DNA of 64,000 nt, taken from NCBI GenBank assembly GCA_934233745.1, contig CAKQGN010000001.1, positions 397,566 through 461,565 on the forward strand. Direction: 5' to 3'. Both the position numbers and the translations under genes were made by a program. This stretch comes from an uncultured Clostridia bacterium (GTDB taxonomy: Bacteria; Bacillota; Clostridia; Christensenellales; CAG-917). The notes under the pieces are model-generated. The model had not been told where the DNA came from. It saw only the letters and a program-made list of their open reading frames with translations, and made no database searches. Positions 1 through 64,000 of the stretch are shown here, one piece after another (the first letter of the stretch is position 1; each line of letters opens with the position of its first letter).

Positions 1-444
1 GTCAGGGGAGTGTACGGAGAGGGAAGCGACGCGGCATACGATATGTATCAAATCTCCAACTCTCGCACTTTGGGAGTCGGCGAAGGAGAAATTATATCGC
101 ATGTGGAACAAGCCGTTGCTCGAATGTGCTACTGCGAGCGCGTTGCGCTTGAAAAACTTGTCAAGGAAAGACAAACCGAACTTCTGGACGGAATATCCAG
201 AAGCTACGCCGTGCTCAAAGGCGCATACGCCCTTACGGCGCAGGAACTTATGAAACTGCTTGTCGACGTAAAAATCGGCATAATTCTCGGGATTTTACCT
301 ATAAAATCCACAACCGTAACGGACGAAATGATATGGGCATGTTCGTCCTCGTCACTAAAAATAATTACAAACGGAAGCAGCGATGAAGACCGTGACAAGA
401 CGCGTGCCAAAATCGTGAGAGAACTTCTGTCGGAGGAAAAATGA
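1..444 (+). CDS. mcsB: protein arginine kinase McsB, C-terminal part (5' end lies outside the window)
   Basis: Frame 1 is open from base 1. The sequence ..YGEGS..YQISN..TLG.. plus a C-terminal ..DRDKTRAKIVRELL tail matches the end of McsB. The stop overlaps the clpC start (ATGA), the usual mcsB-clpC arrangement. Confidence 0.8.
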   Translation, partial: VRGVYGEGSDAAYDMYQISNSRTLGVGEGEIISHVEQAVARMCYCERVALEKLVKERQTELLDGISRSYAVLKGAYALTAQELMKLLVDVKIGIILGILPIKSTTVTDEMIWACSSSSLKIITNGSSDEDRDKTRAKIVRELLSEEK

Positions 445-3014
445 TAACCTACTCGTCAAATGCGCGACTTGTGCTTCAAAGAGCCGGCGAACTTGCCACC
501 CGCACGGGCGGACTTGTGTGTACCGAGCATATTTTATTCGGACTTCTGGACGTGGACGGCTCGGCGTCGCAAAGGCTTCTCAACGGCATTGGTGTGTACG
601 AAGATGACGTGATACGCGTTTTTTCGCCAATGCCCACACGTCCGAACGTGGAGATGTCCGCAAGAGCGTCGAGAGCGGTGCAAAACGCAAAAGAAGTTGC
701 AATTCGCCTTGGTTCGCAGGTTGTAGGCACCGAACATATTTTGTACACGATTCTGGACGAAACGTCCTCGGTTGCAAGCGAAATTCTGCGTTCTAAAGGG
801 GTTGATCCCGAGTATTTGCAACGTCTGACGTACAGCGCAATCGTTTCGAGCGGCGGCGGAAAGGCGACGATGTGCCTTGCAAACGGCGATGAGGAGAGCA
901 TAAACGACGTTTTGAGCGGTTATGTGTCCGACTTCTTCGGAGAAAGCGAGCAAAATGCGCTCAAAAACGGTGTAAACGCAATAAACGGCGCATTTGAAAA
1001 CAATGGAAAAACCGCAAACAACAGCGAGAATTATTACGAAAATTCGCTCAAAAAAGACGAGGATTTCGATTTGTCGAAGTTCGGTACGGACTTGACCAAA
1101 AAAGCACGCGACGGAAAACTCGATCCCGTCATAGGCAGAGGCAAGGAAACAGAAAGAGTCATTCAGGTGCTTTGCCGCAGGACGAAAAACAATCCCGTGC
1201 TTATCGGTGAGCCGGGCGTAGGCAAGAGTGCGGTTATAGACGGACTTGCCCAGCGTATCATAGCAGGCGACGTCCCCGACGCGCTCCGAGGAAAAATCGT
1301 TTTCTCTCTCGACCTTACGTCCCTTGTTGCAGGCACGAGATACAGAGGCGACTTTGAAGAAAGGCTCAAAGCAACGCTCAACGGCATAAAACAAAGAGGC
1401 AACGTGCTGTTGTTTATAGACGAGATTCACACCATTCTGAAAGCGGGTTCGAGCGAGGGCGGACTCGACATAGCCAACATTTTGAAACCTATGCTTGCAA
1501 GGGGAGAATTGCAGACGATAGGCGCGACGACGCTTGAAGAATATCGCAAGCAATTTGAGCAAGACAGCGCGTTAGAACGCCGTTTTCAACCTGTTTTGGT
1601 GGAAGAACCGAGCGTGAGCGATACGATTGAGATATTGCAGGGATTGAAGCCCAAATACGAAGCGCACCACGGCGTGACAATCACCGACGAGGCGATTTCG
1701 TCGGCGGCAATCCTCTCGGACAGATACGTTGCGGACAGATTTTTGCCCGACAAGGCAATAGACCTCATAGACGAGGCGGCGTCGAGAAAGAAGATTTTTT
1801 CATTTACCACTCCGAGCGAAATCAGAGATTTGGAAAACAAAATCAAGCAAGCCGACCTCGATTTGAGCGAGGCGAAACGCAGAGAAAATTTTGAGCTTTG
1901 CGGAAAATACAAAGCACTTCGCGACGACTATATCGAGCAAAAAGAAAAAGCGGAAATCGAGTGGAAAGAGAAGTGCAAAAACACCGATTTGTCGATAGGC
2001 GAGGACGAAATCGCAGAGGTTGTGGGCAACTGGACGGGTATACCCGTAAAGCGCATAACCGAGGGCGAGAGCGAAAAACTCGTCAATCTCGAAAAAGTAC
2101 TGCAATCGAGAGTCATCGGACAAGACGAGGCTTGCGCTGCCGTTGCAAAGGCGGTGAAAAGGGCAAGAGCGGGGTTGAAAGATCCCAAACGCCCGATAGG
2201 TTCGTTCATTTTCCTCGGCCCGACGGGCGTTGGCAAAACCGAACTTGCAAAGGCACTTGCAAGCGCGCTTTTCGGCGACGAAGATTTGCTTATTCGCGTG
2301 GATATGAGCGAGTATATGGAAAAGGACAGCGTGTCCCGCCTTATCGGCTCTGCACCGGGACTCGTCGGCTTCGAGGAGGGCGGACAGCTCACCGAAAAAG
2401 TGCGCAGAAAACCATATTCGGTGGTGCTTTTCGATGAAATCGAAAAAGGTCATCCCGATATCTTCAACATTCTTTTGCAAATTCTCGAAGACGGTATACT
2501 CACCGACAGCCACGGACGCACGGTAAGTTTCAAAAACACGGTGGTTATTCTCACATCGAATATAGGTGCAAAAGAGGCGGCAACCGTGCATAGAACGCTC
2601 GGATTTGCAAGCGAAAAAGCGTCGGACAACGAAAACGAAAGAGTGCGCCAAAGCCACATTCAAGCCCTAAAAGGCGCAATGAAACCCGAGATTATCAATC
2701 GTATAGACGAAATCGTGGTGTTCAAAAAACTCGACAAAGAAAGTTTGTTCAAGATTGCGGATCTGATGTTTGCATCCCTTGAAAAACGCCTCGAATCGCG
2801 TGAAATTTCGGCGCATATCACACAAAGCGCAAAAGATTATATCGTGAGCGAGGGCTATGACGCGGACTACGGCGCAAGACCTTTGCGCAGAACGCTCCAA
2901 CGTCTTGTAGAGGACAAGTTGAGTGAAAAACTTATACGATCGGAGATTGTTGCGGGCGACAAAATAAATATCGATTTCAAAGACAATCGACTTGTTTTCG
3001 AAAAGGAAAATTAA
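441..3014 (+). CDS. clpC: ATP-dependent Clp protease ATP-binding subunit ClpC
   Basis: 857 aa with an N-terminal Clp_N repeat and two AAA+ modules (Walker A GEPGVGKSA and GPTGVGKTE). A UVR-like coiled linker lies between them. Follows mcsB. Confidence 0.95.
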   Translation: MITYSSNARLVLQRAGELATRTGGLVCTEHILFGLLDVDGSASQRLLNGIGVYEDDVIRVFSPMPTRPNVEMSARASRAVQNAKEVAIRLGSQVVGTEHILYTILDETSSVASEILRSKGVDPEYLQRLTYSAIVSSGGGKATMCLANGDEESINDVLSGYVSDFFGESEQNALKNGVNAINGAFENNGKTANNSENYYENSLKKDEDFDLSKFGTDLTKKARDGKLDPVIGRGKETERVIQVLCRRTKNNPVLIGEPGVGKSAVIDGLAQRIIAGDVPDALRGKIVFSLDLTSLVAGTRYRGDFEERLKATLNGIKQRGNVLLFIDEIHTILKAGSSEGGLDIANILKPMLARGELQTIGATTLEEYRKQFEQDSALERRFQPVLVEEPSVSDTIEILQGLKPKYEAHHGVTITDEAISSAAILSDRYVADRFLPDKAIDLIDEAASRKKIFSFTTPSEIRDLENKIKQADLDLSEAKRRENFELCGKYKALRDDYIEQKEKAEIEWKEKCKNTDLSIGEDEIAEVVGNWTGIPVKRITEGESEKLVNLEKVLQSRVIGQDEACAAVAKAVKRARAGLKDPKRPIGSFIFLGPTGVGKTELAKALASALFGDEDLLIRVDMSEYMEKDSVSRLIGSAPGLVGFEEGGQLTEKVRRKPYSVVLFDEIEKGHPDIFNILLQILEDGILTDSHGRTVSFKNTVVILTSNIGAKEAATVHRTLGFASEKASDNENERVRQSHIQALKGAMKPEIINRIDEIVVFKKLDKESLFKIADLMFASLEKRLESREISAHITQSAKDYIVSEGYDADYGARPLRRTLQRLVEDKLSEKLIRSEIVAGDKINIDFKDNRLVFEKEN

Positions 3015-3029
3015 ATATAATTCAACCCC

Positions 3030-3058
3030 TTGAAATAATAAGCATTGTTTGTTATAAT
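3030..3058 (+). promoter_or_regulatory. sigma-A type promoter for hpf (TTGAAA-17 nt-TATAAT)
   Basis: TTGAAA at 3030-3035, a 17-nt spacer and TATAAT at 3053-3058, about 30 nt upstream of the hpf RBS. Confidence 0.6.
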
Positions 3059-3088
3059 GCAAGTATAAAGAACTTAGGAGGTTACTTT

Positions 3089-3436
3089 ATGAGAATCGAA
3101 ATATTCGGCAAGAATTACAATCCTAGTGATTCACTCAAGGCAATCACCGAGAAAAAGTGCGCAAAGCTCGACAGACGTTTCGATGACGACAACGTTGAAG
3201 TGAAGTTCACAGTCACCTATGAAAACGGCGACTACACCACGGATATGGTCGTTACGAGCAAAGGGCTGACTTATCGTGCAAGCGCAATGAGCGGCTCTCC
3301 GTTTGACAACCTCGACGAGGTTATTCCGAGATTGCTCGGACAGATGAGAAAGCAAAAAGACATTTGGGGCAAGGACAAAAAAGGCTCGCCCAACGTTTAC
3401 GAAGAAGAAGTCGTTGTAGAGGGCGAAGAAGAATAA
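3089..3436 (+). CDS. hpf: ribosome hibernation promoting factor / RaiA family, short form
   Basis: 115 aa. MRIEIFGKN..SLKAITEKKCAKLDRRF.. matches the sigma-54 modulation/S30EA fold. RBS AGGAGG. Confidence 0.85.
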   Translation: MRIEIFGKNYNPSDSLKAITEKKCAKLDRRFDDDNVEVKFTVTYENGDYTTDMVVTSKGLTYRASAMSGSPFDNLDEVIPRLLGQMRKQKDIWGKDKKGSPNVYEEEVVVEGEEE

Positions 3437-4216
3437 ATGAAAGTCGGCATTTCGACAGCAACATTTTTTTCAAAAGTATTGACCGAGGATTCGTTCTCGG
3501 TCATTCAACGCTGTGGGGGGGACACTTGCGAAGTGTTCCTCACCACTTTTTATGAATATTCGGACGCTTTTGCGAAACTCCTTGCCGAGCGCAAAGGCGA
3601 CTTTGACGTATACTCGGTTCATTCGCTCAACACTCAGTTTGAACCGCAACTTTTCAACAAAGTGCCGAGGACGTACGAGGATGCGGAAAGAATATTTCGC
3701 ATGGTACTCAACGTCGGCAAAACCATCGGCGCAAGAGCGTACACGTTTCACGCGCAGGCGAGGCTCAAACAAAGCGTGTACATCGATCCGAAATTCGTCG
3801 GCGAGCGTATGAGCAAATTGGGCGCAATCGCAAGCGAATACGGAATAAAACTCTGTCTTGAAAACGTGCATTGGGCAACTTTCGATTCACCCGAGTTTTT
3901 CAGGCAGATGAAACCGTATGCGCAGAATATAGGCACCGTTCTGGACATAAAGCAAGCAAGGCAATCGGGCTATGACTGGCGGGAGTATTTGGACGTTATG
4001 GGAAGCAGTGTTACAAACGTGCATGTGAGCGACGTCAAAGACGGCAAAATCGCTATGGTAGGCAAGGGAGATTTCCCTTTCAGAGAACTTGTGGCAAGGC
4101 TCAAAGACGTCGGTTATGACGGACCGCTCATCATCGAACAATATGCGGGAAATTACGATTCTTTTGACGAGGTTAAGGAATCGGTGGAATACCTTAAAAA
4201 CATTTTGGAGGCATAA
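3437..4216 (+). CDS. sugar phosphate isomerase/epimerase (xylose-isomerase-like TIM barrel)
   Basis: 259 aa with the family pattern ..YTFHA.., ..LCLENVH.., ..IIEQY.. . The start abuts the hpf stop. Confidence 0.7.
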   Translation: MKVGISTATFFSKVLTEDSFSVIQRCGGDTCEVFLTTFYEYSDAFAKLLAERKGDFDVYSVHSLNTQFEPQLFNKVPRTYEDAERIFRMVLNVGKTIGARAYTFHAQARLKQSVYIDPKFVGERMSKLGAIASEYGIKLCLENVHWATFDSPEFFRQMKPYAQNIGTVLDIKQARQSGYDWREYLDVMGSSVTNVHVSDVKDGKIAMVGKGDFPFRELVARLKDVGYDGPLIIEQYAGNYDSFDEVKESVEYLKNILEA

Positions 4217-4221
4217 AAGAT

Positions 4222-5616
4222 ATGCAAATCAAGTTTGATTTCAACAATATGATGGAATCTTCCATCGGCGAGCAAGGCATCACCGAAAAGGAGATAGAAT
4301 CCGTGCTTGACAAAGCCAAAGACAGTTATGCGTATTTTGAACAGAATCGCGGCACGGGCTGGATGGGCTGGGCGGAACTTCCTTACAATCAAGAGGATAT
4401 TGTGCGCGACATCATCTACACGGCGGCGGAAGTGAGAGCGCATTATGACAACTTTGTCGTACTCGGCATCGGCGGCAGCGCGCTCGGTCCTATGGCGGTG
4501 TTCAATGCGCTTTGCCATTTCAGATACAACGAGCTTGACGCCAAGAAACGCGGCGTAAAGTTTTATGTAGAGGACAACGTAGACCCCGAGCGCATGCTTG
4601 CGCTTTTGGATGTTATCGACGTCGAAAAAACGGTGTTCAACGTCATCACAAAGAGCGGCGCAACCTCCGAAACGATGAGCCAATACCTTATCATTACCGA
4701 CATTCTCAAAAAGAAATGCGGCAAGGATTGGGCAAAACATATCATCGCAACGACATCTCAGAGCAAGGGTAACCTCATCAAACTTGCAAAGAAAGAGGGC
4801 TTCAAAACCTACTATATCCCCGACGGCGTTGGCGGACGTTTCAGCGAGCTTTGCCCCGTGGGACTTCTTCCGGCGGCGGTGCTGGGCATTGACATAATCT
4901 CGCTTTTGAGAGGTGCGGCGGATATGGACAAGGCGTGCAATTCTTCCGACCCATACAAAAACCCCGCTCTTATGGCGGCAACGCTCCAATATATCGCAAT
5001 GGAGCAAAAGGGCAAAAACATCTCGGTTATGATGCCTTATGCGGACAGCCTTAAACTTATGGCGGACTGGTATTGCCAACTTTGGGGCGAGAGTTTGGGC
5101 AAGGCGGTTGACTTTGACGGCAACGTCGTTCACAAGGGACAAACCCCCGTCAAGTCGCTCGGCGTGACCGACCAACACTCGCAAGTGCAACTTTACACCG
5201 AAGGCCCGTTCGACAAAGTCGTGACTTTCATCGGCGTTAAGAAGTACAGAGGAGACGTGGTTATTGCAAACGGCGCGGAGGAATTTGCGGACGTAAACTT
5301 CCTTTGTGGACACACTATGGGTGAGCTTATCAACACCGAAAGAGAAGCCACCGAATATGCGCTTACTCGCTCCAAACATATGAATCGCACGATTATGCTT
5401 GACGAAGTAAACGCAAATACAATCGGTCAACTTCTGATGTTCTTCCAACTCGAAACCGCCTACTGCGGCAAGATGCTCAACATCGACACATTCAATCAAC
5501 CGGGCGTCGAAGAGGGCAAAAACGCAACCTTTGCCATGTTTGACAGAAAGGGCTACGAAAAGAAGAAAGAAGAACTCGAAAACGCGCCCAAGAAATTGAA
5601 CAAGTACATCATCTGA
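4222..5616 (+). CDS. pgi: glucose-6-phosphate isomerase
   Basis: 464 aa. Bacillus/Clostridium-type PGI motifs (LGIGGSALGP, GGRFSELCPVGLLPAA, TDQHSQVQLYTEGP). Confidence 0.9.
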   Translation: MQIKFDFNNMMESSIGEQGITEKEIESVLDKAKDSYAYFEQNRGTGWMGWAELPYNQEDIVRDIIYTAAEVRAHYDNFVVLGIGGSALGPMAVFNALCHFRYNELDAKKRGVKFYVEDNVDPERMLALLDVIDVEKTVFNVITKSGATSETMSQYLIITDILKKKCGKDWAKHIIATTSQSKGNLIKLAKKEGFKTYYIPDGVGGRFSELCPVGLLPAAVLGIDIISLLRGAADMDKACNSSDPYKNPALMAATLQYIAMEQKGKNISVMMPYADSLKLMADWYCQLWGESLGKAVDFDGNVVHKGQTPVKSLGVTDQHSQVQLYTEGPFDKVVTFIGVKKYRGDVVIANGAEEFADVNFLCGHTMGELINTEREATEYALTRSKHMNRTIMLDEVNANTIGQLLMFFQLETAYCGKMLNIDTFNQPGVEEGKNATFAMFDRKGYEKKKEELENAPKKLNKYII

Positions 5617-5617
5617 A

Positions 5618-6670
5618 ATGATAAAACTTGAGGGCGTAAGCAAACAGTATCTGTACGGAGCAAGGGTTTTTGCTCCGACGGATATGACAATAAAAGACGG
5701 TGAAATCGTCGCTCTGCTCGGTGACGAGTCGAGCGGCAAAACCACGTTTCTGAAAGTCGTTGCGGGCGTGACGGAATGCGAGGGGAAAGTGCTTTTCGAC
5801 GGTGAACCGCTTGCGAAAAAGCCCGACGACGTTGTGATGATTTTCGATGATCTGGCGTTGTTTGAAAACCGTTCTTGTTATTACAATCTTGCATATCCTC
5901 TCAAAATCAGAGGGGTTGACAAGGGCAAAACAGACGAGATCGTCAAGCATGCGGCGGATATCGTCGGTATAACCGCGTCGCTTTATTTCAAGGCGAAAAA
6001 ACTCGATTTGGCAGACAAAAAACGCCTTGCAATCGCAAGACTTTTCTTGCGCGATTTCAAGGTCGCGCTCGTCGATGACATCACGAGAGGACTTGACAAA
6101 GAGGACGCAAAAACCATTTGGAGCGAGGTTGCTCCCGTCTTGCAGGACTTTGCAAAAGAGGGTAAATGCGTGATTTTTGCAACGCGCGACAAGGACGAGG
6201 CAATCTCGATTGCGGATAGAATCGTCGTGACGCATTATCGTCAAATCAAGCAAATAGGCACATACGAACAGATATGCGAAAATCCGTCGAATATCTGGGC
6301 GGCGCAGGCGTTTGACGAGGATTATGCTTTTGAAAAAGCAAAACTTCAAAGCGTAAACGGCACACTTGTCGCAACCACCGAGGACGGCTTCGAGATAGAC
6401 CTTTCGCATCTGACAAACAGAGTGGTGCAGTCCTACATCGGCAAGAGCGTTTACGTTGGCTGGCATAGCGATTGCTATGACGTGCAAGGCGCGCGACAAG
6501 TCGAAGTAAGACACTCTTACAAAACGAATGACGGATATATTCTCGTCTGTGAAAATTGCAAAATCAAGAGCAGACTCAATCTTGCCCGAGTCGGAACGTT
6601 GCCTCTTTCGGGCAAGGCATTGGTCTTTGACGACACAAACGAAAATTCGATATTGTCTTACGGACAGTGA
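5618..6670 (+). CDS. ABC-type ATPase, MalK/UgpC-like with a C-terminal beta domain; catalytic motifs degenerate; no permease partner nearby
   Basis: Walker A pattern is kept (GDESSGKT). Q-loop Q->D (MIFDD), signature LSGGQ->LDLAD, Walker B DE->DD (LVDDI) and H-loop H->R (FATRD). Confidence 0.75.
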   Translation: MIKLEGVSKQYLYGARVFAPTDMTIKDGEIVALLGDESSGKTTFLKVVAGVTECEGKVLFDGEPLAKKPDDVVMIFDDLALFENRSCYYNLAYPLKIRGVDKGKTDEIVKHAADIVGITASLYFKAKKLDLADKKRLAIARLFLRDFKVALVDDITRGLDKEDAKTIWSEVAPVLQDFAKEGKCVIFATRDKDEAISIADRIVVTHYRQIKQIGTYEQICENPSNIWAAQAFDEDYAFEKAKLQSVNGTLVATTEDGFEIDLSHLTNRVVQSYIGKSVYVGWHSDCYDVQGARQVEVRHSYKTNDGYILVCENCKIKSRLNLARVGTLPLSGKALVFDDTNENSILSYGQ

Positions 6671-6683
6671 GATTGTTGCCGAC

Positions 6684-7047
6684 TATTCGAAGACGGAATT
6701 GGAGTCGCAAGGCGACGACCGTAGCGAGCGCCGAGCTTGACGGTTGTACCGTCCGACTGCGCCATGTTGTTGCGTAGCCGGCGCACAAAGGACGGTGGCA
6801 TAATAAGAGAAATGTCCCTATCTATGCGAGAGCCGAGTGTGTCCCCACGCGAAGCGGACGCCGTGGGTACCCTTTTAAGGGGGAACGGCGGTATGGGCGC
6901 GACGCGTTAAGCAACACATCCAGTGAATGTGTTGTAGCCAAAGCGAACGAGGCGGATTGCGGTGCGCAAACGCCGAAGTCCAAACACGTGAGGAAGGGGG
7001 GCATTGCAATTTAAAAGTGCACGGCGTTCACCTTTGTAGAGAAAGAA
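6684..7047 (+). repeat. structured interspersed element, copy 1 (long form with the optional domain)
   Basis: Shares the blocks GAGCGCCGAGCTTGACGG, GTGGCATAA, CTATCTATGCGAG.GCCGAGTGT, CCCACGCG.AGCGGACGCCGTGGG, GGGGGAACGGCGGTA, AAACACGTGAGGAAGGGGG and TTGTAGAGAAAGAA with five other copies. Confidence 0.85.
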
Positions 7048-7086
7048 CAAGCGGAATAATAACATTCATTTATTTTAGGAGCTGAA

Positions 7087-7584
7087 ATGATAATTTTGGG
7101 CATCGATCCCGGTCTTGCGACAATGGGATATGGCGTGATAAAATCAGAAAAGGGCAATTTCTCCGTAATAGATTACGGGGTTGTCACCACGCCAAAAGAC
7201 TGTACTTTGCCCGAGAGGTTGCTCCAACTCGAAGACGGCGTAAAGGAGCTTATCGACACCTACAAGCCCGACAAAGTGTCCATAGAGGAATTGTTCTTTT
7301 CAAAGAATATCACCACGGGAATACCCGTTGCCGAGGCGAGAGGAGTCATTTTGCTTACGGCGGTGAAGAGTCTTGGCAAGGAAGTGTACGAGTACACGCC
7401 AAACCAAATCAAACAGGCGGTCACGGGCTATGGCGGCGCAGATAAAATCCAAATGCAGCACATGATGCAGGTTTTATTGCGCTTAAAGAGCGTGCCTCGT
7501 CCCGACGATGCCGCCGATGCGCTTGCCGTGGCAATCTGCCACGCTCAAACAAGCAGGCTTGCGGGCAATTTCAAAGTACAATAA
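7087..7584 (+). CDS. ruvC: crossover junction endodeoxyribonuclease RuvC
   Basis: 165 aa. MIILGIDPG.. RNase-H-like fold with the C-terminal ..DAADALAVAICHA motif. Confidence 0.95.
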   Translation: MIILGIDPGLATMGYGVIKSEKGNFSVIDYGVVTTPKDCTLPERLLQLEDGVKELIDTYKPDKVSIEELFFSKNITTGIPVAEARGVILLTAVKSLGKEVYEYTPNQIKQAVTGYGGADKIQMQHMMQVLLRLKSVPRPDDAADALAVAICHAQTSRLAGNFKVQ

Positions 7585-7613
7585 ATCCAAGCACAATGCG
7601 ATAAAAGGTGAGT

Positions 7614-8198
7614 ATGTACAACTATATTCAAGGCAAAATCGTGGACAAAACGTTCACGTCAATCGTCGTTGACAACAACGGCATCGGCTATGAAATCGGC
7701 GTAAGCGGAAACACGCTTATGGACGTCGATATGGGCGAAATAGTCAAGATTTACACATATCTGTACGTCCGCGAGGACGAAATGTCACTGTACGGATTTT
7801 CGCGTTTAGACGAGAAAAAACTGTTTTTGCGCCTCATCGAAATCAGCGGTATAGGCCCGAAAATGGCAATGCAAATCCTCGGCGGTTACGACCTCAAAAC
7901 ACTCACCGTGGCAATCGCAAGCGGCGACAGCAAAACGCTTTGCAAAATCAAAGGTCTTGGCAAAAAAACCGCCGAACTCATCATTTTGAGTTTGCGTGAC
8001 CAAGTTGCCGATGACATCACAATCTTCAACGACCATCGGGACGCAATCACGGGAGAAGACATTGCAGACGCCGTATTTGCCCTCGAAAGCCTCGGAATTT
8101 CCAAAACCGAAGCCGTGCGCATGGCAACGGAGGCGAGCAAGACGTGCCACGGCACAGAGGAAATCATACGCACTTGCTTGCAAAAAATGAGCAAATAG
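7614..8198 (+). CDS. ruvA: Holliday junction DNA helicase subunit RuvA
   Basis: MYNYIQGKIV.. N-terminus and HhH motifs (ISGIGPKMA, IKGLGKKTAE). The ATG at 7614 is preferred over the GTG at 7608 because of RBS spacing. Confidence 0.93.
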   Translation: MYNYIQGKIVDKTFTSIVVDNNGIGYEIGVSGNTLMDVDMGEIVKIYTYLYVREDEMSLYGFSRLDEKKLFLRLIEISGIGPKMAMQILGGYDLKTLTVAIASGDSKTLCKIKGLGKKTAELIILSLRDQVADDITIFNDHRDAITGEDIADAVFALESLGISKTEAVRMATEASKTCHGTEEIIRTCLQKMSK

Positions 8199-8220
8199 CA
8201 CTATTTGGCATTTAGTGTGT

Positions 8221-8513
8221 TCTTATTAACGCAATGTGTTTATTCGGAGTGCGAGCCGCAAGGCGGCGAGAAAAGCGAGCGCCGAGCTTGATGGATAGTA
8301 CAAGCGACTGCGCCGTGTTGTTGCGTAGCTGGCGCACAAAGCGCAGTGGCATAACAAGGGGACGATACCTATTTATGTGAGTGCCGAGTGTTGCCCCACG
8401 CGGAGCGGACGCCGTGGGTTCCCTTTCAAGGGGGAACGGCGGTAGGGGAAACACGTGAGGAAGGGGGACATGGAATTTATAGTTCACGCCGCCCAACTCT
8501 TGTAGAGAAAGAA
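8221..8513 (+). repeat. structured interspersed element, copy 2 (short form)
   Basis: Same conserved blocks as copy 1 but lacks the 88-nt optional domain. Occupies most of the 388-bp ruvA-ruvB gap. Confidence 0.85.
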
Positions 8514-8586
8514 TCTACACTCATTCAAGGCGCACTAATACTCGGACTGCGCCTAACATCGCAAATAACCACCGAAAAGGTAAATC

Positions 8587-9624
8587 ATGATCAAATCACA
8601 ATTTACAAAAGAAAATCAGGACTTCGACGTCACAAATAGGGTGGTGAGTTCGCTCACCATCGATGACGACGAGCAAGAAAACAGCCTTCGTCCGCACAGC
8701 ATGGACGAGTACGTCGGGCAAGAGAAAATCAAGAAGAATCTTGAAGTGTTCATATCTGCCGCAAAGGCGAGGAACGACGCTCTCGACCACGTTTTGCTTT
8801 ACGGACCTCCTGGACTTGGCAAGACCACGCTTGCGCACGTCATTGCAAGCGAACTCGGCGCGCAGATACGAGTCACAAGCGGACCTGCCATCGAAAAAGC
8901 CGCAGACCTTGCGTCTTTGCTCACCAACCTTGAAAAAGGCGACGTGCTGTTTATTGACGAGATACACCGCCTCAACCGCAACATCGAAGAGGTGCTTTAT
9001 CCGGCAATGGAAGATTTTTCTCTCGACCTCGTAAACGGTACCGGCCCTATGGCAAGAAGTATTCGCATACCCCTCAAACGCTTTACGCTTATCGGCGCAA
9101 CGACGAGGGCGGGCATGCTGTCAAGCCCGTTGCGTGACCGTTTCGGCATGTCTTTGCGCCTTGAAATGTACTCGGACGAACAATTGAAGCGCATAGTTAT
9201 GCGTTCAAGCGGTATTTTGGGCATTGCAATCGAGGATTCCGCCGCTCTTGAAATCGCAAAGCGTTCTCGCGGTACGCCGCGTATCGCCAACAGGCTTTTG
9301 CGCCGTGTGCGCGATTTTGCCGAGTACGAAAAACTTGACGGCATAAACCTTGCCATCACACAAAAGGCACTTGCGCTTATGGATGTGGACGAACTCGGTC
9401 TTGACATCACCGATCGCACCGTATTGGAGGCAATCATCGATAAATTCGGCGGAGGTCCTGTCGGACTCGAAACTCTTGCCGCCGCAACGGGGGAGGAAGC
9501 AAGCACCATAGAGGACGTTGTCGAACCTTTCCTCATTCAACTGGGATTTATCGGCAGAACTCCAAGGGGCAGAGTTTGCACTCCCAATGCTTACGACCAT
9601 CTAAAACGTGAGTATAACAAATAG
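8587..9624 (+). CDS. ruvB: Holliday junction DNA helicase RuvB
   Basis: 345 aa with Walker [10 protein letters not shown], Walker B FIDEIH and a RuvB C-terminal winged helix. Confidence 0.97.
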
Positions 9625-9630
9625 TTTTTA

Positions 9631-9985
9631 CGAGACGGAACACGAGCCGCAAGGCGGCGAGAAAAGAGAGCGCCGAGCTTGACGGACAGTACAAGCGACT
9701 GCGCCTTTTGGGTGCGAAGCTGGCGCACAAAGCGCAGTGGCATAAATAGAGAAATGTCCCTATCTATGCGAGTGCTGAGTGTTGCCCCACGCGGAGCGGA
9801 CGCCGTGGGTTCCCTCAAAGAATGCAGAGGGGGAACGGCGGTATGGGCGCGACGCGTTAAGCAACACATCCAGTGAATGTGTTGTAGCCAAAGCGAACGA
9901 GGCGGATTGCGGTGCGCAAACGCCGAAGTCCAAACACGTGAGGAAGGGGGAATATTAAATTTAAGACCCGCCGTTCACTTTGAAA
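9631..9985 (+). repeat. structured interspersed element, copy 3 (long form)
   Basis: Same blocks as copy 1, including the optional domain at 9844-9931. Fills the ruvB-queA gap. Confidence 0.85.
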
Positions 9986-9995
9986 AAGGACTAAT

Positions 9996-11036
9996 ATGCA
10001 AGAAAACGAAAATCTAAAAACGCACGATTTCTTCTATGAATTGCCCGAAGAACTCATTGCGCAAACCCCGATAGAGCCTCGCGATCATTCGAGGCTTTTG
10101 GTGTATAATCGTCAAACGGATCAGATACAGCACAAGCATTTTTACGATTTGCCCTCATTTCTCAAAAAGGGCGATTTGCTTGTCATCAACAACACGAGGG
10201 TTATCCCGGCGCGCATTTTCGGGCATATCGAAAACCACGAGAGCGTGCTTGAAGTGTTGCTGTTGAAACGTAAAGATTATACGCATTGGGAAACCATAAT
10301 GAAACCTGCGCGCAAGGCTCGTTTAGGCTCGGTGATTCACTTTTGCGACGAATTGAGCGCAGTCGTGACCGAGATAGGCGATTACGGCGCACGCACGATA
10401 GAATTTCAATTTGACGGTGTGTTCGAGGACATTCTCGACAGGGTGGGCAATATGCCGCTTCCGCCGTACATCAAGGAAAAACTTGCCGACAAAGAGAGAT
10501 ATCAAACCGTGTACAGCAAGATCGAAGGCTCGGCTGCCGCGCCCACCGCAGGTTTGCATTTTACGCCCGAACTTATGCAAAAAATCAAGGATATGGGCGT
10601 TGATTTTGCAACCGTGCTTTTGCACATAGGACTCGGCACGTTCCGCCCCGTCAAAGAGGACAATATCCTTGAACACGAGATGCACACCGAATACTATGAA
10701 ATCGACGAGGAAAACGCCGAAAAAATAAACTGCGCCATAAAAGAGGGTAGGAGAGTCATATGCGTCGGCACGACAAGCGTTCGTACACTCGAAACGGTTG
10801 CCGACGACAACGGATATGTCCGCGCGCAAAAGGGCGACACGAGCATATTTATTTACCCCGGCTACAAATTCAAGTGCGTAAAGGGGCTTATCACCAACTT
10901 CCACTTGCCCGAAAGCACGCTGATTATGCTTGTTTCGGCGTTTGTGGGCAGAGAAAAAACGCTCGAAATCTACCAAGAGGCGGTCAAGGAGAAGTACAGA
11001 TTCTTCTCGTTTGGCGATTCTTCATTTTTTGAATAA
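9996..11036 (+). CDS. queA: S-adenosylmethionine:tRNA ribosyltransferase-isomerase
   Basis: 346 aa. Motifs ..FDYELPEELIAQ-like N-terminus, ..GSAAAPTAGLHFT.., ..GTTSVRTLE.. . Confidence 0.95.
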   Translation: MQENENLKTHDFFYELPEELIAQTPIEPRDHSRLLVYNRQTDQIQHKHFYDLPSFLKKGDLLVINNTRVIPARIFGHIENHESVLEVLLLKRKDYTHWETIMKPARKARLGSVIHFCDELSAVVTEIGDYGARTIEFQFDGVFEDILDRVGNMPLPPYIKEKLADKERYQTVYSKIEGSAAAPTAGLHFTPELMQKIKDMGVDFATVLLHIGLGTFRPVKEDNILEHEMHTEYYEIDEENAEKINCAIKEGRRVICVGTTSVRTLETVADDNGYVRAQKGDTSIFIYPGYKFKCVKGLITNFHLPESTLIMLVSAFVGREKTLEIYQEAVKEKYRFFSFGDSSFFE

Positions 11037-11058
11037 CCGTACCGCCCGACTCTTGTAG

Positions 11059-12210
<1,152 letters not shown>

Positions 12211-12339
12211 GACTCTGAAACATTAAAAATGCTTTAATAATGCCACAAAATGTACGATTTTTGTTGCAAAACTATAATAAATCGTGTAACATTGAATCAT
12301 CAAAATAGAATAACCGTATAGGTGAATAAAGGAGCAAAT

Positions 12340-12864
12340 ATGTTTAATTTCTTCAATTCTTTGCTGCTTGCGGCGGCAGAAGGCGAAAATTCAGGTGCAA
12401 CCAGTTCAGGCAACAACAGAGGATGGATCATGTATGTCGTCATCGGCGTTGTTCTTGTGCTTATGATCGTTCTTACGATCGTTCCTCAAAAGAAACGTCA
12501 AAAAGAACAACAAAACATGATGAACAGTCTTTGCGTCGGCACAAAGCTGATGACAGTGGGCGGCATTGTGGGCAAGATCACTCAAGTCAATGCAGACAAC
12601 ACTCTCATCGTCAATGTAGGCACGGAAGCCAACCCCACTTTGATCGTCATCGACAAGAAAGCTGTCGGTTATGTCCTTGAAAAGGTTGCTGCACCCGTAC
12701 AGGAAACAGCTCCTCAAGAGCCCGCGGCAGAAGAAGCAAAGGCCGAGGAAACAACTTGCGACAACAACTGCGACGCATGCCGGGAAAAGGCAGATTGCGA
12801 CAAAGCAGTGAGCGGTGAAGTTGTGGAAGAGACCTCGGACGCCACTCAAGACGAAACCAAATAA
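12340..12864 (+). CDS. yajC: preprotein translocase subunit YajC with a long acidic/Cys-containing C-terminal extension
   Basis: One TM helix followed by the YajC core (..LCVGTKLMTVGGIVGKITQV..). ATG at 12340 behind the AAAGGAG RBS. Conserved position after tgt. Confidence 0.8.
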   Translation: MFNFFNSLLLAAAEGENSGATSSGNNRGWIMYVVIGVVLVLMIVLTIVPQKKRQKEQQNMMNSLCVGTKLMTVGGIVGKITQVNADNTLIVNVGTEANPTLIVIDKKAVGYVLEKVAAPVQETAPQEPAAEEAKAEETTCDNNCDACREKADCDKAVSGEVVEETSDATQDETK

Positions 12865-12882
12865 GTTTTGGAAAAACACACG

Positions 12883-12909
12883 AAAAAGCACGCATCGCGT
12901 GCTTTTTTT
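12883..12909. terminator. bidirectional intrinsic terminator between the convergent yajC and membrane-protein genes
   Basis: AGCACGC-ATC-GCGTGCT hairpin flanked by an A-run and a T-run. Confidence 0.7.
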
Positions 12910-12939
12910 GTTGCTTAGTGTGACATAGTTTTTCCGAAA

Positions 12940-13353
12940 TCATGCTTTTTTCGATTTTACGTTGACCGTGATTATGCCGCTTATCGCGCCGGCAACGGGC
13001 AGAGTGATGAGGTCTATCCAGCTGAAAGTCACGTCCTTGAAAGAGTTTAGGGCAGAGAATATCAAAAACGTAAACAACATATACACAAGCCCGCTTATCG
13101 TGCCTTTTACCAGTCCGTTTTGAGGGTTTTTGAACGCAATCATGACGCCGACAAGCAACGACAGAATTTTGATTGCGATATTGACGGGCATGATAACCTT
13201 GTTTTCGACGTTTGCAAATCGGATTACGATTGCGAAAATCAACACCATACCGAGGGAAATCAGGGTTGCAAACAAAACTGCTTTGAGGACGTCCGTGACG
13301 TCGGTTTTTATATTTTTGGCTTTTTCCATACCACAAACTATGACTTTTGACAA
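12940..13353 (-). CDS. small 4-TM membrane protein, TIGR04086/YrzE-like
   Basis: 137 aa with four hydrophobic segments. Same neighbourhood (next to yajC) as B. subtilis yrzE. Confidence 0.6.
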   Translation of the reverse strand: MSKVIVCGMEKAKNIKTDVTDVLKAVLFATLISLGMVLIFAIVIRFANVENKVIMPVNIAIKILSLLVGVMIAFKNPQNGLVKGTISGLVYMLFTFLIFSALNSFKDVTFSWIDLITLPVAGAISGIITVNVKSKKA

Positions 13354-13475
13354 AAATATATGTCTTTTTGTGCAAAAAATACAACTTAAATTGGCGCAAT
13401 CGCATCATATTTTCTTGACTTGACAAGGTGTTATAGTTATAATATCTATGTTTTACTATATGGAGGACTAGTCCT

Positions 13476-14840
13476 GTGAACAAGAAGAAGTCAATAGTCA
13501 TCTTGTGTATAGTGAGTGTATTCATAATTCTCATGGCAGTGTTTGCAGTGTTGCCCACCTTCCCGATCGGCAACACGGTTTATGATTACACCGGTTACGC
13601 AAGGACAATCAAACTTGGTTTAGATATGTCGGGCGGTGTGTCCGCTGTCTTTAGAGTCGCAAACGACGATCACGGCGATTTCGACACGCGCGTCAACGGC
13701 ACAATAAGCTCGCTTCAAAGTTTGCTCGTGTCAAAGGGTTACACCGAGGCGACGGTGACAAAAGGCTCGTCGGGCGACACCACGACAATCCGCGTCGAGA
13801 TCCCCGACGTTGACGATCCCGAAAAAGTGCTCGACCTTATCGGACGCCCCGCGTCGCTCTACTTCACCCTCGAAGATCTCGGCAACGAGGCAAGCAACAC
13901 CGACCTTGAAAAGAAAGCGTTCCTCAACGGACGCGAACACCTTGAAAACGCATACGTCACAACTTCCGACAACGGTCAATACGCAATCGGTTTGAAGTTC
14001 AACGACAAGGGTGCAAAGAAGTTTGGTGAAATCACTTCCGCAAACAAAGGCAAAAAGACCTACATCTACGTTGGCGGTCAAAAGATTATGGAGCCGACAA
14101 TCAATGCGGCAATCACCAACGGTTCGGCAATCATCACCGGCAACTACACCTATCAATCGGCATACGACTATGCAACAAAGCTCCAATCGGGCACGTTTGG
14201 CGTCACTCTCCAACTTGCCGAAATCAGAAACATCTCGGCAACGCTTGGTGAAAATTCCATTCGCACGGCACTCATTGCAGGTATTGTCGGCGTCGCACTC
14301 ATCTTCATCTTTATGGCATGCGTGTATCGCGGACTCGGACTTGCTGCCGATCTCTCGCTTTGCGTTTACATCGTGTTGCTCATCTGGTTCTGCGCAGTGC
14401 TTCCTTGGGTGCAACTCACTCTCCCGGGCATTGCGGGTATCTTGCTCTCAATCGGTATGGCTGTCGACGCAAACGTCATCATCTTCGAGAGAGTCAAGGA
14501 CGAATACAAACACTCGACAAAACCGATTTCAACTTGCATAAAGATAGGCTTCAAGCGTTCTGCCGGCGCAATCGTCGACGGTCAGGTCACAACCCTTATC
14601 GGCGCAATCGTGCTTTGGGTGCTCGGCTCTGCGTCGATTGTCGGCTTTGCGGTGACGCTGTTTATAGGTATCTTGCTCTCGTTGTTCTGCTCGCTCGTCG
14701 TGACAAGACTCGTACTCAAAGCGTTTATGCCGCTCAACAGCACAAGCGAAAAGTTCTACGGTTTGAAACGCGTCAATGAAGACGAAAAAGAAGAAGACGC
14801 AAAGAGTGTATCCGCAAAACTTGCAAAGGAGGAGGCGTAA
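13476..14840 (+). CDS. secD: protein translocase subunit SecD
   Basis: 454 aa. GTG start behind GGAGGA. Periplasmic domain plus a C-terminal 5-TM bundle (..GIAGILLSIGMAVDANVIIFER..). Confidence 0.9.
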   Translation: MNKKKSIVILCIVSVFIILMAVFAVLPTFPIGNTVYDYTGYARTIKLGLDMSGGVSAVFRVANDDHGDFDTRVNGTISSLQSLLVSKGYTEATVTKGSSGDTTTIRVEIPDVDDPEKVLDLIGRPASLYFTLEDLGNEASNTDLEKKAFLNGREHLENAYVTTSDNGQYAIGLKFNDKGAKKFGEITSANKGKKTYIYVGGQKIMEPTINAAITNGSAIITGNYTYQSAYDYATKLQSGTFGVTLQLAEIRNISATLGENSIRTALIAGIVGVALIFIFMACVYRGLGLAADLSLCVYIVLLIWFCAVLPWVQLTLPGIAGILLSIGMAVDANVIIFERVKDEYKHSTKPISTCIKIGFKRSAGAIVDGQVTTLIGAIVLWVLGSASIVGFAVTLFIGILLSLFCSLVVTRLVLKAFMPLNSTSEKFYGLKRVNEDEKEEDAKSVSAKLAKEEA

Positions 14841-14841
14841 T

Positions 14842-16044
14842 ATGAAAAACAGTAACTTCCGCAATCTTTGCAAAAATTACAGCGTTTGCAAAAATGCAAA
14901 ATATATGGCAATCGTGCCCTTCGTAATCGTGCTTGTGGCAGTCATCATGATTGTTTCGCTCGGCGCGACTTCGGGCAGCTACTCGGACGCAGTCGGCATT
15001 GGTATCGACTTCGAGGGCGGTACAATTCTCACCGTCACGCTCGGCAAAGATATTTTGAACGATTCGAAATACGAAAGCGAAGGCAACGCAATCAAAAGTA
15101 TTATCGAAGGTGTTGCAGTGGACGGACAACACGTTGTCGTCAGCTATATGCAACGTCAGGAAGCAAACGACAACGACAAAACCGCTATCGTTTTCAGATA
15201 CAAAAACGTCTTTAAGGACGACGCCAAAATCGAGGAAATGAACAAGGCGATCAGAAAAGCCGTTGACGATTATGTCGATCCCAACGTTTCGCTCACGGAC
15301 GCAAACAAGATCACATACGAATCCATCGGCGCAACCGCCGCTGCGGATTTGCTCTCCAAAGCAGGTATCGCTCTTGCCGTTTCAATCGCATTGATCCTTG
15401 TGTACATCATGATTCGATTCACGTTTACGAGCGCAATCGCGGCTGTTGTCGCATTGCTCCACGACGTCGTCGTCATGTTTGCTCTCACGGTCATTTGCAG
15501 AGTGCAAATAAACAGCTCTTACGTTGCGGCTATGATTACGATCGTTGCGTACTCGATCAACAACACAATCGTCATCTTCGACCGTTGCCGTGAAACCATC
15601 AAACCGCTCAAAGGTCAAAAGGACATCGATTACAAGGGTATAGGCGATATGGCTGTTCGCTCGTCGCTCACTCGTACGGTTTACTCCACGTTGACGACTA
15701 TGGTCACCATCATCTTCCTCGCAATCCTCGGCAGTGACACGATAAGAGAATTCTGCGTGCCTATCATCCTCGGTTTGCTCGCCGGTTTGTTCTCGGCAAC
15801 ATGTCTTGCGACTCCGCTTTGGGCAACGCTCAGCATCTCCTTTGACAAGACAAAAGCAAAGTATGCAAAACGCAACGCCGTGACTTACGATAAGAAAGAT
15901 GACTCCGACGACGAAATCTCTGTCGATGAGGACGGTGAACAAATCGTAAAACAGCAAGTCAAACAGGCAGGTCAACAAAAGCAAAAACAAAACGTCGTCT
16001 ACAAATATTCAAAGAAGAACACGACGTTCAAAAAGAAAAAATAA
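14842..16044 (+). CDS. secF: protein translocase subunit SecF
   Basis: ATG at 14842 behind AGGAGGAGG. SecF TM bundle (..VVALLHDVVVMFAL.., ..AYSINNTIVIFDR..). Lys-rich C-terminal tail. Confidence 0.9.
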   Translation: MKNSNFRNLCKNYSVCKNAKYMAIVPFVIVLVAVIMIVSLGATSGSYSDAVGIGIDFEGGTILTVTLGKDILNDSKYESEGNAIKSIIEGVAVDGQHVVVSYMQRQEANDNDKTAIVFRYKNVFKDDAKIEEMNKAIRKAVDDYVDPNVSLTDANKITYESIGATAAADLLSKAGIALAVSIALILVYIMIRFTFTSAIAAVVALLHDVVVMFALTVICRVQINSSYVAAMITIVAYSINNTIVIFDRCRETIKPLKGQKDIDYKGIGDMAVRSSLTRTVYSTLTTMVTIIFLAILGSDTIREFCVPIILGLLAGLFSATCLATPLWATLSISFDKTKAKYAKRNAVTYDKKDDSDDEISVDEDGEQIVKQQVKQAGQQKQKQNVVYKYSKKNTTFKKKK

Positions 16045-16055
16045 CAATCAGATTG

Positions 16056-16085
16056 CGCCCTCACAAAGGTGAGGGCGTAGTTTTA
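16056..16085 (+). terminator. intrinsic terminator after secF
   Basis: CGCCCTCAC-AAA(G)-GTGAGGGCG hairpin followed by a T-rich tail. Confidence 0.65.
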
Positions 16086-16092
16086 TGATTTT

Positions 16093-18387
16093 ATGAGATA
16101 CGTTGTAAAAACTCCTCGATTTCCACTCACAAGCGAAAATGTTTCGCTTGCAAAGCGTCTTGGGATTTCCCAAGACTTTTTGCGCTTGCTCCTGGGAAGG
16201 GGAATGAGCGAGGATTCGCTTTACGACTATTTGCATCCGTCATTGGACAAACTGTCCTCTCCGTATGAGATAGACGGGATGAAAGAGGCAGTCGCGCGTA
16301 TCGAAAAAGCCATTAAAAACAAAGAAAAAGTGCTGATTTACGGCGATTACGATTGCGACGGCATATGCGCAATATCGACGCTCATGTTGTACTTGCGCGA
16401 CAAACTCAACGTGTTCTACTTCATTCCCGACAGAAACAAAGACGGCTACGGGATAAGCATCGAAGCACTTGAAAAGATACTTGCGTATCATTCGCCGAAA
16501 CTTGTTATAACCGTCGATACCGGCATAACCGCAATCGATGAAGTAGAGTATCTGAAATCGAGGGGTATCGAAACCATAGTCACCGATCACCACGAGCCGC
16601 AGGACAAAATCCCCGATTGCATAGTTGTCGACCCCAAGGTTGCGAGGAAAGGTTTTTACGACTTGTGCGGCGCAGGAGTCGCACTCAAACTCGTGGAAGC
16701 TCTCGGCGGCAGAGAAGAGGCAAAGAAGTATCTCGATATAGTTGCTATCGCAACCATTGCCGATGTCGTGCCTCTTAAAGACGACAACAGAATCATTGCG
16801 TATTACGGATTGAAGCAAATCACCGCTTCGCCGAGAAAGGGTGTAAAAATGCTTCTCAATCAGCAGAGTGTGTCGGCAACCGACGTTATGTTCCGCCTCG
16901 CTCCCAGAATGAACGCTGCGGGCAGACTCAATTCGGCAATGAAAGTGGTGGGGCTTTTCCTCGAAAACGATTATTTTCTGTTGAGAACGCTTACGGACGA
17001 ACTTGCAAGAGATAACGCCGCCCGTCAGGAGCTTTGCGAAAAAGCGGTTGACAGGGCAAAGGCGCAACTTGCAGGAACAGACTTCAACGACGTCGGAATC
17101 ATCATCCTCAAAAACAAGGATTGGGAACCGGGTATATTAGGTATTGCGTGCGCGCGACTCGTCGAGGAGTTCAAACGCCCGACGATTTTGTTTGCAAACA
17201 CCGATGACGGTGAACTCAGAGGCTCGGCACGCTCCATCCCGCAAGTCAATATTTTTGAAACTTTATGTGCGCTCAGCGATTATTTTACGGGCTTCGGCGG
17301 TCACGCTCAAGCGGCGGGAATATCTATGGACGAGAGCAAATTCGACGACTTTGTCAAAGCGGCAAACGAGCTTATATTGTCATCGCATGACAAAAAAGAA
17401 TTTACGCACGAAATTTGTTGCGAGATGGAATTGCCCATCGACATGGACTTTTTGTCGTTTGCAAAAGAGCTTGAACTTATGGAGCCTACCGGATATCAGA
17501 ATCCTCGTCCCACTTTCCTTGTAAAAGGGCAAGGACTGAGATTTGACAGAATAGGCTTTTCGCAACACGTCAAATATGTTGCGCCCAACATCGAGCTTAT
17601 GGGATTTTCAAAGTTTGCGCCGTGTCTTTCGGCAAGAACCGGCAAGGTGGATTTTGAAATATCCCTCGGTATAAATGCGTTTCAAAACAGAGAATCCGCA
17701 CAAGGAATCATCCAATCTTTGCAGTTTGAAGACATAGAACTCGACGAGGACGAGTCTGTTTGCATGAACTTGCATCAACTCTCTTGCGCAGGCAGTGCGG
17801 ATTTTCCCAAAACGGACTTTAAGTGTGTAAAAGAGTGGCTTAAAGAGCCGTTCGGGACGGCAATTGTGTGTTTTTCAAGAAGCGAATACGAGGAGTTATG
17901 CTCAAAGGACGAGAGTATAAAAGCCCTTCCGGTGCTTATTGCGACGCCGCGTTGTCTTAATCCCGAAAACTGTGTTATAGTGTGTCCTGCTCAGTGCTTT
18001 GATTTTTCGTTTTACAACAGAGTGGTGGTTTTCGGACATCCGCTTTGCGAGGGGTATCTTGCAAAACTTCAAAAGGAAACGAAAGCGTTGTTCGCTTTGG
18101 GTGACTGCTCTGCAAAACCTATCTCGGTGAGCAAAGACGTTTTGCGCAAAGTGTACAAAGAAATCGTCAACGTTGCGCATCGCACGCCCAAACTTGCAAG
18201 TCCGCACAGGGCGTATGTCGCAGTATGTTCGGGATACAAAGTTCCGCAAAGCGTGTTTATGCTTGCGCTTCGTATTTTCGACGAGGTAGGCACTGTAAAA
18301 ATCAACGAAAAAGGATTTTTGCACATTTCGGCAAAATCCGTTAATCTCGACGACAGCATTGCATATCGCAACACCGATCACGAATAA
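16093..18387 (+). CDS. recJ: single-stranded-DNA-specific exonuclease RecJ
   Basis: 764 aa with DHH-family motifs (YGDYDCDG, TVDTG, VTDHHEP) and a DHHA1 region (GGHAQAAG). Confidence 0.9.
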   Translation: MRYVVKTPRFPLTSENVSLAKRLGISQDFLRLLLGRGMSEDSLYDYLHPSLDKLSSPYEIDGMKEAVARIEKAIKNKEKVLIYGDYDCDGICAISTLMLYLRDKLNVFYFIPDRNKDGYGISIEALEKILAYHSPKLVITVDTGITAIDEVEYLKSRGIETIVTDHHEPQDKIPDCIVVDPKVARKGFYDLCGAGVALKLVEALGGREEAKKYLDIVAIATIADVVPLKDDNRIIAYYGLKQITASPRKGVKMLLNQQSVSATDVMFRLAPRMNAAGRLNSAMKVVGLFLENDYFLLRTLTDELARDNAARQELCEKAVDRAKAQLAGTDFNDVGIIILKNKDWEPGILGIACARLVEEFKRPTILFANTDDGELRGSARSIPQVNIFETLCALSDYFTGFGGHAQAAGISMDESKFDDFVKAANELILSSHDKKEFTHEICCEMELPIDMDFLSFAKELELMEPTGYQNPRPTFLVKGQGLRFDRIGFSQHVKYVAPNIELMGFSKFAPCLSARTGKVDFEISLGINAFQNRESAQGIIQSLQFEDIELDEDESVCMNLHQLSCAGSADFPKTDFKCVKEWLKEPFGTAIVCFSRSEYEELCSKDESIKALPVLIATPRCLNPENCVIVCPAQCFDFSFYNRVVVFGHPLCEGYLAKLQKETKALFALGDCSAKPISVSKDVLRKVYKEIVNVAHRTPKLASPHRAYVAVCSGYKVPQSVFMLALRIFDEVGTVKINEKGFLHISAKSVNLDDSIAYRNTDHE

Positions 18388-18515
18388 AATCGGCGTGATT
18401 TTTTTGTGATTTAGGCTTTTTGGCGTATTGCAATGTTTTGTTTTATCAAGTATAATAATATATTATCGACAAACGATTGCTTTTGACGGCAATCCGATGC
18501 CGATACACCGAAAGT

Positions 18516-20660
18516 ATGGACGAATTGCTTGTAAAACTCAGAAAAACCTATCCTACAAATTATGCGGAAATAAAAAAAGCGCATGATTTTGCCGAGGAAG
18601 CGCACCGCGGACAAAAGAGAAGTTCGGGGGAGGATTACTTTATCCATCCCTGCGCGGTCGTTGAAATTCTCGCGGATTTCGGCTTTGACTCATCAACGGT
18701 CATAGCCGCGTTTTTGCATGACGTTTTGGAAGATACGTCCGTCACGTATGACGAACTGCGCGAGCAATTCGGCGACGAGATTTGCGAGCTTGTCGAAGGC
18801 GTAACAAAACTCGACAAACTTCAATTTGTCAACAGAGAAGAGGCGCAGGCGGAAAATTTCAGAAAGATTTTCGTCGCAATGGCAAAGGATTTGAGAGTTA
18901 TCATCATCAAACTCGCCGACCGTTTGCACAATATGCGCTCCCTTCAGTATTTGCCCGAAGAAAAGCAAAAACGCATTGCAAAAGAGACGCTCGATATTTA
19001 TGCTCCGCTTGCTGGCAGACTGGGTATTTCCTTCTTCAAGTGCGAACTCGAAGATTTGTCGATGAAATACCTGTTGCCGACGGAGTATAAATACATTGCC
19101 GAAAACGTTGCGAAAAAGAAGTCCGAAAGACAAGGTTTTCTTGACGCAATTTGCAAACAAATCGAGGACAAGCTCAAAGAAATGGGCATACACGGCGAGG
19201 TGAACGGCAGACCGAAACACTTTTATTCCGTGTACAAAAAAATGCATAATCTGCATATCGATATAGATCAGATTTACGACTTGCTTGCCGTCAGAATCAT
19301 AGTTGACACCGTCAAGGACTGCTACACTATGCTCGGCGAAATTCACACGATGTGGAAGCCTATGCCGGGGAGGTTCAAGGACTACATCGCAATGCCCAAG
19401 GCAAACAACTATCAGTCACTGCACACCACCGTCGTGACGCAGTACAACGAAACTTTCGAGATTCAAATCCGCACTTACGAAATGCACAAAGTGGCGGAAT
19501 ACGGCGTTGCGGCGCACTGGAAATATAAAGAGGGCACGACGGGCAAGGACAGCGAGCTTGACAGCAAAGTGCGTTGGCTACGCGAGGTTATGGACGCTCA
19601 AAAGGATATCGACGGCGCAAAAGAGTTTATGGACGCCGTCAAAATCAACGTCTTTGACGATGAGGTTTTTGTGTTCACGCCAAAGGGCGACGTTTTCGAT
19701 TTGCCGGTAGGCTCCACGCCTTTGGATTTGGCGTACAAAATTCACTCGGCAATCGGCAATAAGTGCATCGGCGCGAAAGTCAACAAGCGTATGGTGCCGT
19801 TTTCCACAAAACTTCAAAACGGCGACATCGTTGAAATTATCACCTCCAATTCCTCAAAAGGTCCGAGTCTTGACTGGCTCAAGTACGTGCATACCGCGTC
19901 GGCACGCTCCAAAATCCGCGCGTACTTCAAAAAGGAAAAGAAGGACGAAAATATCGCTCGCGGCAAGGATATGCTTGAAAAAGAGGCCAAACGCAGAGGG
20001 TACGCTCTTGCGGATATATTTACGCCCGACATTTTGTCAAGCATTCTTCAACGACACGCAATGAGCAGTGAAGACGACTTGTATGCCGCTGTCGGTTTCG
20101 GCGGTCTTACGACAAGTCAGGTTCTCACAAAAATCATTCAGGACTTCAAAAAAGAAGACCACACGCTCATATCGCAAGACGTCGCAAACATACCGATCAC
20201 CGAGCAAAAACCGAGAAAACACTCAAAGAGCGGCGTTTTGGTCAACGGCAACGCAAACTTCACAGTGCGTATGGCGCAGTGTTGTTCGCCTGTGCCGGGT
20301 GACGATATTGTCGGCTATATCTCGCGCGGAAGAGGCGTTTCGATACACAGAAAAGATTGCCCCAACGTCAAAGGGATGGAAGACGAAAGACTCATACAAG
20401 CCAGTTGGGACATCGACGGTGAGGAAAGATTCAACGCAACTCTTACGCTCATTTGCGAAAACAAGGGCGGTTTGCTTGCGACAATCACGGCGCATATCGC
20501 AAACGCAAGGCTCGGTATATCCGCCGCAAACGTGCGCGTCGACGAGAAAGCGGGTATTGCGGAAATCCTCGTTACGGTGCAAATCACAAAGGGTAGCGAA
20601 CTCGAAGAGCTTGTAAAACAACTCCGCTCGATAGACGGCGTTATCGAGGTGAGAAGATGA
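18516..20660 (+). CDS. relA: bifunctional (p)ppGpp synthetase/hydrolase RelA/SpoT
   Basis: HD domain (HDVLEDT), synthetase domain, TGS and C-terminal ACT domains. MDELL.. is taken as the start within the longer ORF. Confidence 0.95.
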   Translation: MDELLVKLRKTYPTNYAEIKKAHDFAEEAHRGQKRSSGEDYFIHPCAVVEILADFGFDSSTVIAAFLHDVLEDTSVTYDELREQFGDEICELVEGVTKLDKLQFVNREEAQAENFRKIFVAMAKDLRVIIIKLADRLHNMRSLQYLPEEKQKRIAKETLDIYAPLAGRLGISFFKCELEDLSMKYLLPTEYKYIAENVAKKKSERQGFLDAICKQIEDKLKEMGIHGEVNGRPKHFYSVYKKMHNLHIDIDQIYDLLAVRIIVDTVKDCYTMLGEIHTMWKPMPGRFKDYIAMPKANNYQSLHTTVVTQYNETFEIQIRTYEMHKVAEYGVAAHWKYKEGTTGKDSELDSKVRWLREVMDAQKDIDGAKEFMDAVKINVFDDEVFVFTPKGDVFDLPVGSTPLDLAYKIHSAIGNKCIGAKVNKRMVPFSTKLQNGDIVEIITSNSSKGPSLDWLKYVHTASARSKIRAYFKKEKKDENIARGKDMLEKEAKRRGYALADIFTPDILSSILQRHAMSSEDDLYAAVGFGGLTTSQVLTKIIQDFKKEDHTLISQDVANIPITEQKPRKHSKSGVLVNGNANFTVRMAQCCSPVPGDDIVGYISRGRGVSIHRKDCPNVKGMEDERLIQASWDIDGEERFNATLTLICENKGGLLATITAHIANARLGISAANVRVDEKAGIAEILVTVQITKGSELEELVKQLRSIDGVIEVRR

Positions 20661-21337
20661 CTTGCCCGAAGTTTTTTCATTTGTATACCGGACCGCTTGA
20701 CGTCAATACGTATATTGTGATAAACGGAAACAGCGGTTTTGTAGTCGATCCGGGCGGAAACGCCGAGGATATTTTTGCGATTTTCAAAAAACAAAAGGCG
20801 AAAATCGAAGCGATTTTGCTTACGCACGGACATTTTGACCATATCGGCGGCGTTGCAGAGCTATGTCGCCTTGCAAGCAAAGACGAAAACGGAAATGAGA
20901 ATTTGCAAAACGCTCCTGCCGTGTTTTTGCACAAAGACGATCTTGAAAAAATAGGCTCGTACAAAAATTTGGGCTTTTCTATGGGAATAAATCCCGAAAA
21001 GTTTACTCCGGACGTGTTGCTGAACGGTGGCGAAACCCTCAAAATAGCAGGACTCGACGTCAATGTCATTCATACGCCGGGGCATTCAAAAGGCGGCGTT
21101 TGCTATGTTGTCGACAACAAAATTTTTGTGGGCGACACGCTGTTTTTTATGTCTTTCGGGCGCACGGATTTTTATGACGGAAACGCAAAAGATCTCAAAA
21201 ATTCCATTGTAAACAAACTTTTTACGCTCAAAGGCAACTATACCGTTTTGCCCGGACACGGTGAGCCTACAACCCTCGATTTTGAAAGAGTAAACAATCC
21301 GATTGTCGAAGATACACCGCATATAACTGCCGATTGA
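20657..21337 (+). CDS. MBL-fold metallo-hydrolase (glyoxalase II-like)
   Basis: 226 aa. HxHxDH motif (THGHFDHIGG), ..HTPGHS.. . Start overlaps the relA stop. Confidence 0.85.
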   Translation: MTCPKFFHLYTGPLDVNTYIVINGNSGFVVDPGGNAEDIFAIFKKQKAKIEAILLTHGHFDHIGGVAELCRLASKDENGNENLQNAPAVFLHKDDLEKIGSYKNLGFSMGINPEKFTPDVLLNGGETLKIAGLDVNVIHTPGHSKGGVCYVVDNKIFVGDTLFFMSFGRTDFYDGNAKDLKNSIVNKLFTLKGNYTVLPGHGEPTTLDFERVNNPIVEDTPHITAD

Positions 21338-21344
21338 CCTCATT

Positions 21345-22754
21345 ATGATCGATTTTTCAATTTCAAACGAAGAATATCTCAACGACCTTGCGGAACTTAT
21401 AAGACTGTTTGAATCTCGCTCCGACGAGAACATTTCGCTTGCCGTCGAATACGAAAATACAGACGGCGTTTTCAAGGTGAGAATCACGTCGGACAAATTT
21501 GACGGTTTTGTCAAAAACTATGCGTTTAAGATTGAAACTGACAGCGAACTCGAACGCAAGAGAGTGGAAAAACGCTACCTTAAAATAGCTATTTATCGCA
21601 CGTTGAGTTTCCTTTTGAACGTCAATCTTCCATACGGTTGCCTTACGGGTATTCGCCCGACAAAACTATATTGTGAAATTGAAAACGATACGGATAGATA
21701 TGCGAAATCGGCGCACGACGTCTTTTTGAAAGACTACAGTGTAAGCGAAGGAAAGGTGGAACTTATCGAAAAAATCGTAGAAGTTCAAAAGCCGATAAGA
21801 AACAAATCGTCACGACAGTTCGACGTGTTCGTTTTCATCCCGTTTTGTCCGACAAGATGCGCGTATTGCTCGTTTGTCAGCCTGCCCATAGACAAACAAA
21901 AAAAACTTATCGAACCCTATGTCGATTGTCTTGTGCGCGAGCTGGAACAAACAAGGCAAATCATCGAGAAAAAACGTCTTAAAATCAGGGCGGTGTACGT
22001 CGGTGGAGGTACGCCCACGTCCATCGGTGCGGAGTTAATGGACAAAGTGCTTGAAAAATGTCATTTCGGCGCAAAAGAATTTACCGTCGAAGCGGGACGT
22101 CCCGACACCATAAACGACGACATCGTGCGCGTTTTGCAAAAGCACGGCGTGAGCAGGGTTTCCGTAAACCCTCAAACTTTCAACGACAAAACCCTTGAAA
22201 TCATCGGTCGCAAGCACAAGAGTGCGGACACCTACAACGCATATATGCTTGTCAAAGACAAGTTTGACGTAAATATGGATTTGATTGCATGTCTGCCGGG
22301 CGAAACGCTAAACGACTTTAAGCGTAGCGTCGATATCGCAGTCGCATTGAATCCCGCCAACGTCACCGTACATACGCTTTATATGAAAAAAGGCTCTGCG
22401 CTCAAACAGGCGGGCTATGACAACACCGATTTCGAAACCGCCTCGCAAATGGTGGATTACGCCTACAAAAAACTTACGTCGGCAGGGTATGAGCCATACT
22501 ACATGTATCGCCAGAAATATACCAGCGGCAATCTTGAAAACGTGGGTTACGCCAAGCCGAAAAAAGCGTGCGTCTACAACATAGACATTATGGAGGAAGA
22601 TACGTCCATTATTGCAAACGGCGCGAACGGAATATCAAAAAAATGGAATAAAAAGAAAAATCTGATAACTCGTTGCGCAAATTACAAAGAACCGATAGAG
22701 TATATAAAGCACATAGACGAAATGCTGAAGCGGCAGTATAATTTTTGGCTGTGA
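21345..22754 (+). CDS. HemN/HemZ-like oxygen-independent coproporphyrinogen oxidase family radical SAM protein
   Basis: 469 aa. Radical-SAM CxxxCxxC (CPTRCAYC) and a HemN-like core (..YVGGGTPT..). Confidence 0.8.
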   Translation: MIDFSISNEEYLNDLAELIRLFESRSDENISLAVEYENTDGVFKVRITSDKFDGFVKNYAFKIETDSELERKRVEKRYLKIAIYRTLSFLLNVNLPYGCLTGIRPTKLYCEIENDTDRYAKSAHDVFLKDYSVSEGKVELIEKIVEVQKPIRNKSSRQFDVFVFIPFCPTRCAYCSFVSLPIDKQKKLIEPYVDCLVRELEQTRQIIEKKRLKIRAVYVGGGTPTSIGAELMDKVLEKCHFGAKEFTVEAGRPDTINDDIVRVLQKHGVSRVSVNPQTFNDKTLEIIGRKHKSADTYNAYMLVKDKFDVNMDLIACLPGETLNDFKRSVDIAVALNPANVTVHTLYMKKGSALKQAGYDNTDFETASQMVDYAYKKLTSAGYEPYYMYRQKYTSGNLENVGYAKPKKACVYNIDIMEEDTSIIANGANGISKKWNKKKNLITRCANYKEPIEYIKHIDEMLKRQYNFWL

Positions 22755-22848
22755 CCGAATTTGATACGACACTGCGTCGAACATAGTCGACCGAAAGAGA
22801 GTAAAATATTTTTAATACTAATATTTTTTGTCAAATTGTCAAAATCGA

Positions 22849-22877
22849 TTTACATAAAAATTTTTATATGTTAATAT
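22849..22877 (+). promoter_or_regulatory. candidate rpsO promoter (TTTACA-17 nt-TAATAT with an upstream TG), followed by a ~90-nt leader
   Basis: Sequence match only. The leader contains the hairpin GCGAC-N10-GTCGC and could be an S15 autoregulatory site. Confidence 0.4.
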
Positions 22878-22967
22878 TCAATGGTACTTTCGACGAGGTT
22901 GCGACAAAACTCCGAGTCGCTACTTGGTTGAAAGCGAATTATTTATCCAACGAAGGAGGCAAAAACA

Positions 22968-23231
22968 ATGGATAAAACAACAAAACAAGAAATCATCGCA
23001 AAGTACGCTCGCAAAGAAGGCGACACGGGTTCTCCCGAAGTTCAAATCGCTCTTTTGACAGCTCGTATTTCAGAACTCACCGAACACCTCAAGAATCACC
23101 CCAAGGATCATCACAGCCGTCGCGGTCTTCTTATGATGGTCGGTCACAGAAGAAGTCTTCTCAACTATCTCAAAGAGATGGACATCGAAAGATATCGTAC
23201 AATCGTATCTGCTCTTGGTTTGAGAAAGTAA
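22968..23231 (+). CDS. rpsO: 30S ribosomal protein S15
   Basis: 87 aa. ..[33 protein letters not shown].. . Confidence 0.97.
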
Positions 23232-23238
23232 AAAACAT

Positions 23239-23267
23239 CGGGTGCTTTTACCGCACCCGTTTTTTTT
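23239..23267 (+). terminator. intrinsic terminator/attenuator between rpsO and pnp
   Basis: CGGGTGC..GCACCCG hairpin plus T8. Confidence 0.7.
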
Positions 23268-23360
23268 GGAATAAACGCACATCTGTGCGGGAAAAATAAA
23301 AAATAAACCGCTTTTTGCGGAGAATAAGGGAATGACGGAATTCCCAGAAGGAGAAATTTT

Positions 23361-25481
23361 ATGGAAAGAAGAATTTTCAAGACAACGGTAGGCGGCAGAG
23401 AAATGACCGTCGAAACAGGCGCATACTGCTCGCAATCCAACGGCTCTTGCATCGTGCGTTGCGGCGACACGGTTGTTATGGTCAATGCGACTATGAGCAA
23501 AGCTCCCCGTGACGGTATGGACTTTTTCCCTTTGAGCGTTGACTACGAAGAGAAAATGTACGCAATCGGCAAAATCCCCGGCGGATTCAAAAAGAGAGAG
23601 GGCAGAGCAAGCGACAAGGCAATCCTTACATCACGTCTTATCGACAGACCTATTCGTCCGCTTTTCCCCAAGGGACTTTACAACGACGTTACGGTCATCG
23701 CAACGGTTTTGTCAGTGGACACAAACATTCCGCCTGAAGTTTTCGGCATGATCGGCTCATCCGTTGCGCTTTCGATAAGCGACATTCCTTGGGCAGGCCC
23801 CACGGGCTCGGTCGTAGTCGGTATGGTGGACGGCGAGTACGTCATCAACCCCGACAGCGCACAACGCGCAAAATCTCGTCTTACCCTCAACCTCAGCGGC
23901 ACGAAAGACGCAATCATGATGGTTGAAGCGGGCGCAGACGTCATCACCGAAAAGGAAATGCTCGGCGCAATTATGTTCGGTCACGAAGAAATCAAAAAAA
24001 TCGTGGCTTTCATCGAGGAAATCCAAAAAGAAGTCGGCAAGCCCAAACTCGATATGGACCTCGAACATATCCCCGACAATATCAACGAGGCAGTCAGAGC
24101 TTATGCAAACGAAAAGATGGACTATGTTCTCGAAGCGTTTGACCGCTATGAAAGAGAGGAGAGAGAGGACGCACTCAACGTTGACGTGCTTGCTCACTTT
24201 GCAGACGATTGGAGCGACGAGCCCAAGAAAACCAAATTCATCCTCGACAGCCTCTACTATCTCAAGAAAGAGAAAGTCCGCGCAAAGATTCTCGACGGCG
24301 GCGTACGTCCCGACGGCAGAACTCTCACCGAAATTCGTCCTATCTGGTGCGAAGTGGGTATGCTCCCGCGCGTTCACGGTAGCGCAGTGTTCACAAGAGG
24401 ACAAACTCAAGCTCTCACCACTTGCACTCTCGGCACGATAAGCGAAGCTCAAAAGCTCGAAGGTCTTGACGACGATTACTACAAGAGATACATGCATCAA
24501 TACAACATGCCCGGTTACTCCACAGGCGAAGCAAAGGCTCTCAAGAGCCCCGGTCGTCGTGAAATCGGACACGGCGCACTTGCAGAACGCGCTCTCGAAC
24601 CCGTGCTTCCTTCCGAAGAGGAGTTCCCGTACGCAATCCGCACGGTATCCGACATTTTGAGCTCCAACGGTTCGACTTCGCAAGCATCCGTTTGCGGCAG
24701 CACGCTCGCACTTATGGACGCAGGCGTTCCCATCAAAGCACCCGTCGCAGGCATCGCAATGGGACTTATCAAGAACGAAGAGAGCCACAAAGTTGTGGTT
24801 TTGACCGACATCCAAGGTCTTGAAGACTTCCTCGGCGATATGGACTTCAAAGTCGCAGGTACGACGGAAGGTATCACCGCAATCCAAATGGATATCAAAA
24901 TCAAGGGTATCGATGAGGAAATCCTCACCCGTGCGCTTGAACAAGCAAGACTCGGCAGACTCGAAATTCTCGGCAAGATGCTTGCAACTCTTCCTGCTCC
25001 GAGAGCAGAACTCAGCAAGTTTGCACCCAAGATCGTGTCCTTTGCAATCGATCCCGACAAGATTCGCGACGTCATCGGCACGGGCGGCAAGACCATCAAC
25101 AAGATCATCGAGGATACCGGCGTCAAGATCGACATCAACGACGAAGGCACAATCTTCATTGCATCAAGCGACGACGCTGCTATCAGAAAAGCTCGCACCA
25201 TCATCGAAAACATCGTCCGCGACGTTGAAGTCGGCGACGTCTATGAAGGCAAAGTCACCAAGATTATGGAAAACGATAAAGGTCAATTCGGTGCGTCCGT
25301 CAACTTTGCTCCCGGCAAAGACGGCATGATCCACATCTCCAAACTTTCCGACCAACGTGTCGAAAAGGTCACCGATGTTGTCAATGTCGGCGACATCGTT
25401 CTTGTCAAAGTCATCAAGATTGACGAGAAACACAGAGTTGATTTGCGCCTCAAAGAAGTTCTCTCTAAAGCCACCAATTAA
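23361..25481 (+). CDS. pnp: polyribonucleotide nucleotidyltransferase (PNPase)
   Basis: 706 aa with two RNase PH domains, then KH (..GTGGKTINKI..) and S1 (..GDVYEGKVTKI..) domains. Confidence 0.97.
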   Translation: MERRIFKTTVGGREMTVETGAYCSQSNGSCIVRCGDTVVMVNATMSKAPRDGMDFFPLSVDYEEKMYAIGKIPGGFKKREGRASDKAILTSRLIDRPIRPLFPKGLYNDVTVIATVLSVDTNIPPEVFGMIGSSVALSISDIPWAGPTGSVVVGMVDGEYVINPDSAQRAKSRLTLNLSGTKDAIMMVEAGADVITEKEMLGAIMFGHEEIKKIVAFIEEIQKEVGKPKLDMDLEHIPDNINEAVRAYANEKMDYVLEAFDRYEREEREDALNVDVLAHFADDWSDEPKKTKFILDSLYYLKKEKVRAKILDGGVRPDGRTLTEIRPIWCEVGMLPRVHGSAVFTRGQTQALTTCTLGTISEAQKLEGLDDDYYKRYMHQYNMPGYSTGEAKALKSPGRREIGHGALAERALEPVLPSEEEFPYAIRTVSDILSSNGSTSQASVCGSTLALMDAGVPIKAPVAGIAMGLIKNEESHKVVVLTDIQGLEDFLGDMDFKVAGTTEGITAIQMDIKIKGIDEEILTRALEQARLGRLEILGKMLATLPAPRAELSKFAPKIVSFAIDPDKIRDVIGTGGKTINKIIEDTGVKIDINDEGTIFIASSDDAAIRKARTIIENIVRDVEVGDVYEGKVTKIMENDKGQFGASVNFAPGKDGMIHISKLSDQRVEKVTDVVNVGDIVLVKVIKIDEKHRVDLRLKEVLSKATN

Positions 25482-25496
25482 CGCCTAACATTGTCA

Positions 25497-25562
25497 ACAG
25501 CCCCTTGTCCCGAAATCACGTACGCTTTGTACGTTGGGTTTTGGTTCAAGGGGCTGTTTTCG
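25497..25562 (+). terminator. long hairpin terminator after pnp
   Basis: ACAGCCCCTTG ... CAAGGGGCTGT, with an inner hairpin and a T-run. Confidence 0.6.
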
Positions 25563-25698
25563 CGTTATGCATTTAATCGGATGGCTTTGGAGAGAACTTC
25601 ATATGAGTCTATCGCACTTAGGACACATGTAAGTTGAGAGAAGAATAACGACTGCAACAAACACTCGTTCAAGATATTATTATATACGGTATGTGACC

Positions 25699-25760
25699 AT
25701 TCGGAGTGCGTCTTGCGGTTTGATTGCCACCTCGCACCGTTTGTTGCTCATCGCAATGAC
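25699..25760 (-). repeat. REP-like unit (GTCATTGCGA..GGCAATC family), minus orientation
   Basis: The reverse complement reads GTCATTGCGATGAGCAACAAACGGTGCGAGGTGGCAATC.., the same family as 47880, 52338, 53108 and 57647. Confidence 0.7.
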
Positions 25761-25787
25761 GTAAGGAAGATTTGAATTACCGAAACT

Positions 25788-25898
25788 CACACAAAGTGTG
25801 AATATCATTTTTTTCGAAAGAAAAAAATATCACTTGCGCAAAGCGCAAATATCACTGCGTCGATGTCGCAATATCACTCTTGCAAAGCAAGAATATAT
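25788..25898. repeat. tandem array of five variable hairpins, each followed by (A)ATATCAC
   Basis: Units are CACACaaaGTGTG-AATATCA, TTTTTTTCgaaaGAAAAAAA-TATCAC, TTGCGCaaaGCGCAA-ATATCAC, TGCGtcgatgtCGCA-ATATCAC and TCTTGCaaaGCAAGA-ATATAT. Confidence 0.8.
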
Positions 25899-25918
25899 AG
25901 AAAAGCAATGCCTTGGCA

Positions 25919-26644
25919 TTACTTTTCTATTACATTGCTTACAATGTCCGTTTTGAGGTTTTGAGATTTAATGTATTCGAGTATTTTCGGCAGGGCGGTT
26001 ACGGTTGCGTCGGTGGGGTGCATAAGAATTATATCGCCCGATTTTATGTTTTTTGTCGCGCGCTCGTAAATTATGTTCGGGTTGTGGTCGCGCCAGTCTA
26101 TTGTGTCGCGAGTCCACATAATCACCGTGTAGCCGAGGTCTTTGCAGGCGGAAAACATTGCGTTTGACATACTTCCGCTCGGTGGCGCGAATAACTTTGA
26201 GTTTTTGTAGTCGGGGAGAGAGGAAAGCGAAGAATCTATCACTTTTTCGGTGATATAAATTTCCTCTTTGTTACGTTTTTCGTTGAGTTTTGCATGGTTC
26301 AGATGCGAATAACCGTGGTTGCCGATTTCGTGGCCGCATGAGGCGAGTTTCAGAAGGGTATCACCGTTTCGTGCAGCCCAGCAACCGCCGACGAAAAACG
26401 TTGATTTGAAGTTGTATTCATCCAGTATTTCGGCGATTTTTATTACGTTGTCGGTACTCTCGTACACATTGAACGTCAACGCAACGCAACCGCCGTCGGT
26501 ATTGCCGTTGTACACGGCGTTGTTGACTTGCTCTATGGTTGTTTCACCGGGGTATGCAGCCACGAAAGATACGCCGAAAACAAGCAAAAGTATCGACACT
26601 ATGACAAAATTTGCGCAAAAATTTCGGAACCTTGTTTCATTCAT
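25919..26644 (-). CDS. polysaccharide deacetylase (NodB homology domain), YlxY-like, with an N-terminal TM anchor
   Basis: Internal start MNETRF.. at 26644 was chosen because the longer ORF would overlap the divergent peptidase gene. Motif ..GNHGYSH.. . The position next to pnp and the M16 peptidase matches Bacillus ylxY-mlpA synteny. Confidence 0.8.
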   Translation of the reverse strand: MNETRFRNFCANFVIVSILLLVFGVSFVAAYPGETTIEQVNNAVYNGNTDGGCVALTFNVYESTDNVIKIAEILDEYNFKSTFFVGGCWAARNGDTLLKLASCGHEIGNHGYSHLNHAKLNEKRNKEEIYITEKVIDSSLSSLPDYKNSKLFAPPSGSMSNAMFSACKDLGYTVIMWTRDTIDWRDHNPNIIYERATKNIKSGDIILMHPTDATVTALPKILEYIKSQNLKTDIVSNVIEK

Positions 26645-26692
26645 ACCATAAAATATGATTGCGACTTTCAAACTATGTGATATAATATCCGT

Positions 26693-27961
26693 ATGCAAAA
26701 AATGATTACTTTCAAAAGCGGACTGAAACTTGTGTTTGTTCAAAACACCGCCGTAAGGTCGGTGGCAATCGGCGTGTTTGTAGGTGCCGGAGTGGTGAAG
26801 GAAACTCCCGAAATCGCCGGTATTTCTCACTTTATCGAGCATATGGTGTTCAAAGGCACGACAAAGAGAAGCGCGTTTGACATCGTAAACGAGATTGACT
26901 CCATAGGCGCGCAAATCAACGCTTTCACCGCAAAAAGTTACACGTGTTTTCACACCGTATCTCTCGATACCAATGCCGAAAAGTGCGCGGACGTACTATC
27001 GGATATGTATTTCAACCCTGCTTTCGATTCCGTTGAACTCGAAAAGGAACGCAGGGTTGTCATCGAGGAAATAAACGAGAGCGAAGACACTCCCGACGAT
27101 TTGTGCATAGAGCGACTTTTGAGCCTGTATTTCAAGGGCTGTCCGCTTGAAAAAGCCATTCTCGGCACAAAGAAAACACTCAAAGACATGACGAGCGACA
27201 CGCTCAAAGCATATCACGACAAGCACTATGTCGCAAAAAACACCGTGTTGAGCATCGCAGGCAATCTTACCGAGGAACAAGCGGTTGCGATTGTGCAAAA
27301 GTATTTCGAGGATAAGTATAGTCAAAACCAACCTTATGACAATACGCCGATAAACGCTCGCCCCGTTCATTCGCACGGATGCAAACGCAAAAAAGCAATC
27401 GAGCAAACCCACATAGCATTTGCGTTTCCGTCATACCCCTACAACGACGCAAGATGCACCGCTATGCAACTGATGACGATAATTTTCAGCATGGAGATGT
27501 CGTCGAGACTCTTCCAAAGCGTGCGGGAAAAACTGGGACTGTGCTACACGATTTACGGATATCCGTCTTCATATCAGAACAACGGCGCATTTATAATTTA
27601 TACGTCCACAAGTCCTCGCAATACCGAAAAAGCGGTTGAGGCAATAAGGGAAGAGATAGACCTTCTTCTTGAAAAGGGCGTGAGCGACGAGGAGCTTAAT
27701 AAAGGCAAAGAACAACTCAAAACATCTCTTGTTTTGGGACAGGAAAGCACGTCTGCAATGATGCGTACTTTTGGCGGACATGCCGTACAAACAGGCGAGC
27801 TTTATGATTTCGACAAGCGGATTCAAAGCATAGATTCGGTTTCTAAACAAGACGTGCTCGACAGTGCAAAAGAGATATTCGACTTTTCACAGGTTTGCTC
27901 GTCGATAGTTGCGCCCGGCGACGACATCGACATTTTGAAAATCATAAAAAGAAACGATTAG
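26693..27961 (+). CDS. M16 family zinc peptidase (pitrilysin-like)
   Basis: 422 aa with the inverted zinc motif HxxEH (HFIEH). Confidence 0.9.
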   Translation: MQKMITFKSGLKLVFVQNTAVRSVAIGVFVGAGVVKETPEIAGISHFIEHMVFKGTTKRSAFDIVNEIDSIGAQINAFTAKSYTCFHTVSLDTNAEKCADVLSDMYFNPAFDSVELEKERRVVIEEINESEDTPDDLCIERLLSLYFKGCPLEKAILGTKKTLKDMTSDTLKAYHDKHYVAKNTVLSIAGNLTEEQAVAIVQKYFEDKYSQNQPYDNTPINARPVHSHGCKRKKAIEQTHIAFAFPSYPYNDARCTAMQLMTIIFSMEMSSRLFQSVREKLGLCYTIYGYPSSYQNNGAFIIYTSTSPRNTEKAVEAIREEIDLLLEKGVSDEELNKGKEQLKTSLVLGQESTSAMMRTFGGHAVQTGELYDFDKRIQSIDSVSKQDVLDSAKEIFDFSQVCSSIVAPGDDIDILKIIKRND

Positions 27962-28164
27962 AATATCGAAAAATTTACTATATGCGATATGCAGCAGCCA
28001 ATCGAGCGCAAGGATTTTCATTGCGACTCGATTGTTTTTTTTGTGCAAAAGAAACGCGTTTGTCAAAATCTTTTGAAACCCTTTTGACATTTTCTCTTGT
28101 ATATCGCGCTATATTGTGGTATAATCTTTATACTAATATTATATACTATCGGGAAGGTTTTACC

Positions 28165-31100
28165 GTGGCAGATACAAGACAAGCAAAAGCAAACAAAGGC
28201 AACAGGATAGCAGCGGGGGTTTTGGTCCTCATAGTGTCGCTGTTTTGTTTCCTTTCATTGGTCGGCGCGCTCGGCGGCGTGGGAAGAATGGTATATTCGT
28301 TCTTGTGCGGATTTTTCGGGCTCGCCGCTTACGCATACGCTCTTATGGGACTTATTATCGGCACAGCCGTCACCTTCAACGTGCGTCCCAAGATGCGTTT
28401 ATCAAAGGCATTGACCTATTTCGGATTGCTTATTCTCGGCGTTTTCGCACTTCAGATTTATACGTCCAGCACTCACATCGTCGGCGCAAGTTACGGCGAA
28501 TATCTGCTTGCTTGCTACAACAATACAAACACGGCAGGCGGTATGCTTTTGGGGATTCCCGCATATCCGCTGATGAAAGTCATCACGTCGGTCGGCGCAT
28601 TGATTGCGGCATGCGTGGCATTTTTTATTCTCGCATTTTTTGCCGTTTATCCGTCCATAAAACGCAACGTGATTTACACCGTCGCAACCAAGGGCGAACG
28701 CGACAAAAAAATGAAAGAACAAAAACCAAAGCGTTCGTTTTTCTCCAAAAAGAACAAACAAATCGCCCAATCTTCTCCGCTTGTGGAAGCGCAAGGCGCG
28801 CCCACTATCACCGATTTCAATTCGGCAGGAGAGGGAAGAGGACTTTATGTTGTCGACGTTCCGGGCGATCCGCTTCAATCAAAAGTCAACAAAAAGGCTC
28901 TCGGAGCGGAAGGGTACAGTCCGCTCGATTCTTTCAATCCGCTTTATCCCAACGCTCAAGGCGCAGTCGAAGATGAGATGAGACGTCCCGCTCAACCTGC
29001 CGGCGCAGACAAATTTTCGGCAAGGAACATCGCAAGGGATATTCTTTTCGGTTCGGGACCGAGCAATGACAATCTTGCAAAATTCGATACCGTAAAAGAT
29101 CCGAACAACGCTCTGTCAAGCGTGAGCGCGCCATACAGCGCATTCAGAAGAAACGAACTTAAATCGAAACTCGGCGTCGACGCAACGCAAAGCGCGATAA
29201 GAGAAGATTTTATGTCCAGATACAGAGCCGTTCAACCCGAGTCGCAGGCGACCGCTTCGTCGGTTAAAAAGGACGAAAAGGCGTCGGTTGCAAGCAAAAT
29301 AGAAACGCCGCTCGATTTCAAGCGAGATTTCAGCGCACTCAAACAGGAGCAAACACAACGCTTCGGACAAATGTATGCAAAGCCCGAATTCGAGGCAGGC
29401 GTGCATATGGAACAACAAGACGAAGCATGTCTTATCGCAGAACCCGTCAAGAAAGAGGTTGTGAAACCCACAAAAACTTACGACGGGGCGGAAGCAATCA
29501 ATTCCACCATTCAAAAAGCCAACGATTCCGTTTCTAAACAACAAGTGAACGTCGGCATGCTCGGCGCACTCAACAGAGCGATTTCGGGCGAGGAAGAACA
29601 AAAACCCGTAGCGAAAGAAGAGATCGTGTCCGAGGCATACGAAAAACCGAAGACGGATATGGTGTTTATCGCTCGCGATAAGGGCGAAACCGCGCAAGGC
29701 GGTTCGACTGCCGCACAACCTTCATCTCAAAGCGCGCAAATCGGCTCAAACAAAAACGGCGTCGCTTTGTCGAATCAACCTGTAAAACCCGCTCAGAGTG
29801 CAGCGCAGACACCCGTTGTCGCACCAAAGAAAGCCGCAAGCATAGACGAGCTTGACAGAAGCGGTTATACACCCGTTCAAGGCGAGGCAAAATTGCCAAG
29901 AGCGTTTCAACAAACCGCGGTGGAAGAAGAAAAGACCGAAACTAATTTCTTTGGCGGTATAGGCAAAACGAAACCCGTAAAGACATATGAGATGAGCAAA
30001 GCGACGCTTGACAATCAGCGTCCCAAGTATGTAGACAACGACAAAACCGTCGGCGGCGACAACCCGACAGCACCCGCTCCGGTGCAACAAAAGGTTACGG
30101 GCGGAGATATGTCGCGTGCGGCGATTCAGTCCACAACCGCTATTGCCAAAAACTCCGCAAAAGACATTGAAAACGCAGAGGTCAAAGCGCGCATTCAGAA
30201 TATAAAACAAGCAATCAAAGAAACTCCGCAAATGGGACAATACGAGAGGGAAGCCCTCATGAGAGAGGAAAAGATGAAAGCCTCTCAATCCCGCGGCATT
30301 CAAAAGACGGAAACGCAAAAGAAGAGTGACGCGCGCCTTACGCAAGTCAATATGGAACAAGCCATCTCGCAAGCGACTCCGAAACGTCCGTATGTCGCTC
30401 CTCCTATTGCGTTGCTCAATCCGCCTGCTCCGGAAATCGACCAAAACGAAGACTACGAGCAAAAGAAAGAGCAAATCATCAATACGCTTGCGTTTTTCAG
30501 CATAACGGGCGAGGTTATCGACATTTTGGTCGGCCCGACGTTTACTATGTACAAACTGCGCGTCGAGATGCCAAGAGGCAGAACAATCGGCTATATATCC
30601 TCGCTTGAAAGCGACATCGCAATGAAGATGGAAGCGGGAAGCGTGCGTATCATTGCGCCTATTCCCGGCGAGAATGCCGTCGGTATCGAAGTGCCCAACA
30701 AGCACAGAAGAAACGTCAACCTCAGCGAAATCATTCAATCGCCCGAGTTTAACAACGCAAAAGCTCCGGCAACCTTTGCCCTCGGCAAAAACCTGTACGG
30801 ACAATCAAGGGTTGTGGAAATCAAAAAGCTACCGCACGTTCTCATTGCAGGCGCAACCGGCGCAGGCAAGAGTTGCTGTATCAACTCTATTATCGTCAGT
30901 TTGCTCTACAAGGCTTCTCCCGACGACGTGCGCCTCATTCTTATAGACCCCAAGCGCATAGAAATGAGTGTGTACGCCGGCATTCCGCATCTTCTTATGG
31001 ACGAGATTATCTGCGACACCGACAAGGCTATCCGCGCGCTCAACTGGGCGATAAGCGAGATGGAAAGACGTATCAAGTTCCTTGCCGACGTCAACTACAG

Positions 31101-31884
31101 AGATATTGACGAGTACAACGCCGATTGCCAGAAGAACGGATATGAAAAGATGCCGAGAATCGTCATTATCGTCGACGAGTTTGCCGACCTCATGTCCACA
31201 GGCAAAAAGGCGGTCGAGGACACCGTAAACCGCATTGCAAGACTTGCGCGTGCCGTGGGTATTCATCTTATGCTCGCAACGCAAAGACCGTCCGTCGACG
31301 TCATCAGCGGTACTATCAAAAACAACTTCCCGAGCCGAGTCGCATTCAAGGTTACGTCGAGTTTCGACAGCAAAACGATTCTCGACACCGTGGGCGCGGA
31401 CAAACTTCTCGGCTACGGCGACTTGCTGTATATGATGCCGGGCGCAAGCGACCTTGAACGTATGCAAGGCGCGTTTATATCCAACGAAGAAGTCAAAAAA
31501 GTCGTCGATTTCGTCAAAGCCAAAAACGACGCTTATTTCGACAATAATATCAAAGACGCTATTTTCAAGGATAAGGAAGAAGAAAAGCCTGCGCAATCTA
31601 AGGACGCAAGGGAAGGAAACAAAGATAAAATACCGCCCGAACTGTTCGACGCATTGCAACTCGGCATAGAGTTGAGAGAGGAACAGGACGCACCCATAAG
31701 CATATCCTTTATGCAACGTCGCTTGGGACTCGGCTGGCCGAAAGCCGCAAAGATTTACGACAAAATGGATCTTATGGGATATCTTACTCCCGACGAGCAT
31801 GATCCCAAAAAGAAGAAAGTCAACATCACTTACGAGGAACTGGAAGAACTTAAAGCCACTGCTCAAAGCGAGGACGAGGAATGA
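28165..31884 (+). CDS. ftsK: DNA translocase FtsK/SpoIIIE with a ~600-aa low-complexity linker
   Basis: GTG at 28165 behind GGGAAGG. Four or five N-terminal TM helices. Motor domain with GATGAGKS and IVIIVDEFADL. C-terminal winged-helix gamma domain. Confidence 0.9.
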   Translation: MADTRQAKANKGNRIAAGVLVLIVSLFCFLSLVGALGGVGRMVYSFLCGFFGLAAYAYALMGLIIGTAVTFNVRPKMRLSKALTYFGLLILGVFALQIYTSSTHIVGASYGEYLLACYNNTNTAGGMLLGIPAYPLMKVITSVGALIAACVAFFILAFFAVYPSIKRNVIYTVATKGERDKKMKEQKPKRSFFSKKNKQIAQSSPLVEAQGAPTITDFNSAGEGRGLYVVDVPGDPLQSKVNKKALGAEGYSPLDSFNPLYPNAQGAVEDEMRRPAQPAGADKFSARNIARDILFGSGPSNDNLAKFDTVKDPNNALSSVSAPYSAFRRNELKSKLGVDATQSAIREDFMSRYRAVQPESQATASSVKKDEKASVASKIETPLDFKRDFSALKQEQTQRFGQMYAKPEFEAGVHMEQQDEACLIAEPVKKEVVKPTKTYDGAEAINSTIQKANDSVSKQQVNVGMLGALNRAISGEEEQKPVAKEEIVSEAYEKPKTDMVFIARDKGETAQGGSTAAQPSSQSAQIGSNKNGVALSNQPVKPAQSAAQTPVVAPKKAASIDELDRSGYTPVQGEAKLPRAFQQTAVEEEKTETNFFGGIGKTKPVKTYEMSKATLDNQRPKYVDNDKTVGGDNPTAPAPVQQKVTGGDMSRAAIQSTTAIAKNSAKDIENAEVKARIQNIKQAIKETPQMGQYEREALMREEKMKASQSRGIQKTETQKKSDARLTQVNMEQAISQATPKRPYVAPPIALLNPPAPEIDQNEDYEQKKEQIINTLAFFSITGEVIDILVGPTFTMYKLRVEMPRGRTIGYISSLESDIAMKMEAGSVRIIAPIPGENAVGIEVPNKHRRNVNLSEIIQSPEFNNAKAPATFALGKNLYGQSRVVEIKKLPHVLIAGATGAGKSCCINSIIVSLLYKASPDDVRLILIDPKRIEMSVYAGIPHLLMDEIICDTDKAIRALNWAISEMERRIKFLADVNYRDIDEYNADCQKNGYEKMPRIVIIVDEFADLMSTGKKAVEDTVNRIARLARAVGIHLMLATQRPSVDVISGTIKNNFPSRVAFKVTSSFDSKTILDTVGADKLLGYGDLLYMMPGASDLERMQGAFISNEEVKKVVDFVKAKNDAYFDNNIKDAIFKDKEEEKPAQSKDAREGNKDKIPPELFDALQLGIELREEQDAPISISFMQRRLGLGWPKAAKIYDKMDLMGYLTPDEHDPKKKKVNITYEELEELKATAQSEDEE

Positions 31885-33188
31885 GAATCGGAGCAATATC
31901 GCTCGGGTGCGATAAGAATAGAGTAGACACCGAAAAGATGCTTTCTCGCCTTGTTGGCGGAGGGCATACGCTTGTTGGCAGCGAGGACGAGGCTGATGTC
32001 ATCATTGTCAATACGTGCGCCTTTATCGATAAAGCCAAAGAGGAATCCATAGACGAGATTTTGAATGCCGTTGCCGCAAAAAACGCAGGGAAAGGCAAAA
32101 AAGTCATCGTCACGGGTTGCCTTGCGCAAAGATATGCCGATACGCTCAAAGAGGAATTTCCGGAGGTTGACGCAATCCTCGGAATTGCCGACTATGACAA
32201 AATTCTCGACACGATAAAGGATGTCGAGGACGGTGAAAAGGTGTTGAATTGCGCAAATCTCGACAGATTTTACGAGGGTAGGGTGCTTACAACTCCTTAT
32301 CATTACGCTTATCTTAAAATTGCGGACGGTTGCAGCAATCACTGCACTTACTGTGCAATTCCGTCCATACGAGGCAAGTATCGCTCCGAAAAAATCGAGG
32401 ACTTGCTTTGCGAGGCAAAAACACTCTCGGACGACGGCGTGAAAGAGCTTATTCTGGTTGCGCAGGACGTGACGAGATACGGCACTGATTTTGACGGCAA
32501 ATCCCACCTGATAGAGCTGTTGGACGGTTTGTCTAAGCTGGATTTCGAGTGGATCAGACTTTTGTATCTCTATCCCGAAATGGTGGACGATACATTGATA
32601 GAATACGTAAAAAGCAACCCAAAAATCGCCAAATATATGGATGTTCCCCTCCAACATATCGACGATGAAGTGCTGAAACGTATGAATCGCCGCACCGACG
32701 AAAAAAGTATAAGGGAACTTATAGGCAAGCTTAAAGACGCAGGTATAGCGGTGAGAACGACGTTTATTTGCGGTTTCCCGGGAGAAACGCAAGAGCAGTT
32801 TGAAAAACTTGAAAACTTTATAAAAGAGGTCAAATTCGACTATGCGGGCTTCTTTGCGTATTCGAGAGAGGAAGGTACGCCTGCCGATAAGCTGGGCGGG
32901 CATCTCGACGAAAAAATCAAGGAAGAAAGAGCGAGAAAATTGCGTTCTGTCCAAGAAAAAATCATCAGGAATCACAATAAAGAACTTGTCGGAAAAACAA
33001 TCAAGGTCATCTATGACGACATCGATTATGACAAACAAATGTTTGTCGGCAGATGCCAATCTCAAGCTCCGGACATCGACAACGTGACGTTGTTTTGTGC
33101 AGACGATGAAGTCAGAATAGGTGAGTTTTACAATGTGGAGATCTTAGGTGCCGACGGCATCGATCTTGTAGGGAAGGTGATAAAATGA
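31881..33188 (+). CDS. rimO: ribosomal protein S12 methylthiotransferase RimO
   Basis: 435 aa with a UPF0004 N-domain, radical SAM CSNHCTYC and a TRAM C-terminus. The start overlaps the ftsK stop. Confidence 0.9.
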   Translation: MRIGAISLGCDKNRVDTEKMLSRLVGGGHTLVGSEDEADVIIVNTCAFIDKAKEESIDEILNAVAAKNAGKGKKVIVTGCLAQRYADTLKEEFPEVDAILGIADYDKILDTIKDVEDGEKVLNCANLDRFYEGRVLTTPYHYAYLKIADGCSNHCTYCAIPSIRGKYRSEKIEDLLCEAKTLSDDGVKELILVAQDVTRYGTDFDGKSHLIELLDGLSKLDFEWIRLLYLYPEMVDDTLIEYVKSNPKIAKYMDVPLQHIDDEVLKRMNRRTDEKSIRELIGKLKDAGIAVRTTFICGFPGETQEQFEKLENFIKEVKFDYAGFFAYSREEGTPADKLGGHLDEKIKEERARKLRSVQEKIIRNHNKELVGKTIKVIYDDIDYDKQMFVGRCQSQAPDIDNVTLFCADDEVRIGEFYNVEILGADGIDLVGKVIK

Positions 33189-33868
33189 AAATCACACTCG
33201 CAACAAAAATTACGATAGCACGCATATTTTTGATTATCCCCACGATAGCCATGTTTATTGTGGCGGAGCTTGCAAGAGTATCGCAAGGCGCGCATATCGC
33301 ACTTGTAGTCATTGCGGCGGCACTGTTTGCAATCTGCTGTGCAACCGACTTTGTGGACGGGCATATAGCAAGAAAAACCAACACGGTGTCTATGCTGGGC
33401 AAGTTTCTCGATCCGCTTGCGGACAAGGTTGTCATTGTCGTTATGTTGTTCCTTATCGTTTTGTTCCGCGACGGGCTTTCGATGAACGGCGTATATCCGC
33501 ACAACGCTCTTGTCATCGCGCTTCTTTCGGGGCTTATTCTTTCAAGAGAACTTATGATAGGCGTGTTCCGCTCAATTGCGGCGTCAAGAGGTCTTGTGCT
33601 TGCCGCAGATATTTACGGCAAGATAAAAACCGTGTTTCTGGACGTAGGAGTTACGGTGCTTATGCTTGCGGGGCTTCACCCCGTGCTTGGCTGGATAGGC
33701 ACGATAACCTTCTATATCGGCTCGTTCTTTGCTGTGTACAGCGGACTCAATTACGTACTAAAAAACAAGCACGTCCTAAGACAAGACGATGAAACGAAGG
33801 GCGAAACGACAGGCGAAACCGAGCCTGAAACAACCGATGCGCCCGACAGTGAGGCAAAAGCGCAATAA
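33185..33868 (+). CDS. pgsA: CDP-diacylglycerol--glycerol-3-phosphate 3-phosphatidyltransferase with an acidic C-terminal tail
   Basis: CDP-alcohol phosphatidyltransferase motif DFVDGHIARK..G..LDPLADK. Confidence 0.9.
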   Translation: MKITLATKITIARIFLIIPTIAMFIVAELARVSQGAHIALVVIAAALFAICCATDFVDGHIARKTNTVSMLGKFLDPLADKVVIVVMLFLIVLFRDGLSMNGVYPHNALVIALLSGLILSRELMIGVFRSIAASRGLVLAADIYGKIKTVFLDVGVTVLMLAGLHPVLGWIGTITFYIGSFFAVYSGLNYVLKNKHVLRQDDETKGETTGETEPETTDAPDSEAKAQ

Positions 33869-33901
33869 TTTTGCGATTCAGCCGTTTAGATAACCGAAAA
33901 G

Positions 33902-34597
33902 ATGATGAAAGAAATTGTAAAAATCTGCGGTCTGAATAAGGAGGAAATCCTTTCGAAACTCAAAATTTTTGAGGGGTTCGGCGTGGATTTTTCTGTTGAA
34001 GAAAACTGCCTTGACGCTACGATAACATTGACGAGCGAGGCAAAGAGGGATGTTTTCGAAACGGTGAAAAGCAGAGTTTACAATGCTTTTGAAGAAGAAG
34101 TTTATTCGGCAACGGAAGGCTCTCTCGAAGATATTGCCGCAAGGCTTTTGAAAATGAACAACCGCACGCTTGCGGTTGGCGAAAGTCTGACGGGCGGCGA
34201 GATTTGCTCGCGTCTTACGAGCGTTGCGGGCATAAGCGCAAACTTTTATGAGGGAATCGTGTGCTACAATCGCGCCTCAAAAGTCGAGCGTTTGGGCGTA
34301 CCCAAAGCCGTGCTTGCCGATTACGGTGCGGTGAGCAGAGAAACCGCATATGCAATGGTCAAAGGACTTTGCAAACGTCCCGTTGACATCGCTCTTGCAA
34401 CCACCGGTCTTGCAGGACCGACGGGCGATGAAGGAAAGCCCGTGGGGCTTGTGTATATCGGAGTCGGAGGCGGCGACTTCATCACCGTTTTCGAGCGCAG
34501 ATTTTCGGGGACGCGCAACGAGATCAGACGTGCAACCTCAAACGTTGCGCTGTTTTACCTCATTAGGTATCTGAAAGGGGACATTTTGCGACTTTGA
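33902..34597 (+). CDS. cinA: CinA-family protein (C-terminal PncC-like nicotinamide-nucleotide amidase domain only)
   Basis: ..LAVGESLTGGEI.S.LT.V.G.S..F.G.IV.Y....K...LGV. Located immediately upstream of recA, as in many Firmicutes. Confidence 0.8.
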   Translation: MMKEIVKICGLNKEEILSKLKIFEGFGVDFSVEENCLDATITLTSEAKRDVFETVKSRVYNAFEEEVYSATEGSLEDIAARLLKMNNRTLAVGESLTGGEICSRLTSVAGISANFYEGIVCYNRASKVERLGVPKAVLADYGAVSRETAYAMVKGLCKRPVDIALATTGLAGPTGDEGKPVGLVYIGVGGGDFITVFERRFSGTRNEIRRATSNVALFYLIRYLKGDILRL

Positions 34598-34688
34598 TGT
34601 ACCGATTTCGGGACATCTGTTGTCGTATGATATATACAACGAAAACATTTGCCGTAGATTCGGCGAAAGGATATAAAGGAGAAACAAT

Positions 34689-35708
34689 ATGGCAGACAAA
34701 ACTCAGGATAAGTCCGCGCTTAACGATAAGGAACGCAATTTGCAACTCGCTCTTGCAAAGATAGAAAAGGACTTCGGCAAGGGCGCGATCATGCGCCTTG
34801 GCGAGACCGAGATTCCCAAAGTGGAAGCAATTTCAACCGGCTGTTTGACTCTTGACGTCGCACTTGGAATCGGCGGCATTCCCAAGGGAAGAATCATTGA
34901 GATATACGGTCCCGAATCATCGGGCAAAACCACGGTTGCGCTCCACTGCGTTGCCGAGGTGCAAAAAGAGGGCGGTACGGCGGCATTCGTTGACGCCGAA
35001 CATGCACTCGACCCCGTTTATGCCTCCAAACTCGGCGTAAATCTCGACGACCTCTACATTTCTCAGCCCGACAGCGGCGAGCAGGCTCTCGAAATCACCG
35101 AAACGCTCATCAGAAGCGGCGCAATCGACATCATCGTAATCGACTCGGTTGCCGCGCTCACTCCGCAAGCCGAGCTTGACGGCGATATGGGCGACAGCCA
35201 TGTCGGTATGCAGGCGCGCCTTATGTCGCAAGCACTGCGCAAAATCACCGCCGCGTCCTCAAAGAGCAAATGCACAATCATTTTCATCAATCAATTGAGA
35301 GAGAAAATCGGCGTTATGTACGGCAATCCCGAAACCACAACTGGCGGCAAAGCACTCAAATTCTATTCCTCCGTGCGTATCGAAATAAGAAAAGCCGACA
35401 CGCTCAAAGACGGCAGCGATATTGTAGGAAACCACGTCAAAGCCAAGGTTGTCAAAAACAAAGTCGCTCCTCCGTTCAAGGTTGCAGAGTTCGATATTAT
35501 GTACGGCACGGGCATTTCCAACATGGGTTGCGTCCTCGATCTCGCAGTCGAAAACGGCTTTGTCCAAAAGAGCGGAAGTTGGTTCAGTTACAACGACGAG
35601 AAGATAGGACAGGGCAGAGATAAGGCAATGGAATTTTTGAAAGCCAATCCCGAGATTTTCAAAGAACTCGACGCGAAAATCCGCGAAAAATACGAGATGA
35701 ACAAGTGA
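34689..35708 (+). CDS. recA: recombinase RecA
   Basis: 339 aa with GPESSGKTT, ..IDSVAAL.. and ..[22 protein letters not shown].. . Confidence 0.98.
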
Positions 35709-35740
35709 TTTGTCTTGTATAAACCTTTGATTTGAACAAA

Positions 35741-35774
35741 AATCGCTTTTCAGTGACGAAAAGCGATTTTTTTT
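35741..35774 (+). terminator. intrinsic terminator after recA
   Basis: AATCGCTTTTC-N6-GAAAAGCGATT hairpin plus T-run. Confidence 0.75.
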
Positions 35775-35967
35775 GAGGTTCGGCATTGACGAAACACTAC
35801 AAATAGTATATACTATATACGACAAAACTATATATTGAAAACATTAGTTTGGTATAGATACAAAGTTTGGATATAGAAATTGGGGTATTTCCGTTTTGAA
35901 AAAACTTTTCGTATAGCCGTATTTTTGCTTTCTCGTGTGGTTTTGATTATATATATGGAGGTCAAAT

Positions 35968-37587
35968 ATGACCGGGAATTTCAATTTTCTGATTGCTGCT
36001 CTCTCTCCGGGTGCGGCTGCCGGTATAGCGGCGGTGTGCGCATTGGTCGTAGGAGCATTGATCGGTTTTATTGTTTACAGAGTTTATTCTCAAAATAAAA
36101 TCGGCAACGCGAAACGCGAAGCGGCAAGAATTATCGAAGAAGCAAATCTCGAAGCAAAGACCATTCGCAAGGACGGTATGCTCGAGGCAAAAGAACAAAT
36201 GAACAAAATGCGCGTCGATTTCGAAAACGAAACAAAAGAGCGCAAGCAAGACTGGCAACGCACGGAAAACCGCCTCGCTCAAAAAGAGGCAACTCTCGAC
36301 AAAAAAGAGGACGCTCTTGACAAAAAAGACGCCGCTTTGGACAAGAAAATCGAGGACGTAGAAAAGTCGCAAAAACAAATCGAAGAAACAAAAGAACGCT
36401 TGAAGGGCATCGAAAACGAGCTCAACAACGCTCAGGAAAACATGCAAAAGGAACTTGAAAGAGTTGCCGGCATGACAAAAGAGGAAGCCTCGCAAGAACT
36501 TAAAGACGCTCTGCTCGACAGCGTGAAAAAGAGCAGCGCAAACGAGGCAAAACAACTCATTCAGGAAGCAAAAGACAACGCGGTCAAAGAGGCGCAAAAC
36601 ATCATTTCGCAAGCGATCCAACGCTGTGCCGCTGATACCGCAACCGAGAACACCGTATCCGTCGTGGCTTTGCCGAATGACGATATGAAGGGCAGAATCA
36701 TCGGCCGTATGGGAAGGAACATCCGCGCTCTTGAAAGCGCAACCGGCGTCGATCTCATCATTGACGACACCCCCGACGTTATCACGCTTTCAAGTTTCGA
36801 TCCCGTAAGAAGGGAAGTTGCAAGACTCACTCTCGAAAAACTCATCACCGACGGCCGCATCCATCCCGCTCGCATCGAAGAGATGGTGGACAAGGTGAGG
36901 AAGGAAGTCGAAGCAGGCATCAAAGAAGCGGGCGAAGAAGCCGCTTTCGAAGTCGGTGTACACGGCTTGCATCCCGAGCTTATCAAGATTCTCGGCAGAC
37001 TCAAATACCGCACAAGCTATGGTCAAAACGTGCTGAAACACTCAATCGAGGTCGCATCGGTGGCATCCGTTATGGCAGCGGAACTCGGCATAGATCCTCG
37101 TATTGCAAGGAGAGCGGGTTTGTTGCATGACATCGGCAAGGCGGTTGACCACGAGTTTGAGGGAACGCACATTCAACTCGGTGTCGAACTTGCAAAGAAG
37201 TATCGTGAAAACAACGAAGTTATCCACGCAATCGCCGCACACCACAATGACATCGAACCTCAAACCATCGACGCCGTTCTCGTTCAAGCGGCGGATGCGA
37301 TTTCAAGCGCAAGACCGGGTGCAAGACGTGAATCCGTCGAAACGTACGTCAAACGTATCGAAAAGCTCGAGGACATCGCAAAATCCTTTGACGGTGTGGA
37401 ACAAACTTTCGCCGTTCAGGCAGGCAGAGAAATCCGCGTTATGGTCAAGCCCGAACAAGTCAACGACGCAAGCACGGTTTTCCTCGCAAAAGAGATTGCT
37501 CAAAAACTCGAAAACGAGCTTGAATATCCCGGACAAATCAAAGTCAACGTCATCAGGGAAGTTCGCAGCGTAGAGTACGCAAAATAA
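35968..37587 (+). CDS. rny: ribonuclease Y
   Basis: 539 aa with an N-terminal TM helix, a coiled coil, KH (..[15 protein letters not shown]..) and HD (..LLHDIGKA..) domains. Confidence 0.95.
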
Positions 37588-37721
37588 TTTTTACAATCAT
37601 TCGCCTCGGTGCAAAATCGGCAAAATTTGCGTAGAACTTGCATTGAGGCGCATATGGTGCTAAAATACCGTTATAGGCTTTTGGCACACAACAAAAACAT
37701 ACAATTTAGGAGAATATCATT

Positions 37722-38285
37722 ATGGCACAAATTATGGCAGGCGATTTGAGAAAGGGCGTTACGTTCCTCTATGACAACAAAATCATGACCATAGTCGATT
37801 TCTTGCACGTCAAACCGGGCAAGGGAGCTGCTTTCGTCCGCACAAAAATGAAAAACGTCGTCACCGGCGCAGTGCTTGAACAAACTTTCAACCCCACCGA
37901 AAAATTTGAACTCGCACACATCGAAACCAAAACAATGGAATACCTCTACAACGACGGTGAATTCTATTATTTCATGGACGCAGACACTTACGAGCAAATT
38001 CCGCTCAACAAGAGTCAGGTCGAGGACGCTCTCAACTTCGTCAAAGAAAATATGAACGTCACCATGAAGTTCTTCCAAGGCGCACCGTTCTCGGTTGAAC
38101 CGCCAAACTTTGTCGAACTTCTTATCACTGTGTGTGAACCGGCAGTTGCAGGCAACACCGCTACCAACGCAACCAAGCCCGCCACCGTCGAAACAGGCTA
38201 TGAACTTCAAGTTCCTATGTTTGTAAATGAGGGGGATACTATACGTATCGATACTCGCACCGGCGAATATATGTCAAGAGTCTAA
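37722..38285 (+). CDS. efp: elongation factor P
   Basis: 187 aa. ..[15 protein letters not shown].. . Confidence 0.97.
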
Positions 38286-38313
38286 GCGCACCAAACAGCG
38301 AATAACTGCGGCA

Positions 38314-38380
38314 GAGGCATCCGTCCGTCAACTCATTTACGCCTTGTAAATTAGGGTTGCCGTTCGGATGCCTCTTTCTT
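38314..38380 (+). terminator. possible terminator after efp
   Basis: Perfect 10-bp stem GAGGCATCCG/CGGATGCCTC with a large loop, followed by a T-rich stretch. Confidence 0.4.
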
Positions 38381-38617
38381 GTTCTTCATCTGTTTGGCGC
38401 ACTTAGGTATTAACGCTTATTCTTCATCCGTTTCAGACTCTTGACGACAAGTTATAATCGTTTCTTTCTGTTTTTCATCCAAATAACCGCACTTTTTACA
38501 AGAGCTTTTGCAAAATATAATCAATATTGTTTTTTGTTTTTCGTCATCTTTCATTAAGAAAAAAGTCTAAATTTGTCGCAATGCAATTTGCATTGTTTTG
38601 TCGGCATATAGTTTTGT

Positions 38618-39460
38618 ATGCTTGATGAAATCGTCGGGGAAAATATCGCAAAAATCGTCGGGGACGAGAGATTGGTTGCGGAGTTGCGTTTGAGGGTAAA
38701 CAGACCTCTTCTGGTGTGCATGGTTGACGGCACAAGGCGCGTTGCGTCGCTTTCGGGCGCGCCTTACATTATTTCTCAAAAGGATATAGATGACGTGTTG
38801 TCTTTTGCGACAAATATGTCTTATTACAGCGCATCGGAGGAGATGAAGAGAGGATACGTGCCTTGCAAGCATTACCGCATAGGCGTGGGCGGTGAAGGGG
38901 TATCGGAAGGCGGAAAACTCATAAGCGTGAAGAACGTGGGGTATCTTGTCATTCGCATCCCTCATCAGATAAAGGATGTTGCAAGCAAAATCGCATGCGA
39001 TGTTTTTCAAGACGGAAGGGCGCGCAGCACGCTGATTATATCGCCTACGGGAGGTGGAAAAACAACCATGCTGCGCGATCTGGGGCGCATTGCCTCAAAG
39101 CGATTCAATGTCGTCGTGATTGATGAAAGATATGAACTGTGCGCAGTTTCAAACGGCGTTCCGCTTCTGGATATCGGAGATTGCGACGTTGTAAGCGGTG
39201 TGCCCAAAAAGGACGCATACGAAAGTTGTGTGCGCGCAATGAATCCCGATGTAATCGTAACCGACGAGCTGTTCGGAAAAGACGATGCGGATGCTATTGC
39301 CGACGTGATGAGATGCGGCGTGAGCGTGTTTGCGTCATTGCACGGGGATTGTATCAAAAACATAGAACGAAGCGAGTTTTCGCCGATATTGGACATGTTT
39401 GAGGTGATTGTCGTGCTTTCAAAAAATCCAATCGGAACAATAATCGAGAAGCGGGTATGA
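38618..39460 (+). CDS. spoIIIAA: stage III sporulation protein AA (AAA+/secretion-ATPase-like)
   Basis: 280 aa with Walker A SPTGGGKTT and Walker B ..VIVTDEL.. . First gene of an eight-gene cluster with the spoIIIA size and TM pattern. Confidence 0.85.
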   Translation: MLDEIVGENIAKIVGDERLVAELRLRVNRPLLVCMVDGTRRVASLSGAPYIISQKDIDDVLSFATNMSYYSASEEMKRGYVPCKHYRIGVGGEGVSEGGKLISVKNVGYLVIRIPHQIKDVASKIACDVFQDGRARSTLIISPTGGGKTTMLRDLGRIASKRFNVVVIDERYELCAVSNGVPLLDIGDCDVVSGVPKKDAYESCVRAMNPDVIVTDELFGKDDADAIADVMRCGVSVFASLHGDCIKNIERSEFSPILDMFEVIVVLSKNPIGTIIEKRV

Positions 39461-39957
39461 GCGAGATTTTGAGACTGATTGCCGGAGGATTGCTTGCGCT
39501 GATTGCATGCTATATAGGCATTCTGGTCAAAAGGCGATATAATCGGCGAGTCGAGTTTTTCAAATCGGCATGTGAATTTGCAACCTTCATCTCGACAGAA
39601 CTTGCCATGAAAAAGACGCCCATGCCGGATATTTCGGCACGGTTTTTGCAGGGCAGGGCAGGAGAGTTTGAAAGGAGCGTCGAAAACTGGAGCGAGATTG
39701 CAAAAAAGGGCAAATGTTATGAATTTGAAAACGTAAACGCTTCAATTTTGAAAACGGATGAGAAAAAACAATTGGTGTCGTTTTTTTCAACGCTCGGCAA
39801 AACCGACCTGAAAGACCAACTTGCACATGTGGGGTACTTCAAGAATGTGTTTGAACAAAAACAAAAAACGTGCGAAGAGGAGAGCAAAAAGCTCGGAAAC
39901 ATGTATTTCAAATTATGCGTGTTGGCAGGCATTGCCATAATGTTGATTTTGGCATGA
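39457..39957 (+). CDS. spoIIIAB: stage III sporulation protein AB
   Basis: 166 aa with TM helices at both ends. Assigned by position in the operon. Confidence 0.7.
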   Translation: MSEILRLIAGGLLALIACYIGILVKRRYNRRVEFFKSACEFATFISTELAMKKTPMPDISARFLQGRAGEFERSVENWSEIAKKGKCYEFENVNASILKTDEKKQLVSFFSTLGKTDLKDQLAHVGYFKNVFEQKQKTCEEESKKLGNMYFKLCVLAGIAIMLILA

Positions 39958-40030
39958 CAACAAAAAACGATGCAGATCATGCGAAAAATATAATTACGGC
40001 TTAAATCGGTTGTGATTGTTTAGGAGTGAT

Positions 40031-40228
40031 ATGGATGTAAATATAATTTTGAAAATCGCAGGCGTCGGATTGCTCACCGCAATCGTATGTGTGATTCTGA
40101 AAAAAAGCGACAGAGATGAAATCGCAACGTTTGCAACGCTTGCAGGGCTTATAATCGTTGCCGTGCTTGTGCTTGATATGTTGGGAGGTTTATTTGACAC
40201 GCTAAAATCAATACTGGCACTTTATTGA
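40031..40228 (+). CDS. spoIIIAC: stage III sporulation protein AC
   Basis: 65 aa, two TM helices. MDVNIILKIAGVGLL.. behind AGGAG. Confidence 0.8.
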   Translation: MDVNIILKIAGVGLLTAIVCVILKKSDRDEIATFATLAGLIIVAVLVLDMLGGLFDTLKSILALY

Positions 40229-40300
40229 CTCAAAATCAAAGTATAAAATGCCTGTACTGTGAATATAAGCAAGATTTGTAAGCGGAGAAGCGGAAAGAAA

Positions 40301-40690
40301 ATGGTGTTCAAACTTGTCGGAATCGCATTGACGGGAGTCGTTGTCGTGACGCTTTTGAAAAACTCAAAACCGGAGTTTAGCGTGTTTGCAAGTATCGCAA
40401 CAGGTGTCGTGATGGTGATAACTATGCTGTCCGCGCTTCAGGAAGTCGTGCTTGCGTTTGATGTCATCGTTGAAAAAAGCGGCGTCGACGACGAGGTTTT
40501 CTCTGCCGTTTTGAAAATTATCGGCATAGGATATCTGACCGAATATTCGTCCTCCGTCGCAACGGACGCCGGGTGTGAATCTATTGCGCAAAAGTTGCAA
40601 TTCGGAGGGAAAATCGTGATATTTTTGATGAGTATTTCCATTGTAAAAACTCTCGTAGACGTGGTGTCAACGCTTGTAAGTGCGATATGA
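40301..40690 (+). CDS. spoIIIAD: stage III sporulation protein AD
   Basis: About 129 aa, multi-TM. ..KIIGIGYLTE.. is typical of SpoIIIAD. Confidence 0.8.
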   Translation: MVFKLVGIALTGVVVVTLLKNSKPEFSVFASIATGVVMVITMLSALQEVVLAFDVIVEKSGVDDEVFSAVLKIIGIGYLTEYSSSVATDAGCESIAQKLQFGGKIVIFLMSISIVKTLVDVVSTLVSAI

Positions 40691-41952
40691 AAGATAAATT
40701 TTCGACTCGGTTAAACTCTCGTTTGCTTGAAAAAAACGCTAAAACAACACTGTTTTTTGCTGTGTTTATTATGCTTTTTTGCGTTGTTTTCGGTGCATGC
40801 TTTTTTGTCTTGTCCAAAGACAACCGCGCTGTTGCCGCCGATAAATCGGAGGAAGAAATCAGAAGGGAATTCGAGGGAAACGTAAACGATGTCATAAACG
40901 GACTTGACGTTGACGCTCTTCAAAATTTTTTGAACTCGCTTGGAGGGGAAGAGAGCGAAGCAATTTCGGTTGACGATTTGAAATCGACGCTTAAAGCACT
41001 TGTAAACGGTGAAACGCAAAGTTTCTATCAAAGTTTTTTGAGTGTTCTTTCAAAGTCGGCAGGGCGATATTTTTTGTCCTTTTTGCCGGGGTTTGTGACG
41101 ATTGCCGTTATTTGTTTGCTGAAAAACATGTTATGTTCGCTTACCGGAGATTTCCTCAACAATTCGACAACCGATGTCGTACATACGGTGTGTTATTGCG
41201 CAGTCGTTATTGTGCTTATAAGCGCGATTGCGGGAATAATCAAAACCGTAAGCGATACGATAAACGGACTTGCGACATTGACGAATGCGATATTCCCGGT
41301 GCTTTTGACTTTGCTCTCTTCTTTGGGAGCAACGGTGACGGTTGCGGGATATTCTCCTCTTATTGCGGTGTTCGATTCTGTTGTGATGAGGCTTGTGGGC
41401 AGCGTGATATTGCCTGCTTTCATCGCCTGCATTGTATTTTGCGTTGTCGGCAATATTTCAAAAACCGTCAAACTCGACAAACTCGCAAAACTAATAAAAT
41501 CCGCATCCGGCTGGCTTGTGGGAATCGTATTCGGATTGTTTGCGACTTTTTTGACAACGCAGGGCGTGACGGGCGGAGCAGTGGATAAATTCGGTTTTAA
41601 CGTTGCAAAGTTTGCGGTGTCGAGTTATGTGCCTGTGTTGGGAGGATATTTGTCCGACGGGCTCGATTTGCTGACGGCATCCGTCGTTCTTGTCAAAAAC
41701 GCCTTCGGATATGTCGGAGCAATCGTTCTTTGCGCAACAGTGTTGTTCCCCCTTGTAAAAATCGTCATATTTTCACTCACTCTAAAACTTGCCTCGGCAG
41801 TGTGCGAGCCTTTGGGGGATACAAGAACATCGAATTTGCTTTATTCGGTGTCGAAAAACATGAGTTTGCTTATAACGGCTCTTGCGGGTGTAGCGTTTTT
41901 GTTTTTCCTTCTTGTGATGTTGCTGATTTCGTCTTGCAATATGGGGATATGA
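40687..41952 (+). CDS. spoIIIAE: stage III sporulation protein AE
   Basis: 421 aa polytopic membrane protein. Assigned by operon position. Confidence 0.85.
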   Translation: MKDKFSTRLNSRLLEKNAKTTLFFAVFIMLFCVVFGACFFVLSKDNRAVAADKSEEEIRREFEGNVNDVINGLDVDALQNFLNSLGGEESEAISVDDLKSTLKALVNGETQSFYQSFLSVLSKSAGRYFLSFLPGFVTIAVICLLKNMLCSLTGDFLNNSTTDVVHTVCYCAVVIVLISAIAGIIKTVSDTINGLATLTNAIFPVLLTLLSSLGATVTVAGYSPLIAVFDSVVMRLVGSVILPAFIACIVFCVVGNISKTVKLDKLAKLIKSASGWLVGIVFGLFATFLTTQGVTGGAVDKFGFNVAKFAVSSYVPVLGGYLSDGLDLLTASVVLVKNAFGYVGAIVLCATVLFPLVKIVIFSLTLKLASAVCEPLGDTRTSNLLYSVSKNMSLLITALAGVAFLFFLLVMLLISSCNMGI

Positions 41953-41953
41953 T

Positions 41954-42388
41954 ATGGCAGCGTGGATAATGTCGGTTGTCGGTGTGATATGTCTGGGAGT
42001 GCTGTTTGAGATTGTGCTGCCGACAGGCAAAACGACAAAATATATAAGGGGAGCGTTTTCGCTTTTGGTGGTGTTTGTGGTTGCGTCGATAGTCCCGTCG
42101 ATAGCAAAAGCGGATTGGAAATTCGATCTCGACAATGTATTTTCCACAACAGACGTTGTAGCGACGTCCGATTTGGATTTGACATTGAGCGTGAAAGAAA
42201 AAGCACGTCTTGCTCTTCAAAGGGAAGGGTGCGAGTGCAGGGTAGAAATCGATTCGAGCGGAACGGTTGTAAAAAAAGTTAAAATATACGTGGAAAAAAC
42301 AACAATCGATGGCGCATGTATTGTTGAAATCACATCGAAAACGCTCAATGTTTTTAGGCAGATAATCTATGTAATTTATAGCGAATAG
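41954..42388 (+). CDS. spoIIIAF: stage III sporulation protein AF
   Basis: 144 aa with two N-terminal TM helices. Assigned by operon position. Confidence 0.7.
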   Translation: MAAWIMSVVGVICLGVLFEIVLPTGKTTKYIRGAFSLLVVFVVASIVPSIAKADWKFDLDNVFSTTDVVATSDLDLTLSVKEKARLALQREGCECRVEIDSSGTVVKKVKIYVEKTTIDGACIVEITSKTLNVFRQIIYVIYSE

Positions 42389-42396
42389 CGACCGTT

Positions 42397-42430
42397 TCGC
42401 GCGCGCGTGCGCGCGCTCATGCGCGTTTTT
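42397..42430 (+). terminator. GC-only alternating hairpin plus T6 inside the spoIIIA operon (between AF and AG); a second hairpin lies at 42439-42456
   Basis: CGCGCGCGCGTGCGCGCGC..CGCGC-TCAT-GCGCG-TTTTTT, then CTGCGCG-TGCG-CGCGCAG. Confidence 0.5.
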
Positions 42431-42569
42431 TGAATGTACCTGCGCGTGCGCGCGCAGGCGCGCGAAAACCCGTAAACATACTGCGTTAACGGCTTTGTTT
42501 TTCGGTTTTTTATTTGAAAAACGACAACGAAATTTTCATAAAAACAACCGATTGACATATATATTTGAT

Positions 42570-42956
42570 ATGAGCGAAAGTGTTGAAAAAGTCAAAACCG
42601 ATCTGAAAGGCATGTTCGAAAAAATTAAAGGGATAAAAAACATAAAGATTATCGCTTTGGTATTCATAATCGCAATTGCCCTCATCATATACTCTAACGT
42701 AGTCGCAAGAGATAAAGACGAAAAACAATCCTTTCAGAACGACGAGGAGACAAGGCTTGCAAGCATACTATCATCGGTTGACGGCGCAGGCGACGTCGAA
42801 ACTATGATAACCAAATCGTCGGGGCAAATCGTCGGGGTGCTTGTGATTGCAACCGGCGCAAACAATCCGCTCGTAAGACTCAGACTTTTGAACGCAGCAT
42901 CGAGCGCACTCGGAGTAGACTCCGAAACGGTGAGCGTCATGAGTCGTAAAAACTGA
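42570..42956 (+). CDS. spoIIIAG: stage III sporulation protein AG
   Basis: Single TM helix followed by a ring-building-motif-like C-terminus (..VGVLVIATGA..). The start is uncertain because there is no clear RBS. Confidence 0.65.
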   Translation: MSESVEKVKTDLKGMFEKIKGIKNIKIIALVFIIAIALIIYSNVVARDKDEKQSFQNDEETRLASILSSVDGAGDVETMITKSSGQIVGVLVIATGANNPLVRLRLLNAASSALGVDSETVSVMSRKN

Positions 42957-42973
42957 ACCTATAGGAGGAATAT

Positions 42974-43468
42974 ATGAAAATGAAACCCAAAACAAAAAAA
43001 ATAATCGTGTTGTCGGTTATGGTTGCATTGCTTGTTGCAACGGGCGTGCTGAATTTTGTGCTTAGCGACAAGCTTAACAAAACGTCAACAGACGTTGGCG
43101 GACAACAGGACACCGTGACGCAAACATTCTTTGCCGCGGCAAGAAGCGACCGCGATGCAACGAGAGAGTCGGAGTTTTTGTATCTTGATGCCATCATGAA
43201 TTCCGACGAAAGCACCGATAGCGCAAAGACCACCGCTCAGGAACAAAAAATGTTGTTGGTGAATAGAATGGAAAAGGAACTCGCACTTGAAACGCTTATC
43301 AAGGGCAGAGGATTTGAAGATGCAATCGTCACAATCGGCGATAACGGGGTGAGCATCGTAGTCGGCGAGAGCGAGCTTTCTCAAGAGCAAGCCAATCAGA
43401 TACTTTCCGTCGTCGTTGCCGAAACGACCTTCAAAGCAACAGACGTAAAGGTGATTCCTTTCAACTGA
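42974..43468 (+). CDS. spoIIIAH: stage III sporulation protein AH
   Basis: 164 aa with an N-terminal TM helix. RBS AGGAGG. Last gene of the cluster. Confidence 0.75.
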   Translation: MKMKPKTKKIIVLSVMVALLVATGVLNFVLSDKLNKTSTDVGGQQDTVTQTFFAAARSDRDATRESEFLYLDAIMNSDESTDSAKTTAQEQKMLLVNRMEKELALETLIKGRGFEDAIVTIGDNGVSIVVGESELSQEQANQILSVVVAETTFKATDVKVIPFN

Positions 43469-43482
43469 CACGGGGAGGATAT

Positions 43483-43518
43483 GCGCCGCAAAGAGAATTC
43501 TTTGCGGCGCAATTTTAT
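43483..43518 (+). terminator. intrinsic terminator after spoIIIAH
   Basis: GCGCCGCAAAG-N6-CTTTGCGGCGC hairpin plus a T-rich tail. Confidence 0.7.
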
Positions 43519-43692
43519 GTCGCATGCGCAATGCAAGAGTTAAAACTTATAATCACATTCAAGAATTTATGAAGACAGATTTCAATCTCATTTTGTAATA
43601 TACATTCTCACAAATACTCATCCAAAATTATTTATACGGACGGTTGATATAATTTTTTGCGTGTGATATAATAATTGACAAGGAGACAGTAT

Positions 43693-43995
43693 ATGGCAAA
43701 AGAAAAATCATCCGTATTGAACGAAGTGTTGGTTTCGCTTGCAACCGAGGCTGCGCAAGACGTGGAGGGAGTGCATCTTCTCAATTCAAAGCGCAATCGC
43801 GGCGCGGTGTCCGTTTACATTTTGCCAAACGAAAAAGTAACGGTCGATCTTTTTGTAAGCATCGATCTCGGTTACAGCGTACCGTATGCCGTTGCGGTTT
43901 TGCAAGAAAAAGTCAAAAATCAAATCGAAGGCGCAACCAAGTTTAAGGTTCAGTCCGCAAACGTACAGGTTGTCAACGTAAATGTGGCGCAATAA
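43693..43995 (+). CDS. Asp23/Gls24 family envelope stress protein
   Basis: About 100 aa. Same position upstream of nusB as in Bacillus (yqhY). Confidence 0.8.
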   Translation: MAKEKSSVLNEVLVSLATEAAQDVEGVHLLNSKRNRGAVSVYILPNEKVTVDLFVSIDLGYSVPYAVAVLQEKVKNQIEGATKFKVQSANVQVVNVNVAQ

Positions 43996-43997
43996 TC

Positions 43998-44393
43998 ATG
44001 AGAAGAGTAGCAAGAGAAAACGTGTTCAAATTGGTGTTCGAGTACACCTTTTACGGAGCGGTGAACGAGTCCACTTTGGAGCTTATGCTTGTGGACAGCG
44101 ACCTTACCGAAGACGATAGACAATATATCAACTCAACGTATCTGGGCGTTTGCACAAACGACGAGAAACTCAAGGGCATCATTGAAAATCACCTTGAGGG
44201 ATACAAACTCGATAGAGTATATCGTCCCGACTATGCGGTGTTGCTTGTTGCGACATATGAACTTTGTGAACATACCGCACCGAATGCGGTCATCATAAAC
44301 GAAGCGGTGGAGCTTTCAAAGAAGTACGGCACCGACAAATCCGGCTCGTTTGTGAACGGTGTGCTTGCAAAGATTGTAAAAGATATTGACTGA
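43998..44393 (+). CDS. nusB: transcription antitermination factor NusB
   Basis: 131 aa. MRRVARENVFKLVFEY.. and ..INEAVELSKKYG....FVNGVL.K. Confidence 0.9.
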   Translation: MRRVARENVFKLVFEYTFYGAVNESTLELMLVDSDLTEDDRQYINSTYLGVCTNDEKLKGIIENHLEGYKLDRVYRPDYAVLLVATYELCEHTAPNAVIINEAVELSKKYGTDKSGSFVNGVLAKIVKDID

Positions 44394-44487
44394 TCAAAGA
44401 GAATTATCCCGAAATTTTCAAAATCTGCAAAGTTTGTATGCAAATGTTTGATATTTCGGGATTTTTTGACTCAAAATAATCGTAAAA

Positions 44488-45750
44488 ATGCCGAAAAATC
44501 GGTGTTTTACTGCAAAAAAGGTGTATAAAGTGTCGATTGTGTCAGATAAAACCCCATTTTCTGAAAAAACAATATCTGTAAGCGAAGTCAATGAAACGAT
44601 AAAAGCCTGCATTGACGCCCCGATATTCAAGGGGCTGGAAGTTTTCGGTGAGATTTCGGGTTATAAGTTTTCGGGAGCGCATGCTTACTTTACGCTCAAG
44701 GACAAAAACTCGCAGCTCTCATGCGTTTGCTTCTACGCACAAAAAACGTATGTCCCAAAAGACGGCGAAAGCGTCATCGTGCGCGGCTCGCTTGACTATT
44801 ATGTCAAGGGCGGCAGACTGTCTTTGCAGGCAAGCTCGATAACTCCCGTCGGACAAGGACTGTTGTTTTTGGAGTTTGAAAGACTCAAAGCAAAATTGCA
44901 GGCGGAGGGACTATTTGACGAGGCGCACAAAAAACCGATTCCTCAATTTGTCAAAAAAGTTTTGGTGGTTACATCCAAAACGGGTGCGGTCATCAGAGAT
45001 ATAGTGACAACCGTTCGCCGCAAGAATCCCGTCATCGATATCGTTGTCAAAGACGTGCGCGTGCAGGGCGAAGGCGCAGGCAAAGAAATCGCCAAAGTTC
45101 TTGAGAGAGTGGACAACCTCGGATATGACGTCATCGTCATTGCAAGAGGAGGAGGCTCGCTTGAAGACCTCGCTCCGTTTTATGACGAAACGTTGGTGCG
45201 TGCGGTTTACGATATGAAGACACCCGTCGTATCGGCGGTGGGACACGAAACCGACTTTTCGCTTTGCGACTTTGTTGCCGACAAGAGGGCGGCAACTCCC
45301 ACGGCGGCAGGAGAACTTGTAGCATACGACTACTATGCGCTTTATGACGAACTCAGACAAAATATGCGCAGACTCTCCGTCAATGCGACAAGGGCGTATG
45401 AAAGAAAGAGTTCCGCGGTGCAAATAAGTTGCAACAAACTTCGACGGCTTGCTTCGGAATTTTACTTGCAGAGGGGACACAAAATAGAAGTTCTTATGCA
45501 GAGGGCAAAATCGCAAATCGAGAGGAAGTTCGAGATTGCGGACGCAAGGGTGGACAAAGCTACGGCGTCGCTCGACAATCTATCGCCTCTCAAAACTTTG
45601 CGCAGAGGGTATTTCAGACTCCAAGCGCAAGGCAGAACAATAAACAAAGTCGCAAATCTCAAAATCGGCGACCTGGTTACGGCAACGGGCTCGGACGGCG
45701 CAATCGAAGCGCAAGTGAGCAAAATCGAAATTTTCGAGGAGAACAAATAA
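44488..45750 (+). CDS. xseA: exodeoxyribonuclease VII large subunit
   Basis: OB-fold N-terminus (..ISVSEVNETIK..) and a catalytic core (..ARGGGS.EDL..F..E...RA). The true start may be the GTG at 44530. Confidence 0.9.
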   Translation: MPKNRCFTAKKVYKVSIVSDKTPFSEKTISVSEVNETIKACIDAPIFKGLEVFGEISGYKFSGAHAYFTLKDKNSQLSCVCFYAQKTYVPKDGESVIVRGSLDYYVKGGRLSLQASSITPVGQGLLFLEFERLKAKLQAEGLFDEAHKKPIPQFVKKVLVVTSKTGAVIRDIVTTVRRKNPVIDIVVKDVRVQGEGAGKEIAKVLERVDNLGYDVIVIARGGGSLEDLAPFYDETLVRAVYDMKTPVVSAVGHETDFSLCDFVADKRAATPTAAGELVAYDYYALYDELRQNMRRLSVNATRAYERKSSAVQISCNKLRRLASEFYLQRGHKIEVLMQRAKSQIERKFEIADARVDKATASLDNLSPLKTLRRGYFRLQAQGRTINKVANLKIGDLVTATGSDGAIEAQVSKIEIFEENK

Positions 45751-45969
45751 ATGGCAGAAATCAAAAAGTTTGAAGACGCACTTCAAGAACTCGAAGCAAT
45801 TGTAAAAAAACTCGAAGGGGATATTCCTCTTGACGAGGCAGTCAAGGCTTTTGAAAAAGGAATAGAACTTAGCAAAGTTTGCATTGCAGATCTCAAAGCG
45901 GAGAAAGGCAAACTCGCTTTGCTTGTCGACGACATCAACAACCTCACCGAAGAATTGAAACTCGACTGA
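45751..45969 (+). CDS. xseB: exodeoxyribonuclease VII small subunit
   Basis: 72 aa. ..[15 protein letters not shown]...L.E....FE.G..L.. . Confidence 0.9.
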
Positions 45970-45971
45970 TT

Positions 45972-46787
45972 ATGAAAATATCGACCATTGACAAAAACGA
46001 ATTTATGTTTATGTTTGAACAATCGCTCAAAAATGCGATTGGATCGGGCGATTCGATAATCGACGAAGGGATGCGCTATGCCACGCTCGACGGAGGAAAA
46101 AGAATTCGTCCGCTGTGCGTGTATTACGGTGCGCGAGCTTTAGGCAAAGACGCCGATGCCGACGAGGTCGTTTGTCTTGCGGTGGGGGTTGAGCTTATTC
46201 ACAACTATTCGCTTGTGCATGATGATTTGCCTGCTATGGACAACGACGATTATCGCAGAGGCAAACTTTCCGTTCACAAAAAGTTCGGGCATGCAAACGG
46301 AATACTTATAGGCGACCAACTCCTGACTCTTGCTTCTTGCGTATTGCTTGACGGCGCACGAGTGTACGGTTCTCGTTTTGCAAGAGCTGCGCAGGAGATC
46401 GCAGGCGCGGCAAAGCGAATGGTGTTGGGGCAGGCAAACGACCTTAAAGGATGCGATACGGCGGACGACTTCCTCGATATGTATTCACAAAAGACCGCAG
46501 CATTGATAGTGGGTGCATTTACAGCCGGTGCGATTTGCGCAGATGCGGACTTTGAACAGATAGAGAAAATCGGAGAGTATGCAATGCATGTCGGAGTTGC
46601 TTTTCAACTTGCAGACGACCTTTTGGACGAAGGCGATGAGAGAAGTATCGTATCTGCGCTCGGAGTCGACAAAACTCGCGAATTGCTCAATGCCCAAACA
46701 CAACGAGCCGAAGAAATCAGTTTGAACTTTGCGGGGGCAAAGGAATTGTCCGATTTTGCCGACGCGCTATGCAATAGACAAAAATAA
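45972..46787 (+). CDS. ispA: farnesyl diphosphate synthase (polyprenyl synthetase)
   Basis: Asp-rich motifs LVHDDLPAMDNDDYRRG and FQLADDLLD. ATG at 45972 was chosen within the longer ORF. Confidence 0.9.
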   Translation: MKISTIDKNEFMFMFEQSLKNAIGSGDSIIDEGMRYATLDGGKRIRPLCVYYGARALGKDADADEVVCLAVGVELIHNYSLVHDDLPAMDNDDYRRGKLSVHKKFGHANGILIGDQLLTLASCVLLDGARVYGSRFARAAQEIAGAAKRMVLGQANDLKGCDTADDFLDMYSQKTAALIVGAFTAGAICADADFEQIEKIGEYAMHVGVAFQLADDLLDEGDERSIVSALGVDKTRELLNAQTQRAEEISLNFAGAKELSDFADALCNRQK

Positions 46788-46863
46788 ACAGAATATAGTG
46801 CAAACTTGCAAAAAAGTGTTGCCAAACTCGTTTGTTTTTGATATATTGTTAAAGCAATCGTGT

Positions 46864-46938
46864 GCGGGAGTGACTCAGTGGTAGAGTGTCACCTTGCCAA
46901 GGTGAAAGTCGCGGGTCCGAATCCCGTCTCCCGCTCCA
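46864..46938 (+). tRNA. tRNA-Gly (anticodon GCC), CCA encoded; T-loop reads TCCGAAT instead of TTCGAAT
   Basis: Hand-folded cloverleaf. Acceptor GCGGGAG/CTCCCGC, anticodon arm TCACC-TTGCCAA-GGTGA, T arm GCGGG-TCCGAAT-CCCGT. Confidence 0.85.
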
Positions 46939-47079
46939 CACAAAGCAAGACGGTATGAATAGAAAATCTTGTGGGTTGAGAAATCAATTGACGGGATTCG
47001 CTTCACAAAGTGAAGTGCGATGAAATCGCAGACACGCGAAGCGGGTTCGCACCGCAAGGTTGCCGCGCAGGCGGCCACA

Positions 47080-47099
47080 CCGTCTCCCGCTCCACACAA
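47080..47099 (+). pseudogene. 20-nt duplicate of the tRNA-Gly 3' end and flank (CCGTCTCCCGCTCCACACAA)
   Basis: Identical to 46924-46943. Confidence 0.8.
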
Positions 47100-47126
47100 C
47101 GTATCGGCATCACCGATATAAGATAT

Positions 47127-47200
47127 GGCATCATAGCCAAGAGGTAAGGCAAGGGTCTGCAAAATCCTCACCCCCAGTTCAAGTCTGGGTGATGCCTCCA
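47127..47200 (+). tRNA. tRNA-Cys (anticodon GCA), CCA encoded
   Basis: Acceptor GGCATCA/TGATGCC, anticodon arm AGGGT-CTGCAAA-ATCCT, T arm CCCAG-TTCAAGT-CTGGG. Confidence 0.85.
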
Positions 47201-47204
47201 AAAA

Positions 47205-47234
47205 ATATCTCGCAAACAGCGAGATATTTTTTTA
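47205..47234 (+). terminator. intrinsic terminator after tRNA-Cys
   Basis: ATATCTCGC-AAACA-GCGAGATAT hairpin plus T-run. Confidence 0.75.
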
Positions 47235-47342
47235 TATTTCCTGATTTGTTATATTTTTAGAGTGTGAAACACGCAAAGCACTATTTACATTTTGACGCTT
47301 TGGTGTTATTATATCCGTAGCAATCAAAGGTAGGAAACATAT

Positions 47343-47699
47343 ATGGAAGACAGTCCTCTTGTCGAACAATCGAAATCGTTTGCACTTGACATAATCAAGC
47401 TGTGCAATCAAATCAAAATCGATAGGCGCGAAACCGTGCTTGTCAATCAACTTATGCTCTCGGGAGCGAGCATAGGCGCAAGAGTGAGAGAGGCATATTG
47501 CCTGCAAGACAAAAACGACTTTATCAAGAAATTGCAAGAGGCTCTCAAAGATTGTTCGGAAACAGAATATTGGATTGAATTGCTGATTGAAAGCGGCACG
47601 TACTATTCGGACAGAATGATTCTTGAAAAGTGTATCGAGATAAAGAAGATGCTTATGTCCACAATCGCAAAGGAGAGCGAAACGGCAAAAGCCGAATAG
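47343..47699 (+). CDS. four-helix-bundle protein (23S rRNA intervening-sequence protein / Avd-like family)
   Basis: 118 aa. ..SKSFALDIIKLC......E.VL.NQL.RS..SIGA...EA......DF..KL.. is the typical pattern of this family. Confidence 0.8.
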   Translation: MEDSPLVEQSKSFALDIIKLCNQIKIDRRETVLVNQLMLSGASIGARVREAYCLQDKNDFIKKLQEALKDCSETEYWIELLIESGTYYSDRMILEKCIEIKKMLMSTIAKESETAKAE

Positions 47700-47879
47700 T
47701 GCATGTGGCAGATATAATACAATAAGAAGAGGGATTTTGCGGAATCTCTTTTTTTATATAAAAACGATTTTGTTGCGCTTTACTTTTTGCGGTTGCCGTG
47801 ATATTATTTTCTCACATAGCAGTCGCAAGGAAGATTTATTTTTTCCTTAACTGCACGAAGTGCAATATCATTTTTAGAT

Positions 47880-47972
47880 GTCATTTCGAGCGCAAGCGTT
47901 GGAATCAAGCCGTAAGGCGCAATTCGCTCCGCTAGATTGCCACGTCGCAACGTTGTTGCTCCTCGCAATGAC
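47880..47972. repeat. composite REP-like palindrome (unit GTCATTTCGAGCG..GGAATC plus an inverted GTCATTGCGAGGAGCAAC..GGCAATC unit)
   Basis: Two inverted units around AAGCCGTAAGGCGCAATTCGCTCCGCTA. Flanked by 30-bp direct repeats at 47841-47870 and 47987-48016. Confidence 0.8.
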
Positions 47973-47997
47973 AAGGGTAAATCGGATTTTCCTTAAC

Positions 47998-48083
47998 TGC
48001 ACGAAGTGCAATATCACTTGCGCAAAGCGCAAATAGCACTGTTGCCATCGGCAACAATATCACTGCACGAAGTGCAATATCAC
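47998..48083. repeat. tandem array of four variable hairpins, each followed by ATATCAC
   Basis: Units are TGCACgaaGTGCA-ATATCAC, TTGCGCaaaGCGCAA-ATAGCAC, TGTTGCCatcGGCAACA-ATATCAC and TGCACgaaGTGCA-ATATCAC. Confidence 0.8.
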
Positions 48084-48090
48084 TCAAAAT

Positions 48091-48115
48091 GCCGGAATGG
48101 CGGAATAGGCAGACG
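48091..48115 (+). pseudogene. 25-nt duplicate of the tRNA-Leu 5' end, running into an unrelated hairpin
   Basis: GCCGGAATGGCGGAATAGGCAGACG is identical to 48191-48215, exactly 100 bp downstream. Confidence 0.8.
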
Positions 48116-48190
48116 GATGAAACATATTCATCCCGGCGTCTGCACAAAGACCGCCTCGCACTTGGTTGAGAACGAAAACTTAATAAACAA

Positions 48191-48277
48191 GCCGGAATGG
48201 CGGAATAGGCAGACGCAAGGGACTTAAAATCCCTCGATGGAAACATCGTATCGGTTCGACCCCGATTTTCGGCACCA
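48191..48277 (+). tRNA. tRNA-Leu (anticodon TAA), long variable arm, CCA encoded
   Basis: Acceptor GCCGGAA/TTTCGGC, anticodon arm AGGGA-CTTAAAA-TCCCT, variable arm CGATGGAAACATCG, T arm ATCGG-TTCGACC-CCGAT. Confidence 0.85.
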
Positions 48278-48278
48278 A

Positions 48279-48306
48279 ACACCTCGATTGCGGGGTGTTT
48301 TTTTTG
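48279..48306 (+). terminator. intrinsic terminator after tRNA-Leu
   Basis: AACACC..GGTGTT hairpin plus T8. Confidence 0.65.
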
Positions 48307-48365
48307 TTGCGACTTAACTAATTATGCAAAATGTATTAAAAATCGATTTTTTGCAGTCAAACCTA

Positions 48366-48394
48366 TTGCAAAGTCGCACGCGCGATGTTATAAT
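48366..48394 (+). promoter_or_regulatory. strong sigma-A-type promoter (TTGCAA-17 nt-TATAAT, TG-extended) whose spacer is a GC-rich alternating tract
   Basis: TTGCAA at 48366-71, spacer AGTCGCACGCGCGATGT and TATAAT at 48389-94, 62 nt upstream of the ATG at 48456. Confidence 0.6.
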
Positions 48395-48455
48395 TATTGA
48401 GTATATTGAGAAAGTATGTACGCATGCTTATGCGCGCACGCACGCAAGGAGAGAA

Positions 48456-50246
48456 ATGAATTCCACAGCATACGCAAAAAGGACGCTATACAAACCTATC
48501 GATTTCTTCTTCCGCGGAGTGGCAGACACTTCGGGCAAGACGAAAAAGATTGCGTTTGTCGATGCGTTTCAAGTTCTGAACGATCGTTATCTCGGCAGAA
48601 TGAGCGTATGCAATTATTTTTACATTGCGGAAGGCTCCGTGCGCATCAATGAACTCAACATCATCGCCCTTGAAGAACTTGTCAATTACGACCTCGTTAT
48701 GAAGGAAAATTTCCTTATTCCCGATGTCACCTACAATTTGCCGTTGTCCACTCGTTTTTTGGAAAATGACAAAGATTTTGATTTGCTTGTCGATGCGCTC
48801 AAAGATTTGGGCTACAAAAAGGGCGGTTTGGTTATTTCGTTTTTCGTATCGTCTTTGACAAAATTGGACAAAGACGGAAAGGCAAGATACAATCGTTTGC
48901 GCAAAGCGGGCTACAAGATTTGCGCCACGGCTTTTGGCGAGGACTACAACTCGCTCGATATTTTTGCCGATTTCAATTTTGATTATCTCAGATGTGAAGC
49001 GCAGTATTTCGACACCGACAAGAACAAGAAAAAAGTGCTTGCGATGCTCATAGGTTTTTGCAAAGCCAACAAAATCGGTTTCATAATGGAAGGCGTGGAC
49101 TCGCCCGGTCAGTATTCGCGCTTCAAACGCGAAGGCGTAAAACTTATGACGGGCAGAGGAGTATCCAAACTTTCGCGTTGGGTGACCAACGAGTTTTTGG
49201 GACTCAAAGATCCCGAAGGCGAAAAGAAAGAGCAATATCTCAAGAAACTTCAAAAGGTTCTCGACGCCAAAGAAAAGGCGGAGCAAGCCGAGCTTGAAGC
49301 GTTGCGCAGGGCAGCGATAGAAAAGGCAAAAGCAACCGAAGGCGAGAAGGTTATGCCTTCGGCACCTCGTCCCGAACTTGCCAAGTCGCCCTATCAGGTG
49401 CGTCTTGAACAGCAAAAGCTGAGCGCAAAGAAAGCGACCGAGGAGAGATTGCAAGCGCAGGCGAAACTTGTCGAGCAGGATCCGAAAGAAACTGAGGAAA
49501 GAGAAAAGAAACTCATCACCGAGATGTCGCGTATGCGCTATGAAGGTGACGTGCAAAGCGCGCTTGCGTTGTCTTTCGCATCGCAAAAGAAGAGCGAACT
49601 CGGCATAGACAGACCGTTTGAACATAAGACCGAAAAGGTTGAACAAAACGCAGCCTCGGAAGAAGAAAAACCGCAACCGCAAAGTGAAACCATAGTCAAA
49701 GAAGAGGAAAACAGCGTTGCGGCTCCCGTCCGTCCAGAAAAACCGTCGGGATTTACAGCCCACAAGAAACCCAAGAGAATCAAAGCGGACTTTGACAAAG
49801 AGGAAAAACTTTTCAATGAATACAAGTCCGACAGTCTTTTCGGCGGGCTGGGTATGGATTCGGGCATGAAAGGCTTTGGCGTCACGATGCACATTGCGAG
49901 CAAGGATAAGGACGAGCCCGATCTTGTCGGAACATACAACGACAAAGGTCAATGGGTTGACGAGGACGGCAACGTGTTCAACGGCTATTTCGATGTCGAA
50001 GGCAACTGGGTTGAATACGAGCAGTTTGACGTGAGCAAGGAAGGCTCTTACAACGAGAACGCGCAGTGGGTTGACAAAGACGGCAACGTTTATGACGGCT
50101 ACTTTGACGAGGAGGGCAGGTGGATAGATTACACCTACACCGATCCGAGCGGCGAAATCGTCGACAACGGCTACTTTGACGATAAGATAGGCAAATGGGT
50201 TCCGTACGGTTACTTTGCAGGGGACGGGACATACCACAAATTTTGA
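48456..50246 (+). CDS. degenerate EAL-domain protein with a Lys/Glu-rich coiled-coil region and C-terminal GYFD-x-EG-x-W repeats
   Basis: EAL-fold landmarks are recognisable but mutated. EAL->DAF, DDFGTGYSS->TAFGEDYNS, EGVE->EGVD. RBS AAGGAGAG before the ATG at 48456. Confidence 0.7.
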   Translation: MNSTAYAKRTLYKPIDFFFRGVADTSGKTKKIAFVDAFQVLNDRYLGRMSVCNYFYIAEGSVRINELNIIALEELVNYDLVMKENFLIPDVTYNLPLSTRFLENDKDFDLLVDALKDLGYKKGGLVISFFVSSLTKLDKDGKARYNRLRKAGYKICATAFGEDYNSLDIFADFNFDYLRCEAQYFDTDKNKKKVLAMLIGFCKANKIGFIMEGVDSPGQYSRFKREGVKLMTGRGVSKLSRWVTNEFLGLKDPEGEKKEQYLKKLQKVLDAKEKAEQAELEALRRAAIEKAKATEGEKVMPSAPRPELAKSPYQVRLEQQKLSAKKATEERLQAQAKLVEQDPKETEEREKKLITEMSRMRYEGDVQSALALSFASQKKSELGIDRPFEHKTEKVEQNAASEEEKPQPQSETIVKEEENSVAAPVRPEKPSGFTAHKKPKRIKADFDKEEKLFNEYKSDSLFGGLGMDSGMKGFGVTMHIASKDKDEPDLVGTYNDKGQWVDEDGNVFNGYFDVEGNWVEYEQFDVSKEGSYNENAQWVDKDGNVYDGYFDEEGRWIDYTYTDPSGEIVDNGYFDDKIGKWVPYGYFAGDGTYHKF

Positions 50247-50318
50247 GAACAAAATTTGCGAGTGATATTCGCCCACCATTGCTCAAACGGCGCATAGGTC
50301 ATGGCAACCGTCCCGAAT

Positions 50319-50350
50319 GTCATTCAGAGGAGCAAAGCGACGTGGGAATC
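50319..50350 (+). repeat. single REP-like unit (GTCATTCAGAGGAGCAAAGCGACGTGGGAATC)
   Basis: Same family as the units at 52338, 53108 and 57647. Confidence 0.7.
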
Positions 50351-50526
50351 CCCTAAATAGAAACGAAAACCAAGTGGCGATTGCCACAGACCTCGCTTGT
50401 TTTCGCAATCACTAACCGCGCAAGCCCTCTTCACTCTCAAAATGAGAGGGATAAAAACTCAAACCGCAATTCCGTGCGAGTGCTTGCTTGGTGTTTAGCG
50501 TGCAATGCACGCAAGCGGATAAACGA

Positions 50527-50867
50527 AAACTTATTCAAGGCGTACTTATAAACGGAATGTGTATATTCAGGGTGCGAGCCGCAACGGCGGCGAGAAAATG
50601 GAGCGCCGAGCTTGACGGATAGTACAAGCGACTGCGCCGTGTTGTTGCGTAGCTGGCGCACAAAGCGCAGTGGCATAATGAGGAAAATGCCCCTATCTAT
50701 GCGAGTGCCGACTGTCTCCCCCGCGAACGATGGATAATCTTGTAGAGAATTGCCTCTATTTGAGTGGTGGGAGAAAAGCCCGAAAGGGAAAGAGGGGGCG
50801 CATCTAATTTAGAGTTCACGCCATTCAACTTTTGTAGAGTGCAAACAAAACACGTGAGGAAGGGGGA
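50527..50867 (+). repeat. structured interspersed element, copy 4 (5' half intact, 3' half rearranged or degenerate)
   Basis: The 5' blocks are conserved up to CTATCTATGCGAGTGCCGA. After that the order of the TTGTAGAG and CACGTGAGGAAGGGGGA modules is permuted. Confidence 0.75.
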
Positions 50868-50924
50868 AGCGGATAAACATAAAATCCCGCACCGTTATCC
50901 TGATAAAAACCAACATATAAAAAT

Positions 50925-52046
50925 ATGAGCGAACAAGAAATCAACAACACCCAAGCAGAACAGACGACTGCGCAAGACGAACAATCCGACCAAACCGAGC
51001 AATCGGCATCGGAGCAATCTGCCAAGTCGAAAAAGTCTGCAAAAGGCGCAAAGGGCGACAAAAAATCCGCCGCTGCGACCAAAAAGGAGCAAGCCCGCTT
51101 GAAAAAAGAGTGGGAGGATTCTATCGTTGCTTCAAAAAAGGTCAAGCATGAGGAAATGCGTCGCAAGCTCAAACGCGCCATGCTGATCATGCTTGTTTTT
51201 TCGCTTATCGTGACGTCGGTTGTGTACATTATGCTTTTGTTTGTTCAAGAAAACAACATTCGCATCACGGCGAGCAACCGCAACAAAGAAAAATCAATCT
51301 CGTTGTCGATGGACAACGATTTTTGGACGCCGTACCTCAATGCCGAAGGCCCGGAGCATATGTGGAACATTAGTTATGATGTCCGCTACAAAACCGAGCA
51401 ACTTGACACGATTGCCAAGGTTGCCGAAATGCTTGAGGCGGACGAAGTGCAACTTGGCACACAAAACGGCGAGCAATTTATCAGATTTGTTTTCATGCTC
51501 AAAAACACGGGCAACGAGGCGGCGCACATCAACTATGAGATGACTCTTGAATTTGACAAGCACAAACTTCACGACGCCGTTCGCGTCACATGGGGCGAGA
51601 GCTTCAAGAATCCGAATGCAGAGCTTGAGAAAAAAACCGATGTAAAGGTTTATGCCGCTTTGTCCAAAAACGAGCGTCTTGCCGGTTCAAACATCAATAT
51701 CAAGGGTGACGGCACGCCTCGCACGGCGCAAGAGGGCTTCATCGAGTATGTTGCCTATCCCGGCGACTTTACCACACAGGTTCACAAGGGCGACAAGTAT
51801 TATTACGTCAAGGATTATGAATCCACGGTTGACATTGACAAGCGATTTGACGATATGGCAAACGGCTTTGTTGCCACGACGCCGTTCTTTTCGGACGAAT
51901 ATGTATTCCAACGCGAAGCGGACATGGCAAAAGGTGACATTATGTACTGTTATGTGAGCATCTGGCTTGAGGGGAGTGACTTTGAATGTATCGATGACCG
52001 ATTGGGAGGTTATTGCAAGATTGGCTTGAACTTCTATGCAACCTAA
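50925..52046 (+). CDS. membrane-anchored paralog of the two SipW-signal proteins (acidic/Lys-rich cytoplasmic N-terminus, one TM helix, exported domain)
   Basis: The C-terminal motif YCYVSIWLEGSDFECID..GGYCKIGLNFY parallels YYITMEIWIEGTDAECIQ..GGGITLKMEFVY in the 53502 gene. Confidence 0.6.
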   Translation: MSEQEINNTQAEQTTAQDEQSDQTEQSASEQSAKSKKSAKGAKGDKKSAAATKKEQARLKKEWEDSIVASKKVKHEEMRRKLKRAMLIMLVFSLIVTSVVYIMLLFVQENNIRITASNRNKEKSISLSMDNDFWTPYLNAEGPEHMWNISYDVRYKTEQLDTIAKVAEMLEADEVQLGTQNGEQFIRFVFMLKNTGNEAAHINYEMTLEFDKHKLHDAVRVTWGESFKNPNAELEKKTDVKVYAALSKNERLAGSNINIKGDGTPRTAQEGFIEYVAYPGDFTTQVHKGDKYYYVKDYESTVDIDKRFDDMANGFVATTPFFSDEYVFQREADMAKGDIMYCYVSIWLEGSDFECIDDRLGGYCKIGLNFYAT

Positions 52047-52071
52047 AAATTCGCCGAAAGGCGAATTTTTC
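52046..52071 (+). terminator. intrinsic terminator
   Basis: AAATTCGCC-GAAA-GGCGAATTT hairpin plus a T-run. Confidence 0.75.
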
Positions 52072-52073
52072 AA

Positions 52074-52165
52074 TGATATCGCGCTTTGCTCGATGATATC
52101 ACTTCGTGCGATGCACGATATAATTACGGAGTGATATCACCGCACAATGTGAGACATTCACGCCC
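52074..52165. repeat. hairpin/GATATCAC array (includes the perfect palindrome GTGATATCAC)
   Basis: ..GATATCGCGCTTTGCTCGATGATATCAC TTCGTGCGATGCACGATATAAT TACGGAGTGATATCAC CGCACAATGTG.. . Confidence 0.65.
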
Positions 52166-52337
52166 GAAAGGACAACGTGCGACACCAATGCCCCTACTCG
52201 TGTCATGTTGAGTGCATAGTGCGATACACACCCTCATGTGTCATGTTGAGCGGAGTGAAACGCAGTCGAAACATCTCCTGGAAAGGAAACGATGTGAATT
52301 GTCGCAAGTATAGCGCACAACAATTCAATTCTTCCTT

Positions 52338-52430
52338 GTCATTGCGAGGAGCAACGAATGTTGCGACGTGGCAATCTAGCGGAGCGAAATGCGCCTGACG
52401 GCTGGATTCCCACGCTACGCTCGGAATGAC
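52338..52430. repeat. composite REP-like palindrome (two inverted GTCATT.CGAG..GGAATC units)
   Basis: GTCATTGCGAGGAGCAACGAATGTTGCGACGTGGCAATC-TAGCGGAGCGAAATGCGCCTGACGGCTG-GATTCCCACGCTACGCTCGGAATGAC. Confidence 0.8.
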
Positions 52431-52492
52431 AGTAGGGTGGGACACCCACACCTGATTGACAAGTGGGATATTCCACAATCCGAGCAATGTGA

Positions 52493-52582
52493 GGATATCA
52501 TCGTGCGTTGCACGATATCATCACAAAGTGATATCACCGCCGCAGGCGATATCATGTGCGCAGCATATGCCTGCGCATCACC
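52493..52582. repeat. hairpin/GATATCA array
   Basis: GATATCATCGTGCgtTGCACGATATCAT CACAAAGTGATATCAC CGCCGCAGGCGATATCAT GTGCGCAGcatatgCCTGCGCATCAC. Confidence 0.65.
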
Positions 52583-52937
52583 TGCGAAGCGCGGCATTTT
52601 GTCGCATTTTCCCACTTTTATTAAAAAAAGTATATCAAAAGATTTATCGTGGCGGGCGGGCGCAGGTATGCTCGCGCACATTCGCGTACATTCGCGCGTC
52701 ACGCGCTCGCTTACGCACGTTATTATACAAAATATGCATTTTATATATTATATACCGCATAAAATTATCAAAATATGCAAAATCATTGCATAAAAGCGTA
52801 TAAATATCCAAAATTACATTGCGCAAGAAAACCGACATAATCGTACATATGTACGGACATCATACATTTGATGTGGATAAAATCATGCGTTTTGTAGGGA
52901 AAAATGTTGAAACCTAAAGAAAATCTTAATTTTGGTG

Positions 52938-52966
52938 TTGACATTTATGCATTGTCGATTTATAAT
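52938..52966 (+). promoter_or_regulatory. perfect consensus sigma-A promoter TTGACA-17 nt-TATAAT, ~535 nt upstream of the 53502 gene
   Basis: TTGACA at 52938-43, a 17-nt spacer and TATAAT at 52961-66. Confidence 0.6.
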
Positions 52967-52982
52967 TCATGTATAAACGAAT

Positions 52983-53022
52983 CGCATGTGTGCGTGTATG
53001 TACATGTACGTGCGCGCATATA
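52983..53022. repeat. 40-nt perfectly alternating pyrimidine-purine tract (Z-DNA-prone)
   Basis: In CGCATGTGTGCGTGTATGTACATGTACGTGCGCGCATATA every position alternates Y-R. Confidence 0.85.
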
Positions 53023-53107
53023 ATGGAGTGAAGAGGGCAGACGGTTGCGCAAATTCGCAATTTTACACCCCACCCGATAGACAAGTGGAATATTCCGATT
53101 CTTCCTT

Positions 53108-53201
53108 GTCATTGCGAGGAGCAACGAATGTTGCGACGTGGCAATCTAGCGGAGCGAAATGCGCCTGTCGGCTGGATTCCCACGCTGTCGCTCTGAATGA
53201 C
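53108..53201. repeat. composite REP-like palindrome (near-identical to 52338-52430 and, inverted, to 57647-57740)
   Basis: GTCATTGCGAGGAGCAACGAATGTTGCGACGTGGCAATCTAGCGGAGCGAAATGCGCCTGTCGGCTGGATTCCCACGCTGTCGCTCTGAATGAC. Confidence 0.8.
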
Positions 53202-53351
53202 AAAATGGTGGGACACCCACACCCGAAAGCACAACGTGTGACACCCCGTCCCCATGTGTCATCCTGAGGCACGAAGTGCCGTGAGGATCTCCTGGAAAGG
53301 AAACGATGTGAATTGTCGCAAGTACAGCGCACAACAATCCGATTCTTCCGT

Positions 53352-53400
53352 GTCATTCCGAGGGAGCGGAGTGACCGTGGGAATCCAGCCGTAAGGCGCA
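53352..53400 (+). repeat. REP-like unit (GTCATTCCGAGGGAGCGGAGTGACCGTGGGAATC + CAGCCGTAAGGCGCA)
   Basis: Same family. Part of a ~165-bp module that is also present at about 52240-52345. Confidence 0.7.
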
Positions 53401-53587
53401 CCCACCCGAACGCACAACAAAACAAAAACAAAAAAATAAAAAAATAAAATTTGGGATAAAGTTTTTTAGAAAGGGGCTTTATTCCGATAAGGAGAAAAAC
53501 GATGAAAAAGAAAGGTTTGATTATTTCAACAGTCGTGATGGTTGTTGTCTTGATTGCATCTCTCACCACCGCTACATACGCTTGGTT
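53401..53587 (+). repeat. outer inverted repeat, left arm (5' UTR, RBS and first 29 codons of the 53502 gene)
   Basis: About 187 nt, essentially identical (one A-run indel) to the reverse complement of 57443-57632. Confidence 0.9.
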
Positions 53588-54764
53588 CTCGGCGCAAGCA
53601 AGTGCGACAGTTGATGATCTAGCATTCACAACCAAGGCTGCAGATGGTCTTCAAATCGCTATGAAAAATGCTGGCTCAACAACTGCAGAATATGTTTCGG
53701 GCAACCTTACATACAACCCTGCTGCAACCGATAATACCTATTGGGAAGGCGATGTGAATGATTGGGGTACTAACCTAGGTTTTGATGCTATTGATATTGG
53801 TGAAATTACGGATGCAGTAACCTATCATACTACTCAAAATTATCCTGTATTTAGCGGATATACACCCGTTGCTGTTTTAGCGGTTAATACCACATATTAC
53901 ATTCCCACAAAACATGAAAATATTACTACTAAAGACGGATTTGATGCAATCTCAGGAGCAAAGTATTATGAGAAAGAATCTAAATATGTTCTTGCCAATA
54001 AATTAATTGATAGCGTAACAACTTACTACACAGTCAAGTCAACAAAAACGGGAAAAACAGCAGCAGAGCTTCCCAATAACTATACAGCAAATTCTTGGTG
54101 GGCAAGAGCTACAAGCACTGCGACTATAACACCTGAAGGCATTGAGAATAATGGCCAATTCCTCGTGCCTACTGGTTATGATGATTCTATTAACCCAATC
54201 GGTTATGCAAGTGCGGTTAGAAATGGCAATTATTACTATTTGACAATGGCTGTAAAACCAGTTACTGACGTTGACAAACTTGGTTTGAAGATGACATTTG
54301 GTGCCACACAAAATAAAGCAGCACAAACACTTGATACCTCTGTTACTCAAGGCAATCTAAATGGTGCTATGGCAGCTGCAACTCGTTGTAATATTCTTTT
54401 TGAAAACAGCGCACTTCAAACTGCAAATAAGTCAAAACAAAATATTGCTCCGTTCAGCGCATTCTATGTTGATGGAACATCGCTGAAAAAATATACAGGT
54501 GCAGATGATGCTTCGTTTAAGAGCAATGAAGATGGTGCATACAATGCTACTGGTGTATATGAATATGTGCTGTCAGACACTTCCGTCAAGGCTGGTACGA
54601 TCTACTATATCACTATGGAAATTTGGATTGAAGGTACAGATGCTGAATGTATTCAAGAAACTGCAGGGGGAGGCATAACACTCAAAATGGAATTTGTCTA
54701 TGACAAAAATGGAAATACCCCGGTTGCTGACTTCGCTGCTGGAACTACTGTTACATGGGCATAA
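53502..54764 (+). CDS. secreted protein with a SipW-dependent (TasA/camelysin-class) signal peptide, paralog A
   Basis: MKKKGLIISTVVMVVVLIASLTTATYAWFSA.. fits the SipW-cognate signal class (..T.AYF[ST]). A SipW-type peptidase gene lies 4 kb downstream. The body is more AT-rich than the backbone. Confidence 0.75.
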   Translation: MKKKGLIISTVVMVVVLIASLTTATYAWFSAQASATVDDLAFTTKAADGLQIAMKNAGSTTAEYVSGNLTYNPAATDNTYWEGDVNDWGTNLGFDAIDIGEITDAVTYHTTQNYPVFSGYTPVAVLAVNTTYYIPTKHENITTKDGFDAISGAKYYEKESKYVLANKLIDSVTTYYTVKSTKTGKTAAELPNNYTANSWWARATSTATITPEGIENNGQFLVPTGYDDSINPIGYASAVRNGNYYYLTMAVKPVTDVDKLGLKMTFGATQNKAAQTLDTSVTQGNLNGAMAAATRCNILFENSALQTANKSKQNIAPFSAFYVDGTSLKKYTGADDASFKSNEDGAYNATGVYEYVLSDTSVKAGTIYYITMEIWIEGTDAECIQETAGGGITLKMEFVYDKNGNTPVADFAAGTTVTWA

Positions 54765-54780
54765 TTCCAATACACTTGAT

Positions 54781-54853
54781 AAAAATTACAACAATATACA
54801 AGTCCCGATTCACACCGAATCGGGACTTGTGTTTTTTTTATCCCTCTTGAATT
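54781..54853 (+). repeat. inner inverted repeat, left arm; contains the terminator of paralog A (54798-54839) and the -35 box of the NTase promoter
   Basis: The 73 nt match the reverse complement of 56164-56235 with two differences. Hairpin ACAAGTCCCGATT-CACACC-GAATCGGGACTTGT plus T8. Confidence 0.9.
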
Positions 54854-54875
54854 GTCCACCCGTCAATGTTATAAT
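54847..54875 (+). promoter_or_regulatory. promoter of the NTase gene (TTGAAT-17 nt-TATAAT, TG-extended)
   Basis: TTGAAT at 54847-52 (inside the inner IR) and TGTTATAAT at 54867-75, about 30 nt before the ATG at 54906. Confidence 0.55.
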
Positions 54876-54905
54876 TTTGGTAGAAAGCCACAAAGGAGGA
54901 ATAAT

Positions 54906-55550
54906 ATGGCATATCATTTTGCAAAGAAAGCAGATGTTAAAGAAACCAACAAATGGTGTGTTGAAATTTTGAATGAAGTGCAAACCATTGTAAAAGATTA
55001 TTTTACATTTTCGTATGAATTGATTGGAAGTGGTGGCAATCGCCTTGTAACATACAATGACGGTAATCCATTTGATTTGGACTACAATATTATTATCCAA
55101 AAAGACAAGCAACATTTGCTCCAACAGCCAGACCAAATAAAAGATATATTCTTCAAAGCGTTTCAAAAGACTTTTTGCAAGAATATCAAAGATTTCAACC
55201 GAACAAACTATATAAAAATCAACAATTCAAAATCAGTTATAACTGTTAAAAATATTGAATATGGGAATTTGGCATTTTCTTTTGATGTCGCAATTTTGAG
55301 GCAACACCCCAACGGATATTTTGAAAAAATAATTTTTGATAAAAAGAATAATCGCTATATCTGGAATCAAGTCAAGGACTCAAAAGATTTGAACGATAAA
55401 GTTTTGCATGTAAAACAAAGACCTGGCTGGAACGCTGTGAGAGAACGCTATCTTGAATTGAAAAATAATAGTTTGCGAAACAATGATGAAACAAAATCGT
55501 TTTCGATATTCATTCAGGTCATAAACGAGTTATATCAACATCTTGAATAA
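54906..55550 (+). CDS. Pol-beta-superfamily nucleotidyltransferase (MNT/SMODS-like core with a ~100-aa C-terminal extension)
   Basis: The G-S...D-x-D signature ELIGSGGNRLVTYNDGNPFDLDYNII and a third acidic residue in AFSFDVAIL. RBS AAAGGAGGA before the ATG at 54906. Confidence 0.6.
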   Translation: MAYHFAKKADVKETNKWCVEILNEVQTIVKDYFTFSYELIGSGGNRLVTYNDGNPFDLDYNIIIQKDKQHLLQQPDQIKDIFFKAFQKTFCKNIKDFNRTNYIKINNSKSVITVKNIEYGNLAFSFDVAILRQHPNGYFEKIIFDKKNNRYIWNQVKDSKDLNDKVLHVKQRPGWNAVRERYLELKNNSLRNNDETKSFSIFIQVINELYQHLE

Positions 55551-55574
55551 CTCTCAAATCTATTAGATAACCAC

Positions 55575-55602
55575 CAACGGCGCGGAATCTTCCGCGCCGT
55601 TG
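55575..55602. terminator. bidirectional terminator shared by the convergent NTase and HEPN genes
   Basis: CAACGGCGCGGA-ATCT-TCCGCGCCGTTG, a perfect 12-bp stem. Confidence 0.7.
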
Positions 55603-55608
55603 AGTTGG

Positions 55609-56100
55609 TTAATTAAAAAGATTATTGTAACGTTGTTGCTCATCTTTCATAATTTTTGCAAGGTCTTCATTTATCAATGACATTTCTTCAATTAAATTTT
55701 CCAATCTTTCATAATAGAATGTTGGATTTGTTTCTATCAAATTCATTTGCAAATCTTCCTTAAACAATTGGTGTACAACATAATTGCGTTCATCACACAT
55801 TTCGTCCAATCTGTTTTGAGATTGCTGGACAAAGTAACCGTGTTCTTGTGCCTTTTTGAGGCCATATCCAAGCGGCTTACATTCGAGTATATGATACCAT
55901 TTTTCTGCTTTTTGACTTATGTTATTAAATTTTTTATAAGACATATTTTTGCTCTTATAGAAATTTTCACACAGTTCGTCTAGTGCCAATATATTGGCAA
56001 TGTTGTACTCAATCATTTGCGACAAATGCACCACAAGCCCAACCTTGCCCAACAAAGTAAAATATTGTTCTTCTTGCAATGAAAATTGTTGTTTACTCAT
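55609..56100 (-). CDS. HEPN-domain protein (R-x4-H motif)
   Basis: ..MCDERNYVVHQLF.. carries the RNxxxH HEPN signature in a predicted all-alpha, 163-aa protein. MSKQQF.. start at 56100 behind GAGGAG. Confidence 0.6.
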   Translation of the reverse strand: MSKQQFSLQEEQYFTLLGKVGLVVHLSQMIEYNIANILALDELCENFYKSKNMSYKKFNNISQKAEKWYHILECKPLGYGLKKAQEHGYFVQQSQNRLDEMCDERNYVVHQLFKEDLQMNLIETNPTFYYERLENLIEEMSLINEDLAKIMKDEQQRYNNLFN

Positions 56101-56141
56101 AACTAACTCCTCAAAAAATATCTCCCATATGTGGTGAGGAA

Positions 56142-56170
56142 ATTTTAGCACAACAACAGGCAAAATTCAA
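56142..56170 (-). promoter_or_regulatory. promoter of the HEPN gene (TTGAAT-17 nt-TAAAAT on the minus strand), mirror image of the NTase promoter
   Basis: The -35 box at 56165-56170 lies inside the right inner IR. The -10 box is at 56142-56147. Confidence 0.5.
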
Positions 56171-56235
56171 GAGGGATAAAAAAACACAAGTCCCGATTCG
56201 GTGTGAATCGGGACTTGTATATTGTTGTGATTTTT
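56164..56235 (-). repeat. inner inverted repeat, right arm; contains the terminator of paralog B (56178-56219)
   Basis: Reverse complement of 54781-54853. Confidence 0.9.
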
Positions 56236-56253
56236 TTCAAATCTTTTGAATTA

Positions 56254-57528
56254 TCAGCCACCAACTGCTTGAATTGTAAGCTCTTTTGCATCTTTGCCTT
56301 GAGTTTGCACAACAACTTTTGTTGTTCCGGCTGTTGCAGTCACAGTACCAGTAGAGGTGAATTTGCCATTTGACCATGTTCCAGCAATGGTTTCTTCGCC
56401 AATTTTGACAGTCGTATTTGTTGCAGTATAGGTTGTCTCTCCGCCTTCAATTTCAAGTTTATTGTCAGCAGTAAGTTTTGCAGATGTCGCTTTAGTCTCT
56501 GCATTTGCACAGTCAAAGAACATTTTTATATCACCAGATGCCGTTTTGCCTTGGCCGTTACAGTCAGTATCTGCACCTGCCATATAAATAACAACCTCCA
56601 CTTGCGTAATCTTATTTACTTCAGTATCAAGTCCGCTAATAACACAAGCCATAGAACCTGTTGGTAGTGTTCCACCTATTGCGGTAGAATATGCAGTTGC
56701 AATAGTGCCTGTCACATTAGTTGTAATATCACCTTTTTTTGTTGTGCCTTTGTTTGTGCCATAAACGTCGACTTCTGTCCAATTCGGTTCAGCTGCGCCG
56801 TCTTTCCTTACTCGATAAGCAACGTGTATTGAAGCAAGTATGCCAAGAGTGCTAGTGTCTGAAGAAGGTGAAATCATGACAACAAAATTGTTTCTATCAA
56901 GTGCCTTTGTCGGTTGAACGCCAAGAATGAAATGCGCATAATCGCCCGCACCTTCACCATTAATATTTGCTCTAGCCAACGATTGGTTTGTCAAATCATT
57001 CGACCCCTGTGCCTTGTTTGCAGCTATGACAGCTGTTTTGCCTGTCGTTGTATTGCCATATGCGATTGAACCATCTTGGTTTGGAGTATCTGTAACCCAA
57101 AAACGCGTATTTGCTGTTGTTGCTTTTGATGCATTATCCTCAGATGTTGCCTCGGCGGAAGTAGTTAAACCAACAGCTTTTGCTTGTGAACCCCAATTGA
57201 TATTGTGTTCAAGAGTTGCGCTTAACCCATCGGAACCACCACTCCACGAGCCAGGATTATTGATTTTCCCTGGTCCTGAATCGTTTGTTGTACCAGTTGT
57301 AAAAGTAACAGAACCAGTTGTAAATTCTCCAGCTGAGGGATTTTGGCTTAATGAATATTCTTTTTTCATACCAATGTTAACAGCATTTGAAGATACGACT
57401 GAAACATTGAAACCAGATATTTCAGTTTTGTTCGATGCCGTAAACCAAGCGTATGTAGCGGTGGTGAGAGATGCAATCAAGACAACAACCATCACGACTG
57501 TTGAAATAATCAAACCTTTCTTTTTCAT
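56254..57528 (-). CDS. secreted protein with a SipW-dependent signal peptide, paralog B
   Basis: The first 29 aa are identical to paralog A (MKKKGLIISTVVMVVVLIASLTTATYAWF). The body is divergent and Thr/Gly/Ala-rich. C-terminal region ..VEVVIYMAGADTDCNGQG..GDIKMFFDC. Confidence 0.75.
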   Translation of the reverse strand: MKKKGLIISTVVMVVVLIASLTTATYAWFTASNKTEISGFNVSVVSSNAVNIGMKKEYSLSQNPSAGEFTTGSVTFTTGTTNDSGPGKINNPGSWSGGSDGLSATLEHNINWGSQAKAVGLTTSAEATSEDNASKATTANTRFWVTDTPNQDGSIAYGNTTTGKTAVIAANKAQGSNDLTNQSLARANINGEGAGDYAHFILGVQPTKALDRNNFVVMISPSSDTSTLGILASIHVAYRVRKDGAAEPNWTEVDVYGTNKGTTKKGDITTNVTGTIATAYSTAIGGTLPTGSMACVISGLDTEVNKITQVEVVIYMAGADTDCNGQGKTASGDIKMFFDCANAETKATSAKLTADNKLEIEGGETTYTATNTTVKIGEETIAGTWSNGKFTSTGTVTATAGTTKVVVQTQGKDAKELTIQAVGG

Positions 57529-57632
57529 CGTTTTTCTCCTTATCGGAATAAAGCCCCTTTCTAAAAAACTTTATCCCAAATTTTATTTTTTTATTTTTTT
57601 TGTTTTTGTTTTGTTGTGCGTTCGGGTGTGGG
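57443..57632 (-). repeat. outer inverted repeat, right arm
   Basis: Reverse complement of 53401-53587. Confidence 0.9.
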
Positions 57633-57646
57633 TATCCCACCATTTT

Positions 57647-57740
57647 GTCATTTAGAGCGATAGCGTGGGAATCCAGCCGACAGGCGCATTTCGCTCCGCT
57701 AGATTGCCACGTCGCAACATTCGTTGCTCCTCGCAATGAC
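57647..57740. repeat. composite REP-like palindrome (inverted copy of 53108-53201)
   Basis: GTCATTTAGAGCGATAGCGTGGGAATCCAGCCGACAGGCGCATTTCGCTCCGCTAGATTGCCACGTCGCAACATTCGTTGCTCCTCGCAATGAC. Confidence 0.8.
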
Positions 57741-57840
57741 ACGTGGGGGTGGGGTGTAAAATTGCGAATTTGCGCAAAAATCGTCGCTGTGGCAACTGCA
57801 ACGCTCACAGGTGCGCATTGCCGAGAGCCACGCTAGGTTT

Positions 57841-58146
57841 TTTCACAGGTAAAAGTACGTGTAATTTGAATTGCAATTTCCCCTTTCCTCAGGTGTTTTC
57901 CCCCTCGCCGTTCCCCCTTAAAATGGAACCCACGGCGACCGCGGAGCGGGGGACAACACTCAACGCTCGCATAGATAGGGCATTTCACTCATTATGCCAC
58001 TTCGCCTGCGTGGCGGCTCCGCAACAGAATGCCACGCATTCTCGTACTAACCGTCAAGCTCGGTGTTCGCTACGGTCGTCGCCTTGCGACTCCAATTCCG
58101 TCTTCGAATAGGCATATACCGTGCATGAGAACGCTTTGAATAAGTT
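57841..58146 (-). repeat. structured interspersed element, copy 5 (short form, minus strand, upstream of paralog B)
   Basis: The reverse complement carries all conserved blocks. The variable helix is TGCGTGGC/GCCACGCA. Confidence 0.85.
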
Positions 58147-58202
58147 TTTGAAAATAGAAAAATCAAAAATTGTAATAAAAAAACCCTACTGAATAGTAGG
58201 GT

Positions 58203-58233
58203 TTCAATTTGTTGGCGGAGAAGCAGGGATTTG
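58203..58233 (-). pseudogene. 31-nt duplicate of the tRNA-Ser 3' end and flank, with its own terminator hairpin (58180-58203)
   Basis: TTCAATTTGTTGGCGGAGAAGCAGGGATTTG is identical to 58387-58417. Confidence 0.8.
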
Positions 58234-58363
58234 TTCAATAGCGAGCAAGCAAGTTAACTTGCAAAAGCGAGCGTCAGCCTGGCGGTGACAGGGTTCACTT
58301 TGCGCAAAACGCAAAGTGCAAAGCAATGAAGTATTGCTTTGCAAAATCACTGCAAAAAGGTAA

Positions 58364-58386
58364 CAAAAAAGCACTCTTGCGAGTGC
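58364..58386 (-). terminator. intrinsic terminator of tRNA-Ser
   Basis: GCACTC-TTGC-GAGTGC hairpin with a T-run on the minus strand. Confidence 0.7.
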
Positions 58387-58396
58387 TTCAATTTGT

Positions 58397-58488
58397 TGGC
58401 GGAGAAGCAGGGATTTGAACCCTGGCTACGATTCACTCGTACTACTCCCTTAGCAGGGGAGCCCCTTCGGCCTCTTGGGTACTTCTCC
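58397..58488 (-). tRNA. tRNA-Ser (anticodon GCT), long variable arm, CCA encoded
   Basis: The reverse complement is GGAGAAGTACCCAAGAGGCCGAAGGGGCTCCCCTGCTAAGGGAGTAGTACGAGTGAATCGTAGCCAGGGTTCAAATCCCTGCTTCTCCGCCA. Anticodon arm CTCCC-CTGCTAA-GGGAG. Confidence 0.85.
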
Positions 58489-58899
58489 AAAAAAATAATA
58501 AACAGAATATTTGTTTGTCAAGGGGCATTTTGCCGATTGACTTGGTTATAATAGCACATGATTTGAAACATTGTCAATGATTTTTGTATAAATGCGACGA
58601 TGGTTTTGCGCCGTATTGGCGCATGTCATGCAGAATAATTGTCAAACTTGGTGTTTTGTCATATTTTTGCTGTTGACACGGGCGGGGTTTTCAGCTAAAA
58701 TACATAGTGTATAGTTATAACTATACGCTACAGCAAAATCATTCGAGCAAAGCGGCGCGATTGCGCGTTCCGTTGAAGGGCAATAAGCATGGCTCGGTGA
58801 CGTCAATAGTCATTCGTTTTCTTCTCGGCTGCGCCGTTGGCGCGGAGTGGGGCAATAAGTCGTGAGTCGAAAGTGAAGAAGCATCATAAGGAAGACAGT

Positions 58900-59877
58900 A
58901 TGAACATCAAGGAAAAACTCGCGTCCTCTTCCAAAAAGGAACGCACTCCTCAGCAACAAAAGGCCATGACCATTCTCAATTGGGTGGCAACCGCAGTTTG
59001 CATTATTGTAATTATTTTTGCGCTGATTGTGGCGATTTTTACCATTGCCGGCTCTACAAGCAAGGACCATCTCACAAGATTCGGTGACAAGATTTATCTC
59101 AACGTCGCGTCCGACTCAATGGAGCCGACTTTCAGCACCAGCGACGTGATTATCGCAAATGCGTTCAACTATGAAAAACAACTTGCAGAACTAAAAGTCG
59201 GACAAGTCGTCACTTTCAAGACTACGGTGCGCTCGGGCGGAAATACCTATGAGGTTTTCAACACCCACAGAATCGTCAGAATCAACTTTGAAGAAAACGG
59301 CACGACCGTAAGAAACTTCACCACGCGCGGCGACAATTCAAAATCCGCAGACAAGGATAATTCCAAACTTTCATGGAAAGAAGCCATTGTTCAAAACACG
59401 CTTGGTCTCACTGAAACAGTGGCTCCGTCCAACATCGTTGCCACTTGGGGCAGTGTGGACGAAAACGGCAATTTCACGTCAGGCAAGATGCTCAAGGGCG
59501 TAGGCGGATTTGCCAACTTCATTCAAGACACAGAGCACTTTGGCGCAAACCATAAGATGCGTTTCTTCTGCATCGTGGTTTTGCCGCTTATTTTGCTGTT
59601 TGTGATTTACGCATTTGTTTTGGTGCGTACTCTCGTCATTGCAAAACTCGAAAATCAACGCAAGGTGCAATCCGAGCAAGTCATCACGGTGGACAGCCTC
59701 TCCGACGAGGAAAAACGCCGTCTTGCCCAAGAGTACCTGGCGTCTTTGCAGGCGCAGACAGGCGGTGATACGTCCGATACAAAAGCCGATGACGCTCAAA
59801 CCGACGAAACTTCAACCGACAAGTCGGACAGTTCGGACGTCAGCGACGACAATGCAAGCGAGGATAAACCCGAATAA
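58900..59877 (+). CDS. sipW: signal peptidase I, SipW (archaeal/ER) type, with a C-terminal TM helix and an acidic tail
   Basis: Catalytic Ser box ASDSMEPTF, His box THRIV, and TRGDNS..D. ATG at 58900 behind AAGGAAG. Confidence 0.85.
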   Translation: MNIKEKLASSSKKERTPQQQKAMTILNWVATAVCIIVIIFALIVAIFTIAGSTSKDHLTRFGDKIYLNVASDSMEPTFSTSDVIIANAFNYEKQLAELKVGQVVTFKTTVRSGGNTYEVFNTHRIVRINFEENGTTVRNFTTRGDNSKSADKDNSKLSWKEAIVQNTLGLTETVAPSNIVATWGSVDENGNFTSGKMLKGVGGFANFIQDTEHFGANHKMRFFCIVVLPLILLFVIYAFVLVRTLVIAKLENQRKVQSEQVITVDSLSDEEKRRLAQEYLASLQAQTGGDTSDTKADDAQTDETSTDKSDSSDVSDDNASEDKPE

Positions 59878-60076
59878 ACAGTTTTGATTTTTCCGAATTT
59901 CGATTTCGCGCATTGCGCGTGCGCAAAATCGAAGTACCCTTTTGCAAAGTCGATACGTTTATCCGTTTTTAGGATAGGGGACATCGCGAATCGGGCTGAC
60001 TTTGCAAACGTTCGCATTGTGCGGGCGTCGGCTATCGCGGGAGGCGAGATGCCGAATATAAAATATATCGACAACA

Positions 60077-61591
60077 ATGAACATAAATTTAGTGTTTGAA
60101 TTTCTCAAAGCCTTCCTCGGCGCATTTTACGACAAGGGTATCGGCAGTATTTTCTGGGGTTTTCTGCATATCTTTTACAACGAAGGGTATGCGGACGCTT
60201 TCAAGAATTACACCGAGTACTTCGGCGCAGGGGAGTGGGCTGTCGCAATAATTTTTATCATTCTTATCGTCGCGGTAATTGTTGCGATTATCGTTTTGAT
60301 TGCGCTCGGAATCCGCAAACTCGCAAGACTTCAAAAAGCCAAAGTCTTGCCCCAGGACCTCGTTGAAGAATGCGCAAACCTCAAAAAGCAAATCATCAAA
60401 ATGTCGGCAGAGAAAGACCGTATTCTCGGTATGCGCGTGAGCGATATCGGCACGTATGAGGGCGAAGAAGGAGAAGATGGCGAAAAGAAAGAAGAAAAAT
60501 CTCCGACAGGCGAATCCCGCTTTTACAAGCTCACCGAAATCGACAAGATTTACGAAAATTACGTTCCGCCCGTATACGACGATTCTATTACGCTGCCCGA
60601 GCTGTGCGATCGCTTCCGCAACTTTGCCTGCTCGCGCATGCGCCTTTACTACAATCCGCGTATCATAAGACTGTTTATTGCAGGTATGTCAACATCTCGT
60701 CTTATGATTTTGCAAGGTATTTCCGGTACAGGTAAAACCTCGCTTCCGCACGCTATGGGTATTTTCCTCAACAACCCGGCGACGATTGCGTCCGTTCAGC
60801 CGTCCTGGCGTGACCGTACCGAGCTTTTCGGATACTTCAACGAATTTACAAAGCGTTTCAACGAAACCGAGGTTTTGAAGAAAATGTACGAGGCTACCTG
60901 GAACGACCAAATCTACCTCACCGTTCTCGACGAAATGAACATCGCGCGTGTCGAGTACTATTTTGCCGAAATGTTGTCAATTCTCGAAATGCCTTCACGC
61001 GACGAGTGGATTGTCGACCTCGTGCCGTCGGGTTGGCCGAACGACCCCAAACATATCGACAAAGGGCGTTTCCAACTTCCGCAAAACATGTGGTTTATCG
61101 GCACGGCAAACAACGACGACTCGACGTTTGCTATTTCGGATAAAGTCTACGACCGTGCTATGCCTATCAACATCAACAGCAAGGGTGTGCCTTTCGACGC
61201 TCCTTGGGCGGACAATATTTTCATCAGCTACAAGCATCTTGAAGCGATGTTCAAAGAGTCGCAAGAGACATACAAGGTGTCGCAGGAAGTGCTTGACAAA
61301 GTCAATAAATTGGACGACTACGTTATCGAGCATTTCCGCCTCGCGTTCGGCAACCGTATCGTGAAGCAGCTCAAAGAGTTTGTCCCGTCATATGTCGGAT
61401 GCGGCGGAACGGAGCTTGACGGACTCGACTATGTGCTTTGCAACAAGATTTTCCGTAAGTTCGAATCACTCAACTTGTCATACATCCGCGACGAAATCGA
61501 CGGTTTGATTTTGTATTTGAGCGAGCTTTTCGGAGAGGAAAACATGCAAGAGAGCAAAGAATACATCAACAGACTTAAAAAATTGTTCTAA
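60077..61591 (+). CDS. membrane-anchored McrB-like AAA+ (AAA_5) NTPase
   Basis: TM helix (WAVAIIFIILIVAVIVAIIVLIALGI), a coiled/acidic linker and Walker A LQGISGTGKTS. Walker B plus McrB-type segment LTVLDEMNIARVEYYFAEMLSILE, then FIGTANNDDS..DKVYDRAMPI. Confidence 0.75.
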   Translation: MNINLVFEFLKAFLGAFYDKGIGSIFWGFLHIFYNEGYADAFKNYTEYFGAGEWAVAIIFIILIVAVIVAIIVLIALGIRKLARLQKAKVLPQDLVEECANLKKQIIKMSAEKDRILGMRVSDIGTYEGEEGEDGEKKEEKSPTGESRFYKLTEIDKIYENYVPPVYDDSITLPELCDRFRNFACSRMRLYYNPRIIRLFIAGMSTSRLMILQGISGTGKTSLPHAMGIFLNNPATIASVQPSWRDRTELFGYFNEFTKRFNETEVLKKMYEATWNDQIYLTVLDEMNIARVEYYFAEMLSILEMPSRDEWIVDLVPSGWPNDPKHIDKGRFQLPQNMWFIGTANNDDSTFAISDKVYDRAMPININSKGVPFDAPWADNIFISYKHLEAMFKESQETYKVSQEVLDKVNKLDDYVIEHFRLAFGNRIVKQLKEFVPSYVGCGGTELDGLDYVLCNKIFRKFESLNLSYIRDEIDGLILYLSELFGEENMQESKEYINRLKKLF

Positions 61592-61606
61592 TTCTACACT
61601 TGTTTG

Positions 61607-61950
61607 TAGACGGAACGCGAGCCGCAGGAGGCGAGAAAGCGAGCGCCGAACTTGACGAACAGTACGAGTGAACGGGCGAGTGTGGATTTTTTCGCCCGTG
61701 AACGAGTGGCATAATGAGTGAACGATACCTTTCTATGTGAGAGCCGAGTGTTGCCCCACGCGAAGCGGACGCCGTGGATTCCCTCAAAGTATGCAGAGGG
61801 GGAACGGCGGTATGGGCGCGACGCGTTAAGCAACACATTCGATGAATGTGTTGTAACCAAAGCGAACGAGGCGGATTGCGGTGCGCAAACGCCGAAGTCC
61901 AAACACGTGAGGAAGGGGGAAGTTTTAATTGTAACAAACGTGTCGGCGTG
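61607..61950 (+). repeat. structured interspersed element, copy 6 (long form)
   Basis: All blocks are present. The variable helix is ACGGGCGA/TCGCCCGT and the optional domain is at 61813-61900. Confidence 0.85.
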
Positions 61951-62070
61951 CGGGTGGGGCTTGCCCCACACCCCAATGAATAATTAGGGCGTGTAGCAAA
62001 ATACTACGTCTTAAAATTCCGCTTTATCAATCTATCGCCGGAGTGGAATATAAATAAATCTCATAAAAGT

Positions 62071-64000
62071 ATGGCAGACAACAAGATTACAAGAGAAGTG
62101 TACAGACAGTACGCAAATAAGATTGTTTCCGTCCTCAACAAAGAGGGCTTTTATGAGCAATTCAAAAAACGCGTCGACAAGGGCGCATCGAGCTTCAAAC
62201 TCGCAAAAAAACGCCTCGTTCAAGATATTTCGATAGACTGGATCGATACGATCGAAAGCATACTTCCCAATCTCGACACGATTGTACGCAACCCGAGAAA
62301 GTTTATCGTGCAGGAAGAGGATATTGTCGACGTATCGCTTGCAAGAAGTATATCGACAGAATCGGTCAAATACCTTGCCCAGCACACAAATATGATCTCG
62401 AAGGTCGATGAAAAAACAGGTGACGTTACTCCGTCGAAAATCCTCAATATCACAAAAGAGGAATCCTTTGAGATATACGAAAATCGCTTTATTTATACGC
62501 TTCTTTTGAAACTTAAAGACTTCGTAACCATGCGTTACGACAAGATTAAAAAGGCGTCGGCAACGCAGGACGTGCTGGAACTCGACATTGAATCGAGGTT
62601 CAATCTTCCGAGCAAGAAAATCACTTATAGAACGGAATATTTTGCTCAATTGAGTTTTGACGAAGTTATGCGCCTCGATCCCGACACTCTCACAAAAATC
62701 GAGAGAGTGGCAAAAATCGACCGCATTATAACCGACTTCTTGTCGTCGTCTTTTGCAAAATCCATGCGCAATTCGGCACCCGTGCGTCCGCCTATCATGC
62801 GTACAAACGTCATTCTGAAAGAGCCGAACTTCAAAAAAGCACTTACGCTTTGGCAGTTTGTCGAAACCTATCAGCAAACGGCAGGTTTTTCCACGTCCGA
62901 CGAAGTGGAAGATTATGAAATCGACAGCGAAAGCGAGCAACGTCTGAAAAGCATGATCACGCTCAACACGATGGTGTTTGAGAGTATGTACGATCAATGC
63001 GAAACCGATATGGATATGGAAGACAAGCAATTTGCAGACTTCCTCCGCGTCGGTCAGATGGATTTTGAAAAAGACAATATCGACCGCGACGAATACGCTC
63101 AAAAACTCGAAGAGCAAAAGGAAAACGAAGAAGAAAAAGACAATATCGAAGAGGTAAAGCCTCAGGAAGACGCGGAATCGGAAAAGGAAATTCCGCCCGA
63201 AACTCCTCCCGAAGAACAGGAACAGGAAGAAAAAGAGTCGGAAACTCCTCCCGAAATCGAAGAAAAAGAGATTGAAAAGCCTCAAGAAATAGAAAAAGAA
63301 GTCGTTGTCGAGCATCCCGTCGAAGTTGAGCGTTTCAAAGAAATGCCACCCAAAGCAGACCAGGAAGAAGTCGATCTCGAACCCGATGCGGAAAAATTCG
63401 ATCAGCATCTTTTCGAAGTGCGCAAAATCTTTAAGCGTCCCGACGACGACAAGATTAAGCAAGAAGAAATCATCAAAGCGCGCGACGCCATTGACCGCTG
63501 CTTGACCTCGTATCGTCGTATCAAACAAGAGGAACTCGACGAACGCGACAGACAAGAGCGTATACGCCGTCGCAAAGAGGATATCAAAAAGCGTGCGGAA
63601 GCGTTCAGAAAACAGCGCGAGGAGCTTGAAAAGAACATGGATTCTTCTCAGGATTCCGCATATTTCGGCATGGATCCGTTCTCCTTCCAAAAGGCTAAAA
63701 TTCAAGAGAAAAAACGCCTCGAAGAAGAAGCGAAGCGCAAAGAAGCGATCAAGTTCGACAAACACGAAAATCTCGAACTCGAAGACAAAAACACCGACGC
63801 CATCAACAAGTCCATCGACGAGATGGAAAAGGCTCGTCAAGAAAAAGCGTTGCGCGACCAAAGAATCGATCATACGCTCGATGCAATCGATTCGGTTATG
63901 CCCATCGAAGGCGATGTTTTGTCAAGCAGAAGAGCAAAATCAAAACTTCCGACCGAAAGTCAAATACAAAATGTTTCCCAAACCGAAACGCCTCGATCGG
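62071..64000 (+). CDS. large DUF2357/McrC-N-terminal-like protein with a >350-aa Glu/Lys-rich region (3' end outside the window)
   Basis: Not in the ORF track because there is no stop in the window. I translated frame 1 from ATG 62071 (MADNKITREVYRQY..) to 64000 and found no stop in the parts checked. Motifs FEIYENRFIYTLLLKL and NVILKEPNFKKALTLWQFVE resemble the DUF2357/McrC N-terminal half. Confidence 0.6.
   Translation, partial: MADNKITREVYRQYANKIVSVLNKEGFYEQFKKRVDKGASSFKLAKKRLVQDISIDWIDTIESILPNLDTIVRNPRKFIVQEEDIVDVSLARSISTESVKYLAQHTNMISKVDEKTGDVTPSKILNITKEESFEIYENRFIYTLLLKLKDFVTMRYDKIKKASATQDVLELDIESRFNLPSKKITYRTEYFAQLSFDEVMRLDPDTLTKIERVAKIDRIITDFLSSSFAKSMRNSAPVRPPIMRTNVILKEPNFKKALTLWQFVETYQQTAGFSTSDEVEDYEIDSESEQRLKSMITLNTMVFESMYDQCETDMDMEDKQFADFLRVGQMDFEKDNIDRDEYAQKLEEQKENEEEKDNIEEVKPQEDAESEKEIPPETPPEEQEQEEKESETPPEIEEKEIEKPQEIEKEVVVEHPVEVERFKEMPPKADQEEVDLEPDAEKFDQHLFEVRKIFKRPDDDKIKQEEIIKARDAIDRCLTSYRRIKQEELDERDRQERIRRRKEDIKKRAEAFRKQREELEKNMDSSQDSAYFGMDPFSFQKAKIQEKKRLEEEAKRKEAIKFDKHENLELEDKNTDAINKSIDEMEKARQEKALRDQRIDHTLDAIDSVMPIEGDVLSSRRAKSKLPTESQIQNVSQTETPRS

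Follow-up and report, generated by a model that had tools for sequence, protein, structure and literature searches.

A membrane-anchored McrB-like GTPase and a nuclease-free McrC-like partner in a probable CoCoPALM-type, SipW-associated fibre gene cluster of Clostridia

The closest described relative of the gene pair reported here is an association that Bell et al. (2024) named CoCoPALM and read as a pilus assembly system (PMC11090510). Its McrB-like GTPase belongs to the NxD clade, in which the signature has a one-residue deletion relative to NxxD and is usually followed by D or E (PMC11090510). The N-terminus of this GTPase, with a transmembrane (TM) helix and a coiled-coil, is described as FtsB-like, the McrC homologue (DUF2357) bears a coiled-coil region, and proteins of the signal peptidase family are associated (PMC11090510). 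Because the class was named in a single paragraph and never characterised (PMC11090510), we take the present locus as a fresh example of a known, unstudied class. Other points of comparison are classical McrBC of E. coli K-12 (6hz4, 6ut6, 7vsr), the CoCoNuT systems (CnuB/CnuC; PMC11090510), and the fibre systems of B. subtilis (tapA-sipW-tasA) and archaea (AbpA bundling pili).

The locus lies in a window of 64,000 nucleotides of DNA from an uncultured Clostridia bacterium. The pair and its main features are as follows.

60077..61591, + strand: gene 1, McrB-like GTPase of the NxD type (504-aa ORF)
60236..60316, + strand: single TM helix of gene 1 (aa 54-80; Kyte-Doolittle peak)
60716..60742, + strand: Walker A motif GISGTGKTS (aa 214-222; sequence motif)
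61109..61120, + strand: GTPase signature N345-N-D347-D348, NxD and then an acidic residue (sequence motif)
61592..62070, no strand: non-coding spacer between genes 1 and 2, with a copy of a dispersed GC-rich intergenic repeat of ~315 nt (repeat comparison)
62071..64000, + strand: gene 2, McrC-like partner with DUF2357 as its only domain; runs past the window end (translation)

Gene 1 encodes a McrB-family GTPase of the NxD type with one TM helix as its membrane anchor. An amphipathic N-terminus (aa 1-53) precedes the TM helix and a heptad/acidic linker that runs to about aa 190; the GTPase core (about aa 195-410) is followed by a helical C-terminal part. The core contains GISGTGKTS, LDEMNIARVEYYFAEMLSILE and FIGTANNDDS..VYDRAMPI, and G214, G217, G219, K220 and T221 are invariant in the family alignment A1. 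A PDB sequence search matches aa 195-406 to the E. coli McrB structures 6hz4, 6ut6 and 7vsr (E = 1e-7), and hhalign pairs alignment A1 with E. coli McrB at 96.6% probability (E = 5e-10). Pfam AAA_5 matches 19/19 family members, and the NCBIfam McrB model is far under its cut-off (E = 5e-8). A sequence-only reading of this DNA had proposed just such a McrB/AAA_5 core behind an amphipathic segment, a TM anchor and a linker, and the searches bear it out. The core, Walker A, Walker B and asparagine/aspartate signature are thus homologous to those of classical McrBC, from which gene 1 differs by its TM anchor in place of an N-terminal DNA-binding domain and by NxD in place of NxxD. Taken singly, the NNDD of gene 1 is ambiguous, as it aligns without a gap to the NTAD of E. 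coli; family variation decides the assignment, with N345 and D347 invariant and D, E or Q at position 348 (19 homologues, 33-66% identity).

A Kyte-Doolittle scan of gene 1 shows one strong hydrophobic 19-mer (aa 58-76, mean 3.85), with the basic stretch RKLARLQKAK after it. A TM segment occurs in 77/77 full-length homologues from other species, with a median start at aa 59, and the N-terminal 50 residues can be aligned between species down to 33% identity. The objection that the helix is an artefact of a mis-called start therefore fails. In homologue P0129, a signal peptide and a ~280-aa ectodomain precede the TM helix and GTPase, which supports an N-out/GTPase-in topology; together with the positive-inside rule, it suggests that the GTPase domain of gene 1 faces the cytoplasm. 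Residues 93-118 show a 3-4 hydrophobic spacing by eye within a conserved region, and profile searches of the N-terminus found no DNA-binding family. A TM helix in place of the DNA reader is also the arrangement of CoCoPALM, and the linker of gene 1 may correspond to the short coiled-coil described there. The CoCoNuT GTPases belong to the same NxD clade (the sister protein P0184, of CoCoNuT type, is 43% identical to gene 1 in the core), but their soluble coiled-coils extend over hundreds of residues and a TM helix is absent, whereas the linker of gene 1 is only ~100 aa long and follows a TM helix.

Gene 2 begins with an ATG at 62071, as first read from the letters alone, and stays open for 643 codons to position 64000. 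On public contigs with an identical gene 1 it is 979-983 aa long (983 aa in L001). It contains EIYENRFIYTLLLKL and NVILKEPNFKKALTLWQFVE, then Glu/Lys/Pro-rich sequence. Pfam DUF2357, which models the N-terminal domain of McrC, upholds the predicted DUF2357/McrC-like identity: it scores 35.6 bits (curated cut-off 23.3, E = 7e-9) and matches 22/22 homologues as well (best E = 2e-15). The conserved core covers ~290-300 aa (about aa 1-300, 62071-62970). An AlphaFold model of this core is moderate (pLDDT 72.6, pTM 0.49); Foldseek gives it no significant match, McrC or other, in PDB or BFVD, and hhalign against E. coli McrC found nothing. The McrC link of gene 2 thus comes from Pfam DUF2357 and from gene adjacency, which it shares with the downstream McrC gene of classical McrBC.

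Beyond the core, the Glu/Lys/Pro-rich continuation is as repetitive as had been noticed: residues 301-640 contain 30% D+E and 19% K+R, long runs rich in E/K/R occur in the tail, and the C-terminal third repeats VTPWG[ED] and KPKRKYTRKPK motifs. This tail is an acidic/basic, low-complexity region, probably helical or disordered; KEKE-type tails occur in homologues such as L009, and the charged extension may correspond to the coiled-coil region of the McrC homologue in CoCoPALM. Homologues range from 362 to 1245 aa and are typically ~700 aa, so that the 983-aa partner in the window is unusually long. The sequence-only reading had seen no nuclease up to position 64000, and the full 983 aa extend that observation: domain profile searches find DUF2357 as the sole domain and no PD-(D/E)xK nuclease. 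With a core of ~290 aa and shortest homologues of 362-376 aa, the McrC-like family has no space for such a domain. Classical McrC carries one; the McrC homologues of CoCoNuT, like this partner, are often without an active nuclease. In neither protein did domain searches find a domain for DNA binding or signalling output. Having neither a DNA reader nor a nuclease, the pair departs from the classical type IV restriction layout, as had been argued, and it is not a restriction enzyme.

The spacer between the genes holds a GC-rich repeat with further copies in the window at 9633-9964, 6792-7000, 8245-8448, 50574-50869 and 57925-58001. Strains differ in the orientation and completeness of the spacer repeat, and the gap between genes 1 and 2 is mostly 8-100 nt in other species. 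The repeat is an insertion between the two genes, and the module proper does not include it. A consensus scan of the + strand of 61592-62070 found no promoter-like or terminator-like site. This insert, a repeat element of ~480 nt, and the long partner set the window copy apart from CoCoPALM as described.

The genes upstream of the pair form a cluster related to secretion and fibres, in contrast to the restriction-modification genes found beside classical McrBC.

48324..50246, + strand: EAL-domain protein, 640 aa, head of the cluster (Pfam EAL, E = 1e-18)
50925..52046, + strand: 373-aa paralogue of the subunits with a membrane anchor (ORF)
53502..54764, + strand: candidate fibre subunit 1, secreted and β-rich, 420 aa (ORF)
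55609-56163, opposite to the cluster strand: HEPN-like ORF, strain-variable insert (domain search)
56254..57528, - strand: candidate fibre subunit 2, 424 aa, convergent with subunit 1 (ORF)
58673..58701, + strand: promoter-like site TTGACA-17-TAAAAT, 11/12, 5' of sipW (consensus scan only)
58900..59877, + strand: signal peptidase I of the SipW (archaeal) type, immediately 5' of gene 1; a TM helix and an acidic tail form its C-terminus (TIGR02228, SipW models)

The upstream sipW gene, whose start at 58900 is taken from the gene call on identical contigs, scores 51.1 bits with NCBIfam TIGR02228 (cut-off 51.85) and E = 7e-13 with a SipW model. A second SipW gene (235 aa, 90.5 bits with TIGR02228) lies 3' of gene 2 just past the window end, and SxSMxPT, HRI and GDN motifs can be seen by eye in both proteins. 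Candidate subunit 1 has a signal peptide ending in ...SLTTATYAWF and a C-terminal motif IWIEGTDAEC. Subunit 2 shares with it an identical upstream region and first 29 residues and only ~25% identity in the mature part; inverted repeats (53107-53593 / 57437-57741) are 97% identical. The family as a whole is hypervariable except at its N-terminus. An AlphaFold model of subunit 1 is all-β (pLDDT 77.6, pTM 0.77) with residues 1-39 unstructured, and its top-probability Foldseek match in PDB is the TasA fibre 8aur, a weak one (probability 0.84, E = 5e-3, TM-score 0.20/0.33). Sequence searches with the subunits gave no Pfam or NCBIfam match, no PDB sequence match and no detectable similarity to TasA or Peptidase_M73. 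The protein at 50925..52046, found with the same subunit-family HMMs, has a charged cytoplasmic N-terminus, a TM helix and an ectodomain with WLEGSDFEC at its end. It adjoins the cluster in other species too and is a candidate anchor or initiator. By eye, the EAL domain seems degenerate. A strain-variable slot beside the subunit genes carries an NTase-like/HEPN-like pair.

This arrangement resembles the fibre systems of Bacillus and archaea, where a dedicated SipW is also found beside secreted, β-rich, jelly-roll-like proteins, a T-[WY]-A-x-F-like motif stands at the end of the signal peptides, and one membrane-associated accessory paralogue is present. The window subunits match TasA only weakly in fold, however, and loci of the window type have many subunit paralogues and mostly two or more SipW paralogues. 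They also have a GTPase, whereas the Bacillus and archaeal systems are without a cytoplasmic NTPase.

The association holds widely among other genomes. In a sample of 80 GTDB species representatives, the two genes consistently occur as a pair, and a McrC-like gene lies directly 3' of the McrB-like gene in 71 of 75 loci with room for one, which answers the call for a co-occurrence check of the pair; several of the remaining loci listed have a sipW or subunit gene between the two. Among the 52 long loci (over 15 kb, other species), at least one SipW is present in 51 and at least two in 36, at least one subunit-family gene in 49, and the EAL protein in 38. The shared order on one strand is EAL-like protein, secreted β-rich proteins with SipW-type signal peptides, membrane-anchored paralogue, SipW, McrB-like, McrC-like and second SipW. 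Nearly all cluster genes lie on the McrB-like strand, and a few loci, the window included, have one inverted subunit-family gene. A reverse search from the subunit gene gave 20 metagenomic loci with lengths of 9 kb or more: 11 contain the sipW-mcrB-mcrC block, two are without it, and seven end too early to judge. Protein identity declines with taxonomy, from 96% in Christensenella to 60-72% in other Christensenellales and Oscillospirales and ~53% in Ruminococcus and Lachnospiraceae. Carriers in culture include Ruminococcus flavefaciens MC2020, Ruminococcus sp. FC2018 and Eubacterium ruminantium FB3002.

A role for the pair in cell division or the envelope, independent of the fibre genes and with the sipW adjacency a historical accident, is very improbable. 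It would suit the architecture of a TM helix followed by a short heptad helix, the FtsB-like N-terminus reported by Bell et al. (PMC11090510), and the Pfam DivIC (FtsB-type) match of one family member. That match is weak (E = 0.012) and occurs in 1/19 members only, so that the described FtsB homology is otherwise not reproduced with Pfam, and no conserved division or wall-synthesis genes lie nearby. Chance adjacency is hard to accept because the linkage to sipW and subunit genes spans orders of Clostridia and some Bacilli.

The suggestion that the locus is an envelope-associated defence or DNA/phage-sensing system finds no support in this comparison. In this scenario the pair would belong to the McrBC/CoCoNuT lineage and serve phage defence or abortive infection; an envelope-sensing GTPase would act through an effector other than PD-(D/E)xK, for example by membrane or surface remodelling. 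The McrBC ancestry of the pair speaks for this, as do its closest non-TM relatives, the coiled-coil NxD GTPases of CoCoNuT type, the hypervariability of the adjacent subunit genes and the nearby NTase-like/HEPN-like pair. A PADLOC check proposed earlier gives the one defence-type signal: the GTPase core of gene 1 partly matches PDC-M26A (E = 2e-36, profile positions 313-436 of 724), and gene 2 matches no PADLOC model, so the PDC-M26 component set is incomplete. PDC-M26 is itself an unvalidated candidate defence system. Against defence, neither the domain searches nor the long loci show an effector, be it a nuclease, a HEPN protein or another type, as a fusion to the pair or as a conserved neighbour; CoCoNuT operons, by contrast, carry RNA-binding domains and nucleases of the HEPN or other types. 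The synteny with SipW and secreted proteins is constant, identity tracks taxonomy, and housekeeping genes, not an island-like setting, flank the locus (nusB, xseA and ispA upstream, by eye from translations; comM, dprA and topA downstream, by Pfam domain hits). On these grounds, we consider phage defence unlikely as the identity of the locus.

The locus is instead best explained, with a probability of roughly 0.7, as CoCoPALM-type, a McrBC-derived pair repurposed for a SipW-dependent extracellular fibre cluster. The NxD McrB-like GTPase, the adjacent DUF2357 gene and the signal-peptidase-family genes of CoCoPALM are all found at this locus, and nothing in the present data speaks against its membership. 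Four features documented here have no description in PMC11090510: the family of secreted subunits, its membrane-anchored paralogue, the gene for the EAL-like protein and the total absence of a nuclease.

On this explanation, a McrBC pair would have given up reading and cutting DNA and joined the fibre gene cluster. As in McrBC, the GTPase may form a ring, with the partner's DUF2357 domain switching on its hydrolysis. The ring could couple GTP hydrolysis to the processing, polymerisation, anchoring or wall passage of SipW-cleaved subunits through the TM helix, the short extracellular N-terminus and perhaps the charged tail of the partner, and the EAL-like protein may provide c-di-GMP-linked control. 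The pair is likely a switch or motor at the cytoplasmic face that assembles, anchors or regulates a SipW-processed surface fibre.

A neighbouring possibility, about as doubtful as defence, is that the pair is a fibre-linked regulator and not a motor: a membrane-bound, GTP-dependent switch or scaffold over SipW activity, subunit expression or variant switching, possibly below c-di-GMP. The fibre-cluster synteny supports a switch as much as it supports the favoured explanation, and the present data do not tell switch from motor. To our knowledge, TasA-type donor-strand fibres need no energy source, and both the EAL-like protein at the cluster head and the long, variable, disordered charged tail of the partner, typical of scaffolds, would fit a regulator. 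The degenerate look of the EAL domain and the absence of an output domain from both proteins, as searched above, argue against it.

A more specific form of the repurposing explanation can be put forward only tentatively. The pair may be the energy-coupling membrane core of a Gram-positive surface fibre that belongs to no described class, with SipW-processed jelly-roll subunits (W-[IL]-E-G-x-D-x-E-C, no Pfam entry), a membrane-bound paralogue as anchor and EAL-like c-di-GMP control. It counts against the repurposing explanation that no TasA/SipW fibre is known whose assembly involves a cytoplasmic NTPase. The cluster is widespread among gut and rumen Clostridia, Christensenellales and Ruminococcus included, and if the explanation is true, a TasA-like or donor-strand fibre would for the first time have an NTP-dependent machine for its assembly or anchoring, and a restriction-enzyme motor would clearly have been reused in cell-surface biogenesis.

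The gene neighbourhood is the decisive evidence on the pair formed by the McrB-like GTPase and its McrC-like partner. Both in the window and on contigs that encode an identical GTPase, the cluster runs from an EAL-domain protein through a 373-aa membrane-anchored protein, a pair of secreted 420- and 424-aa proteins, a tRNA-Ser and a SipW-type signal peptidase to the GTPase and its partner. On the identical contigs, a second SipW-type peptidase follows the partner and is itself followed by comM, dprA and topA. Homologues of the GTPase at 63-64% identity in other Clostridia have the same types of neighbours. The features in the window are:

48324-50246, EAL-domain protein, first in the cluster order
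50925-52046, membrane-anchored protein of 373 aa, after the EAL gene
53502-54764 (+), secreted protein of 420 aa, convergent with the 424-aa protein
54852-55550 (+), protein of 232 aa between the subunit genes, with a nucleotidyltransferase-like GS...DxD pattern (by eye)
55609-56163 (-), protein of 184 aa with a weak Pfam HEPN_RiboL-PSP match (E = 4e-4, below cut-off)
56254-57528 (-), secreted protein of 424 aa, convergent with the 420-aa protein
58397-58488 (-), tRNA-Ser(GCT), between the second subunit gene and sipW
58900-59877, SipW-type signal peptidase, directly before the GTPase gene
60077-61591 (+), McrB-like GTPase, ORF of 504 aa
62071 (ATG) to beyond the window end, McrC-like partner, frame open to the end

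With one genome per GTDB species, a family-profile search finds relatives of the GTPase in Clostridia and in some Bacilli, at least 597 genomes in all. Neighbourhoods were analyzed in the best 80 of these at least 597 genomes by running HMMs made from the window's proteins against six-frame ORFs of the loci. Among these 80 are Christensenellales (Christensenella sp. UBA767 and Firmicutes bacterium CAG:238 are 96-99% identical to the window), Oscillospirales (Acutalibacteraceae, Ruminococcus flavefaciens MC2020 and Ruminococcus sp. FC2018 among them), Lachnospiraceae (with Eubacterium ruminantium FB3002 as one member) and a few Bacilli MAGs. The McrC-like gene lies immediately 3' of the McrB-like gene in 71 of the 75 loci with room for it, and in several of the remaining loci (e.g. 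L017, L018, L020 and L022) a sipW or subunit gene separates the two. Loci longer than 15 kb carry at least one SipW peptidase in 51 of 52 cases and at least two in 36, with one or more genes of the secreted-protein family in 49 and an EAL protein in 38. The genes usually follow one another as EAL, subunit, anchored paralogue, sipW, mcrB-like, mcrC-like and sipW. Nearly all of these genes share the strand of the McrB-like gene, and a few loci, including the window, have one inverted subunit-family gene. When the subunit gene is taken as the starting point, 20 metagenomic loci span at least 9 kb, and 11 of them contain the sipW-mcrB-mcrC block; seven others end before the block could appear, and two contain a solitary subunit gene.

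The sequence-only reading had described a TM-anchored McrB-like NTPase, and all of the motifs it quoted are present in the 504-aa ORF. E. coli McrB (6hz4, 6ut6, 7vsr) is the only match of this protein in a phmmer search of PDB sequences (E = 1e-7 to 2e-7, aa 195-406), hhalign of a 19-homologue profile to E. coli McrB reaches a probability of 96.6%, and Pfam AAA_5 is matched in all 19 family members. With the NCBIfam McrB model the protein reaches 32 bits where the cut-off is 637, which makes it a relative of McrB rather than an orthologue. In the family alignment, the Walker A residues G214, G217, G219, K220 and T221 are invariant, as are D285 of Walker B and R360, and E286 is nearly so. The family shares the signature N345-x-D347, with D, E or Q as the next residue. 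The window's NNDD alone could be read as NxxD, and it aligns without gaps to NTAD of E. coli. The variation within the family shows that the conserved aspartate is the third signature residue (NxD).

A hydropathy scan finds a single strong TM segment in the GTPase (aa 58-76, Kyte-Doolittle mean 3.85), with the basic stretch RKLARLQKAK directly after it. A stretch of ~30 residues after the helix has a 3-4 hydrophobic spacing (L93, C97, L100, I104, M107, I114, V118), and an acidic linker and the NTPase core follow. The helix is present in 77 of 77 full-length homologues, and together with the N-terminal 50 residues it is kept down to 33% identity. We reject the possibility that it is an artefact of a mis-called start because this N-terminus is conserved across species. 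One GTPase variant (P0129, 682 aa, L097 744-2792, core 59% identical) has a signal peptide and an ectodomain of ~280 aa before its TM helix and GTPase, which supports an N-out topology with a cytoplasmic GTPase. Some family members therefore expose a substantial extracellular domain. The ectodomain of this variant is Pro/Thr/Glu-rich, and a DUF2357 gene is next downstream. The contigs retrieved for this protein and for a coiled-coil NxD GTPase (P0184) are all 3-5 kb long, and they are informative on architecture and not on neighbourhood.

The C-terminus of the McrC-like partner can be read beyond the window because at least 22 public contigs, which derive from human-gut metagenomes and MAGs, encode an identical GTPase. 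On these contigs the gene that in the window starts at 62071 and runs past 64000 has a full length of 979-983 aa. The McrC-like hallmarks reported for its N-terminus are borne out by a Pfam DUF2357 match above the gathering score and by the same domain in 22 of 22 homologues from other species (best E = 2e-15). Bell et al. (PMC11090510) identify DUF2357 with the N-terminal domain of McrC, the domain that activates McrB. No nuclease motif had been seen up to the window end, and this now extends to the full 983-aa protein, in which no Pfam, NCBIfam or PADLOC model other than DUF2357 is matched. Only the first ~290 aa can be aligned across species, and the conserved residues of this core include R73, R76, Y136-E137-N138-R139 and R239. 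The homologues range from 362 to 1245 aa, and because the shortest add just an ~80-aa helical tail to this core, they have no room for a PD-(D/E)xK domain, of which there is no sign in the partner or its homologues. A degenerate nuclease hidden in the tail was considered and rejected, as the tails are unalignable, of low complexity and absent from homologues of 362-376 aa. Within the window, the tail (aa 301-640) is 30% acidic and 19% basic. The tail of the full-length protein ends in a region that holds two copies of VTPWG[ED]...KPKRKYTRKPK.

An AlphaFold model of residues 1-310 of the partner has moderate quality (pLDDT 72.6). Its lowest-confidence part, aa 78-130, overlaps some of the most conserved sequence, a pattern that would fit a segment that becomes ordered only on partner binding. 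Foldseek searches of the core model against PDB and BFVD return nothing at E <= 0.001, and McrC is not among the hits. An hhalign comparison of the partner-family alignment with E. coli McrC gives nothing significant (E = 0.47), and the profile of this alignment has no match among PDB sequences. The proposed link to McrC is thus by way of Pfam DUF2357, with no tie to solved McrC structures.

A large clade of NxD GTPases named CoCoPALM has been described in a single paragraph, with its analysis deferred to a later paper (Bell, Koonin and colleagues, eLife 2024, PMC11090510). In that account, the NxD variant defines a major non-canonical McrB branch, the CoCoPALM GTPase carries a fused FtsB-like TM and coiled-coil domain, and coiled-coils occur on McrB and McrC homologues alike. 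The window locus has the NxD signature, the McrC homologue, the signal peptidase and a TM helix; FtsB homology and coiled-coils are possible further features. Unlike classical McrBC it has no DNA reader, nuclease or NxxD, and unlike the CoCoNuTs it has neither a long coiled-coil nor nucleases. We assign it to CoCoPALM, and not to the restriction nucleases, with a probability of roughly 0.85-0.9. This class is already in the literature by name but has never been characterised, and the window locus is a well-preserved member of it. Among the papers searched, only the eLife article and the preprint of it use this name for such systems, none connects McrB with SipW or TasA, and none mentions PDC-M26. 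The text supplementary files of the CoCoNuT paper contain no CoCoPALM entries.

The alternative put forward in the sequence-only reading was an envelope-associated defence system. The GTPase does match a PADLOC model, PDC-M26A, but the match is confined to the GTPase core, and the partner matches no PADLOC model. The match stems from ancestry that the protein shares with P0184 and other coiled-coil NxD GTPases, and it does not count as evidence for a defence role. Given also how closely the pair is tied to SipW peptidases and to the likely substrates of these enzymes, the defence interpretation is probably wrong.

The two secreted proteins, which are candidate fibre subunits, both begin MKKKGLIISTVVMVVVLIASLTTATYAWF. 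Neither matches Pfam or NCBIfam, and the profile of the subunit family has no match among PDB sequences. The family diverges very fast outside the signal peptide and first ~90 residues, and a C-terminal motif, W-[IL]-E-G-x-D-x-E-C, is common to it. The end of the signal peptide, T-Y-A-W-F, resembles what we take to be the corresponding T-W-A-A-F of B. subtilis TasA, and cleavage is predicted around TYA|WF. AlphaFold models the 420-aa protein as all-β (pTM 0.77, residues 1-39 unstructured), and the highest-probability PDB match of this model is the TasA fibre 8aur (probability 0.84, E = 5e-3, low TM-scores). A TasA-like donor-strand fibre is plausible on the basis of this model, as a lead and not a result.

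The upstream regions and first 29 codons of the convergent subunit genes are near-identical (97% inverted repeat, 53107-53593 and 57437-57741), and their 3' flanks form another inverted repeat (93%, 54768-54838 and 56178-56248). The mature proteins are only ~25% identical. Such a cassette-like arrangement might allow recombination or inversion and, for the subunit, antigenic variation. The 232-aa and 184-aa genes between them may be an NTase/HEPN toxin-antitoxin-like pair, judging from their sequence. The slot is strain-variable, with 23S_rRNA_IVP, DUF4238 or SecB-like genes in other strains (L002-L004). The catalytic motifs of the EAL protein look degenerate by eye (FQVLND for EALxR, TAFGEDYNS for DDFGTGYSS and DYLRCE for KxD), and its C-terminal half is long and charged with repeated G-x-W-V-D/Y motifs. 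The protein may be a c-di-GMP receptor and not a phosphodiesterase.

The 479-nt gap between the GTPase and partner genes (61592-62070) holds one copy of a GC-rich ~315-nt repeat that is dispersed among intergenic regions; the gap is 8-100 nt in most other species. Further copies occur at 9633-9964, 6792-7000, 8245-8448, 50574-50869 and 57925-58001 (-), and one lies between dprA and topA (L004 18724-19028). Rfam scans of the spacer give no match. Among strains with an identical McrB-like protein, the spacer repeat has the same orientation in L001, L003 and L005, is reversed at 82-86% identity in L002, L004, L007 and L008, and is internally deleted in L006. The pattern resembles that of a MITE-like mobile element with this spacer as a recurrent target. 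The tRNA-Ser(GCT) is predicted by ARAGORN and by Rfam in E-value mode (54 bits), and it is not in the whole-window Rfam output in gathering mode, presumably due to filtering. The 3' part of the tRNA gene recurs as a 36-nt direct repeat at 58198-58233, which may be an integration-site remnant.

Domain content, nuclease loss, membrane anchoring and a tight association, across a broad range of taxa, with SipW peptidases and the proteins that they probably process are evident in this family. In the mechanism that we propose, the GTPase would form an McrB-like ring on the cytoplasmic face that is activated by the DUF2357 domain of its partner. This ring would act on the fibre subunits, as a motor or as a switch, in their processing, polymerisation, anchoring or passage through the wall. 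It would do so by way of the TM helix and the extracellular N-terminus, and perhaps also of the charged tail of the partner. A tie to c-di-GMP would come from the EAL-like protein. To our knowledge, known TasA-type systems need no NTPase, which makes the role of a GTPase the main mechanistic puzzle.

Beyond the published text, this analysis adds the full partner sequence without a nuclease, a test of NxD on the family alignment, support for the topology from the ectodomain homologue, a quantified neighbourhood census, descriptions of the secreted-protein family, its anchored paralogue and the EAL gene, and a list of cultured carriers. Because such carriers exist (R. flavefaciens MC2020, Ruminococcus sp. 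FC2018 and E. ruminantium FB3002), the hypothesis is directly testable. It also holds a warning for annotation pipelines, in that a match to McrB/DUF2357 or a PADLOC candidate does not by itself indicate defence. Among the carriers are lineages that are abundant in the human gut and the rumen (Christensenellales, Ruminococcus, Acutalibacteraceae and Lachnospiraceae), in which adhesion, biofilm and fibre-degrading lifestyles are important and poorly understood. The biology is surprising even though the class is already published: if the proposal is true, McrBC-type GTPases are not restriction motors alone, and a large branch of them builds or controls surface fibres at the membrane.
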